Below the pieces are notes generated by a model. It was not told where the DNA came from. It worked only from the letters and a program-made list of their open reading frames with translations, and did no database searches. A stretch of 64,000 nucleotides of DNA from assembly GCA_964252035.1 (NCBI GenBank), contig OZ176213.1; one strand, 5' to 3'. Positions 1 to 64,000 of this stretch are shown here, piece after piece; position 1 is the stretch's first letter; every line of letters begins with the position of its first letter. Position numbers and translations under genes: made by a program. The DNA is from Podarcis erhardii (Eukaryota).

Positions 1-91
1 CAAGGACCATACAAGAAAAGATTTATAGGGAAAGATTTCTTAATTTCCCTGAAGCTTCCCTGCAACAACACAGTATGCTAGTACCCAAATA

Positions 92-382
92 CAGTTAAAC
101 CTTGAGTTGAATGTGCTTCGGGTTGAGCGCGTTTGAGTTGCGCTCCGCGGCAACCCGGAAGTAACGGAGCACGTTACTTCCAGGTTTCACAGCTTGTGCA
201 TGCGCAGACGCTCAAAATGACATCACGCACATGTGCAGATGCTCAAAATGACATCGAACGCATGCACAGAAGAGGCGGAATGTGTCCTTTGCACACACAG
301 ACGCGCCATCACGTCTTGCGTTCCGTTCGGGATGCGAACGCGGCTCCGGAACGGATCCCGTTCGCATCCCAAGGTACCACTG
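92..382. mobile_element. Tc1/mariner-Tigger-like MITE
   Basis: TA-flanked (90-91, 383-384) with imperfect TIRs CAGTtaaACCTTG / CAAGGTACCACTG. Confidence 0.7.
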
Positions 383-732
383 TATGCTGATTCTCCAGAA
401 TAAATGGGCTGGTACAATCCCAATTAATTTCATTTGGGCTCCTTGCTCCCTCAATCCCCCAACCACACTCCCTGTCCATAACTCTCACCTCTGCTCCTTG
501 ATGACACATGAGCAAAATCCTGACCTTCCCTAACAATGTTTGTGCACATTCTATAGCTGACAATTTCCTGCTTGAGCAGTAATTTTTATGATGTTCTAGT
601 CTCTCCTGCGTTTTGTTAAAAAATTGGCTGCCAACTCTAAACCAGAAACATAAAGAGTGCATATGTAGGCATTGCAACTTATTACAGACTGCTTGAAAAA
701 TTCGCCATCATTTGCTTAATGCTCCCCTGCAG

Positions 733-3682
733 ATGGCTGTTCTGCAATCTTTGTCTCCACTGCAACTTGCATCCCTCACCCTGAAGTCTGATGCCATCAA
801 TGAAGATGAGAAGATGTGCCAGATTCTTGCAAGACTGCAGAACAAACCACTGGAAGAGATCTACCAGTATTTGGACCAATTCAACACAGATGCCAATAAG
901 GTACGGCCTTCAAATATTTACTAAAGAAAAGCAAAACTCCAAATCAAGTTAGGTCTTTTTGCCACCCAAACTGACTTTTCCGTTCCCTCACAGAACCCAC
1001 ATTGCTTGCATGCATTCTATTGCTGACAGTTTTCACCTGATAAGTTAGAATGTTAATGAACCTTGCATGTATCTCTGCAGCTCAGCCGGGGGAAGATAAG
1101 CAGCAAATCACAGTCAATGGGACAGCCTCTCATTGCCCGTTATAGACAACAAAGTTAAGATAAATCCAAATAGTTAAGCAAAAGAGTTTGCTATTTTTTC
1201 CTTCTCTCTTTAAATTGCAGCTTGGAATAACGTCTCTCAAAGAGGAAGGCATAAGGCAAAGGGTGCTCTCTCATTTTGTGGAGGCGATTGGATCTGAACT
1301 CTCAACCTTCAGCCCTGCAAACTGGACTCATTTGCTGTCCACAAGGCTGCTGCTTTTCCTGCCAAGTGTCAGCGCAAAGGAATCCAAAGAGATGCTGTCT
1401 TATGTTTCCGGTTGTGATGCCTTCCAAGCTGTGTGAGTATAAACCGCCGCCGTTCTCACTGTTACAAGTTTTCAGAGGAGTGTTCCAACGTGTAAGTAAC
1501 CAAACTGTGGATCCCATGTGCAAGAGGGGCGTATCAGCAAATTTGGGGGAAGCACAGGATTCGTGGAAGTACAACGACATATAGGTTGCGGAGGGCGGGG
1601 GGGACTAAATGAGGAAAAACCCTAAAGCAGCCCAATGAAGAATCAGCAAGGTTGGTCCATGGGGATAAGCAGAGTACCGCCTCACCAACCACAATCTGCC
1701 CCCAGCTAGCCACCATCTTCTTTCTTAAGACCAGTTAGGAGGGCAACACTGCCTATTAACTTCCTCCTCCTTAGTCTCAGTGCTGTCCTTGTAGAGAACT
1801 CAATAGAGAAGAGAATGGGGACAGAACCAGAATGAGCTGTCTCTGCCTGTCCTTGGCTCTGTCGCCACCTACTGTTGGGCTCCCTGCCTTCCACCCCAGC
1901 AGTCCTCATCAGCACCAGCCACCACTGTTGAGCACGCTCAGTGGGATTCTGTCTGACTCTGCAAACCAGGGGGACTGGACTGGAATATTGTGGAGGAGGG
2001 CTTGGCTGGCTTATTAAAACATGGAACAGTCCACACTGCCATATGGTCTCCTTTCTGGTGCACAGGCCAAATTCATTACTGGAAGCTTCTATCCAATGGA
2101 GTGGGAAACTGAATTAAAGGAGCAGGAAGGAGATTCATGTCTGGAAACCATGTCTGGAGAGAAAGAAGCAACCTATGGTTCAGGCTCCTCCAACCTGGTG
2201 CCCTTCAGATGGTTTGGACTACAAATCCTACCAGCCTGAATCAGCATAGCCAATGGTTGACCACTGAGAACTAGTGATGCTGATGGGAGTTGTGCTTTCC
2301 AGATTCTTTGGATTACAACGTTGGGGAAAGCTAGACCATAGTTTTTATGAGTGTTGAAGATGTTGTGATAGATACATTGTGGCTGGTGGTGGACATATTA
2401 ACTATGAGAACTGCAGGAAGTCATCACTTGATGTTGCACTCATTAGGTCAGGGGTAGGCAGCCTGAGGCCCATGGGCCACAAGAGGACCACAGGAGTCGT
2501 TTAACCGGCCTGATCCAGAAGGCTGTTCTGCTCTTATGCAGACATTTCTGACACAACCTTTTATCTTCAGGGTGTCCTCGCTGAGCCAAGTTTACTCTGC
2601 AATACTACCAACCAACCAACTAGGCGTCTACAGGACCTTGTTTTCCTACCTTGACAACCAGCACAAGACCACAGGTAACTCGGTAGCACCACTTTAAGTT
2701 TGCAGTTCAGGGGCCATGGATTGGAAGTAGGGAGAAAGCTGATCCAGTTGATTTCCATTTCAAGGCATATCTTCCTAATTTAGTGCCTTCATTGCATATC
2801 TTTAAGAACCAGACAAAATGTTCCTCTTCAACAGGCCTTTGGGTGATTATATTGTAAACCACCTTGTGATATTCAGATGAAGGGCGGTATCGAAATTTAA
2901 TTATTATTAATAGTAATTCACACTTTCTGAAACAAAACGAGAATGAAAATACTGCAGTCCTTTGAACAATACAGTGCTCCAACCAAATCATGTAGGAAAA
3001 AATGCAGATGCCGGAGTAAAGTATGTATAAAAATTCACGTATTCATGGAAAATAACAGGCAAAAATGCATTATATTTGGGAACATTGCTTTACCAAAAAA
3101 AAGAAAGGGTGTATATTAGGCAGAATTACACACAAGCATGTATATAGGGGAAACTATTCTCCCATATATTGGATTTTTTAAAAAATAATTAAATTACAAA
3201 CTGAAATGGAAATATGGCAAACTAAAGATTGGAAAAATGAAAGGCTGAGGGAGACTGAAATCAACAGATTCCTTCATCGCTAGCCATGGGCAATGTGTGA
3301 CGCCAGGATGGTGGGGTCTAGGTACTTTAGAGAGCCGGTGGGGAACAGAGGTAGAGGCACGAGCCCCTGGGAATGGGCCCTGAGAGGGATCCAGCAGGGA
3401 GGTGGGCACCTAGGGGAGAATTCATTCCTCTTGAGTAGGAATAGAGAGATCAAACCCACCCAGTTTTGAATTCTTGGCCGAATGAGTTGCCACCTGCAAC
3501 TATGTCAATGAATCCCACATGGAGCCCTGTTCAGAAAGGCTTGTTTGTTTACCGACATTGCAGGATCGGCGTGTACCTCCAACACCGGGGATTCGGAGGC
3601 ATGGCTGCAAGATAACCTGGGGCCTTTCGCAGCTCAAGCTCCTTATGGCGATTTCACCACGCTGATGGCCACGTTCAATGGG
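733..3682 (+). CDS. Module 1 (exons A-B-C-D, 201 aa)
   Basis: Exons of 168/212/104/119 nt, phases 0-0, 0-2, 2-1, 1-0. MAVLQSLSPLQLASLT... / ...SGCDAFQAV / VSSLSQVY... / GSACTSNTGDSEAWLQDNLGPF... Confidence 0.9.
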
Positions 3683-6600
3683 GTACGTTGCAGAGGTTGC
3701 CTTGTGTTGATGCATAATGCCCACCCTGTGCTCCAGAGCCCCAGCCCCACCAAATGATTAGGAAGTCTGTTTTGCGTTAGACTCCTCCTGAAAAGGGGAA
3801 GAGGGCAGAGCAGTTGCTTTGCATACAGAAGGTCCCTAGCGCCTTCAAAGAGTGGCAGGATGAGACTCTTGCCAGAGAAACCCTGGAGTGCTGCTGCCAG
3901 TCAGTGTAGACAATCCTGAGTGAGCTGGGTCAGTGAGAGGTCAGTTCTGCGAGTTTTCCACAATCCACACTTGCAAAAAGAATAATTCTTCATTTCAGGA
4001 GGGGTGGAAGTGAATATTCTGCACAACAGCCCAATTGAGAAGCTTCATCCCACACATGGGAGAAGGAAAGGGCTGCCTACCTTTCTCCCTCCCCAAATCT
4101 TCTAAAGCAGTCTTCTCCGATTGGGTATCCTCCAGGTGTCTTGGACTACAATTCCCATCAGCCCCAGCAAGCATGCTGGTTGGGGCTGATGGGAGTTATA
4201 GTCCAAAACATCTAGAGGGCACCCGCTTGGGGAAGGGTTGAAGAAGTCTCTAAGTATGTCCTCAAATGTGTGTTTTTACAGTTTGATGTCCGGGGCAACC
4301 TCACTGCCACCCAATTGGCTCATGTCTTTTTTGCCTCTGGAGCCCTGGATGATCCTGATAAAGTCAGCGCCCTTCTGGAACCTTTGGAGAACAAGGCTGT
4401 TGATGACGTCCTTGCTTTTATGACAGAGTTTGCAGCCTTGGCTGCTCAGGTGAGTTGTCTTTTGTTAGCTTTGGTTTATATCCATTCAATAAGATCCCTT
4501 TAATTTCTTGAGCTCTCCTGGTGCTGCATCCTTCACTGCTTCTCTGTGGGGACATCTGAGGCCCAGTGTGGCGTGGTGGTAAGAGTGTCGGACTAGGACC
4601 TGGGAGACAGGGGTTCAAACCCCCACTTGGCCACGAAGCTCTGTCTCTCTGCTATTCTTCTCTCCAGCACAATCACATTCCTCTGTGCTACTCTGGCCGT
4701 TTTGAAGGCTGGGGCCATGACCTGTTCCTTCTGTGTTTCTGGTTGGCAGAGCGGCGTGACGTTCCTGGCAAACACGGAGGTGAGGGACAAGATATTTGGC
4801 GCCATCTTCAGCGAATTACAGAGCCTGCTAACCTCCCAGTACAAAGACTTGTTCCAGAAAACATTGACCCTCGTGCTTCCCAGCATCAACGCCACAGCCC
4901 TGGCAGCCATTCCACAGAGCATCCCCTGCAGCACTTTCAAAGCCATGTGAGTCTTCAACCATCTGCAGGTTTGCCAGGAGGGGGCAAAGGAACCAGTTTC
5001 CAGGCCGCTTTAAAGTGCTGGTTTTGACTGATAAAGCCTTGTGTGGTTCAGGATCCCAGTACGTCAAAGACAGCCTCTCCCCATATGAACCCAGACCCTG
5101 TGATCGCCATCTGAAGCCCTTCTTCATGTGTCCCCTCCATGAGAGGTCCAGAAGGTGGCAATTTGAGAAGGGGCCTTCTCAGTGGTGGCTCCCTTCTTGC
5201 AGAAGGCTCTCCCCAGGAAGGCTCACATGGCATCATCGTGACATATCTTTAGGCACCAGGCAAAAACTTTTGCGTGGACAGGCGGAGTCCCCAGATCCCG
5301 AGTGGTCCCCGCGTCATGTGGAATAACGACTCTAGACAACGTGCTATGGGATTAAATTGGCCACAACTTTATTAAATTTCAAATGTGGGTAGACCTTGGC
5401 TCAGGCATTGGGCGTTCTCCCTCCCTAGTCCCCAGCCGGGGACCTAGGGAGCATCAGGGTTATCCAGTGTGTGTGGGGGGGATGGGCCGGCTCTGGAGAA
5501 CATATGTTCAAGCAGAGATAGCCGCCCCCGTTACGCCGCCGCAGGGGAGAGCAATGACGACCTTTCGGCGTACGGCCAAAGCCTCCCTTCAAAAACCCCT
5601 TTAACGGGGAACCCTGGTATCGCCGCCGCAAAGAGGAAGATGGACTAAAGGATTCCGCCCAAGGCCTGATACCGCCAAAGTTGTGACGTTTTGCTATGGG
5701 AAAGGCGAAACCTGCCAATGCAGGGAAATTCCTTTCCGGCCCTTTAACAGCGACCTTATCGTAGCAGCGCCCGCATACCTGTGGAGACAGGTTAACCTGC
5801 AAAACCTATGAAGAAAAGTTAACCTGCAAAAGAAGACATTAACTGAGGGTGGGTAGGGTGGGAGAAGCTCTGGAGCCAAGTGAGGATTAACAATTAAGAT
5901 CCACCCTCTATTGTGTGGGCAGGTAATCCCTCCCCTTACCTGGCCTGGTTTCCCTGGCAACACTTCCCCCAGGTGGGATTGGACAACTCGCTGGGGTAGG
6001 CGGGGACCTCCAGGTATCCCACCTGAGGGAAGGCAAAGCCTATGCTGATGGGGCCACTCCAGATCCAGGGCTGCACGCGTCCACGCAAAAGGCGCCCCCC
6101 GTTTTAAGTGGGGAGCGGTCATTGTTTTCTGCCAGACCATTGGCTTTTAATCATCTGTGGCCTTCTTGAGTGGGTGGGGCTGTTTTAATCCTGCCTTTTA
6201 AAAATAAGAATGAGTTTTAGATTTTTCTGTTTTGTTCAACACTGGTTTGAATGCACATGTTCTTATCGTAAGTTACTTTTGTAAGAAAAAAGAAATCTAG
6301 TAAGTTTAAATCATCATCACCATCATTATCAGCAAACAAGAGGTTAATTGTTATAAAGACTTTAATACGTTTCCCCTCCTGTTCCTTCCTGTCCCACCCA
6401 GAATGGCTGGTTTGGATGGCAGCTTTCGACATATGTCATCAGACAGTCGTCGAGATGTCTACAACTTTGCCAAAGGCTACCTGATGACCAAGACGTCTCA
6501 AGGAGGTAGGTGTCAAAACCAGAAGGTGTTTGCTAGGTGGGTGTAATTGCTGTGCTTGCTTCCCAGCTGGCAGGGAGCACTGTTGTTACTGGAAGCAAAG

Positions 6601-9600
6601 ATGGACCATTGGTCCAGTTCAGTATAAGGCTGTTTCCTCTGCTTCTTCACCACTCACAGCAGCTGGATCATGCCCCCAGTGCAAATGGAATATAGTGTGA
6701 TAGCATATTGCAAGGAGTCACTTTTTCAGGAAAAGGGGTCCTGGATGCACGAAATGATTCTCCAAGAGTGATTTTTTTTCTTTTTTCCATTCCAGGAGAT
6801 CCCTGTACTGAGAATACTCGGGGCAGCTTGGGTTGGTTAACAGCCAACCTTGGCTCCTTCAGCTCATTAGCCAGTTATAAAGACTTGGTTGCCATTAATG
6901 GAGATTTCCACCCGGTAAGTGACCTTGCTGAACAAGAGGCAGGGGGCAGAGGCTTATTCATGACTTAGCCAAAAGTATTGGGGGGGGGGGTTGAATTCAT
7001 TTCATATTGAAAGGCTAGCCTAGTTAATTTGCCCTTTTCTAAAACAATACAAGAACCAAAATGTAGCCGCCCTTTGAAATTTGATCCCTCCGAATTTTGC
7101 AGTGCTCTCTTCCAACCAACCAGCGTTTACCAGAATTCATATTTAAGGGGGAATTGTGCATTAAAATGAATATATTAGAGAAAATAACATACAAAAATAC
7201 ACCGTGTTAGGGGAAATTGCTTGGCAAACACGCACATTCATCAAAACTGTCTGTTGGATGAAATTCGTACTAAGAATTTTTTAAAAATGCAGAAAGCTGA
7301 ATTGAAGATGGTAAAAATGAGGAACTGACAGAAACAAAATTGACAGATCCCCCTGTCCCTGCTCCGCCGACAGTTTCCTTTGCTAAGAACCAGCTTTGCT
7401 CATTCTTTAGATGGATGCAGTTGCGAGACTCACACCATCTCAATTGGCTGAGTACACACTGGCAAGTGATGCCCTGCGCGACAGTGAGAAAGCCGGGAAG
7501 GTCTTTGGCTCCCTTGATTCACACAACATTGGAGAATTCATGGATGCTTTCAATGCGGCTGCCCAACAGGTTTGCAAGACTCCCCTCTTCCTCCCCTCTG
7601 CCTTGTTCAAAGTGCAGCAGCAGGGCTCATTCAGTTTGTTACTTAATTCTACTAGTGTTAACGTCAACCAGCCAACAGAGAATGCTAGAGGTATTACTAA
7701 GCAGCTAGGTAGAGTGGTATGATATTCATGTGATCTGATTGCCTGTGTAGTTCTGGGGGAGTTTTTCCCTCTTTATGTTTTGTTGAATGTCTCCCTGCCC
7801 TGTACAAGGCCTCAACTGAAAGACAAATGCTCTCTGTCGTTTCTTTTCAAATTATACATAGTTTTGGTTCACTTTGCTCAGTAAAGTGTTATCATGACTT
7901 TTATCTCTGGACTCTGTTGGCATTAATCAAGTTACTTTGCTAACACATTTCCCTATTGAAGGTTGCTCCATTAGAGTGATGGGCTATTGCCCAACAGCCT
8001 TACTTCAACCTCCCCAACCTGGTGCCCTTCAGATGTTTCCGACTTCAGCTCCCATCAACCCCAGCCAGCACTGGAGGGCATCAGCTTGCCAATGGCAGCC
8101 ATAGATCATGCCAGCTGGGGCTGATAGGACTTGCAGTCCCAAACTTCCGGAGAGTACCAGGTTGGGGAAGACCATTATACAGGCTAAATAGAGGGCCTTC
8201 TCTGCGTTGGCACCTCAGCTCAAGAACTTCCTCCCCAAGCCCATTTGCTTGGTGCTGCCTTTGGTAAGCCTATCTTGTTGAATTAACCTCTTACAGCAAT
8301 GACTATTGGCGTGCCTTCAGCTGCTGTCTACTGATTTAGTTGCAGATTTGTTTTATGCTGTGCCATTTCATTTGTGCGCCTTTTCCTTAACTGTGTTTAT
8401 TGCTGGTCATCTACCCCAAGGGTATCTAATATGGTCTCCTCCAGATATTTTGGACTACAGCTCCCATTGACTGATGATGGGAGCTGAGGTCCACAACATC
8501 TAGAGGGCACCTAGTAAATGGTACACTTTGACATTAGGGTGTTAGTTAGCTAGGTACACCTGTCCTCCTAACGCTGTACCTTCTGTGCCTTTTGCTTTCT
8601 TCTTAAAGCACCAGCTCACTCAGTTGCCCAACTTGGAGACCAAACGGTTCATCCTTGGCGAGATCTTCTGCCACTTGAGTGGCGTCCTGAAGCTCTTCAC
8701 CACAGAGGACTATGCTGCCTGGTTTGGGCAAAGGCTCCCTCTCTTCCTGAGCAGTCTTGATGCCCAGAACCTCGGCTTCCTGCCCAGTGACATGTCCTGT
8801 GATTCTCTGGCAGCCATGTAGGTACCAACTCTATGCCTATCCCAAGGTGGGGGTGATGGCGGCATCATTTGGCGTGGCCCAGCAAAGGGTGAGGAGAGAA
8901 GTCACAGAAACTCAAAAACTGCATTGCTCCCAGTCAGGCGGTTGGTCCATCTAACTCAGTATTGTCTACACTGACTGGCAGCTGTTCCCCAGGGTTTCAG
9001 GTGGGAATCTCCCCTAGCCCTACCTGGAGATTGAACTTGGGACCTTCTGCATACAAAGCAGATGTTCTGCCTACTGAGTTCTGCCCATTATCATAGGAAA
9101 GGGCCTTATACTGAGTCAGACCATTGGTTCATCTGGCTCAGTATTGCCAACAAAGGCTGGCAGCAGCTCTCCAGTATTTCAGACAGAGAGTCGTTCCAAC
9201 CACTGCCTGCAGATGTTGCAGATTGAGACCTTCTGCATGCAGAGCAGGTGCCCAGTCACTGGGCGATGGGCCTCCTCCCCAGTTGTCCGTGGAAGTTGCT
9301 TTGCTGATCCAAAATGCCTCCCCCTAACTTCACTCCTCCCTTCTTCTGAATCTCCAAACTGAGTATTATTACTTCGATTACAACCTCCTTCCTAATCTTG
9401 CAGAGTGGAGGGTTTAAATGATCACCATGCCAACAGCACATTTGAAAACCCAGATGATATATTCTCCTTCATAAAGAGGATTCTTGAATTCCAAGAACAA
9501 AATTCAGGTAAGCAAAGGAAGCACATCTCCTCCCCACCCACCCCAAGGAAGACTTTACCTTCTACCCACCCCTGATGAAGACCCTCTCCAGAATGTTGAA

Positions 9601-12600
9601 CCTCAGAAATGTGCACCTGCATTTCTAATTCTCTTTATGATTTTGCCACAGGTTCTGCCTGCACTCAGGGGGCCTCCACGGACCAAGAGTGGCTGAGCAA
9701 ATTCTTTGGACCCTTTTCTGCCTATGGCTCCTACTCAGATTTCACTGCACTGAAAAGCGACTTCCATGGGGTGAGAGCGGCACAGACTTTGGAGTTTAAC
9801 GTTTGTGGTGTTCTTGACTCTCGGCTGGTTCGGGCATAACACTAACTCATGGGTCACCAATGTATTGCCCTTGAGGCCTTTCCTTGGTGCCCACAAAGCC
9901 TCTAAGGGCCCCTTCCCCATCATTGCTCCCCTTGGGCAGTTTAGCTTTAATAAGATCACTCAAGGAAGAGTTTGGAAACTTTCACTTCCTTTTTTTAAAA
10001 CCGCAGTTTCCTGTGTCACCCAAACCTTGGTAAACTGTGGTTTAATCTGCACCTTACTGACTCAGTGACGATTGGAAGCTTGGGGTGTTTGAAGAGTTCT
10101 AGATTCCGAGCTTGAGCCTGCTTTCCATCCAACTCCAGCTCTGTGTTTCCAAATGCAGGTGGATTCCTTGGACCTCTTCTCCGCCAGTGCCTTGGCTCAG
10201 TTGTCCACTGAAGGTCACACCATTTACAGCAGCTCAGCCATGGTGCTCGTCTTCCAAGCCATCCAGAGAAAGAAGGAGCCAGAGCAATTCCTCAGCACGT
10301 ACCTGGATGAGTTCAACACCCTGGTGCTGAAGGTAAACAGAAGCTTGTTGACAGACTTTTCCTCCGGGGCTGGAAACATACTGTGATTTTCTGCAGTGTA
10401 ACTGGAGCACTGGTGGTCAACTCCAATGGGAATGCATGGTCTGTGACCTTTGGGGTAGCTGGGAATTACTCCAGAGCAGTGGATTTCAAGCTATGTAGCA
10501 CAACCTTCACCAGGATGGGGCCCTCCTGATGTTTGGGACTCGAGATCACCCTTTCCAATTTCCTACAAACTTTCAAAACTCATGTAATTGTCAAGGGTTC
10601 TCATTGCTAGCCCATTGTTCTCCATTGTGTGAAACGTTGTCAGCTGATTTCATTGATCCTTTTGGGTGTAGTTGCAAAATCAGAAGTGCAGGGTCCCTTC
10701 ATGATACCCAGTCACACCCCCTTCTAAGATTGTACAACAATCTTATAATATTAAACAATTAGAGTTGCATTATAACAATCAATGCAGATCTCCATTGCCC
10801 TTCAGCTACATTTACTATTTTCTGTGCGCTTACTTGGGCAAATGGTTTGGAGTGCTCCAATATCTTCATTTGGAGTGACTTAGATTGTGTTTTCCTTGAA
10901 GTTCCATTGTACGTAACAGAACTTACACACCATTCTCTTGAAACTGGAGTGCCTAGTGTTGTCAGTGTTCCTAAATGCTCAGCTTTGGAGCGTATGGAAC
11001 AACTCATTGGTCTTCTTCCTGTGTGCCTTCTCCAGAGTGACCCTAGGAGCCAATCCTCACCTCCTTTCATTCTGATTGGTTGCAATCAGCACCAAGGGTG
11101 AGAAGGTTCATTCTCAATGGCTTCAAAGCTTCCCTGGTTGAGTAGCTCTAGGATGCTGGAGACAGGGACCCTGCTGCAGAAATAGTAACATGTCTCCAAC
11201 ACTTCTGCTTCCACCTAGAACCTGATCTTCAATGAAGTCACACTTATTCCCTGGTAATTCTGCTTCTTCCTCCAGAACCGCGGCTTGTTGAGCAATCCCA
11301 AAGTGCGGGACACCATGCTGATGCTATCGGCGGAGATCATTTTCCCACAGATTGCCAGCAGTTCCCTGGAAGACACAAACACTTGGTTCCAGAAACTCAA
11401 CCTCCTCCTCCCGGGTATCAATGGAACAATTCTTGAGCTGCTACCCCTGGGTATGCCCTGCCCATATTACCAAACCATGTAAGTAGCTGGCATACATTTA
11501 CCTCAGTAGTTTCTAGGTCCCTTCACATAGTTTGATAACAAGGGGTTACCTCTTGTACACATTGGTGGCTACCACACAATCTGCGTCTTGAGCATCCACC
11601 CTGATTTGTTGTGGGGGACACCAGATTCTGCTGCCTTGAGCAAGTGTTATTCCAACACTTTCCAGTGCATTTTACTATAATTTTGGGAAGCTGGTTTATT
11701 GTGCTAGATCTTCCACTCAACTTCATTTGAGTAACCTTAATTTGAATACCAGTTGCTAGAAACCACAGGAGAGCAGAGTGCTCTTGTGGTCGGGTCCTGC
11801 TTGCAGGTTTCCCAAAGGCATCTGGGTGGCCACTTTGAGAACAGGCTGCTGGACTAGGTGGGCCACTGGCCTGATCCAGCAGAGCTCTTCTTATGTTCTT
11901 ATCTTCTTAATCCCCACCCCCAAAATAACCACAGTCTGGAAGCAGCTACACCCAGCTGAGGACACAAAGGCTGGTTTCATCAGACCACCTAGTTCAGCAC
12001 TCTGGGTTGCATCCAATGCTAGTCCTACTCAGAGGAGACCCATTGAAATTGATGGTCATTTGGAGAACTGTTATACAAGTGATATAATGAAATTCAGTTA
12101 GAGGGGATTTGAGAAAGTCAGTTAACAATGTTATAAAAATTAGGTATTTGAAGAAGTAATTGTTTTTTGTGTTTAGTTTTTTTTGTATTGAAATGTGTCT
12201 TTATTTTGTGTGTGTTTTGTGATGTCATTTTTGTTATAAATGTGGAAAATTAACAAAAAAAATTGAAGAAAAAAGAAAGAAAAGAAATTGATGGCCATGA
12301 CTATCTGAGGTTCATTCATCTCATTGGGTCTATTCTGAGTAAAACTTAGTGGAACACAACCCTCTATTTCCAAAAAGATTCCAGAGCCAGTTGCAAGCTA
12401 TAGACCTCCCAAACTATTGTTTGTTCTCTGCACCTTGTGCTCTGAGGTTCTCTGCCTCTGAATATGAGCGCTCCATTTCATTTCCATGGTTCCATAAGGC
12501 CTATACTGGAGGAAGGGCAGGTTGGATGCTAGTAAATGAATATGGTGAATAGGTGGAAAACAAGTGTGACTCAAGCCAATGTGTGGAATTGCTTGTGTTT

Positions 12601-15600
12601 CTTCCTCAGTGTGAAAGCGATGGATGGTCTCTACTCAACATTATCAGCCAGGAAGAGGCAAGATGTGTATGACTTCCAGAAGGCTTATTTAGCTTATCAG
12701 TTTGCTGATTCAGGTAAGGAGCCAAAGGGGCAGGTCTTAGGAATTTCACCCTGATACAGGAGCAGGGAATGGATAGAGCTGGCAGACCAAATCCTTATCT
12801 CCCCTGCCCCCTGTGGGCCAAGCTTGACAGGGGAGCGTGGTGGTTCACCTGCTCATCATTTGATGCCACAGGTGACCTGTTTTTGTCACCATAGCTTGAA
12901 GTTGTGTCACATGGGCCAAAGTGCTGTGCTGTTAATGCCGCAACAACCAGCTGATTGGCAGTACCTGCAAAGCCCTTTTGACAACCGGATGATATGTATG
13001 TCAAGTGTTGGGCAGGTGGTGGTGGGGTCTTGGCCAAAACAGTTTCACTGGCCAAATGGGAGGCCTGGTGGACCTAATTATTGAGCCTTCCCCCAACCTC
13101 AGCCGCTAGTTCAGTTGCTGAGTGTTTATGAACAGTTTATCTGCTCAGAAGTTTATCTCTTCGGTGCTTGGGGCAAACTGTTCTGTTGGCTGGAAGAAGG
13201 GCAGGGAAGGAGGAGGAGGGTGTAATAGACTTCCAACATTATTTCTGCACAAATTCGTCATTTGTAAGGAACCCAGCTGTGGATTTTAGTCCATCTTCGC
13301 TTGACACATTCTCTTGCCTCCACAGGGTCAGCGTGCGATGGTGGGACTACAGGAATCCGAGACTGGCTGACAAAGAATTTGGGGGAGTTTTGCACAGTGG
13401 CTAAGCTGAGTGAACTTCAAGCTTTTTACCCAGAACTTGATGGAGTAAGTTTTTCTCGGCACTGTGCTCCAGAGGGGGCTGCCCCACCTCATTCCTCTGC
13501 AGGGAACAGTAGCAGCCCTGTGCAACGATGAAAGTATCTTCATCCAGCCTAAAATCGACAAAAGGGAGCTGACATATCTTTAAGGGAAAGGATTGATGTT
13601 CTCTGTAGTCTCTTTATATTCCACTCTTTCTTCTCTTCTTGAGTTTTCAAGCTACTGCTTGCTTTAGAAAGTAAATACTTCAGAAATCAACCTGATTGGC
13701 ATCCAAATTGTCTTTCTAAGGCTGGTGTTTAGTTTAATCAGTAGCAATCTGGGGAGCAAATTTCTCCCGTAGTGGTTCCGTTTTCAATGCCTGAGTATCA
13801 TCATTAAGCTGAGATGCAGCAAAATGAAGCTGTGCATTTTCTTCTAAAGCAAACACAGATTTTTAACACAGATGGCGTAATGTTTTCAAGGACAGTACGG
13901 ACATGGAAAATCACCCATGAATTCTGTCAAAATTTAAGCAAGAAGGGGTTTTTTGGGTGGGTATCTTCCTTACATATTTTAAAAAGAACACTGTATTTAA
14001 CCATGTAACAACGGTTCTAAATCAAACATGATTTTTCTGTGTTTTGGAAATGGTTGCTGATATCCAGAGCATCGTCTTTCTACCCGCTCTTTATTCTGTG
14101 GTTGTGCTCATCTGCTCAATTAATAAAATAATAATAATGTTGAAAACAGCTGAATTGGTATGTTTCATGGTGGTGTTTTCTTTAAGAACACACACACATA
14201 CACACACACACATTAGTAATGTGGTCCTTTTAACCCCACACCCATGCCCCCGAAAGGTGGGATCAGACATGGGATGGAGTAGAAATTCAGTCCAATTCAC
14301 ATTTCACTTGCAGTTTCTGCAACAATATATTAACAGAAACCCAGTGGTATCCTTTGAACTTTGCACCGCTCCAGATTTTGCAATGCGGTGCTCCACCCAA
14401 GCAATATATACGAAAGATGGGGCAACGCAGGCCTAAAAATGCATACAGGAGTAAAGGATAGCATGCAAAAACGCATTAAGCTAGGGGGAATTGCTTTGCA
14501 CAAATGTGCCCATCAAGGAAAACTGCATAAAAAAACATGTATTTTAGGAGAAATATGCACTAAAATGTTTTTGAATTTTAATGAAGGCTTAACCAAAATT
14601 AAAACAAACAAACACAAAATTATTGGAAAAATGAGAAACAAGGAAGAACTGAAACTGATTAGGCCAGCCCTACATGGGATACTGAGCGTTTCGACCAACT
14701 GATTGCTACTGATTGAACTAAGCTTAAAAGCATCTTTTGCCAACCTGTGGCCCTCCAGACTCTTTTGGACTACAACCCCCATCAGCCACATTCTTGGGGG
14801 GGGGAGTGGGGTAGGCAGTATCTACAGCAGGAATGAATAAATGGATTCATACTCCATAAATAGGTATGTAACAGTGAAGTATCTTTATTGGTTGCATTCA
14901 ATTAAATTTTACTCAGATTAGAGCCATTGGAATTAATGGATTCAGGCTCATCATCTCCATTACTTTCAATTGGTCTATTCTGACAGTAGATGCAGCCCCA
15001 CGTCTCTTAGGCTGCAACCTGGGAGTATGCTCCACTTAGCTCAGTGGGGTTTATTTCTGAGTAGACCTGCACAGAATTTGCTCTGTTAACAATATTAGGC
15101 TGCAATCCAAACATGGAGGTGTGGCAAAGTTCATTTATAGCTATGCTAGTTGTGACCAATAGCACCTAGGGAAGCCACGCCTAATTGCAGACCTGGGGCG
15201 GTGGCCAAGGCTGGATGTGCAGACAGAATAGTGACCTGTTCTGGTCACATCCACACCACACTTTTAAAGCACTCTTACGCCACTTTAACAGTCATGGCTT
15301 CCTGCAAAGAATCCTGGGAACTATAGTTTTCCCAAGGTGCTGAGAATTGTATGTCTATGAGGTACAACTCTCAAATCCAATCACAGCTCAGTTGGAGGAA
15401 AAGTAGGCAAGCTTTTGCTGCTTTCTTAGTCTCAATTGCCCATCTGTAAAATGGGACCAAGGCAGGAACCTCACAGGGTTAAGGGCAAAAGGAAGCAAGG
15501 GTTTTCATATAAAAACAACAGAGGTCCAGGCCAATAATAATAATAATTAATAATAAATTTATTTTTACCCTGCCAATCTGGCTGAGTTTCCCCAGCCACT

Positions 15601-18600
15601 CTGGGTGGCTCCCAACAGAATTAAAAGCACAATAAAATACCAAACATTAAAAACTTCCCTAAACAGGGCTGCCTTCAGATGTCTTCTAAAAGTCAGATAG
15701 TTGTTTCTTTCCTTGACATCTGATGGGAGGGCGTTGCACAGGGCGGGCGCCACTACCAAGAAGGCCCTCTGCCTGGTTCCCTGTAGCTTCACTTCTCGCA
15801 CGGAGGGAACTGCCAGAAGGCCCTCAGAGCTGGATGATGGGGAGTGGAGACGCTCCTTCTGGTATACTGGGCCGAGGCTGTTTAGGGCTTTAAAGGTCAG
15901 CACCAACACTTTGAATTATGCTCGGAAACATACTGACCTATCCGATACAGTGCTTTGAAGCTGGCACCAGACTCTGGTAGCATGAATTTTTAAACTGTCT
16001 ATAAAGGCTCTCACTGATGGGATACCAAAAATGGTTAGGGTGCTTCCAGATTTTCCTTGACATCTGATCGTTTAGTCCAAGACCCCCTGATTTTTAGAAA
16101 GTGGGGTGTTTTTACAGAACGGGGCCACTAGCTAAGAATCTGAACTTTTGTACACACTCAAGGGCAGCCTGATTACTAGGAAAAGGTCTAGTTTGTGTGG
16201 GTGACAGGAGTGAGCCAGCAATAAATCACACCGAGCAAGTTGGAGTAATTCTTTATTAGCAAAAACAGCATCTGCACAGCATTGTCAGGCCTAACGAGCA
16301 CAGCAGCTCATCTCCAGTAGGTCCCATGCTCCCATGAAGCAGTCACTGAGTCTGAAGGTCCCCACCTCCCCACAGCTGCTTAAGTCCCTTCCTCACCAGG
16401 GTTTTCCCCAAGCAATTGGAGATTGCACCTGCATGAAGCTAACTTCTCACCGTCCTTTTAATGCTTCTTCTTGTTCTGGGAGACCAAGAGGCAGGGGAGC
16501 TCATTGCAGCAGGAGGGGGAGACATACATGCCAGACTCTTCTCTGCCTCTTGGCCTCCCTCCTCTCCAGCCTCCACTTCTGCCTCCAGTTCTGGACTCCT
16601 CTGCCACAGACTTACTAAACCCTGTTACCTCTTCAGCTTTCAACAGCTCCTCCTTCCAGTCTTCTTCTTCTCCTCCCTGTGTCCACTTATCGTCGTCTCA
16701 CTAGCAATCCCTGGGTTCTGAGCCTCAGCTGGTTCCTTCCACCATTCTTCTGTGTCCAACCAGTCCATGACATCAGGCAGTAGGGAGAGGAGCACACCTC
16801 AGTTGCAGAGCACCTGCTTTGCATGCCAAAGGGCCCAGGTTGGATCACCAGCATCTCCAGGTAGGGCTGAGAAAGAGTCCTATTTAAAATTCTGAGAACC
16901 TCTGCCAGTCATTGTTGATTGTAGTGAACCAGATGGACCATTGCCCTGAGTTAATATAAGGCAGCTCTGTATGTAACCTGGAATTTGATACAGACACCCC
17001 CCATTACTTATATAATAATTATTTTAAATGGCCCATCCCCATCTCCCATGCCTGGTGTGTTCCAGGGCACCATCACCACTGGGAATAGTGGAAGCCTTCA
17101 GGTAAGACAAAGCAAAGCCTGGCACAAAACTTGATAAATGGCATTTGACCGGGTGAATAGACACAAGTGAAAACGGATTGCATTGGAAATGATGAAGACT
17201 AGGGGTGCACATCCACTCTGGATAAAGTCCAGATATGAAGCTGAAGTATTAGAGGTAGCCAGACCTCCTCTGGAAATGAAATGGGTCTTGCCAGAAGTGG
17301 TCCCAAGCAAACCAGTCTAGTTCCAAAGCTTCCAGTCTTCCTACAGTAATTCCTTATAATTAATCCGCAGATGGAGAACCCTTCTGCCCTCAGACCAGCC
17401 CAAGCAGCAGACCTAACTGTCATTGCCCAGATGTTGCACAACTCCACCCTGGCCAGCCTGGCTCTTGGGGTCGTGAAGAACTTTAAAAACTATGGCTCGC
17501 TTCATGAATATTTGTCCAGGCTCAAAGGCCCTCCCTGCAAGGTAAGGTTGGGGGGCGGGCGGTTCCCATGCCATTTTGTGATGTGCTAAAATCTATTTCC
17601 TTGGCCACAGTCTCACTTGATCTATGTGTTCCAACTTTCTGATACCTCTCCTTGATAAGACAGTGTTCCATTTTGTGCCTGTTTTGGATGACTTCTACAC
17701 AATTTTCTGGTTCATGCCAATGAAGAGCATCTCATAGCCAAACACAGGACAGATCCACACTGTGCATTAAAACATATTTAATGCATATTTAAAGCATGTG
17801 TCTTTCCCCAAAGAATCCTGGGAGTTGTAGTTGGTAGGGTGCTGGGAATTGTAGCTCTATGAGGTGGGACTACAGTTCCCAGGATTCTTGGCGGGGGGGG
17901 GGGGGAGTGAGGTACTTTAGATGCAGCCACAGGAGGGGAGAGTGCTCATGTGCTCAGATCCTGTTACGGGTTTCCAACGGGCATCTGGTTTGTCACTGTG
18001 AGAACAGCATGCTAGACTAGATGGGCCATTGGCCTGATCCAGTAAGCTGTTCTTGTTTTCTTCAATGTATGTCCAATGTGTGTCCAATGTATGGTGTGGA
18101 TCTGCCGATAGGCTCTATTTTGTGCTTTCCATCAATGTGTAATCTAGTGGAACGGGCTTGTGAAAGCCAGCTCCCTCCCTGCATTCATATCTCTTGATAT
18201 GTTTTGTGAACAAGTCTGTTGAGCCTAAGCATACCACTGGCACACCCTACAGAAATCCTGAAAGCTCTTTCTTTCTCTGGACTGTTGTGAAGCCCACTTC
18301 TTTCATCCCTGTGTCTTCCACGCAGAGCTACAAGCCCACAGAAATCTTGTCTATGTGTCAAGGACCTTCTCCACTGGCTGCTCTCACCCCTGAAAGCCAG
18401 CAAGAGCTTTTGGACAATGTATTTCTCTTCCTCAAGAAAGGAGGAGGTTCAATGGACTCCTCTCAGTGGAACGAAGTCTACCACCTTTTGCTCTCCAACT
18501 TCCTACCGACTCTGGGGACATCCCGCCACCCCCAATCATCCTCCAAGGCAGCATGTGAACACTTCCATTCCACGTAAGTCAGAGGTGCCGTAATATGGGT

Positions 18601-18917
18601 GGGGTGGGGGGGGGGGAAGTGTACAAAAAAAGAAAGAAAAGGCATCTATTACTGAAAATAACGTTCAGAAATGCAGAAGAAAGGGTGGCTTGTAAAAATG
18701 TGCATATTGGGTAAGACTGAGTACAAAAACTAGGAGACATATGCACTAAAACACTTAACAATTTTCATGAGGACTTTTAAAAACAAATAAACAAATATTG
18801 CAGACTGATGGGGTGGAGCTTAAGACTAGGAAAAAAATGAGAAACTGAGAGAAACCAACATTGACAGATTCACCCACCCCTATATCATATAACCTTGAAT
18901 TTTGTTGAAAATGATAG

Positions 18918-18971
<54 letters not shown>

Positions 18972-21900
18972 AAGAGGAAATAGATAAATTTCTGAACAGA
19001 GCCTCCTAGAATCTTATGTTGCTCAAAAGGTCCCACACTAAAAAAATACCTCACCTGCTGCTTCAAAACTTACAGTATTTTTTAATCGCAGAATGAAGGA
19101 GATTGTTGCACTTCACCCCGGCCTTACTAAATGGCAGGAAGAACTTGCAGAGGTCAAAAGCCTTTGCCTCCTGGGTGATCAACAACCCAAACCCACAGGT
19201 AACCTTTCATTACTAAGGTGGAGGGTCTTCCTTCAGTCTGAGGGTGGCATTCCCTTCTTAGAGAGCCAGTGTGGTGTAGTGGTTAAGAGCGGTAGACTCG
19301 TAATCTGGGGAACCGGGTTCGATTCCCCGCTCCTCCACATGCAGCTGCTGGGTGACCTTGGGCGAGTCACACTTCTTTGAAGTCTCTCAGCCCCACTCAC
19401 CTCACAGAGTGTTTTTTGGTGGGGGAGGAAGGGAAAGGAGAATGTTAGCCACTTTGAGACTCCTTCGAGTGGTGATAAAGCANNNNNNNNNNNNNNNNNN
19501 NNNNNNNNNNNNNNNNNNNNNNNNNNNNNNNNNNNNNNNNNNNNNNNNNNNNNNNNNNNNNNNNNNNNNNNNNNNNNNNNNNNNNNNNNNNNNNNNNNNN
19601 NNNNNNNNNNNNNNNNNGAAGAAAAGTGAGCAGAACGTAGGAAGTCAGATTGTTGGTCCTCTTAGCTGACATGTTCCCAAACTGATACTTCCTCTCTTTC
19701 CATTTGCAGCAGCAACACAAATCCCTGAAAGAACGGCAAATCACCCCCCTGGAGGTGCCAAAACTCAGAACGTTGCAAATGTCACAGGTGATGCCCCTGG
19801 GCAATCTGTGTCTCGCAGTCCTGGAGATGCCACCACTCGTCCAACCGAGGTCCCTGCAGCTGCCACAGGGGCCATCCAGGGAGAGGCTGGAGGCATCTCT
19901 GGCAGTGCCCGAACTCTCCACCCAGGAGGCAACACAGGACGGACAACTGGATGGTCTGCATCTTGCACTTCAAGGCAGACCACCACTCCCACCCTTGGAA
20001 GTGCCATAGGCAATACCCCTGACATCACAAGAGGCACCACAAGCAGCATCCCTGCTGCTCCTACAACACACAGCCCTGAGAGTGCCACGGGCCACATCCC
20101 TGGAAATTCTACAGGCATCATCCCTGGTGGTGGTACAACTCACATCCCTGGAGGCACAACCAGCAACGTTACTAGAGGAGCCTCAACTCAAGTCCCTGGT
20201 GGAGCAACAAGCAACATCCCTGGTGGTTCTGCAACCAACATCCATGGTGGAGCAACAAGGAAAATCCCTGATGCTGCTGCAACTCACATCTCTGTAGGAG
20301 CAACAGGCAACACCATTGGTGGAGGTGCTGCAATTGACCTCCCTGGTGGAGCAACAAGCAACATCCCTGGTGGTTCTGCAACTCACATCCCGGGAGCTAC
20401 TGAAACTTCAGTTCATGGAAGCTCAAACAGCAACATTCCTAGAAGAACTACAGCTCCCATTCCTGGAAGGGATACAGCATACAGTCAAAGTATCCCGGGT
20501 GCTGGAGCAAGCTCTGTCACTGGGGGCAATACAACTCACATCCCTGGAAATGTTTCTGGAGGTGCCCCTGCATATGCATGGACTCACCCAGTCCTATTTT
20601 TCACCTGCCTTCTCCTCCCTTGCTTTATTGTAACCATTTCCCCATAGTGCACCTCTGTTTCACAACCCACCTGCAAATTTGCCTAAATAAGAGACACTCT
20701 TTGGAATCAGACTACAGTGTTGTGTATCAGTGTCTTTCCAGATAAGTGGTAGCACTTTTATAGCATCCTGCTACTCTAGAATCTTGAATTTGTTGTGTTT
20801 GATTACACAGAATATATTTATCATGCAATAAATCATCCGTCCACCCAATGGTGCACATCAAAGTATTCTGGTATCCTTCTAGCTTCACATTACCGTGAAA
20901 TTTGTACAAAATGGGATTGCCATATTTCAAACAGTGAAGATCTGGACGGAAAAGTTGTTGAGCTTTTTTTTTGGGGGGGGGCAAAATCTTTTGGAAAATC
21001 GGCAAAAAATGACACTGCCAACATGGGCTGCCATATATCTGGATTTTCCCGGACATTTCCACGATTTTTGTCCAGACACTGGTGCCAACTGCAATATTCC
21101 GTGCATGTCCGGGAAATTCTGGCCTTATGGCAACCCCAAATAAAGATGTAGGTTGTTGTGTGAAAAGAGGACCATGTGTGGCTTCTGTAGAAAGCATTTC
21201 CCCTTCTTTGCTTCATAAATCTTATTTTCCTTAGTAGCAGTAGAAAGAAAGGTTTGGTGGAAGCTCTATCATCTAATATTTAATATTTATTGCTGAACAT
21301 TCCTTATTTCAGAACATCTCAGTTTGGAAAAGCAGCTGGACATTGCTGGGTGCCTCCCCCACCATTCTGTTCCTCTCCCCTGACCCCTAACAGAGTTTAG
21401 CCCACATAGCGAGTTAAAGTTAGGCAGTTCAGCGGGACTTATTAGGCATAGTGACACACAGTTATACCAAGTCAGATCATTGGTCCATCTAACTCAGTAT
21501 TGTCTCCAATGACTGGCAGAGGCTCTCCAGGGTTTCAGACAGGGAGTCTCTCCCCACCCTACCTGGATGTGAAGCAGGGGCAGTGATGGGTGTGGCCTAA
21601 AGAAAGCGGGTGTGTCTGGGAAGAGGGTGTGGTGTAGGAGAGTCCTGAGGGCCACATAAAGAGGTTTGGAGGGCCAGATGTTTACAATAATACATTAGAG
21701 GAGGGAGGGAGGAGAGTTATGGACCTCTAGAAGGAAAAAGGCACCCAGATCAAAAGGAAGGGCCAAAGAAAGGCTGGGTTTCAGGGAAGGCGGATAAAGA
21801 AGTGATGCAAGGTAGGTATGAATAATAGAATGAAGTTCTTAAGAAGAAGAAAAGTGAGCAGAACATAGGAACACAGGAAGCAGCCTCGCACCAAGTTGGA

Positions 21901-24900
21901 TCGTTGGTCCACTTGGCTCAGAAGTTTCCAAACTGATTATTTTCTCTCTTTTTTTCATGTTCATTTTCAGCAACACAAATCCCTGAACGAGCCCCAGATG
22001 ACATCCCCGGAGGCTCCCCAGGCGATATCCTTGGAGCGGCTGAAACTCAAAATGTTACAAGTGTTCTAGCCAATTCCCCTGAAACAACCAAAGGGGGCAC
22101 TTTTGAAGAAGCTGCAATTCATGGTCCTGGAGATGCCACCACTGTTGCAACTGATGCCTCTGCAGCTGCCACAGGGGACACGCAGAGGGCTGTGACCTTC
22201 ATCCCTGGCAGGCAAACAGGAGGCACCACTGGCAGTGCGGCAACTCTCCACCCTGCAGGAAGCACAGGAGGGATGCCAGGAGGGACTGCATCCTACATCT
22301 TGAGACAGACCACTACTCTCATCCTTGGAAGTGGAGGCATCTCAATAAACTTCCTTAATGGTGCTGCAACTCACATTCCTGGAGCAGCAACTGGCGACAT
22401 TCTTGGGGGTGCTGTAATTAATGTCCCAGGCAATATTGTTGGTGGCACTGCAACTCACATTCCTGTTGGGGTAACAGGCAACATCTATGGTGGTACTGTA
22501 ACTGACATTGCTGGAGGTGCCACGGGCAGGATCCTTGGTGATACAGAGCCTCCCATCCCTGGAGGTGCAACAGGCTACATTCCAGGTAGTGCTACAAGGC
22601 ACATCCCTGGAGAAACAGGAGGCAACCTCACTGGTGGTTTTGCAACTGACAACCCAGGTAGGGCAACAGGCAACATAACTTCAGGTTCTGCAACTAACAT
22701 CCCTGGCGGAGCAACAGGCAACATCTTTGATGGTTCTGTAACTCAGATCCCTGGTGACACAACAAACAACATCATTGGTGGTTCTGCAACTCACATCTCT
22801 GTAGGCACAGGAGTCAATGCAGCTGGTGGTTCTGCAACTGATATCACAGGTGATGTAACAGGCAACATTCCTGGTGGTCCTACAACGCACATTCCTGGTG
22901 AAACAGGAGGCAACTTGGCTGGTGGTTCTGAAACTGGCATCCTTGTTGGTGCAACAAGCAATTTCCCTGGAGGTTCTGTAACTCACAACTCTGTAGCCAC
23001 TGCAGACAACACTGATGGTGGTTCTGCAACTCAGATCACCCATGGTGCAACAGGCAACGTTCCTGATGGTGCTGTAACTGACAAACCTGGAGGTGTAACA
23101 CGCGGCATAACTGGTGGTTTCCCTACTCAAATCTCTGTAGGCACAACTGGCAACATTCCTGGTGGTTTGACAGTATATATCCCTGGCCAAACAGGGGGCA
23201 ATCTCTATAGTGGCTCTGCAACTGGCATCACTGGTGCAACAACAGGCAACATCTCTGGTGGTTCTTCAATTGACACCCCTGATGGTGCAACAGGCTATAT
23301 CTCAAATGCTGCTGTAACTAACATTCCTGGTGGTACAATAAACAACATCCTTGGTTCTGCAACTCATGTATCTATAGACACAAGGAGCAACACTGCTGGT
23401 GGTTCTGCAACTGACATCCCTGGTGAAATGGGAGAAAACACTGCTGGTCATTCTGCAACTGGCATCCCTGGTGGCGCAATAGATGTGTCTGAAGGTTCTG
23501 CAACTCACAACTCTGTGAGCACAGCAGGCAACATTGATGGTGGTTCTGCAAATGACATTGCTAGCACAGCAACGGGCAACATTCCTGATGGTGCTGCAAC
23601 AGACATCTTTGGTGGAGGAACAGGGAACAGCTCTGATGGTTCTACAACTGACATCCTTGGAGAGGCAACAGGCAGCATTGCTGGTGGTTCTAAAACTCAC
23701 ATCTCTGTAGGCACAACAAGAAGTAACACTGCTGGTGGTTCTGAAGCTGACACTGCTGGTGCAGCAACAGACAACATTTCTGACATCCTTCATGGCATCA
23801 CAGGCAACATACTTGGTAGTGCTGCAACTCACATCTCTGTAGGCACAAGAGACAACATTGCTGGCAGGTTTGCAACTAACATGCAAGGTGCAGCAACAGG
23901 CAACATCCCTGAAGTTGCTACAGCTGACATTGCTGGTGCAGCAACAGGCAACATTCCTAATGGTCCTACAACACGTGTCCCTGGTGAAACAGGAGACAAC
24001 CTCACTGGTGGTTCTGTAACTGACATTGCTGGTGCAGCAACAGACAACATCCCTGCAACTAACATCCTTGGTGGTTCTGCAACTCACATCTCTGTAGGTA
24101 CAACAGGCAACAGTGCTGATGGTTCTGCAGCTGATATTATTAATGGTGCAACAAGAAACATTCCTGGTGGATTCACAACTGGCATCCTTGGAGAGGCAAC
24201 AGGCAGCAGCACTGATGGTTCTTTAACTCCCGTCTCTATAGGCACAAGAAGCAATGCTGCTGGTGGTTCAACAGAAATTGTCTCTGGGGGTTCAGCAGCT
24301 TACAACTCTGTAGGCACAGGGGGTAACATTGATGGTGGTTCTGCAACTGACATCACTGTTGGTGCTACAGGTCACATCCCTGACGGTGCTGCAACAGACA
24401 CTGGAATTGCAGCAGCAGGCAACATACCACATGCTGCTCCAACCTTCATCCCAGGTGGCACAACAAACAATATCCTTGATAGTTCTGCAAGTGGCATTAC
24501 TGTTGGTGCAACAGGCAACATTCCTGGTGGTTCTGCAACTGACATTCTTACAGAGGGAACAGAGAGCATCTCTGGTGGTTCTGAAACTTATGTCTCTGTA
24601 GGCACAACAACAAGGAGCAATACTGTTGGTGGTTCTGCAATCGGCACTGCTGGTGGAGCAACAGGCAACATCACTGGTGGTTCTGCAACCAACATAACTG
24701 GTGGTGCCACAAGCAACACCCCTGGTAGTTCTGCAACTCAAATTCCTCATCACACAACAGGCACCCTCAGTGGTGGTGATGCAACTCAGATCCCTGTTAC
24801 AGCAACGGGCAACATGTGTGGTGCTGCTGCATCTGACATCCCTAGTAGCACTACAGGCAACATCCCCAATGGCTCTGCAATTGACCTCCCTGGTGGTGCA

Positions 24901-25365
24901 ACTCCAGACATCAATGGTGGGGACGTCACCCAAATTCCTGGTAGTGCAACAGAGGATGTCTCTGATGGTGATTTAACTCATATTCCCGGGGATGCAGAAA
25001 CTCACATTCTTGGTAGTGCAACAGGCAAAATTCCTCCTGTCTCTGAATTTGATATTCCTGGTGGTGCAACAGGTAGTCTCACAGGTGGTTCTGCATCTCA
25101 CACCCCAAGAGCAGCAACAGGCTACATTCCTGCTGGTTCTGCAAGTGACATCCCCGGTGCCACAACAGGCAACGCCAATGGTGGTTCTGCAATTCCCATT
25201 CCTACTGGTGCAACAGATAACCACACTGGCGGTGCTGCAACTCACATCCTTGGAAACACCACAGGGGACATCTATGGAGGTGCCCCTTCATATGCATGGA
25301 CCCATCCAATCCTGTTTTCCACCTCCCTTGTCCTCCCTTACTTTCTTACAACTGTTTTCCTATAA
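733..25365 (+). CDS. 5'-truncated multi-exon gene: tandem-module cell-surface protein with GPI-like tail (mesothelin/MSLNL-like candidate)
   Basis: 19 shared exons with canonical AG/GT ends and continuous frame: 733-900,1221-1432,2571-2674,3564-3682,4282-4449,4750-4946,6402-6505,6796-6914,7411-7569,8609-8817,9404-9507,9652-9770,10159-10332,11276-11478,12610-12713,13326-13444,17371-17541,18326-18573,19092-19198. These are followed by terminal exon 19710-20647 or 21971-25365, giving 1281 or 2100 aa within the window. The exon structure is well supported. The family assignment is inference from adjacency to CIAO3 (MSLN/MSLNL neighbour CIAO3 in human), leucine-rich helical modules and the GPI-like C-terminus. 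Confidence 0.8.
4282..6914 (+). CDS. Module 2 (exons A-B-C-D, 196 aa)
   Basis: Exons of 168/197/104/119 nt with the same phases. FDVRGNLTATQLA... / ...IPCSTFKA / MAGLDGSF...VYNFAKGYL / GDPCTENTRGSLGWLTANLGSF... Confidence 0.9.
5268..6120. mobile_element. Unclassified CpG-rich insertion with inverted ends, interrupting an L2-like 3' end
   Basis: cttttgcgtggac (5267-5279) is inverted at 6079-6091. The flanks 5150-5267 and 6121-6200 read as a continuous L2-type tail. Confidence 0.5.
7411..9770 (+). CDS. Module 3 (exons A-B-C-D, 197 aa)
   Basis: Exons of 159/209/104/119 nt with the same phases. MDAVARLTPSQLAEYT... / ...MSCDSLAA / VEGLNDH... / GSACTQGASTDQEWLSKFFGPF... Confidence 0.9.
8930..9265 (-). 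mobile_element. Two tandem copies of an abundant tRNA-derived SINE (Squam-type)
   Basis: Recurrent ...actgactggcag...ccctacctggagat...gggaccttctgcat... sequence. Related copies or fragments near 3865, 16785(+), 21470, 25675, 31315, 32320, 42575(+), 42750(+), 51700 and 54335. Confidence 0.7.
10159..13444 (+). CDS. Module 4 (exons A-B-C-D, 200 aa)
   Basis: Exons of 174/203/104/119 nt with the same phases. VDSLDLFSASALAQLS... / ...MPCPYYQT / VKAMDGLY...VYDFQKAYL / GSACDGGTTGIRDWLTKNLGEF... Confidence 0.9.
15548..15940 (-). mobile_element. L2-clade LINE 3' fragment
   Basis: The minus ORF LTFKALNSLGPVY...RAFLVVAPALCNALP...FRRHLKAALF is typical of an L2 ORF2 C-terminus, with an (AAT)n-like tail. 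Confidence 0.8.
16194..16772 (-). mobile_element. Solo-LTR-like sequence
   Basis: Minus strand starts TGTCATGGACTGG and ends ...CACACA, with AATAAA ~55 nt from the 3' end. No TSD seen. Confidence 0.35.
17371..19198 (+). CDS. Degenerate module 5 (exons A-B-C only)
   Basis: Exons 17371-17541 (171 nt), 18326-18573 (248 nt) and 19092-19198 (107 nt) have good splice sites and the A/B/C phase pattern. MENPSALRPAQAADLT resembles the A exons, and the B exon keeps its terminal Cys (ACEHFHS). Confidence 0.75.
18921..18966. repeat. (AG)n microsatellite
   Basis: ~23 perfect units. Confidence 0.95.
19261..19482 (+). mobile_element. tRNA-derived SINE truncated by the gap
   Basis: A-box tggtgtagtgg and B-box gggttcgattccc, followed by a SINE body (gtgaccttgggcgagtcac...). 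Confidence 0.75.
19483..19617. other. Assembly gap (135 N)
   Basis: Run of N. Confidence 1.
19710..20647 (+). CDS. Terminal exon 1: short G/T/A/S/P repeat stalk (~311 aa) plus GPI-anchor-like signal
   Basis: Pyrimidine tract and CAG acceptor at 19709. Phase 1 matches the donor at 19198. Open to TAG at 20647, ending GGAPAYAWTHPVLFFTCLLLPCFIVTISP*. Confidence 0.85.
20827..20832 (+). terminator. AATAAA downstream of the short terminal exon (second copy at 21139-21144)
   Basis: Hexamer 180 nt after the stop codon. Confidence 0.45.
20913..21136. mobile_element. MITE with GGGTTGCCATA-type TIRs downstream of the short terminal exon
   Basis: gggattgccata (20913-20924) and tatggcaaccc (21126-21136). 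Confidence 0.55.
21971..25365 (+). CDS. Terminal exon 2: long G/T/A/S repeat stalk (~1130 aa) plus GPI-anchor-like signal
   Basis: Acceptor ttttcag at 21970, phase 1, in frame with the 22192-25365 ORF. Uninterrupted 3395 nt, ending GGAPSYAWTHPILFSTSLVLPYFLTTVFL*. Confidence 0.85.
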
Positions 25366-25557
25366 TCCAACCTTGCTTTCCACAATGTTTTGCAAAATAT
25401 TTAATATTTCTTAGTAAACATTCCTTATTTCTGTACATCTGAGTTTGGAAAAGTAGCTGGATGTTTCTTGGTGCCTCACCAACCATTGTGTTTTTCCACC
25501 CTCCAAACTCCGCCTCCACCCCTTAGAGTTCAGTCCACTGGCAAACTTTGTGCAGGC

Positions 25558-25563
25558 AATAAA
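25558..25563 (+). terminator. AATAAA downstream of the long terminal exon
   Basis: Hexamer ~190 nt after the stop codon. Confidence 0.5.
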
Positions 25564-28389
25564 AAGCTGGGTCCTTTGTGCTTTGGAGATCAATACATGG
25601 TGATTTAATGTGGATATCCAATGGCCAATTGCAGAACCTTATTAGGCATGTAGACACAATTGATGTGAAACATAAGAAGCTGCCTTATACTGAGTCGGAG
25701 CATTGGTGAGCTAGCTTAGTACTGCCAGCACTGATTGGCAGCAGCTCTCCAGAGCTTCAGGCAGGGAGTATTTCCCACTCCTCCCAGGAAATACCAGAGA
25801 TTGAACTTGAGACCTTCTGCGTGTAAAGTGAGCCATGCTCCTTCCACAAATTCCTTCCACAATTAGGTGGTTATCTAATGAAGGATTTTCAGCACTCTCA
25901 CTTGCTGGTGTCTTGGGGAATGCACTCACCTTTCATTCTCTAAATGATTCTTAGCTTGGATCCTTGGTATACTTGTGTGTGAATTTATCATACCCTCCAA
26001 CATTTCTCTGATGAAAATAGGAACATCCTATTCCATCATCATCATCATGATAAAATGAAATTTATTTATTTTTTAATTTATACCCTACCCCAGCTACTCT
26101 GGGAGGCTTCCAAAATATATAAAATCATAATAAAACATTAAACATTACAAAAAAATTCCCTGTACAAGGCTGCTTTCAGGGGACTCGTGGGTTGCATAAC
26201 TCCATACCCTCCAACATTCATCCAATGAAAATAGGGATGTCCTCAGAAAAAGTGGGACATTCTAGGATCAGATCAGAAACCAGGATGGCTTCTGTAATCC
26301 GGGACTGTCTCTGGAAAATAGGGACACTTGGAGGGTCTGATATATTCAATGTTCATGAATATTCAGAGGTAGTGTGCTAAGCAGGTTAATATCCTCACTC
26401 CAACCTCTGTTTCCCTTTCCCCCAGAGTCAGGGCTCAGCCACACACCTTTTGCCTTGCACTTCCTAGGCTCAGGCCTGCACTTTCTCAGTCCGTGCCCCA
26501 GAGCTCCCCCCGCCCCACCACTTCACCCAGGAAAACCCACTCCTTAGCACTGAATCGGAACAAATGACAATTTGGTTTTTCCCTGGATTTCCATTTCCTC
26601 CAATTCAGCGGTAAAGAGCATGTTTTCATGGAGAAATCAGTGAGAGGGAAAGACAAGTGCTCAGACGTGGACCTAGAAATCCCAGACTGCACCTAGCAAT
26701 ATGGAGCAAAGGAAAGTGTGGATGAGTCCTCAAAACTCCACAAGGAAAATAACATCTTACGCTGTGTGACACTTTTTAAAGGAAATAAAGCTTTTAACTT
26801 TTATTTTTGGTCTGGTTATTTGTTTATTCCCTTGCAAAGGAAGACCTCAATTTATGACCTGGTTGTTTATCCTGCTATTCCCATTGCAAAGAAAATACTT
26901 GGGGCTGGCTGTGTGTCTTGAGCCTTATCACTTTGACACACACAGCAAAGCTGTTGTTTAAAATTCTCTATCTAGTTCCGCCCCAAAACTGGATCATAGT
27001 ATGAGCAGCCAGCACAGCCAATGGCCAGGGATGATGGGAGTTGTAGTCCAGCAACTTCTGGAGGGTCACAGATGATCCCCAACCTTGCTTTAGGTACTAA
27101 CAGAAACCATTTGTGTTATGCTCAGGGAAAAGCACTTTGAATATGCTCAGAAACATACTCGAGGGACAAGCCAGAGGTTTTGAAAACCCAATGTGGCAGC
27201 TGTACATCATGTTCCTATTAGGTAAAGGTAAAGGTACTCCTATTAGCCGCAGCCTATTTAATAAAAAGGGTATTTTAGCTGGATTTGGCATCCTCCAGTG
27301 TAATTTTATTGCATTTTCTGCACTCTCCTTAAGCTTAGAGCTGCTATTAGAGCTGCCCAAACACTGAGATTCTTTTTAGGCCCAAACATTCACTTTCCAA
27401 GATTCCAAGTCCTGTAGGCTTTGAGTGGGTATTATTATTATTTCAGTTTATGAGTTATGACTTGAAGCAGTTTGTCCACATGCAAGTATCGGTCCCCAAG
27501 GGGCTCATAATCTAAGCCAGGAGTGAAGGTTCTCAAGGCCTGTTTGGAGCACCAGCTCTGAGATGCTCAGATGTCTCTGCAATAACTTGAGTGAGGATCC
27601 CAGAGCTGGTTCGCAGGTAGCCCCACCCAGACAACAACAACAACAAACAACAACAACAACAACAAGGCATAGTTTATGAGCTTCTTATGCACTGGGTAAC
27701 CGAAGCAGACATAACACAGTTTTTGATACATATGATTACAGATTTTTTTAATAAAAAGCTCAGAGTTTTATCCCAAAAGTCAATGTAGGAGCCATGAAAC
27801 GAGGAGGAAAGGATAGGATGTATGTTAGTTATTTGTTTGTGACATCCAGAGCTTTATGCATCAAGTCAGTGGGGTCCATCTAGTCTGGCATCCACAATGG
27901 CTATCCAGATGCCCAGAGGGGAATTTGCAAGCAGGACCTGAGCTCAAGAGCACTCTCCCCTCCTCTGGTTTCCAGCAACCACCATCCAGAACTCAGAAGG
28001 ATTATTATTTCTTTTATATTCCACCTTTCCTCCAAGGAGCTCAGGATGGCATCCTATGAAGTTCTCCTCCTTATTTTATCCTCAGCACAACCCTGTGAGG
28101 TAGGTTAGGCTGAGATAGTGATTGACTGGACCAAGGTAGGGATTTGAACCCTGGCCGTCCAGGTCCTTCACTCTAACCTCTGCACGACAGGCTCATCCCC
28201 TCATTACAGATTCTTCTTCGCGCCTAATTCGGTTTAAGCTTTCAAATGGATTATTTCACTGGCTTTTGCCCCGCACGTGGACGGGGCTGCCATCGAGAAC
28301 CTGAAGTGATGGTTACTTTGAGCACTCTACCTCTAACTCTTTGGAAATTCTCTTTTCTTCCTTTATAGACTTAGTGTAGATTCACATAT

Positions 28390-28580
28390 TTGGGAAAGAT
28401 GGAGGGCACAAGGAGAAGGGGACGACAGAGGACGAGATGGTTGGGCAGTGTTCTCGAAGCTACCAGCATGAGTCTGACCAAACTGCGGGAGGCAGTGGAA
28501 GACAGGAGTGCCTGGCATGCTCTGGTCCATGGGGTCACGAAGAGTCGGACACGACTAAACGACTAAACAACAACAACAAC
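28390..28580 (+). mobile_element. RTE-BovB LINE 3' end
   Basis: gggaaagatggagggc...gagatggttgg...ccatggggtcacgaagagtcggacacgactaaacgactaa followed by an (AAC)n tail, the characteristic BovB terminus. Confidence 0.85.
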
Positions 28581-28619
28581 AGATTGACATATAGGGCTCA
28601 ACGCCCGGGTTTCTTTCCA

Positions 28620-29210
28620 CCTCCCTCCCCGAGTGAATAAGTATGAAACGGCCATAGACATCAATAGGCAGGTTGCTGAAAACCACGTCTAGGTTAAATC
28701 AGTTGGTTTCTCCGTTTATTTCTGCGGGCAAAAAACCTAGCCAAGCTAACATCGGGAGCCCTCATTAAGGAGGTGAGGGGGCTACTCTGCATAATTTATC
28801 TCCGTGTTCCTCTTTCGCCTTCGTCGTTTTGCGACAGTGTGGCGGAAATCGTTTATCAGGCAGTGTTGTACGAGCATATACTTCCTCGTCGGAGCTTTAC
28901 GGCAGTGTGGCGGGGAAGGGAGATGCGAAGATGGCTACGGCTGTGTCGCCCTTCAGCGGAGTCCTGCAGTTGACGGACCTGGACGACTATATCGGGCCCT
29001 CGCAAGTGAGTGGGGCGGGGGAGGAGGAAGAGAGAAAGTGGAGGCAGGAGAACGAGAAGGATACAGGCATTTGGGGCCGGTCCCGTGTCGTATTCTTTGC
29101 AAACCTTACAACAACCATGTGAGGTAGGCCAGCAGTAGCAGCACACGCATGCTCGCCCATTGCTGAGACTCAGAGTGAGCGGCCCCAATATGCGGGGCCG
29201 GGGTGGTGTC
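28620..29210 (+). promoter_or_regulatory. CpG-rich promoter/first-exon region of CIAO3
   Basis: Local CpG enrichment around the ATG at 28931, against a CpG-poor background. Confidence 0.7.
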
Positions 29211-32200
29211 ATGATTAGAGGGTCAGGTTAGGGAAGGTAAAGGGACCCCTGACCATTAGACCCAGTGGCAAACGACTCTGGGGTTGTGGCGCTCATCTCA
29301 CTTTATTAGCCGAGGGAGCCGGCGTACAGCTTCCGGGTCATGTGGCCAGCATGACTAAGCCGCTTCTGGCGAACCAGAGGAGTGCACAGAAACGCCATTT
29401 ACCTTCCCGCTGGAGCGGTACCTATTTATCTACTTGCACTTTGACGTGCTTTCGAACTGCTAGGTGGGCAGGAGCAGGGACCGAGCAATGGGAGCGCACC
29501 CTGTTGCGGGGATTCGAACTGCCGACCTTCTGATCGGCAAGCCCTAGCCTCTGTGGTTTAACCCACAGCTCCACCCGCGTCCCTGGGTTCAAATCCCTTC
29601 TCAGGCATTGGAGACTCATTGGGTGGCCTTGGTCTGGTCAGGGTTGTCATGGGAAGGAAGGAAGGAATCAAAGGTTCTGGCTTCAGCAAATTGAAGACGG
29701 GACTGGTTTTAAATGTAATGAAAAACGTAAAGTGTCCAAAGTAAAGTGCATCCATTCTTTCTCTTGGCAAACCTCACAGCGATCCTGTAAGGGGTAAGTT
29801 GTTTTATCCTAACCATGGTGTGTGTGTGTGTGTGATGGGGTGCGGTGGGGAATAAAGCTGGCATTACGCTGTGGGTTAAACCACAGAGCCTAGGACTTGC
29901 TGATCAGAGGGTCGGCAGTTCGAATCCCCGCAACGGGGTGAGCTCCCGTTGCTCGGTCCCTGCTCCTGCCAACCCAGCAGTCCGAAAGCACGTCAAAGTG
30001 CAAGTAGATAAATAGGTACCGCTCGGGCAGGAAGGTAAACGGCGTTTCCGTGCGCTGCTCTGGTTCGCCAGAAGTGGCTTAGTCATGCTGGCCACATGAC
30101 CCGGAAGCTGCATGCCGGCTCCCTCGGCCAATAAGGTGAGATGAGCGCCGCAACCCCAGAATTGGCCACGACTGGACCTAATGGTCAGGGGTCCCTTTAC
30201 CTTTACCTATCAACCAGATTATCAATGCCTGAAGCAGGAATTTCTGAACTGTCCAGTGGGAGTCTAGGAGGAAACACTGCTTCTTCTTCCTGAAGTATGG
30301 ATTGTGGGGTGTGTGTTTTGGTGTTTCATTTTCAGTAGTTCTCTTTCCTTTCAGGATTGCATAAAACCCATCAAAGTTGAGAAGAAGCTTGGGAAAGCAG
30401 CAGCAAAGATCCGCATTGAAGATGATGGGACTTACATTCAAGTTGACAAGGTAAAGTTTCCCCTCCTCAGTTTGATCACATCATAAGATGGGCTGGGGAA
30501 GCTTTTTTTAAGCTGTGTGTTTTTGCATTCCACCATCAAGCTTCTGGGGGCCACGTGGCAGTGGTGGGCAGGGCCAGAGGTGAAAGCAGGTGATGCCATT
30601 GCTGTGCCTCTTATACAGTAAGCTAAATCCCTGTCATAAGAGATACAAAATAGGTTTGGGGATCAGTGGTTACAGCTCTGCAGCCCCAACTACGAATTCA
30701 GAAGCCTCTTGGAAAGGAAGTTAGTTGCAGAGTTTGTTAACAGCTCTCCAGAAAGGAGAACCTTTTCAGTTGTAGTCAAGAATATTGTCCTGGTTAATGG
30801 ATGCTCTCAGAAGAGCAATTACTCCCTTCTGCTCTTTGGACTGTGAATCTCTCATGTTTGGCCCTACAGTCTGGAGCCAAAACTTGTTACAGTCCTTGGA
30901 CCCCTCTGTGATGCTTTTATTTATAAAATCTCCAACATCATCGTCAGATGGTGGGGAGGTAACCCCTGAATGACTGCTAGTGAAAGCTGGAAGTACTTTT
31001 CACGAAGGCTTGGAAGCTGATCTCCATCCCCTCTGACCAACTCTCCCTTTCAGGATGGAGGGTCACAAAAGCTTGAGAAGGCCAAAATCACCCTAAATGA
31101 CTGCTTGGCATGTAGCGGCTGCATCACGTCTGCGGAGAGTGTCTTAATCACACAGCAGAGCCACGAGGAACTCCTCAGGGTCTTAAATACCAATAAAGTA
31201 AGTTGTTGATTCTGTCAGCATGTGAGTCATAGGGCCTGAGGACCTGGAAGATGAACTCTTTCTTGCCCACTTGTGCAGGAGAAGGGGTCTGATCTAGGGA
31301 CAGGAAGGTAGGAAGCTGCCTTATACAGAAAGCCAGACCATTGGTCCATCTACACTGACTGGCAGTGGCTCTCCAGTGTTTCCAGCAAGGGAATTTCTAA
31401 GCCTTACCTGGAGATGCTGCTTGGGACCTTCTGCATGCAAGGCAGTTGCTCTGCCCTTGAGTTACAGCCCTTTGCCACTGAGTAGGCTGGATTTTCTTCC
31501 ACTGCCAGGAGCAATGTTAGCAAGCTGTTTGCATTCTGGTTGGCTTCAGAGCAAATGATCTAGACCTGTTATAAAGCTGCTGGTAGGTTTGTGTTTGTCT
31601 TCCACTACTCATTGCATTAGGGACTAGATTCTCAACATATATATATTTTTAAAAAGAATCCAGCCATTTCATGCTAGCTACAGAAAGGCTCAGGGCACCT
31701 CAATATAGAAAAGGTAAATACTCCAGCAAATACTAATTTCATGTTGATGCTTGTTTGTTTTTTTAAGACGTCAGGTTCTGCTTCCCAGAAGCTGGTGGTG
31801 GTGTCCGTATCTCCCCAGTCCCGAGCTTCGCTGGCGGCAAAGTTTTCACTGACTCCTTTAGACACAGCCAAGAAACTGGTGTCTTTCTTTAAAAGTTTAG
31901 GTGAGCAGCAATGTCTCTTCTGAAGTATATAGCTTGATGATTTAGTAATTAAACACACTTGGGATCAAACGGATTCCTGTGTTCCTGAGCATCACATTTC
32001 TGCCACGAGGCTGGAAGGATAAAACTATTCAGGGGCTGCAGATCTTGCTGCCTTTTCACCCTTTTAACAAATAGCTTTTAAATGTCATTCTCATTTAGAT
32101 GTCTGTTTGAATGGACTGCCCATATTAATTAAGTTGGGACTTATTGTTAGCTGATGATGTTTCTTTCTTTCCCCTCTGTTACATTTACAAAAATATATTT

Positions 32201-35200
32201 TTAAAAAAATGCAGGGGGAAGATAAAAAACGTGACCAAACTGCCTATCACTTGGATGGTTTTGATGACCCTTGTTGTAGAGGGTGTTGAGTTGACACAGC
32301 TTAGGAACAGCCCACCAATCCAGCTAGCTCAGTATTGTCTGCACTGGCTGGCAGCAGCTCTTCAAGGTTTCAGACAAGGTTCTTTCTCAGCCTTACCCAG
32401 AGATGCTGAGGATTGAACCTGCGACCTTCTGCATGCAAAGCAGGCCCTCTACCACTGAGCTGTAGTTCTTTGCTTAAGACATTTGGAACAAAGGAAGCTG
32501 CCTTGCACAGAGTCGGATCATTGGTCCAATGACACCTGTATAGAACTCTTTAGGAAGCCCCCACCACTCCACAAATGTGGTTTCCTTAACACCTAACCTC
32601 TCTCCCTTCCCTGTCTCAGGGGTGCATTATGTCTTTGACACGACTTTCTCAAGGAACTTCAGCCTGCTGGAGAGCCAGCGAGAGTTTGTACAGCGCTTCC
32701 GGAGGGAAAAGGAAGACAAGAAGGCTTTGCCTATGTTGGCTGCTGCCTGCCCAGGTAAGGCTGTTGTGGGGGGGAGAGAGTTGGGTGTGGGCCCTGCAAC
32801 TGGTGCTACCCATCATCCAGGAACCTCAGATTGTAAGACCATGATGGGTGGGGCCAGAAGGAAAAGAGGATGGAGCAATGGATGTGAATTTTGCCTTTAA
32901 GCAGTAGGCTTCCTCCCCGTTCCCACTCACTTGCTTTTCAGGCAAGCGAGAGTCACTATCAGAGTACAAGGGCACATTCCAGCCAAGCAGAAACATTCAG
33001 AGAGGGTGCAAAGCTGAGCTGGTGAAGTGGGTAGCCTGGGGAGAATCCTAAGGGCCAAACAGAGAGGTCTGGAGGGCCACATTTGGCCTCTGGGCCTGAG
33101 GCTCCCTGCTCCTGCTGTGGACTATAAATGGGACATTCCAATATTTCTTTATAGCTGGTTGCATGCTGTTGCAATTTCGTTCCCTTTTTGGGTTTCTAGT
33201 CCTTTTTCTCGTCCAGCTCTATCCCTGGCAACACAAACATAGTTGAGCAGCTTTTCCTTTTCATCCCTTGGCCTTCCTTCCAATAGGCCAGCAAGAGGAG
33301 AGTGGGGTGGGGGTGGATGCTGCCTTTGGAGCCTGGAGGCGGATTTGCAACTTAAGGATGTTGGTTCTTCTTCCTCTTTCAGGCTGGATCTGTTATGCCG
33401 AAAAAACCCACGGGAGTTTCATCATCCCTCACGTCAGCACGGCTAAGTCTCCCCAGCAAGTGATGGGCTCCCTCGTCAAGAGGCACTTTGCCAAACAGCA
33501 AGTGTGTGTTCTGTGGCAGGCACTTTTCGCAAGGGAACTGGTGTCCTAGAAAGCCTGGGAGCAGCAACTGGGCTTCAGTTTGTGACCTCCCCATCAGATC
33601 GCCTCTGCAGAGAGCCAGAAAAGGGGTCACCCTCTCACCCAAACAATCCTCTGCAGAAAGGGGAGCTCAGACCCTTTCCTTTCCATGCTAGGGCAGTGCT
33701 GTTGTTGCTGCTGCTGCTGCTGCTGTTTTCTTCTTAAGGGCAACCATCTCAAGCCACCCAGGATTGTTATTACCCTATGGAATGACCTCACTCTCACTTC
33801 TCTGGGTTTAGACCAGCCTTTGCCCAATCCTGGACCCCTCCAGATGTTTTGGACTACAACTCCTATCATCCACTGCCAGTGCCATTGTGGCTGATGGGAG
33901 TTGTAGTCCAAAACATCTGGAGGGCAAAGGCTGGTTTGGACAGATTTGCAAAGGGTTCTACTAGTTAATGGTTGCTAGATGGAGGTTTTGCACCTCTGAA
34001 TGCCACCTACCAGGCACAAAACCCAAACGAACTGGAAGTGGTTATTGCCTTCATTCTTTGCTTGTGTGTCTTTTACGGTGCCCTACTGGTGCCACTGTCA
34101 GAAACATGAAATCAGGACTAGTTTTTGCTGATCGGGTATCCCAATCTCTTCCCCATTTATAGCACTTGACACCTGACCAGATCTACCACGTGACAGTGAT
34201 GCCTTGTTACGACAAGAAGTTAGAAGCTTCCAGACCTGACTTCTTCATCCAAGAGCACCAGACCCGTGAGGTTGACTGTGTGATTACTACAGGTAGAGCA
34301 GAGCCAGGAACTGTGATGCAGTCAGTGTTTGAGTTAGAAACACCCAGAAGATTCCATTGCCTGCTCCCCTGGCTTGAGGTGCAACTGCCCATTCACTAGC
34401 CACTACTTCCACCCTGCCCCATTTGAGTTAATGGAGCCCAGCCCTCATCCTGCCAGAGGTTTCTACACATACAACCTCCCGCATCACTCCATCCTGGCGA
34501 GCCAGAGGGATTATGCCATTTCAAGGACATATTCCAGCCAAGCAAAAGTTCTTGAGTAGGGGCGCTGAGTGGAGAAGCTTGGAGGGCCGCACTCAGTCCC
34601 TAGGCTTGAGGTTCCCCATCCCTGAACTGGAGAGAGGATTAATTCATTGCCTGGTAACTCCTCTCTGCTTCCTGTCTCTGTTCCATCCAGAATGCAAACT
34701 CCCTTGCATTTGTTCTGTGTTTCAGGAGAAGTTGTGAAGTTACTGGACCAGGAGAAGGTAACCCTATCAGAAGTGAATCCAGCCCCTTTGGATAGCATGT
34801 AAGATCCGAAGTCGCTTAACTTTGCTACGCTTACATCCGGCTTGCTTCTTTCACTTGTGCTCGATTTGCAGAACTTTAATCAGGATTTGGCCTTTATCGG
34901 CATGCAGCTGGGCATTTCGAGTTTTGCATGGTGCCCGACGCTGTTTCTTTTCTTCCTTACATAGGTTTAGTGGTGTATCTGAAGAGGAGCAGTTGCTTGG
35001 GCACTCTGGAGGCGGTTCTGGGGGCTACCTGGAGCACATCTATAAGTATGCCGCAAGGGAGCTCTTCGGTATTCAGGTGGAAGAAGTTCGCTATAAGGCA
35101 CTGAAGTAAGGATATTGCATTACCGCCTGGAGCTCTTACCAAGTGTCCTAGCCCAGCCCATTTTCCCCAGCCTGCACTCTCTTCCAGTAAGGAAGTATTG

Positions 35201-35773
35201 GGAGTGCTACTGCTGCTGCTGCTTTGCTGCTGCCTGTCCCTTGCTCCAGCCTCCCTCACTGGCTAAAGAGCCAGCAGCCATTGCAAGCAGTCATGGAAGT
35301 TGCAAGAGAGCCATGACCTGGGAGGAAGCATTCATTTTCCAACCAGGCTGACTTTCCCACCAAAGTTGTACTGTTCGTCCATGTTCCGTTGCTGTCAGTT
35401 TCCACTCTGAGCAGTGCCTTGGGAGTGTGTCTGAAGAGACCATGTTTTGCAGTAGCAAATCTCTGGTTCCACCCTGACCCCTTTTAATTCTTCCCCAGAA
35501 ACAAGGACTTACAGGAAGTGACGCTGGAAAAGGATGGCAAAACCCTCTTGCATTTTGCCCTGGCATACGGATTTCGGAACATCCAGAACTTGGTGCAGAA
35601 ACTGAAACGGGGGAAGCTGCCGTATCACTACATCGAGGTGATGGCTTGTCCTTCAGGTGAGGCCACCTGCAGGTTGGAAACGGCAGGGGGGATAAGAAAA
35701 GGCTGCATATGTCGCTTGGAGCTCTCTGGCAGCATCCTAAGAATTCTCCCTTTCACTCTTACCAGTTAATACT

Positions 35774-35818
<45 letters not shown>

Positions 35819-36116
35819 TATACCCCGCCCATCTGGCTGGGTTTCCACTTTCTTCCCGCCTCCTCGTTTCTTTCCAGGCTGCTTAAATGGAGGGGGCCAA
35901 ATTAAAGCCGAAGGGGAGCCCAGCAAGGATCTTCTCCAGAGGGTGGAGAGGCTGTACGAATCGGTTCAGCCTGAAAACCCGGAGCTGAATGGAGCCGTGC
36001 AGGCACTCTACAAGGAGTGGCTGGGTGGCCCTGCTTCAGGACAGACCCGAGACATCCTGCACACGGGGTATCACGCAGTGGAGAAGTCAAGCGCCACCTT
36101 GAATATCAAGTGGTGA
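28931..36116 (+). CDS. CIAO3: Cytosolic iron-sulfur assembly component 3 (NARFL/IOP1), 480 aa
   Basis: Exons 28931-29005,30355-30450,31054-31197,31768-31900,32620-32754,33383-33501,34163-34292,34726-34798,34965-35105,35499-35656,35878-36116 (1443 nt). Motifs: [50 protein letters not shown] and a C-terminal Trp. Confidence 0.97.
29236..29583 (-). mobile_element. Sauria SINE
   Basis: Full-length reverse-complement copy (ggtaaagggacccctgacc...ggattcgaac...tttaacccacagc). Confidence 0.85.
29867..30208 (+). mobile_element. Sauria SINE
   Basis: cgctgtgggttaaaccac...gttcgaatcccc...ggggtccctttacctttacc. Confidence 0.85.
33812..33935. mobile_element. Palindromic hairpin MITE
   Basis: 33-bp stem ccctccagatgttttggactacaactcctatca / tgatgggagttgtagtccaaaacatctggaggg with one mismatch. 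Degenerate copies near 2190, 4135, 8010, 8440, 14750, 27030, 37900, 46690, 57940 and 58700. Confidence 0.75.
35775..35817. repeat. (TAA)n microsatellite in CIAO3 intron 10
   Basis: ~14 units; probably the tail of a truncated L2. Confidence 0.9.
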
Positions 36117-36264
36117 AGAGGGCTGGGAGTGCTGTTGGCACAGGTGGTGTCACAATCATGCCTTCTTGATTTCCTTCCCCTCTCCAAAGTGGTTGCTGGA
36201 AGGACATAGACTGTTCATAGGTGGCAAAATATGTAGCGAATCCACCTTTAGTACCAAAGACTGG

Positions 36265-36270
36265 AATAAA
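36265..36270 (+). terminator. AATAAA of CIAO3
   Basis: Hexamer ~150 nt after the stop codon. Confidence 0.55.
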
Positions 36271-37749
36271 AATGATTACGGACAGAGGGTTTGGCTTTAA
36301 GGAGAGCTGTGTTCATCCGTATACCCTTGCCTTCCCTCCAGCTTCTGACAGCCATGACTGTTGGCCATCCTGGCAGCATCTGGAGTCCAATGATATCTGG
36401 GGGGCATGTTACATGTTGCTACCATAAACAATTGTCCTAGATCAAGATCTCTCTCTCCATAATCGACAATGCAAAGGAAAACACAATACTAACAGATGCT
36501 ACTTGAGTGATGGTCACAGGGGCCAGGCAGTCAGCCTCTTGCAGAGTTTCAGTTGGAAACAGCCCGTTTTGTGGCTTGCTGCAGGTTGGGGGCTCTTGGA
36601 TGTCTGCCCGAAAGGGGGCTGGAACACGTTCTTGGGGTTCAAAGTATGTACACCTGTCTTAGCTCAGAGTGTGTTTCCAGAGCTCTCTGTGCTTTTGGTC
36701 TCATTCCTGCCACTTGCCTACAATGAATTCCCTTAGTAACAAAAAAAAGCAGCTGTTATAAATCTACAGGATAAAGAGTTAAGAACTTCAGAAAGAGCCT
36801 CCTGGATCAGGCCAGTGTCTATACACTCCTACATCATCTTCTCAAGAGTCCCAAATCAATCTCTGCCCTACCTTTTTCATGCAGAGATTGGAAATTCATT
36901 CCCCATCCTGGACCGGGAGCAAAATGTCACCTACAACACTGAAGTGCGGTGTTTAAAAGAATTGTAGCCAGAAACCTGAAATGTTTCAGGCCTGCTTTAT
37001 TACTTCCTTATTCTCTGCACCCACAAAGCCAAGCTTTTTCTCCAGGAGCGATGGGATTACCTAAGGAGACTCTTTAAGAGGCAAGGGGGATCTAGAGGTA
37101 TAAATCACTTTCAGACTTTGAAAAGCTGATGTCACTTGATCAAGTTCACCAGTTTTGTTGAATTGATTAAATAGTTTTAATTGGATTTTGAATAAATGCA
37201 GTTAATTGTTACTGTTTTGAATTTTATTGTGTTATTATCTTCCTTGGTGGGTCATGCAAACTGCTAGTCTGAGCAACACTTTTTATAGGGTAGGGGGCAC
37301 TGGGACCAACGGTGGAGGTGGCCTGAAAAAGTTTGGGAACCATTGCGATAGACTGTGAAGAAGCAGTTTAAGGGTGCAGCTAAATTGGAAGCAGAAACTC
37401 CGTGATTAGGCCCTCATGGAGTTTCTCATTTAAAACTGAAAATCACAGGGATAAATTAACACTCATCCGGATCCAGTTCTGAAAGGTTCAGGATGCTGAA
37501 CTTACTTCATTGTTTCATTTGATGTCCACAAGTTCTAGTGCTATGGTAGAGGGGGAAATTGTGTTTGCTTCCTAACACTTGCAATCAGCCTGTCTTTGCT
37601 GGTGGCGAAAGTCTCGGCTCCAAGAATTAAGAGGCAGAACCACAGCTTAGCGCAAGAGATGTTTATTGTCAGAGCAGAACACCATTGTCAATATTTGGAA
37701 TAAAAGGCTCCCACACAACTTACACCTGAGGCAGCTGCACACCTCCACA

Positions 37750-37763
37750 CCACTAGATGGCAG
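37750..37763 (+). promoter_or_regulatory. CTCF-consensus motif
   Basis: CCACTAGATGGCAG is an exact match to the CCASYAGRKGGCRS core, between the convergent CIAO3 and HAGH 3' ends. Confidence 0.5.
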
Positions 37764-40038
37764 CATTCTTTTTAATGCTTCCTGGGCAAAGAAGAGCAAC
37801 ATGCCTACGTAGTTTCTCTTGCTGTGGCAGCGCCAATCAGCCACTCATGGCTGGTGGGCACACACAGTCACAGCAGTAGCTAAAGCAGACTGCTTGGTGC
37901 CTTCCAGATATTTTGGACCACAACTCCCATCAGTTGTCACCTGTGGTCCAAAACATATGGAGGGTACCAGACTGGGGAGCCACTATACAGTGGCTTTTAG
38001 AAAGGGGCAGGCAAGACCCCCTCACCTCTAAATTATCCCCAGTTCCATAGTTCCTGGTGTGTGTGTGTGGGGGGGGGGGAGAATACACTTTTTTCTTCCA
38101 CTGTTTTTTACAACATTCCTGGCTTCTTGGAATCTCAATACTGCACTGAGGGAGCCCCACTGCTTTCACGAGACCCCAATTCCATGGGTTCTGGGAGGGG
38201 TCTCAGAAGCTGCAACAGCTTTAAAATGAGTTGGCCTGTTACTGGTGACACCTCTTAACTCTGATCCTAGTAGTTCATCTCTTTTATAGCAATATATTAG
38301 TTTTCTGTATATACACATATGTCGGTATGTACACGAGTCAGCTGAATCAACAAGGAACACAGGGGGTGCGGTTTGAGGGGTGCTGGCAAGTGGGTTGTCC
38401 ATCTGGAGGGGTTTCTTGACCCAACGTGAGCCGTAAAAAGGTATACAGTGCTGTCAAAGGCGTTTTAACTGTCACTGGTTCTTCCTGCAAAGAACTCTGG
38501 GAGCTGTAGTACACTGTGTAGAAGTGTCCCCTGCTTCCTCAAACTAACTTCCAGTTCCCACAGTTTCTTGGCTGGGAGACACACCCATTAAAAAGGTCTG
38601 GGGATTTTGTGTTGTTTAAAGTGCAGTGTAGACACACTCAAAAGAAAACGATACCACTGTCAAAAAACACAGCTTTTAGAAAAGAGAGATGGGGGAGAGG
38701 GGGGTGGTCAGACCTTCTCTTGACTCTGTAATCTGTTGATCCTGGTTTTCATTAGAGTTGGATAGGGATGCCAGATTCAAAAGAACAATGCAGCCCAAAA
38801 AGATGTGTTCAGAATAGTTATTTGCCCCAATGACAATTTTCCGCCGTGCTCCATGCTGATGTTTTGCTGCTGCGCTGTCTGCACTGGTGGCTCAGCACAC
38901 AGCTAATCTTCAGCATGGACAACATGCACGTACCATGGCTGTTTCAAAAGCAGGGGCACAATATTGCTGTACTCTCAGCTGGCTAGCTAGAGGCATGTCC
39001 GCACAGGGGTTTCTCCATGGACACTCAAGCGTGCTCATTCAGCATCCCTTCTACATCTCATCTGCCCCAAGTGGCAGAACTGCGGCATTACAAGATGGAA
39101 GAGTCCACAAAACTGCAGCCAACACTACATTCCTCTCCCCCACCCAGATTTTCGGTTGTGCCCTAAGCTGTTCCCATGCTGACATGGCCTAGGATGGGGA
39201 ACCAGTGGCCCCCCCAGATGTTACTGGACTCCAAGCAGGGCCAACGACTCAGGATGATGGGGGAAGGGAAATGGATACTGTTATGCTGCCAATGTGGGGA
39301 TCCATACCACATTTTTAAACCATACCTTTTCCACTTTAACAGCCATGGCTTCCCCCAAATAATCTTGGGAACTATTGTTAGTTAAGGATGCTGTGAGGGG
39401 TCTCCTGATAACCCTGGGCAGCCTTAACCAACGACAGTTCCTAGGATTCTTTGAGGGAAGCCATGAGGGATAAGGGAGCTTTAAATGGATGCTGGGAATG
39501 TGAGTGAAATCAAGAAGGTTCGCTCCAAGCCTCACAAAGGCAGCTGGATTTTTCACAAAATGGGTTTTCAAAGCAACTGATGCATGGATAAAATTTAAAA
39601 AAACACACCAATTAGAAAAGATCCACTTTTCAATCTGAGGCAGAGGGTGCAAACATTTCCCCAGAAGTCAAAACAAGCGAGGGCAAAAAGTTGATCTGAA
39701 TTTTGTCCTGATAACCTATGAAACAACCAGGTCGCTCCTCTCCCAAGTTCCATGCACCCCTCAAAAAATAAAAATAAACTTACTGTTACACAGTGGTTCA
39801 AATCCAGGAATACAAGAAAAATTAAAATTTAAACATCTTTTAAATAGCTTATAGGACATTTCCTATAAGAGCAAAGTGCTTTGTTTACACCTCCTTTTAT
39901 GACAAAAACAAAAAAGATCCTTAGACATGAATTATTTTTAACATAACAGAGCAATGAGAAACTTCATCTTCCTTAACTAAATCAACTTTGGAAAAGGAAA
40001 AAAAAGGGGGGGTGGAGAGCAGGAAAGCGGCTGGGATT

Positions 40039-43000
40039 TCACTCTTTTGGCACTTTGAAGTTGTCCTTCTCTTTCCGGATGGCACCCATTGTCCGGATGG
40101 GGTCTCCTTCCCTGGCATGTTGCTGCACTGTCGGCTCCCTGCCAAAAGAAGGAAAATGTCGCATGTAGGTGACAGGAGATAACAGGCTATTTGGTTTGTT
40201 GAAAATGGAATATCTACGGCACCATCTGCTCCATTCATTTACAGAACTGTGATCCACTTTAAGCAGTCATGGCTTCAACGGTAGTTTGTTCAGGGTGCTG
40301 GGAACTGTAGCTCTGTGAGGAGTTTCCTAACAACTTTCCAATCCAATCACAGCTCAGTTGGAGGAGAGGCATGCTGGCTGACAGACAAGCCATGCTGCTC
40401 AACAAACAGCTGCTCCCAGGATTCTTTGGGGGAAGCCATGACTGTTTGAAGTGGCCCTTTAAATGTATGGTGTGAATATGGTCCAAGTTATTTTGTTCAG
40501 AGAATTCCACAAGCACCTCTACCTGGGAGTAAAAAATACAACGGGTATTGTACTCAGAAAGTTCTTCCACTGAAAGAAATGGACCTAAGTTAGCCATGTC
40601 CATTAATTTCAATGGTTCTACTCCGAGTATCCATACAGTTTTGGAAAACTAATATTACCTAGAGACTGTTGCATGTGATTATGGACATGCCCAGTGTTGC
40701 ATATGCACAACACTGTTGTAAGCCACAACCAGACAACAAGCACAATGAAGGAAGATGGAGGGTCCAGGACACTCATTCTGACTTTATGGATCCAACTACC
40801 ACCAGGTTGTGAAAAACTGCCTGTTTAGCTGGCTCATAAGAAGCAACTCAACACATGTATGTATGGCAAGCTTTTCTTTTGGCCTGGGGGCCGCATTGAC
40901 CCTTGGCTAACCACCTAAGGGCCACATGCGCACACACAGCCCCTCTGCAGCAGCTGGAGGAGCTTCCTGCCCTTCTGTGCCCCTCAAATGATCAAAGTGA
41001 TGACTGGGATGGGGCTGTTTTGCATACTCATTAAGGCGCTGGACTTCAACTCCCCCATCCCAGCGCTGTGCCTGCTTAAAAATAATGTATAATTTTCAAA
41101 AATAGACAAATATAGTTCTTAGATGCAGGACATCAGCAAATTAAGATTCTTGCTTTCAGAGAGACTGACCACTCCCATCTCATGAAACCAGTTCCACTCA
41201 AGCCATGGACCCACAGCCGCAGTTCCTCAGAATGCAGGATACCCTTCCCCACACCTTCTCCTTCCCAAAGCGTCATCCTCAAACACAAATTACCTGACTC
41301 TCATGAACGGGTTGTAGGTGAATTCTTCGCCAATGGTCGACGGGATGGTCGGCTCCCCACCATCGTATTTTGCCTAGGGGAATCATAAATTGCAGAGTTG
41401 GAAGGGATCCAAAGGTTTATCGAGTCCAACCCCACTGCAAGGAGACATCCAAAAGTGCTTTGGGATATGCCTACACCTACTGATCCTGAATGTTCAGTTT
41501 TCATCCACTAGAAATTTTGGAAACTACTCTATCTGTTCAAGATGCATTTGGATATTTAAGGTATCCAACCAAATGTTGCATGATGGTGCCTGAGATCAAA
41601 GAGCAGGTGTTCATAGAATCACAGAATTGCTAATGCTCTGCAATGCAGGAATCATAGCTAAAGAATTCCTGACAGATGGCTAATTAAGCTCTTTTTAAAA
41701 ACCTCCAGTGAAGGAGCATCACCACCTTCCAATATTCCTCCAAGTTTGGATACAACTGAATGTCATTTTGAACCAAGATGACAGACTCGAACCTTTTAAA
41801 ACTAGTTTTTACCTAAGTTTTTGATTATGATTCCTGAGGTCAATGTGCAGGTTTTTGTCTACATTTGGATACAACTGGACGCTATTTTGAATCAAGATGG
41901 TGAAATGCATTTTTCAAAAGTGTCGTCTTTAACATAGTGATTTCATCAAAATGATCTTTTGGTTTCTTGGGATTCCCAAGCTAGGCTGGGTACAAGGCTG
42001 CTGGTGAAAAATAGCATTAAACCCCTGACCCTTTTTCTAAGGGAGGTGAAAGAAATGGAAAAACAGCTCCCGCCTTCCAGAGATCTAGCCAATGACAGCA
42101 AAGGCACTCTGGCAGCCGTCACTTTTGGAAAAAACAGTATTCCATTTGACAAAGGCTCTGTTGACATTAGAACTTGCATTGTTTGCTCAATGTTCAGTTA
42201 CCTGCCATGCCCACCCACCTATAATGAGTCATTAGCCCTCACCCTTTCAACCCCTGCAAAACCCACCCCTGCCCATTTTGGCTACAGGCCTGGACTAGCA
42301 CTGCCAGAGTAAAGGAATCAAACTGGAACTGCCTGTCCCAATGGCATGGGGTGCGGAAGGGAACAGAGGCTGCCCACTGACTGCTCTCCTCTCCAGGAAT
42401 GAGAAGCCCATCTTGCCTTTGCCCAGGAGAGTTTCCGCTGGATCGCGCTGTTGTTGGGCTCAACATGCCGGGCAAACTTTAAGTTGTTGATGGTGTATTC
42501 GTGACCACAGTAGACTTTCTGGAAAGGAAGGAAGAAGAGGAAGGCAGTTAAAAGTCAATGATGGCCTTGAGGAAGGGCAGTAGCTCAGTGGTAGAGCATC
42601 TGCTTTGCAGGCAGAAGGTCCCCAGTTCAATCCTCAATAGGACTGGGAAAGTAGAAGGACTCAGTAGAATGCAGCTTCCTATTTAAAGCAGCCATTTGTT
42701 CAGAGCCATGGGGGCTGGAACTTTTCTGTATTTTTAGGGAAAGGAACAAGGCTCAGGGGTACAGCTTTGCGTGCAGAAGGTCTCAGGCTCAAACCCCAAT
42801 ATCTCCAGGTAGGGTTGGGAATGTCCCCAGCCTGAAATCCTGGAGGGCTGGAGTACTGTGTCAACAGTACTGAGCTGTATGGACCACAGATTCTGTCTCA
42901 GTGTAAGGCAGCTTCCCACACCCCTAAGTTGCAAGGCAACTGCTTTTTGTGCCTAATTCTGAGTTTTTCAGCAGACCATCATGCTGAAGGAAGAAGCAGT

Positions 43001-46000
43001 CAGCATATGATCCTGGTCAGGCACCTTGCTGCTTTGCTTGATGCTCACATAACTTTACTCTCAACTCTGTCCCTTTGCCAGCCAGTCGATGGAGGGGAGC
43101 CCACCCATTTTTCCTCTGGTGCCAAGCCACTTCCTTTGTTCCCTTAATGGTCTATTACCCAGGCTATCAGGAAGTTAGCCTGGCTATTCCAGGAATTAGA
43201 GGGGTCTCGGCATGCAGCCCACTCCCCCCCCATCTCACAACAATATATACCTGATGGCTCTGAGGTGAGCAGAGGGATTAAAACCTCTCTGGCCAGCCCA
43301 GTGCCCCAATGGGGAGGCAATTCATACTTTTCCATTGCTTTGCCTAACATGAGGGCCAGGTCTGTCTTTTAACCGTTCCCTGGGAAAAGGTTATTTTGCT
43401 TCCTGGTTTGACACTGCAAGAGCTGGGTGGGGCTACTGGATGCTCTGTTTTTTATATCTGTTTCATTTGGACGTAACTAACCCTTCTTTTGGCCTCAGGG
43501 CTGCATTCATGCTTGGCTAACTCTTGGGGTGGCACATGCCAGTGGTGGGTGTGATCACCTCACACACTCTCTTGCACAATCTCTCTCTCTCTCACACCAG
43601 CTGACCTGCACAGATCAGCTGAGAAATGGGGTATCACCTCTGCCCCTGTGCATCATATCATCAATCTGATGACCAGGGAGAGAAAGGGCATCGTCTGTAT
43701 CAGGGTGCTGGGCTCCCAACCTCAGCTCTGTGCCTTATTTTTGCCAACACCACCAGAATCTGTGGGATATTTTTTGGAGGGGAATGGGAAAATGTGCTTG
43801 TTGCCGGTCAGACCACAAAATGGGGGGTTAGCCAACCCTGGCTTATCTGCTGTTGCTTCCCTCAAAAAGTTTTGGGAGCTGTAGACTGGCCTGGCTGGCA
43901 AGAGTCCTCCAAGAGCGAACACAGTTACCAAAGTTAATTGTCTTTAGTATGGAACAGACACACCCGACCCAAACAGGGAGCCTTTGCGTGGTACCGTTTC
44001 TGGAGGGAGTCGCCCCAAGATCTCAATAAGGGCTCTGTACATTTCCTCGGGGGTTCCTTCAAAGAACTTCCCGCAGCCTGCAACAAACAGTGTGTCACCT
44101 AGAGAAGGGAGAGAGAGAGGAGAATGAACATACTTTAATGGTCTCATTAAAGAACCAGGAATTGGGAGCACCATGGTGGAAAAGGGTAAACCAGGAAGGA
44201 GATTCTGCTGAGGCAGAGGTGAGTAGCTTCAACACTAGGGACTAGAAGCTTACAGTGAGTGACAAAGAATCAGCATAATGACTTGAGCCACAGCTGAGTG
44301 ACCAGCAGACCCAGAACTGTGTGCAGTCTCTAAATGCTATTGAATGTGGCCCTCCATTGCTTTGTGAGGTTGCTCTCTGTTCTTCCATCCTGCAAGCGTT
44401 CATCCCCTCCCTGTTCCATTTCCTCCTAAGTTTTCATGGCATATTACTGGATTAAAATAAAATGGATTTTTTTTTACGGTGCTCCTGCAAGTTTCTTAGA
44501 TTTCCAAATGTGCCCCAAAATATGAGGACCCATGAGACCAATCTTCCTGGAGAATGGGATCTTAAACTCTAAAGGTGGGGTAGCAAAGTGAAGGAGCACT
44601 CACTATAGAGCACCCACATTTAGAAGGTTGGGGGGACGGACAGATCCGTTCAGGGTGACACTTGCACACTGGAAAAAGGGGTGTGAAGTGAGAAAATGTG
44701 TCAAGATGCAGAAGGCAGTCCTTGGATTCGGGAAGCAAAGTGGCAGATCACATGCTTTGACCAACACCTAACCAGCTGAACGTGTTTGGTCACACCCAGA
44801 TGAAGGCAGTGGGGTGGCCAACACCCAACCAGACAAACGCATTGGGTGAAGCTATATTAAGACATCAGGAGGGCAGAGAGAACATCTTCACATAAGAGCA
44901 TGGGAAGAGTCAACTCGATCAGAACAGCGGCCCATCGACTCTAGCATCTTGTTCTCTAACACAGTGGCCAGCCAGATACCTGCAGGAAACCTGCCAGCAG
45001 GATCAAAGTGCAATAGTACTCTGTCCACCTGCAATTCACAGCAGCTGGTATTCAGGGACATACTGCCTGCAGGCATGGAAGCAGAGCACAGCCATTGTGG
45101 CAAGGAGCCATTCATAGCTCCATCCTTCATGAATTTGCCCAATCCTCTTTCCAAGCCATCCAAGCTGGCTGCTACTGCTGCCTCTGGTGGGAGCAAGTTC
45201 CACGGCTTAACTCTGTGCTGCGTGAAGGATTTTTATTTCATTTGTCCTGAATCTTCCAACATTCAGCTTCATCACAAGTCCACAAATTCAAGTGTTATGA
45301 AAGAAGGGGAAAAGCTTTTCTCTATCCATTTCTTCTATGCCATACATAATCAGAGAAAAGGCGAGTGAAGAGGGACATGAATTTATAAAAGCCCCAAATG
45401 CTGTAACCTTCCCTCGTGGTCATTTTGACTACACTTATCTGAATATTTTCCAACTCTACAATATCATTTTAATAATATTTTCACGAAGGCAATCCCTGCA
45501 CTCTCTTTGGGCGGTGGGTTAGGTTACAAACCCCCTCCCCCCGTGTTGCTCAAGCTGCTGAGGTCAAGACAAAAGAAGTGCCCCCAAACCCTCACCTGTG
45601 AACACAGCAGGCGGCTCGGAGCTGTTTGGCTTGGTCACAAAATAGCAAATGTGTCCAGAAGTGTGGCAGGGAGTAGAGAGGCATTTCACGTTAAGAGAGC
45701 CAACCTAAAAAAAGGTGGAAAAGCTCAAGTCATTGAGGGGGAAAGCAATGGGGCATATAAACCACAATTGCCCTCCAAGGGCATGACCGCTCCGCACCAA
45801 CATGGCGAATCTCAGATTGGTAACACCCACAGGGGTGAAGAGAAGCAGAGGGGTGGGGATGAGGAGGAAAAACTGATGCAAGCCAATGACTATGGTCTAG
45901 TATTGTGTGTTTTGAGTAGTCATGACTTGCGCCCACTTCTCGGTTGCACAGAACTTTGTCAGGCAATATGGGAAGCTTGACTAATTCTCAGCTGTAAGAA

Positions 46001-49000
46001 GCACCCGTGACAGCTGTGCGGCCTTGGTTATTCCAGCAGGAGAAAGGGTCTGACAGTTTCAGCAACTCACCACATGCAGCGACTGGGGAAATCAGGCTTG
46101 CTTTGTCCACAGGGGGCAATGAACGCCTGTGTGGGCGGGCTATGAGATCACCCATTAAAGGCTGCATTAGATGTGATGTTACTCACACAAGTGGTCCTCC
46201 GCCAAGGTTTGCTTTTTCTTTAGTATTTAGCAGTTGCACCCCTTATGTCCTCCCCCCCCCCCGTAAATCCAGACCACAGTACAGTGGAGGAGGGTCTTGC
46301 CCTCGGGCCTCCACTGCAGTTTTGATCCACCTCCTTCCCCAGCTAATTAGCAAATTTAAAAAAGAAAGCAAGTAGGCAAGGATCAATCAGCTGGTTAACA
46401 TCACATCTAGTTTGACCTTCAGGATTGTCTTTAGCTGAGTTTTACTCAGACTAGACCCATTGAGATTAAGGGAGCTATGTTAGCCCATGTTCATTAACTT
46501 CAATGGGTCTACTCAGAGCAGGACTAGCATCAGATACAACTCTAAGCCCCCAGCTACCAAAAATGCTTGTGCAAGTAACCAGTATTTGGAGCCAGTGAGA
46601 TGTGTCCATTTCCCCCACTAGAGAGGTCTGTGATACTCCACAAAGCCTGCATCTGGGCTGGGGAACATGACATTGGACCCCAACTACCAGCAGCCCACAT
46701 GGCTGAAAGTGGGGAGTGATGGACGTTGGAGTCCAGCAAGGACTGGAGGGCAGCAGATTTCCCATCCCTGACCATTGCAAAAGTAGATCTAGTTCAAGTT
46801 ATCTCTCTATCTACCCTGTAAAGCACGGGAGGCTAACCTGTGTCCCTCCAGATATTGTTGTTGGACTCCAGTTCTAACCAGCCCCAGCTAGCATGGCCAA
46901 TGGTCAGGGACGATGAAGAGTCCAGCAACCTCTGGGTTAGCCGCCCGTGTGATGAAGGCCACCTTTGGGATAGTTGACATGGCAGCCTCTTAAGGATGAC
47001 AGGACCTCCTCGTTGCTTCTCCCAGATGCCCTAAACGGTCAACCACTGCTTTGAGAACACCTCCTGGGCAAAAGCTGCTGGGAGGCTGTGACATTAGTGC
47101 TTAGAGAAGGCCTTTGTTCACACCAAGTCTTTGTCAAGAGGCTGATGTGGCAACAGACTGTGTGTCTTCTCATTTGCACTGTGCACATCTGCTTGTTTTA
47201 TGGGCCAAAATCAGAGGGGTGGAAACTCTGTGGCACTTCTGGTGCATCACATGACTCCCATGGGAGGCACCTGGTGCCACAGGGTGTTTGCCCCCCGTCT
47301 TCAAACAGGCCAAATGGCCAGGGAGTCACCCTGCTTAAGGAGGAAGCTTCCCCCCCAAACCTCTCCTTCCTCGTGATAGCTCCATGCTTGTGGCAGGCGA
47401 AAAGGGCCATTCTGAGCCAGCACTGCAACTGTGCATGATGTGTTCCTGTGCTTAAGCAAAAAAGACAAACCACACAAAAAACAGGAATTTCAGGTCAGGA
47501 AGTCCATCTTCCACAAGCAGAGAGCTGCCACGTGCAAAGGACATTTGTGTGGGGAGGAAACGGTGACAAGAACGCAATTGCCATGCTCCAGGGCCTTCGT
47601 GCGCCTCAGTGCTCAAACGGAACACATGATTTCAGAGGATGTTTTGGGCAAACGTATTTCCCCCGTTTCTTTCTTTTTACCTGAAATGACATAAGATGAG
47701 AGACTTTCTGGGTCAAGGCTCCAACCCTGCTATCTCCCCCGTACACTTGTAACCCCGGCTCCATCTTTACAAGTTTCTCATTGCCACCAGCATGGTCCCT
47801 AGAAGGTCAAAATGGTCAGACTTTGGAGCAAAACACACAAGAGGCAGTCTCTTACAACGCGCATCAAGCAAATGGCCTGAATCCTGCTTTTCTTTAAAGT
47901 TAAGACATTGGTCCTTTTTTTTAAAAAAATGGAACTAATGGCCTCATCCTGTAGTCCAGGGGTGGCTACGGGGGTGGGGCAATGGTCCAAGGGCCTGCAT
48001 CCACCCATGGACAACCCTCTGGGGGGGGGGCTGCATGTAGGTGTGGCAAAAATAGGTGTGGGTACCACACTGGCGCACAGGACACAAACACTGTAATGTG
48101 TGTAGGGGCTGGCTCTATCACTGGGCTGAGTGTGGCAGCCAATTTGAGGTATCATAAAAGGACAGCAAATTCTTACTTTTTAATTTATCATTTGGTTGAA
48201 ATTAATCAACATAACTAATATAGGTCCATTAATTGCAATGGGGCTATTATTAGTAGAACTTACTTAGACAACAGTCACTGTATTTTTTATTCCCAGGTAA
48301 AGGTGCTTGTGGAATTTTCTGGACAAAATAACTAGGGCCGCATTCACTCTGTACATTTAAAGGACTATGACACCACTTTAAAAAGCCATGGCTTTGCCCA
48401 ATGAATTTTTAAGGGTGCTGAGAGTTGTTAGGGGGCCCCTATTCCCCTCACCAGGCTATCATTTCCAGAGTGGCTTAACAATTTCCCATAGCAAACTACC
48501 ACTCCCAGAATTCTTTGGGGGAAGCCATGACTGTTCAAAGTGGCATCATAAGTGCTTTAAATGTATGATATAAATGTGGCCTTGGTCAGACTTGGGTATT
48601 CTACACCTTGACTTGGAAGCAGGCTGTTGGGTGTTGCTGTTTCACCTCAGGCAGCAAAATGCCTTGGCCTGGCCTGGATAGTGAGCACCACAGTGACTTT
48701 ACAGCAAGGAGCTCATCCTGTTTCACACACGAGAGGCACACAAAGAAAAGAGGCTCAGGGGAAGAGATAAAGGGAGATGCGTCAAGGCAATTCGATTAAG
48801 AGGAGTCCTTCTTGACTTCAAAATACAATTATTAAGGCCATTGTGGTGTTAAAATTAAATGATGCCCCCTCATAGACCTTAAATTTGATTTCCAAACAAA
48901 ACTGAAGCTGGTTGAAATGCCATGGGAAGTACTGACTTTCAATGTTGTTGTTTAATTTTTTTGGGGGGGGGGTTAAAAAGGGTCTTGACTGGAAATGAAC

Positions 49001-49040
49001 AGGAATGAAACTGGTTGAAATTTGGAGTGGGCAGTGAGAT

Positions 49041-49097
<57 letters not shown>

Positions 49098-52000
49098 TGT
49101 GTGTGTAAGGACGTGTTGAGAGGCAGTTGGGTCGCAGGGTTTTGTTGAATTAATTAAACTAAATAGTTCTAACTAGATTCTGAATGAATGTGCAATTAAT
49201 GGATACTATTTTGAATTTCATTGTTTTACCATCTTCTTTAGTGTGTAGTACAAACCGCTATTCTGAATAATGCTTTTTATATGGTAGGGAGCACTGGGGA
49301 TGTGTTTATGGAACCAACGGGGCCATGGCCCAAAAAGGTTTCGGAACCACTAAAGTATACCATGGCAGCCTCCCACAGCATGAAGCTGAACAGTACATAC
49401 CCGTATTTTTCGCTCTATAACATGCACCAGACCATAACACGCACATAGTTTTTAGAGGAGGAAAACAAGAAAAAAAATATTCTAAACGAAACAGTGGATA
49501 TATGTTTTTTGTGGTTCATGCTGTGGCCATAGACATGTGATCTGACAGTGAGTTTGGAGTAGCCCAGTGCAAAAATCCTGAGGATCCATGTGGATCCATG
49601 CTTTGTAACCATGGAGGAGGGAAGGAAGGGGAACCATGGATCCTCTGCTCACGACTGCAGCAGATCCCCCCCGCCACCCGCAGGCATTTGCTCCGCAACA
49701 CGCACAGACATTTCCCCTTACTTTCTAGGAGGAAAAAAGGGAGTGTTATGGTGCAAAAAATACGGTACATCACTGAAGCACAAGACCTTTCCTTTATTTA
49801 AATCATATAACACAAAAGGGTTACCAGTGGTGATGCGTAGTAAGAACAGTGGTCAGTTTCACTCCATGCTTTCTGACTGCATCCACAACCTACAGACACA
49901 GGAGGAAGAGGAAAGATATTTACCTTTTCACAAAATCTATTTGAGTCACAACCAGCTTTGTAGCTTATGTGGATTCTGTGAGTCCTTAAGGAGGCTAAGA
50001 GACATGTACTGCAAGGCTGGAAGGACAAATGCCCCCATCCCCATCCCTTGCTAAATGGGCTGAAGATTCCACAACACTTTTAAAAAAAAAATTATTAAAC
50101 ACTTTCAACTTACCAAATTATCAGTCTAAATAACCAACTACATTATTCCCCCCCCCAAGGACTTCCCTCAGCTCCCCTCTCTGATTTCTTTGCACATATT
50201 GTTCTCTGCATGTTATAAAATTGTACATATCCTTGCCTTATCTGTCATATGTTCTACTAATAAATTTATGGATGTTTATTCAAAACAAGCCAAGGAGTCC
50301 AAATCATTTTGTTGTCTTTTTAGATAATTTGTAAATCTTCCTTGAAGTCACAATTGTCCTTGTCACACAATTTATATGTCAATTTGGCCAGTTCCGCATA
50401 GCTCATCAGATTTTCTTGCTACTATTGATTTCACAACACTTTCTATGGCTACATTCACGCCATCCATTAAAAGCACTGTTGTTTACAGTCATGTCTTCCC
50501 CCAAATAATCCTGGGAGCTGTAGTTTATTAAGGGTGCCAAGAATTGCTAGGGAATCCCTTCGAAGAGCAACAATTCATAGAATAGTTGAACAATTAGCCC
50601 CTCTTCCCAGGGAAATATGGGAATTGCTGCTGTGGGAGGGCGAGAGGAGAATCTTATCAGAACCCTTAGCAAATGACAAGTCCCACAATTCTTTCAAATG
50701 ACTGTTGAAAGTGGTATCATGGTGCTTTAAATGGATGGTGCGAATGTGGCCTATCTTCAAAACCATGGCTTATTAAGGTCAATCTCATTTAGATGCCTAT
50801 TTGGACATAAGGAGTCCCTGTAAAAGGAAATACTAGGAGCACCAGCAGTTTCCTTATATGGGTTGGAAAAAAGCAAATACATTTCCTTCTTTTGAGTCTG
50901 TAGTTAATGCATGTGATACTTTAAACTTGATGGTAGGGAAAAAAAACCACCTCAAAGCAGTTTACAAAAAAAGACAAAACAATAAAATTATTACTAAAAA
51001 TGTATAGCAATAATTGAAAACATACAAAAAGTTAAAACAACAATAGACTGAAACAAATGAAAACTCACATCAACTTTCTAAACATCTGAGTAGGCTTGTT
51101 TAAACAATAATGTTTTCAGCAGGTGCTAAAAAGAATACAGTGAAGGAGCCTGCTTGTTATCAATAGGCAGGGAGTTCCAAAGTATAGGTGCTGCCACACT
51201 AAACAACTGAGTTCTTACAAATGTGAAACAGTTATTATGCGGTCCTTGCAAGAGTGCCAATTCTGCCATCTGAAGTGGTCAAGTGGGCACATATTGGATA
51301 AAGTGATCTCATAGGTAAACTGGTCCCAAGTTATTAAGGGCGTTATAGCCTAATAAAAAAACCTTGAACTTGTCTCGGTAGCAAATCAGCAACCAGTGCA
51401 GATCTCTGAGCACAGGTGTTATACGCTGATAAGGCCTCACTCCTGTCAGCAATCGTGCTGCAGCATTCTGCACTAACTGCAGCTTCCAGATCAAGCATCG
51501 CAGTGGCGTAGCGTGGGTTGTCAGCGCCCGGGGCAAGGCAAGTAATTTGCACCCCCTAACCCGTGGATTTGCGCCCCCTAACCCGTGGATTTGCACCCCC
51601 TAACCCGTGGATTTGCGCCCCCTAACCCCCAGATGTTGCGCCCAGTGTGGCCGGCCCCCCCTGCACCCCCCACGCTACGCCACTGCCTAGACGCCCATAC
51701 CGACTGGCAGCAGCTTTCCAGGGTTTCTACCAGGGGACATTCCTAACCTTTCCTGGAGATAACAAGGACCTTCTGCATACAAAGCAGATGCTCTTAAGCA
51801 ATGAGTTACGGCCCTTCTCTTTAGGAACATAAGTAGCTGCTTCATACAGAGTGAAGAGGATTGGATCCATTTAGCTCGGCACTGTGTACACTGACCAACT
51901 CCGCAAGTGTGGATCTGATCATCTAAACTGTGTTTTCCAAAGCTTGTAAACCCAGAAAGAGCAGAGGTACCTTCTGGGGCTGCACAGGGTCAACTATCGC

Positions 52001-55000
52001 AGCCTCCTTGGTGTCCTCGTCAATGAGCAGGTACATGTAATTGTCTGTGAGGGCCGGGAGCAGCTCCACCTTCATGCTGGCTTGTGAGATGACCTTGGAC
52101 GCTCTGCTTTCAAACTCGGTGTGGAGGAAGCTGGTGCGAAATTGCGGCAAACCTTCAGGAGATTAAGAAGAAGGACAAATTTTAGGACAGACAGTGGGTC
52201 CAGCAGTTAAGGCAAATGTGTGTATTGGGGGGGGGTGGCGTCCACGATGCTCTGGGCGGAGACTGGTGAAATATTCCAATGCACCAATGAAGGAGCAGTT
52301 TAGCTAGTGGGGGAGAGAATTTTGGGGAGGGTGACAGTTAAACAGTCAACAGAGAGGCAGGAAGGGCCTTAAGAAGCTGCTTTGCACCAAGTCTGGCCAT
52401 TGGTCCATCTGGTCTTGGGGGTGGGATTACCTAGGATGGTGCTAAGAGAAAAGGAGGCAGCAGGGGGTCCCTCTAAGCACCTTGATCACTTACCGTACTT
52501 TTCTGTCTATAAGACGCCTCCATGTATAATACTACCCCTATTTTGGGGGTCTTAAATTTAAGAAAACGGGGAGATTGGCAAAAGAGTTGTTGAGCTTTTT
52601 TTGCGCAGTTTTCAAAAGCTGCAAATCAACCACCCAACTGCTGGATCGTCAGCCAATCAGCAACAACCACTGACACACCAACTACTAACACATACAATAG
52701 CCGCTGACAGCCGCAGCAGCAACCAAATAAAAGTCCACCCTATGCACTACCCATGTATAAGACGCCCCACACCTTTTTGAATGATTTTGAAAGAAAAAAA
52801 AATAGGCTTATTCACGGAAAAGTATGGTATTTACAACTGACCAGGCTGGACCCCAAGTGAAACACCTTCCTCGCTTCATATTAGAAGTTTTACTGTTCTT
52901 ATTGCTTTCAAAGCTATTTCCTTTGATCACAATTGTTTGTATTTATGATTCTGAGATTCACAAGATAGCCAATTATTGGTAACAGCTATTGATTTTGTTA
53001 TAATTTAGTTACCACACCTCTGTGGTAGGTGAAGGTCTATGCACGTGTGGTAAGTGGCTAAATTTATGCTATAAACTCCCTTCAGCCTTACACTTTCATT
53101 AGTAAATATTATTTACTAAATATTCTTTTTTAAGTTACAAGATTAGGTCAGAGCATATATAAATATTTGCATATATGTATTTTTTGAATAAATATGCAGT
53201 TAATTGTTACTGTTTCATATTTTATTGTGTCGTTGTCTTCCTTAATGAGCTGTACAAATGGCTATTTTGAATAATGCTTTTTATAGGGTAGGGGGCACTG
53301 GAGGTGAACTAATGGGACCAAGGGGGCAATGGTCTCCAAAAGTTTGGGAACAGCTGCTTGAACCTGTCAGCTAAGGCCATTTCCTACATTCTGTCATACT
53401 AATGCTTCAAACTTAATGGACGATCACTTCTCCACAAAAATGCAATCTACACTAGAGCAGACACCAAGAGGCGCAGCATCAATAGATTAAAGTAAAAATA
53501 AATAAATGAGGTGACCTCATTTCCCAAAGTCATCATTACATGCTATGCTGAGTCATCTCCAAGTCCCTTCAAAAGTGTACAGCAGTGCCTCTCAGTAAGC
53601 GGAAGAACCAGTTTGTCTCCCCACAAAGAGACTAGCTTCTCTGGTTGTAATTTTTTTAATTCACGAGAGAAACTGCCTTGCCCAATGGAAAGAAGTAATT
53701 AAATTAAACAGATACAAACAGAGAAGCTTCTCAAATGGATACACACACATTATTAATATCCTTACAATAACCCTGTACGGTAGGGCAACAGCATTATTCC
53801 CATTTGGCAAATGGGAAGGAAGTGGAGCTGAGACAGAAGAGAAGGGTGGTCCACTCCAAGCAAGGGTGGGGGAACTTGTGGACCACTCCGGATGTCGCTG
53901 GACTCCCAGTAGGCTGAGCAGGCAGCAATGCCAAAGACAGCTGATGGGAGTTGTAGTCCGACAACCACCCTGCTTCCTTTCTCTCCCCCACCTCATCCAC
54001 ATAGCTGTCAACCTTCTCTTTTTTTGCAGGAAATTCCCTTATTCCAGCGCTGTTTCCCACTGCTATCCCGGATTGTTAGATATCCCATAGACTGTCCCCG
54101 GGACAGGTGAGGCTGCTGATCCCTTATTTTCGAGGCTGCTGATCCCTTATTTTCAAATCTGAAAGTTGACAGCTATGCTCATCCGCTGCAGCCTGGTGGA
54201 ATGGCTGCTGCCATCTGGCAGTCAATGGAGGGAGGAATCCTGTCTCTCAGCAGAGCTTTGGGGGGAAATCCCAGTAAAAACACTGAAGTCTGTCTACCCC
54301 TGATTCACACTAACTAGAAGTGGTTTTTCATGGGATATCGCCAGGGATTGAACCTGGGACCTTCTGCATGCAAAGCAAGTGACTTACTTACTGAGCCACA
54401 GACCTCCACATAAATGCACGTTGTTCCCTGATTCTGCCATACACTTCCCTGAGTCTAGAGGGGTGCCTTGAACCTCATTATTTAGGGGTCCTCAAAGCAG
54501 CATTTAAACTAGCAAGAGTTACTGGTGCACACAAATCTCGACAGGACACAGTCATCAGTGACCCAGATTGCAGGTTTTTCCCTGCCTGGAAGTTTATTTA
54601 TTTTAATTACGTACGGCATTTTTACACCCTGCCCTTTTGAGCCAAAAAAGGGGCTCCCAAATCAGCATAGAAAAATCAGTACTACAATGGCCCCTGATAT
54701 CAGACTGAGAATATGAAAAGATATGACACACAAGGAAGAAGGTGGAAAGAGCAAGCTCAAGTGCAGGTCCTTAAAATTACAGCTCCTATAACACAGTTAT
54801 ATTATTTGGAGACAATTCTACCACAGGCTCCCATAAAACAAGGATTATTTACAAACTTGCCTTAAAGCACACAAGCAGTGCAGTGCAGTGAGGAAGGATC
54901 CTTCCTTTCTTCCTGTGACCTGCAGGACTCTTGAGTCTTCAAGCCATCACAGCTCTGTATAGCTCTGTATAGCTCTGTATAGAGTCTAGACACTAAGAAG

Positions 55001-58000
55001 GCTGTTTCAACACCTACAACCTCCACAATCCAGCTGTGCAGATGGCTCAGCTAGGCTGAGCTCCACCCATCCAGCACTGCTGTCAGCGATTATCACTGTT
55101 TGTGTTGTCAGCAAGTCTGGCTTACCGCAAAGATGTACCAAGGGGTAGGGTTGGGGGGCCCTATTTCCCTGGGGTATCTCCCACACTCCTAGTTCTCTGT
55201 TCTAGAGAAGCTGAGTGGGGTGGTTAAGCCATTATGAAAGTCTCAAGGAGATGGTCAATCACACGGTTGGCAAACAAGAGCAGAAACTCATGGGGCCTGG
55301 CCAGCAAATCTGAAAGTGAAAGGCGCTATGGAAAAAGAAACGAAAGTGATTATTAAAAAACAAAGCATTGGGAGGGTGGATAACCAGGAGTGCGAAATGA
55401 GCTAGGATTTTTAAAGCCGAGGTTCCTTTTTTGTACAGTGGCAGGTTGAAGGGAGCCAAATAGCAACTCTGAGTTTCCCTATTCACCTTGCACATTCTTT
55501 TAGCACTGGGAATGCACTGACTAGGAATACACTGGGGTTAAAGGAGAAGCAGCCTCATCCAAAGAATGGGGGAAACCCAGTCACATGGTTGGGGTACTAA
55601 TCTAATATTGATATTATACTACTACTGTACTTTTTAAATTATAATAATTTGGTGGTGTCATCGCCACTAGAGCCTTTTCAGCGGTGGTTCCCTGGTTGTG
55701 GAATGCCCTTCCTAGTAAGGTGTGCCCATCTCCATCATTACTAACTTTCAGGAGGGATTTGAAAACATTCCCATTTACCCAGAAATTTGGCAGCTGGAGA
55801 ATGCAGTTTCTGGCAACCTTGAGATCACTGGTTGGAAGAATTTTTTTAACTGTTTTAGATGTTTTTTAAGTATAACTTATTTTAGATGTTTTAATTGTAA
55901 TACGCTGCCAGTAGTATCAAATGCATTGATTAAGTCTGATGCAAGTCAGATAGCTCATAGCTTTGGCTGCTTGTGTGTACAATTCCACAAATTGGCTGGG
56001 GGAGTTCAATCCACATTTCAAGTTGGATTGACCCTGTCAGCCATTGCCATCACCACCTCCAAAAACCCCACCGACTTGTACTCAAACTGGTGGAAAAAAA
56101 CCCAGATCCTTCCCTTCTAGTTTCCTAATCCCAGACTACAGGATTGTGGTAATTTTCAGTCTCAAAGGGAAAACTACCACAAACAGCTTGAAGATGTTAA
56201 GCTGAAACTAACATGAACATCATTTGAACTCAATATTCATGGGAACTTGATTTTTTGGTGTGGCAGCACCTACACTTTGGACCTCCCTGCCTAAAGATAT
56301 CAGGCTGGCACCTTCACTGTATTCTTTTTGGCCCCTACCAAAAAACATTATTGTTTAGACATGCTTACCCAGATGTTTAGAAAGTTGATGCAAGTTTTTA
56401 TCTGTATTTAGTCTATTGTTATTCTAACTTTCTGGAAGTTTCAAATGGTTATTGTTAATTTTACATGTTGATAATTTTCTTGTGGTTTTTTTGTAAATTA
56501 CTTTGAAGGGTTCTTTTTACAATCAAGTGAATTTTAAAAAAAACTACCGTATTTTTCGTTATATAAGACACACCAGACCACAAGACACACCTAGTTTTTG
56601 GAGGAGGAAAACAAGAAAAAAAAAATTCTGAATCTCAGAAGCCAGAACAGCAAGAGGGATCGCTGCGCAGTGAAAGCAGCAATCCCTCTTGCTGTTCTGG
56701 CTTCTGGGATAGCTTTGCAGCCTGCATTTGCTCCATAAGATGCACACACATTTCCCATTACTTTTTAGGAGGGAAAAAGTGAGTCTTACAGAGCAAAAAA
56801 TACAGTATTTAATAAATAATAAATAAATATATTTTTAAAAGACTTTGCCTCATTTTAACCAAGTCTGTCTCTTCTCTGGTGCAATTTTGCTACTGGAAGT
56901 TCACATGAACTCCTTGTTGTATCATGTACTATGTGGTCTGTGTTACAGTAAAAGAGCACACCTGCAAACACTGGCCTGCAAGCACTCCAATTGGAGAATA
57001 GCCTCTACCAAAGACATCAAAGACTTTGAAGAAGCACAGACTCAGGATGAAAGGGAAAAAGGAGCTAAGAGGAAGGAACGTTTGGAAAATCCTCACTGTG
57101 ATCAACTCTCATCGGGAAACCTAAGTCCCCACTGTGGAAAGGAAATGTGGATCCAGAATTGGCCTCCACAGTCACTTATGGACACACTGTTAAGACCATA
57201 TTCATGGAAGACAATCTTAGTCAGCTACGAGTGATTGCCAAAGAAGAACAGAGCACACGATGAGTTCCACATTCCCAAATTCAATAAAAAGGAAAATATT
57301 AGAGCTACCTTTCCATCTTACAATGGACAGCAGATTTTGTTTATCAAACTGTAAGATGATAACCGATTCCTTACTTCAGGATACAGGCATGTGCCCCCAC
57401 CCTGAGAAATAGCTCCACTATTCTACAAAACACTTTGTAAACATCCACTTGTCTCCTTAAACCTACTTTGCTCTTCTCCTCCATATTTAATATCTTCCAG
57501 AAGTAGAACTGAAATTAGTTTCCTTTTCAAAATTCTCTTTTATGAAATTTGCTGTTGAATATTATCCAGATATTAAGTACCTATGGTACTTGACAACATT
57601 TAGAGGCTAACATGCAATAGACACTGTCCAATTGCAAACATGCAATAGTATGTAGAAGCCAGGAATATTTGATAGCTGGCACGTAATCATAGCATTTGAG
57701 ACATAAAGTGAAATGGCATTTAATATTTCAGAGATGACAGCTTGATGAGATGTCATGCATGCCCATACAATCAAGAGACACCAGAGAAAGTTTTGTTTAA
57801 TGTCAAAACACAATTTCAGACTTTTTGAGTGGTAAGACAAGAAAGCCCATCCAATTTCGTTGCAGGTCATTTTCACTCAGGCTTAGAGATGCCTTGTTGC
57901 AGTTTTACCCAAATCGGCTGCCCTTCAGCTGTTTTACACTACAACTCCCATCAGCCCCAGCCAAGCATGGCTGTGTTCCCATCAGCCATGGTATCCTACG

Positions 58001-59414
58001 TGCTTGCTGTATGGGGCTGATGGGAGTTGTAGTCCAAAACAACTGGAGGACACCTGGTTGAGAAATAAAGGTAAAGGTAAAGGGACCCCTGACCATTAGG
58101 TCCAGTCGTGGCCGACTCTGGGGTTGCGGCGCTCATCTTGCTTCATTAGCCGAGGAAGCCGGCGTACAGCTTCCGGGTCATGTGGCCAGCATGACTAAGC
58201 CGCTTCTGGCGAACCAGAGCAGTGCACAGAAACGCCGTTTACCTTCCCGCTATTTATCTACTTGCACTCTGACATGTTTTCGAACTGGTAGGTTGGCAGG
58301 AGCAGGGACTGAGCAACGGGAGCTCACCCCATTGCGGGGATTCGAACCGCCGACCTTCTGATCAGCAAGTCCTAGGCTCTGTGGTTTAACCCACAGCGCC
58401 ACCCAGTTGAGAAATAAGGCTGAGCTAATTCCTGTTCAACAACTCGCCTCCACCCTGTGTCTATTGAGGCTGGTAACTTAAGCCCTTGCGAGTTTGGAGG
58501 TGAATATGGCCTCAGGGGCCTTCAGCTGCTGACCGCCCCCCACCGCCAACACATTTAGCAACTTGTGGGTCAGTCTCACTCAAACGTCATTGCACCAGCG
58601 ACACGACTTTTGCTACGTATAATAAAATGAAAGAGAAGGTGGAAGAAAGGAGAGAGAATGCGTGTGTGTCTACACTGTATACCAGGCACCCCCAAACTCG
58701 GCCCAGTGGTCAGGGATGATAGGAATTGTAGTCCCAAAACATTTGGAGGGCCGAGGTTGGGGATGCCTGCTTGTATGCTATACACGTTCTATATTCGTCG
58801 AAGTGTTATAGATAACGCTCAAGGGGGGATTTCTACTTCGTCCAAGTCGCACAGATTCTCAGAGATCTGAAGCCTCCGCACCCACAAAAAGACAATTCCC
58901 AACGAAAAGGAATAGCTATAAATAGATACCAGTATGCGCGCACTGTAAATATGTCCAGAGAAAGTGTGTCCATACTCCAGACTGGGTTTAGGAGGGGGGC
59001 GCGGGTCTGAAGAGGTTTGAAGGTCTCCTGCCTTACAGTGAAGACTAACTTATTTTTTAACTCATCATTTAAAAGCCGAGTGTCATGCAATAGATTTCAT
59101 GCTCTTTGCAATTCGTGCTCTGCGGGCGACCAGAAGGAAAACGAGCGGCTTTGGCGAGCTAAGGGTGTCCGCAGAGCGCAAGATTCCCCCTCCAATAAAG
59201 GACACGTCCAAGAGCAGCTGCAAGAGGATCCTCACCGAAAAAGGCGCTTTTTCAATAATAACTTTTTGAAAAGATAACGTCGCTTCAAACCCTGCAATGT
59301 TAAGGGGAGGCGACGCTTCCTTCTGCTGCGGCTCCACTTACCCGATCGGAGCCCCAAGAACAACACAGCGGCTGCGGCAGCGGCGCCGATCCTCCCTCCG
59401 CCCCCGCAGACCAT
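40039..59414 (-). CDS. HAGH: Hydroxyacylglutathione hydrolase (glyoxalase II), 310 aa with N-terminal leader
   Basis: Exons (minus strand) 59342-59414,51971-52152,49825-49889,47681-47798,45596-45704,43995-44098,42417-42518,41294-41373,40039-40138 (933 nt). Motifs: [48 protein letters not shown] second in-frame Met ([12 protein letters not shown] 52075-52073) matches the known cytosolic start. Confidence 0.97.
45100..45340 (-). mobile_element. CR1-like LINE fragment
   Basis: cttcatgaatttgcccaatcctcttt...tttgtcctgaatcttccaacattcagcttcat resembles the reverse complement of a CR1 3' region. Confidence 0.55.
49043..49106. repeat. Compound (CT)n(GT)n microsatellite
   Basis: Directly visible. Confidence 0.95.
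49401..49765. mobile_element. TA-flanked Tc1/mariner-type MITE
   Basis: TIRs ccgtattttt / aaaaatacgg. Related TA-flanked copies at 52493-52827 and 56547-56805. Confidence 0.7.
50990..51500 (-). mobile_element. L2-clade LINE fragment
   Basis: Minus-strand translation [15 protein letters not shown]...[11 protein letters not shown]...[19 protein letters not shown] is L2 ORF2 C-terminal sequence. Confidence 0.8.
51501..51685. mobile_element. hAT-like MITE with an internal 22-bp minisatellite
   Basis: Perfect 17-bp TIRs cagtggcgtagcgtggg / cccacgctacgccactg, with ~3.8 copies of atttgcRccccctaacccgtgg inside. Confidence 0.75.
55650..55900 (+). mobile_element. L2-like 3' fragment
   Basis: Translation [14 protein letters not shown]...[11 protein letters not shown]. 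Confidence 0.6.
58069..58405 (-). mobile_element. Sauria SINE with a 12-bp target-site duplication
   Basis: Third copy, flanked by gttgagaaataa at 58057-58068 and 58406-58417. Confidence 0.9.
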
Positions 59415-59750
59415 GGTCCAAGGCGGAGGCTGCAACCAGGCACCCTCCGCGCCCCCTTACACAAGCACCGGCCGGGCGATCTGTTTGGTGCAGATGCCTT
59501 CCAGCCCCTTTCCCTTTGGCCCCTGACCCGTCTCAGGCAGCCAATCGCTTCCCCGGACTCTGAGCCGGGCGGGGCGTTTATACGATTGGAGGACAGGCTG
59601 GCGTCCTTGCAAAAAAGGCGAGACGGGCGCAGTGGAGTGGCGGCTTTAGGGAAGCGTGACTGTGAAAGGTAAGCAAGGTTGCAGCGGGCGACTCTCGCTT
59701 AGAAAATGAGACCGCCCTTGCAGAAGTACCTGACGGCGGAGGAGGCAAAG
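58950..59750. promoter_or_regulatory. CpG island / bidirectional promoter of HAGH-FAHD1
   Basis: CpG-dense; CCAAT 59541-59545, GGGCGGGG 59567-59574 and ATTGG 59585-59589 lie between divergent genes. Confidence 0.8.
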
Positions 59751-60830
59751 GGTAAATGGTTGAGCTAGGCCTTGTTAGGGTATATAACAACAGAAATAGT
59801 CTTTGAGCGCACGCAGAGTGCACCTGTTTAAGGAAGTAGATCTCTTAGGTGATGAAACAAGGCTTGCCCAAACACCCAGAATATTTCAGGGCCTGGAGTC
59901 AGCCTGGCACATTTAAAATAATTAGAAAGTGCATTTGAGAAGGGGCAGAATGCACAAAATCTTAGCCAATTGTGTGGGCAGTGGGACTCGAGGGACAGAT
60001 TTTTTCTTTCTTTCTTATTGTGACTATTATACATGGGTGTAGTGAAGTGGGAACAGGGAGGGGCAGTTGCCCCCCCCATAAATAAAAATCAGTAAAAATA
60101 CATAGCAAACTGTGGTCCTGCCCACCCAACAAAACGCCTGCCGCCCCACCCCACCCCCCAAATAATGGCTGTTATATTTGGAGATGTTCTAGTTCTGACT
60201 ACTAGCCTTGTTTTGGATCTGTGACTGACAAACTGATGCCAGGTGACAGGAATCTGAGCTGGACAGCCATAAAACAGGGAGTCCCAAGCTTTCACCCATG
60301 TTCCTGCACTTACAATCTACTAGTGATTATTACAGTCTGATTTGCTAAGCTATGATGTGAATGAGCAAGTGTGCTAGTGCAGTGATAAAATCGTGCCTGC
60401 CTTGCTCCTCCTGTTCCTTTCATGCCATAGCTTTGTGTAATGTTTGAACCTGGGATGATGATTTGTCTTGCTTCAAGCAAACCATGAACTGTAACCAATG
60501 TATTTTTTGCCAACTGCTCATGGATTGTTTGAGGGAAACACCACAAGCCTGGGTTCGGATGTCATGCTAATAAGCCACACCATGTCTTAGGTAGTATGTT
60601 GGGGAAATAGCTATGTGGCCAGGATTTTCTCACTGTGGACTGCATCCTTGCTCGTTCATGCTAAACTATAGTTTGGCTTAGTATTATGTGTGAATGAGGC
60701 TAATGCATTGTGAAAGTACAAAGAATGGGCTTGACAGCTGTATTGAGAATTTCTGGTAGCAAAAGAAGCTGAATGGGAAGGAAATGTATGAGTTTTACCC
60801 ACAGATCTTTGTTTTATTTCTCTCCCCAAG
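59669..60830 (+). other. Probable 5'-UTR intron of FAHD1
   Basis: Strong donor AAG|gtaagc at 59669 and a pyrimidine-rich acceptor (tttctctccccaag) ending at 60830, 106 nt upstream of the ATG. Confidence 0.55.
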
Positions 60831-60936
60831 CTGAGAACCAAGCAGACAGATTGAAGTGAAGAAATTGCGTCTGTTGCAGCAAAGTTCTAGCTGCCCCACT
60901 CAGAGCTCATTGTCCTGCAATTACTGAGAGGGGGAA

Positions 60937-61608
60937 ATGACTTCTTCAAAGCCTTTGGCCAGGTTCTGGGAGTGGGGCAAGAACATAATCTGTGTGGGGA
61001 GGAATTATACAGAGCATGCCAAAGAGCTAAAGAACACCCTCCCAACTGAGCCGCTCTTCTTTCTCAAGCCATCATCTGCCTATGTCAGGGAAGGCTCTCC
61101 CATCATCCAGCCCTACTACTGTAATAAGCTGCACCATGAAGTGGAACTTGGGGTGGTGATCGGGAAGAGAGCCCAGGCAGTTTCCCAGAAAACAGCAATG
61201 GACCATGTGGCAGGCTATGCCCTCTGCTTGGACATGACAGCCAGGGATACCCAAGAAGAATGCAAGAAGAAAGGGCTTCCTTGGACAATGGCCAAAGGGT
61301 TCAATACCTCCTGTCCAGTCAGTGACTTTGTGCCCAAAGAGAAAGTCCCAGATCCACACCAGTTGAAGATCTGGCTAAAGGTAAATGGGGAGATGCGACA
61401 AGAAGGAGATACATCAGACATGATCTTCTCTATCCCCTACATCATCAGCTACATCAGTGGTATTGTCACACTGGAAGAAGGGGATGTCATCCTAACAGGA
61501 ACCCCAAAAGGGGTTTCTGCTTTGCAAGAGAATGATGAAATAGAAGCTGGGATCCAGGGGGTGGTGAGCATGCGGTTTCAAGTAGTTCGGCAGAAATGCC
61601 GGCCTTGA
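60937..61608 (+). CDS. FAHD1: Fumarylacetoacetate hydrolase domain-containing protein 1, single coding exon, 223 aa
   Basis: ORF MTSSKPLARFWEWGKNIICVGRNY...HHEVELGVVIG...DMTARD...AKGFNTSCP...GDVILTGTPKG; head-to-head with HAGH. Confidence 0.97.
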   Translation: MTSSKPLARFWEWGKNIICVGRNYTEHAKELKNTLPTEPLFFLKPSSAYVREGSPIIQPYYCNKLHHEVELGVVIGKRAQAVSQKTAMDHVAGYALCLDMTARDTQEECKKKGLPWTMAKGFNTSCPVSDFVPKEKVPDPHQLKIWLKVNGEMRQEGDTSDMIFSIPYIISYISGIVTLEEGDVILTGTPKGVSALQENDEIEAGIQGVVSMRFQVVRQKCRP

Positions 61609-62453
61609 TAGGGGATGTTTCCTTTTACCTTAAGAGCAGATTCAAACTGTAGAGCAAAGGGACACTAAACCATTCCTTTCCTGTGGGACAGGAGAGACTG
61701 GGAGCTTAGATTCTCCTTATATAGCAACCAAGTAAAATTGGCTTTCCCCTCATTCAGGTTCTAGCTTCTTCCACATTGACAGACAGTGAGAGAAGGGCTG
61801 AGAGCCCATCTTGTTGGGCATTTAATATATTCACAGTGTTCAGGCACCACACTAAGCCCTAGCATAAAAAGAACAAGTCACAACAAGCCTCAGGCTTGTA
61901 CACTCTTTGCTCTCCTCTTTGGTTCTGGCACAGCAGCAAGTAGTTCACTTTCAGTTTAGATTAACTGCAGACCCCCCAAAACTGGTTAATCTTAACTATG
62001 GTTTGTTGAACAAAGCAAACTCCAGACCATAGGTTATGAAGCTGGTTTTTTAAAAAAACAAACAATAGTTAACATTAACATGTGGTTCAGACAACACACT
62101 AAACTATGGTTTGAAAGTGAAAGCTTCCAAATTATTGAAGGACGTGCCATAGGAAGAGGGGGGGGAACGTGCAAGCTTATACTCACTGTGGCTTTTACTT
62201 GTCATCATAAACGATTGTGTGGCCTTTCTTTTAAACTAAGTGTGGCCTTTCTGAAAAGCGCAGCCAAAGAATGTAATAATTATTCTTTTCTACCAGACTA
62301 GACTGCTTTTATAGAGTTCAACAGGGAAAATTATATTAAAATATACACATACAAAATGGAAATATGGTGAAATTTAGAATATATTTTGTAATGAAGTCTG
62401 ATGCAACTGTATACTAAGGTGTAAACAAAACAAAACTTCTATCTACTTGCCTC

Positions 62454-62459
62454 AATAAA
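62454..62459 (+). terminator. Candidate AATAAA of FAHD1
   Basis: Hexamer ~850 nt after the stop codon; another lies ~40 nt further on. Confidence 0.35.
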
Positions 62460-62959
62460 TTTCAGACACACTGTATCATGTGACTATTGTCTGTGAAATA
62501 AAAAAACTTGGCATTTATAGTGTTCAATGTACTTAATCTTATTTTGTCTGAAATCCCACAGAACACAGTTCCTGCTTTTCATCTAAGATAAAATTGAAAG
62601 AAATGGGCTCGCAGGAAAAAAATAAATTTCATAAGTATATTTTTCCTCAAATATGTTATACATGGAATGAAAACTTTTTTAAAAAAAGAATGTAGATAGT
62701 ATATCTAGGTCTCTTGAGTCAGACTAAGTCTGCCTTTGCCAGCCTTGTAAATCCACCATGTTTTGGACTAGGTCTCTCATCAGTTCCAACTGATGGAAGC
62801 TGGACACCAGTTTGGTGAAGGATGGACTAAGGTAAACTCTTCCTTAAATGATAGTACACAGTTTTAAAACATGAATGATAAAGCACACTTTCTAGCATCT
62901 TTGCAATGAGAATTCAATGCACCCCCCCCCAAGATGTAAATTCACCATATTACAACAAC

Positions 62960-63705
62960 TTAGACTCCTTCCAACTGTTCTGAAGCTGGGCAAGGTAGGT
63001 CTTTTCCAGGCAGGTTTTGACTGGCCTCCACAGGATCTGCTAGTTTGCAAGAAAGCAAACTAACTCTCAGTCCAGTTCGTGAATTGGGCGAAATAATAAC
63101 CTATAGAAGTAAATTAGATTTATTTTTTTAAAAAAATACTTCTCCAAAAAATACAGTTTGCAGGAAGATAATGCAATTTTATATAAAGTTAGGACTACAT
63201 ATTATGCTGTGCAGTGGCAGTTTGAAGGAGAAGATGGGCAGGTGAGGGCTACTAGTCCTTCTGACCTTGTTTTCTCACAGAAAATCTTGGCGCGCGCACA
63301 CACACACTCTAGTTACTTTTAACTTCATCCACTTGGATGAGCAGTTACATACAGAAATCTGTTATCTACCAGAAAATGTACAAGCTGACAATTCCCCCAC
63401 CTGCCCCTCCAAAGTTGGTTGGTGTTGCCTCCTGCAGAACTTGCTGGATAAACTGGTCTATATTAATGGCAATCATAGAAAACGCCTTTTTCAAATCTCA
63501 GTTCTTGATTCACTAAAAGAAACTTCATAATGGATTCCTCAGAAGATGCTAATAGGGTGAGGGTTGTCATGGAGAATGGTGCTCATTTAGGTGTGTATTT
63601 CCTTATTTCTATACTTACTTTAAAATAAATTTTGCTTCGTTCTAGAAGAAGGTGCCATTTTAGGGCTGTTTTTTGAGCCTCTGTCAGAGTCTGGAACTCC
63701 TGGAC
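62960..63705 (-). CDS. MEIOB: Meiosis-specific OB-fold protein, last two coding exons (gene continues beyond the window)
   Basis: Exon 63619-63705 (VQEFQTLTEAQKTALKWHLLLERSKIYFK) and exon 62960-63100 (VIISPNSRTGLRVSLLSCKLADPVEASQNLPGKDLPCPASEQLEGV*) have canonical splice sites. They match the recalled MEIOB C-terminus and the FAHD1-MEIOB synteny. Both are below the ORF-track length cutoff. Confidence 0.9.
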
Positions 63706-64000
63706 CTAATGGAGTGACCACAATTTAATTGGTATGAAATGCGCATAAGCATGAAGTGAAGCATGAGTCAAAAGGAAGGTGAGTGTTTTCAGAAGTGCAT
63801 ACATACAGTAGGTTCACAGCAAAACCAAGCAAGCTTTGAAGGGCCTTGAAAGATAAGTAAATTTATTGCAGCATAACTTTTTGGGGGCTAGAGTCTATTT
63901 CATCAGATGCAGTACTGGTGCAATGCATTAAATCTCAGGCTCTCGATACGTGCTAAACACAACCTGAACCATAAACCTGAATAGAAGAGATCTATTTCTA

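Follow-up and report, generated by a model that had tools for sequence, protein, structure and literature searches.

The gene that adjoins CIAO3/NARFL in the window (the whole stretch of 64,000 nucleotides from Podarcis erhardii that was analyzed) ends in two homologous terminal exons, A and B, which stand in tandem behind one common donor, the arrangement of duplicated alternative last exons (Table 1). The duplication is old and covers no more than the terminal exon and the sequence directly beside it. In the best explanation, to which we give slightly better than an even chance, A serves as a 3'-terminal exon of the gene and B would be the alternative to it. The gene product would be a very large, putatively secreted alpha-solenoid protein made of repeated four-exon modules. 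Splicing of 19198 to 19710, which was observed, followed by cleavage after A gives a short-stalk protein. If the acceptor and poly(A) site of A were skipped and 19198 spliced to 21971, the same module array would be carried on a longer stalk.

Table 1. Features at the 3' end of the gene, in window positions
Feature	Positions	Strand	Basis
Constitutive exon third from the end, a type, in the last partial module cassette	17371-17541	+	tblastn, P. lilfordi P0052 residues 2447-2503
Second-from-last constitutive exon, b type	18323-18573	+	tblastn, P0052 residues 2503-2586
Exon c, 107 nt, phase-1 donor (CACAG/gtaacc), must join A or B	19092-19198	+	sequence
Assembly gap of 135 N between exons c and A	19483-19617		sole N run in the window
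Intron part of copy A with its acceptor (pyrimidine tract, ...ccatttgcag)	19618-19709	+	aligns with 21846-21970
Terminal exon A, short stalk, 312 codons, GPI-type tail	19710-20647	+	open frame, stop 20645-20647
Insertion of ~620 nt in the A 3' flank, not in copy B, repeated elsewhere in the genome	20650-21274		homology jump from 20646 to 21275
AATAAA, likely poly(A) signal, 177 nt past the A stop	20827-20832	+	sequence
3' flank block of copy A	21275-21371	+	homologous to 25396-25492
Intron part of copy B with its acceptor (long pyrimidine tract, ...tcattttcag)	21846-21970	+	alignment to copy A
Terminal exon B, 1131 codons, long stalk of 8/16-residue repeats, GPI-type tail	21971-25365	+	open frame, stop 25363-25365
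3' flank block of copy B	25396-25492	+	homology to the copy A block
AATAAA, likely poly(A) signal, 190 nt past the B stop	25558-25563	+	sequence

Structure and age of the duplication

The gene order is c-A-B-CIAO3. The window does not include the 5' end of the gene, and 1648 residues precede the first mapped exon of the window in the P. lilfordi model. Exon c translates to MKEIVALHPGLTKWQEELAEVKSLCLLGDQQPKPT, the same as in the P. raffonei model P0001, and ends in ...CCC ACA G/gt, a phase-1 donor. Both acceptors are intact and in the matching phase 1; the acceptor of A (AG at 19708-19709) does not differ between the window, P. raffonei, L. agilis, and Z. vivipara, and that of B (AG at 21969-21970) is kept in the four lacertid species. 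With the donor's G, exon A starts A-A-T-Q-I-P-E-R and exon B starts A-T-Q-I-P-E-R. The TQIPER start is common to the two copies, as is a GGAPxYAWTHP motif with an 18-residue hydrophobic end. A and B are each closed by a separate stop codon and poly(A) signal. In all four lacertids AATAAA follows the A stop at +177 to +193, and in three of the four (the window, L. agilis, and Z. vivipara) it follows the B stop at +190 to +195; P. raffonei has no canonical AATAAA hexamer at +190 to +195 past its B stop. The original prediction of two tandem homologous terminal exons was thus borne out by the phase-1 acceptors, the open frames, and the homologous starts and ends.

In BLASTN alignments the two copies were 76.5% identical over 98 nt of intron and exon start (19642-19732 versus 21893-21990), 64-75% in the body, 82% over 90 nt of the tail (20557-20646 versus 25275-25364), and 84.5% over 97 nt of the 3' block (21275-21371 versus 25396-25492). 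Duplicated flanks had been predicted as well, and both the upstream intron and the 3' block were confirmed, the block being slightly shorter than proposed. In the gapless loci of P. raffonei and L. agilis the homology begins ~110-130 nt 5' of each acceptor, and the pair of 3' blocks is also present. In the window the upstream edge of copy A is masked by the N gap, which borders a very high-copy repeat (depth, bins 19150-19549). The insertion in the A flank contains the poly(A) signal of A, and DNA-run depth reached 22,000-30,000 in bins 20750-21149 versus ~100 elsewhere; the spacing between A and B is equal in the other lacertids.

A search between and after the copies yielded no relics of upstream coding exons; therefore, only the terminal exon was duplicated. 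Divergence between A and B in the N-terminal part (dS ~0.55) compares with 0.05-0.10 between species, and the A-type and B-type sequences of the window species, P. raffonei, L. agilis, and Z. vivipara form separate orthologous groups. The three other lacertids have the tandem too. One stalk exon with ~110-130 nt of intron and at least ~130 nt of 3' flank would have been tandemly duplicated in a lacertid ancestor.

Transcripts, gene models, and selection on the frames

The RNA evidence is thin and comes from one informative run, X9, of unspecified tissue. Exons a, b, c, and A were expressed in X9 at a depth of ~3-7, with exon A itself at 2.7-7. One transcript contig covered 17428-17539 of the a exon, which is also part of P0001. 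Contig record 26 includes 18425-18573 of the b exon and then enters exon c and exon A: it aligned to 18425-18573 and 19707-19833, and the ~104-107 nt between these segments were assigned to exon c by depth arithmetic (record 26 has a depth of 6.46, and 58 nt of it account for the 1.87 in bin 18950-19149). A 405-nt contig (20353-20763) passes through the A stop into the 3' UTR. Depth was 0 past 21150 and also on the first 1.4 kb of B (21950-23349), where a minor isoform would escape detection at the depth of X9. The run X10 gave one 200-nt, unspliced-looking contig in B, which may be pre-mRNA or DNA, because X10 also contains unspliced and intronic pieces. No read or contig across the junction 19198 to 21971 was found in the RNA runs examined.

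The gene models gave a similar picture. The P. raffonei RefSeq gene LOC128401955 (P0001) has the same exon chain with A as its last exon, and the longest recorded product of this gene uses A, not B. B is overlapped by a called gene in L. agilis and included in models of P. lilfordi, yet none of the retrieved models joins the module exons straight to B without A, and the models of these two species are not good transcript evidence for B. Of the predicted choice between two last exons, the junction 19198 to 19710 was recovered, in the X9 contig and the RefSeq model, and the junction 19198 to 21971 was not.

The L. agilis called gene (1238 residues, L005 2548-9631) is separate from the module exons and starts just 5' of B, in a region that has an in-frame ATG and a conserved GTAGGT donor. 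B could accordingly be the principal coding exon of an independent transcription unit that is not joined to the module array and has its own short first exon ~165-240 nt upstream, with a phase-1 donor CAAG/GTAGGT at ~21812. At least one in-frame ATG precedes the GTAGGT donor in every species. However, the position of the ATG varies, the first being absent in the window and the second in P. raffonei, and the putative first-exon region diverges and takes indels that are not multiples of three, like neutral DNA. The putative 24-residue first exon of L. agilis, MQPEQKEGPKKGWVSGKVDKEVMQ, does not look like a signal peptide, which would leave the stalk and tail unable to enter the lumen of the ER. 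The acceptor phase and the TQIPER start of B are, moreover, the same as those of A. We consider a separate unit unlikely.

The zero coverage of B in X9 would also be expected if B were a silent relic, an untranslated pseudo-exon that stayed open because its 24-nt array changes by whole units. The largest indels in B (48 and 96 nt) are indeed whole repeat units (period 24/48 nt, corresponding to 8/16 residues), and dN/dS is near 1. Between species it was 0.66-0.91 for both exons and differed from 1 at p<0.05 in 1 of 12 pairs, uncorrected for multiple tests. What argues for selection is therefore the pattern of indels and the lack of any stop. In all four lacertids both frames are open, and B has 1250 codons in P. 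raffonei, 1259 in L. agilis, and 1154 in Z. vivipara, against 1131 in the window. Species pairs differ by 9-13 indels in B, all multiples of three and including small ones of 3, 6, 9, 12, 15, and 21 nt; no indel of 1-2 nt occurs in ~3.4 kb across the four species. Indels in A are likewise multiples of three, except for one 2-nt indel in the Zootoca tail. In flanking non-coding DNA of similar substitution divergence (4.2-4.9%), 16 of 22 indels would shift a frame (27% would not), and at the flank rate of ~4 per kb about 13 such indels would be expected in B for one species pair. No stop has arisen although the copies far predate the species splits (A-B dS ~0.55), and the acceptor and AATAAA of B are conserved. 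A silent relic is thus quite improbable. The indel pattern indicates that both copies are kept by selection as coding sequence, as had been predicted for both ORFs; with dN/dS at 0.66-0.91 it is the frame that is selected and the sequence hardly, so the constraint appears to lie on frame and composition.

The P. lilfordi models link the modules to B only via a truncated A, cut after ...PGNVSG, and a 23-residue mini-exon. They raise the possibility of serial use, in which an internal donor of A (GGAG/GTGCCC, ~20561) would remove the A tail and stop and join A to B, giving a composite stalk of ~1400 residues. These models are chimeric, however, and look like predictor bridges, because the CIAO3 5' UTR is read as protein in them too. 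The donor at ~20561 is weak, and the X9 contig 20353-20763 is unbroken through the donor site, the A tail, the stop, and the 3' UTR. The A tail is conserved in three of four species, and selection on it would be unexpected if it were spliced out. We regard use in series as very unlikely. An assembly artefact, whether a haplotig or a contig wrongly scaffolded after the N gap, would fit the start of copy A directly behind the sole gap of the window, but this idea was refuted by collinear independent assemblies and is virtually excluded, because the copies are just 64-84% identical and the same c-A-B-CIAO3 order is gapless in three other lacertids (P. raffonei, L. agilis, and Z. vivipara); contigs of a DNA-like run also span both copies and the DNA between them at single-copy depth.

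For the alternative use of A and B, splicing of exon c to B is inferred because the B frame has long been preserved, its acceptor and poly(A) signal are conserved, and snakes use a single 1131-residue stalk exon in their orthologue of the gene. Each copy has kept a phase-1 acceptor, a Gly/Thr/Ala-rich stalk of 8/16-residue repeats, its own stop, and its own AATAAA, and the two would presumably be used in a mutually exclusive manner.

Comparison with other reptiles and known systems

In the Pantherophis guttatus "mucin-4-like" protein XP_034276598.2 (P0006), the same module exons are joined to one stalk exon of 1131 residues, and the junction from exon c to the stalk is the same as in the lizard gene. 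Rich in Thr, Gly, Asn, and Ile, the snake stalk repeats in a pattern of ...IP.G...T... and has a hydrophobic end. No second stalk exon was found in the 81-kb snake locus. Models of Naja and Ophiophagus resemble the Pantherophis arrangement, and the gecko Sphaerodactylus has a single short stalk of ~80 residues. Among the squamates compared, two stalk exons occur in lacertids only.

Tandem exon duplication was reportedly described by Kondrashov and Koonin in 2001 and by Letunic and colleagues in 2002 as a source of mutually exclusive homologous exons. Classical cases involve internal exons of equal length that swap a structured segment. The lizard gene resembles them in that a single exon and its splice site were copied locally, in the same phase, and both copies were long conserved. 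In contrast to the classical exons, the lizard exons stand at the end of the gene, are of unequal length (3.6-fold), and have their own stop and poly(A) site each. Mutually exclusive splice events from tandem exon duplication are described as uncommon but functionally important (PMC8373072). Mutually exclusive use is a common fate of tandemly duplicated exons, and exons 4A and 4B of KRAS are homologous tandem last coding exons after a common exon, each with its own membrane-targeting signal, although 4A may derive from NRAS by exon shuffling and not by local duplication (PMC9882654). The lizard gene shares with KRAS the tandem homologous last exons that encode distinct C-terminal regions, each with a membrane-anchoring signal. 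Both junctions are documented for KRAS, whereas only the A junction was seen in the lizard gene. The KRAS exons are short and encode lipidation motifs of a cytosolic protein, whereas the lizard exons are 0.9 and 3.4 kb long, consist of repeats, and encode GPI-type signals of a putatively secreted protein.

Family relations, stalks, and proposed membrane anchoring

The gene had been assigned to the mesothelin family, which Pfam did not confirm: PF06060 (Mesothelin) matched neither single window exons nor the six tetrapod proteins P0001, P0006, P0008, P0033, P0035, and P0037. The fish homologue P0039 does match (E 1.1e-75, residues 1681-2244), with the module array aligning to its residues 139-1563, outside the Mesothelin domain. 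The module array was modeled as an all-helical solenoid (mean pLDDT 83). In AlphaFold-DB Swiss-Prot, stereocilin and otoancorin took ranks 1, 2, 3, 5, and 9, all as borderline matches (E 1e-3 to 4e-3, TM under 0.25), and searches of PDB structures returned only generic HEAT/ARM/TOG solenoids and no mesothelin. Membership in the mesothelin family is therefore weakly supported, by a faint likeness of the predicted fold to stereocilin and otoancorin together with a fish homologue that carries the Mesothelin domain. Mammalian mesothelin is not known to have a long repeat stalk; human MSLNL and MSLN lie near CIAO3/NARFL at 16p13.3. The mesothelin, stereocilin, and otoancorin family consists of alpha-superhelical, GPI-linked surface proteins (PMC2628672). 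The lizard protein would have in common with these a C-terminal GPI-type signal and, if its predicted helical solenoid is of their type, the fold.

The stalks contain 24-26% Thr plus Ser, 16-20% Gly, 12% Ala, and 6-10% Pro in a regular 8/16-residue repeat, PGG.AT.I. They are stalk-like and probably O-glycosylated, with a composition that does not quite match that of a classical PTS mucin. Exon A ends in ...NVSGGAPAYAWTHP followed by VLFFTCLLLPCFIVTISP (mean Kyte-Doolittle 2.26) and exon B in ...IYGGAPSYAWTHP followed by ILFSTSLVLPYFLTTVFL (1.87), with no charged residue in either tail. In each, a GGA small-residue site would be followed by an 8-residue spacer and an 18-residue uncharged hydrophobic end. 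Judged by inspection, both copies end in a GPI-type signal, in line with the separate signals expected for A and B. The B stalk would be ~820 residues longer and more acidic than the A stalk. GPI anchoring and an effect of stalk length on function may be supposed from these features; if so, a stalk of ~310 or ~1130 residues would set the height of the module array above the membrane.

Structure of the duplicated terminal exons and RNA evidence on their use

The original prediction described two tandem homologous terminal exons with phase-1 acceptors, a short stalk exon (A) and a long one (B), and the window sequence and the A-B alignment proved it correct in essentially every detail. The upstream exon c ends in CACAG/gtaacc, leaving one base of the next codon over and thus giving a phase-1 donor. 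A and B share an (A)TQIPER start and further motifs across the first ~110 residues. After this N-terminal part both consist of Gly/Thr/Ala/Ile-rich repeats with a period of 24/48 nt (8/16 residues), and both close with GGAPxYAWTHP, an 18-residue uncharged hydrophobic stretch and the stop.

Terminal exons of the module gene and segments of homology between copies A and B (window coordinates)
Feature	Coordinates	Strand	Description
Exon c	19092-19198	+	reads MKEIVALHPGLTKWQEELAEVKSLCLLGDQQPKPT
Exon A	19710-20647	+	acceptor ...ccatttgcag; 312 codons, phase 1, open to stop
Exon B	21971-25365	+	acceptor ...tcattttcag; 1131 codons, phase 1, open to stop
Upstream intron and exon start	19642-19732 vs 21893-21990		A-B DNA identity 76.5% over 98 nt
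Exon body	many overlapping repeat matches		A-B DNA identity 64-75%
Tail	20557-20646 vs 25275-25364		A-B DNA identity 82% over 90 nt
3' flank block	21275-21371 vs 25396-25492		A-B DNA identity 84.5% over 97 nt

The best-supported reading, which we consider somewhat probable, is that A and B are alternative last exons born of tandem duplication of a terminal exon. The two copies arose from a terminal stalk exon that was duplicated in tandem. Splicing from c to A (c>A), the step seen in RNA, would set the module array on a short stalk, and we infer that splicing from c to B (c>B) would set the same array on a long one, the choice being presumably mutually exclusive. The nearest formal analogue of the exon pair is KRAS 4A/4B, with two last exons that carry different membrane-targeting signals (PMC9882654).

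RNA-run depth and contigs were examined over window 17350-23349. The first run search gave only DNA-like runs; of two small RNA runs, X9 and X10, the informative one was X9, a single run from a related species ~3-4% diverged. A 380-nt X9 contig lay on 18425-18573 and 19707-19833, and its intervening 104-107 nt were exon c: the depth in bin 18950-19149, 1.87, is what 58 nt would give at the contig depth of 6.46. Other X9 contigs covered exon a and the whole of exon A, and one (20353-20763) ran unbroken through the stop of A into the 3' UTR. The c>A junction was demonstrated in RNA. Over the initial 1.4 kb of B (21950-23349) X9 depth was zero, which at a depth of 3-7 in one run is weak evidence of absence. 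X10 gave one 200-nt contig within B (depth 2.8), which proves nothing because this run also contains unspliced and intronic pieces, e.g. 19626-19764. The predicted choice between two last exons was thus borne out for c>A; for c>B, no junction was seen in the X9 or X10 contigs over the region examined.

The RefSeq annotation of Podarcis raffonei uses A, and B is absent from the longest product recorded there. In the Lacerta agilis stretch examined, RefSeq has no gene over c and A and places a separate 1238-residue gene over B (L. agilis locus L005, 2548-9631; CM020428.1:29,813,316-29,820,399), where an in-frame ATG lies ~165-240 nt 5' of the B acceptor together with a phase-1 donor, CAAG/GTAGGT. 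This call would fit B as a separate transcription unit, but the position of the ATG is not conserved and the encoded 24-residue peptide is without signal-peptide character; we regard a separate unit as unlikely. A homologue search with the exon B sequence returned no match, probably through swamping by low-complexity word matches, since the 1238-residue product falls within the searched length range.

Constraint on the reading frames

dN/dS lay at 0.66-0.85 in A and at 0.73-0.91 in B, with p<0.05 in 1 of 12 pairs; substitutions tell little about the coding status of A and B, and it is the indels that decide it. When the window is compared with P. raffonei, B differs by 10 indels (3, 3, 3, 3, 6, 9, 15, 48, 96 and 309 nt) and A by 4, each a multiple of three in length. 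In the non-coding flanks (3.9 kb), compared at a similar substitution divergence (4.2-4.9%), 16 of the 22 indels were not multiples of three (~4 per kb). If B were a silent relic, ~13 frame-breaking indels would be expected in it for a single species pair, but none was found in any of the 6 pairs (9-13 indels per pair), and we consider this reading quite unlikely. Gain or loss of whole repeat units cannot account for the small in-frame indels of B. Together with the missing frame-breaking indels, these show that B, like A, has been under selection to remain translatable in every sampled lineage, in agreement with the claim of selection on both open frames.

Gene models, age and extent of the duplication

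Four P. lilfordi models (P0045, P0047, P0048 and P0052; CAI5792374-77) of 4031-4262 residues chain the modules, a tailless A, a 23-residue mini-exon, a tailless B, and CIAO3 with its translated 5' UTR. Taken literally they would have A and B used serially, which we consider very unlikely; the mini-exon, the tailless A and B and the translated CIAO3 5' UTR mark them as predictor chimeras, and they were rejected as transcript evidence. The lizard gene models over B give a hint of its transcription in some samples, in a manner that the models do not give. Close to the end of B, at the counterpart of window 25207-25230, the residues ...PTGATGNHTG are shared by P. raffonei, P. lilfordi and L. agilis. 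In the P. raffonei locus (L001) these codons make a potential internal donor, ACAG/GTAAC, from which the P. lilfordi models appear to splice towards CIAO3; the window has GAT (Asp) at this site, hence no GT. CIAO3/NARFL (iron-hydrogenase-like) exons lie directly 3' of exon B at 28856-36113 (+), followed in other lacertids by a HAGH-like (Lactamase_B) gene on the minus strand.

A search with exon A led to the 461-residue P. raffonei RefSeq protein LOC128401955 (P0001). Over window 733-19198 (L001 1-5545), P. raffonei RefSeq splits the module gene into a 2042-residue model and P0001. The former ends at L001 5545 (~window 13530), at a stop that arises when a 'd' exon is read through its own donor at ~13444, and the first residue of P0001 is a Met inside exon a. 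The exon order in the window, four a-b-c-d cassettes and then a last a-b-c with the stalk exon in the 'd' position, suggests that the two models are one gene.

The P. raffonei locus is collinear with window 8284-30525 at ~93-95% identity and holds both A and B, and upstream of CIAO3 the order c-A-B-CIAO3 is gapless in L. agilis and Z. vivipara (L006). In the four lacertid species A has 285-320 codons and B 1131-1259, all open, and the acceptors and tails of both are kept with the sole exception of the Zootoca A tail. There (L006 ~1200-1264) a 2-nt indel, the only out-of-frame indel found in A or B, turns the last residues into VLFFTCFFSSLALL, giving a shorter end that is still hydrophobic. The A-type sequences of the four species make up one orthologous group and the B-type sequences another, without signs of recent conversion. 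In the N-terminal part dS between A and B is ~0.55, compared with 0.05-0.10 between species, which makes the duplication several times as old as these lacertid genera. With independent collinear loci and so old a divergence, the tandem is real, and a haplotig or scaffolding artefact can be dismissed. The remaining probability falls to arrangements other than those considered here.

The duplication takes in upstream intron and a 3' block, as had been predicted. In two other species, whose loci have no gap, A/B homology begins ~110-130 nt 5' of each acceptor; the sole N gap of the window (19483-19617) masks the upstream edge of copy A. Between its stop and the 3' block, copy A holds a ~620-nt insert, a dispersed repeat as judged by depth in a DNA run. 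No relics of upstream coding exons were found between or after the copies, where a search gave only SINE-like matches. The duplicated intron segments 5' of both acceptors (19618-19700 and 21846-21960) resemble the 5' portion of a SINE-like dispersed element that has further copies at 21444-21577 and 25696-25827, and some of the acceptor region may derive from a transposon. Extreme high-copy repeats occur at 19150-19549 and 17950-18149 (depth up to millions in the DNA run, high in the RNA runs), and the N gap lies at the edge of one of them.

Stalk exons in other squamates and the module family

The corn snake 'mucin-4-like' protein P0006 (1475 residues) has the same module exons joined to one stalk exon of 1131 residues, whose end is hydrophobic; no second stalk exon was found in its 81-kb locus, and Naja and Ophiophagus models resemble this arrangement. 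A long stalk on the same module protein in snakes indicates that this form is normal in squamates and lends plausibility to c>B in lacertids. In the gecko Sphaerodactylus a single stalk of ~80 residues was found, with no second stalk exon in the locus. Two stalk-like pieces in Sceloporus undulatus (L003 17340-17700 and 19200-19618), the first with a stop, were rejected as a second stalk exon, as they appear to be one exon interrupted by a ~1.5 kb transposon insertion; the RefSeq protein P0005 reads the last exon in another frame. Among the loci compared (lacertids, snake, gecko and Sceloporus), the search for both exons was thus positive in the four lacertids only.

The gene had been placed in the mesothelin family. 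An exhaustive profile search with P0001 yielded 28 proteins, including uncharacterised squamate proteins and amphibian multi-module giants (amphibian a-b-c homologues are among P0002-P0004, P0007 and P0009-P0011). The a-b-c giants comprise 4419 residues in Bombina, 4555 in axolotl and 7139, with 15 module matches, in one further entry. These proteins appear to form a vertebrate family of helical-solenoid arrays that is as yet unstudied. For the P. lilfordi orthologue, AlphaFold modelling of 573 residues gave an all-helical solenoid (pLDDT 83); the best Swiss-Prot matches of this model were stereocilin and otoancorin, at E of only ~1e-3, and PDB searches with it gave generic HEAT/ARM/TOG solenoids. 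A fold has been predicted for the mesothelin family (PMC2628672). A sequence search with P0008 against PDB chains gave no match. Pfam Mesothelin matched none of ten single exons and none of the six tetrapod family proteins scanned. The fish homologue P0039 has a module array at residues 139-1563 and then a bona fide Pfam Mesothelin domain (1681-2244), an arrangement that may reflect a single protein or neighbouring genes fused together. Mesothelin-family assignment is a reasonable lead, short of established membership.

The main point of interest is a 3.4-kb repeat exon whose frame is intact across genera without detected expression, in an unstudied family. The locus also draws attention to a vertebrate gene family that lacks annotation and whose members, in amphibians and reptiles, are helical-solenoid module arrays of up to ~7000 residues; present annotation pipelines leave the gene split, truncated or fused with CIAO3. 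If B is not used with the module array, the locus would represent an ordinary exon duplication, its conserved open frame unexplained. Should both exons be used, they would provide a clean natural case, conserved across lacertid genera, of isoforms of a GPI-type surface protein that differ only in the length and charge of the membrane-proximal stalk. Both the GPI anchoring of the short or long form and a functional effect of stalk length are presumed, and whether stalk height matters would become testable through two natural isoforms. Tentatively, lacertids may for tens of millions of years have kept a regulated choice between duplicated last exons, displaying one giant stereocilin/mesothelin-like solenoid array on a ~310-residue Pro-rich or a ~1130-residue acidic stalk, each with its own GPI signal. 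If so, a surface protein from a vertebrate family not otherwise studied would carry a genetically hard-wired switch of stalk length.
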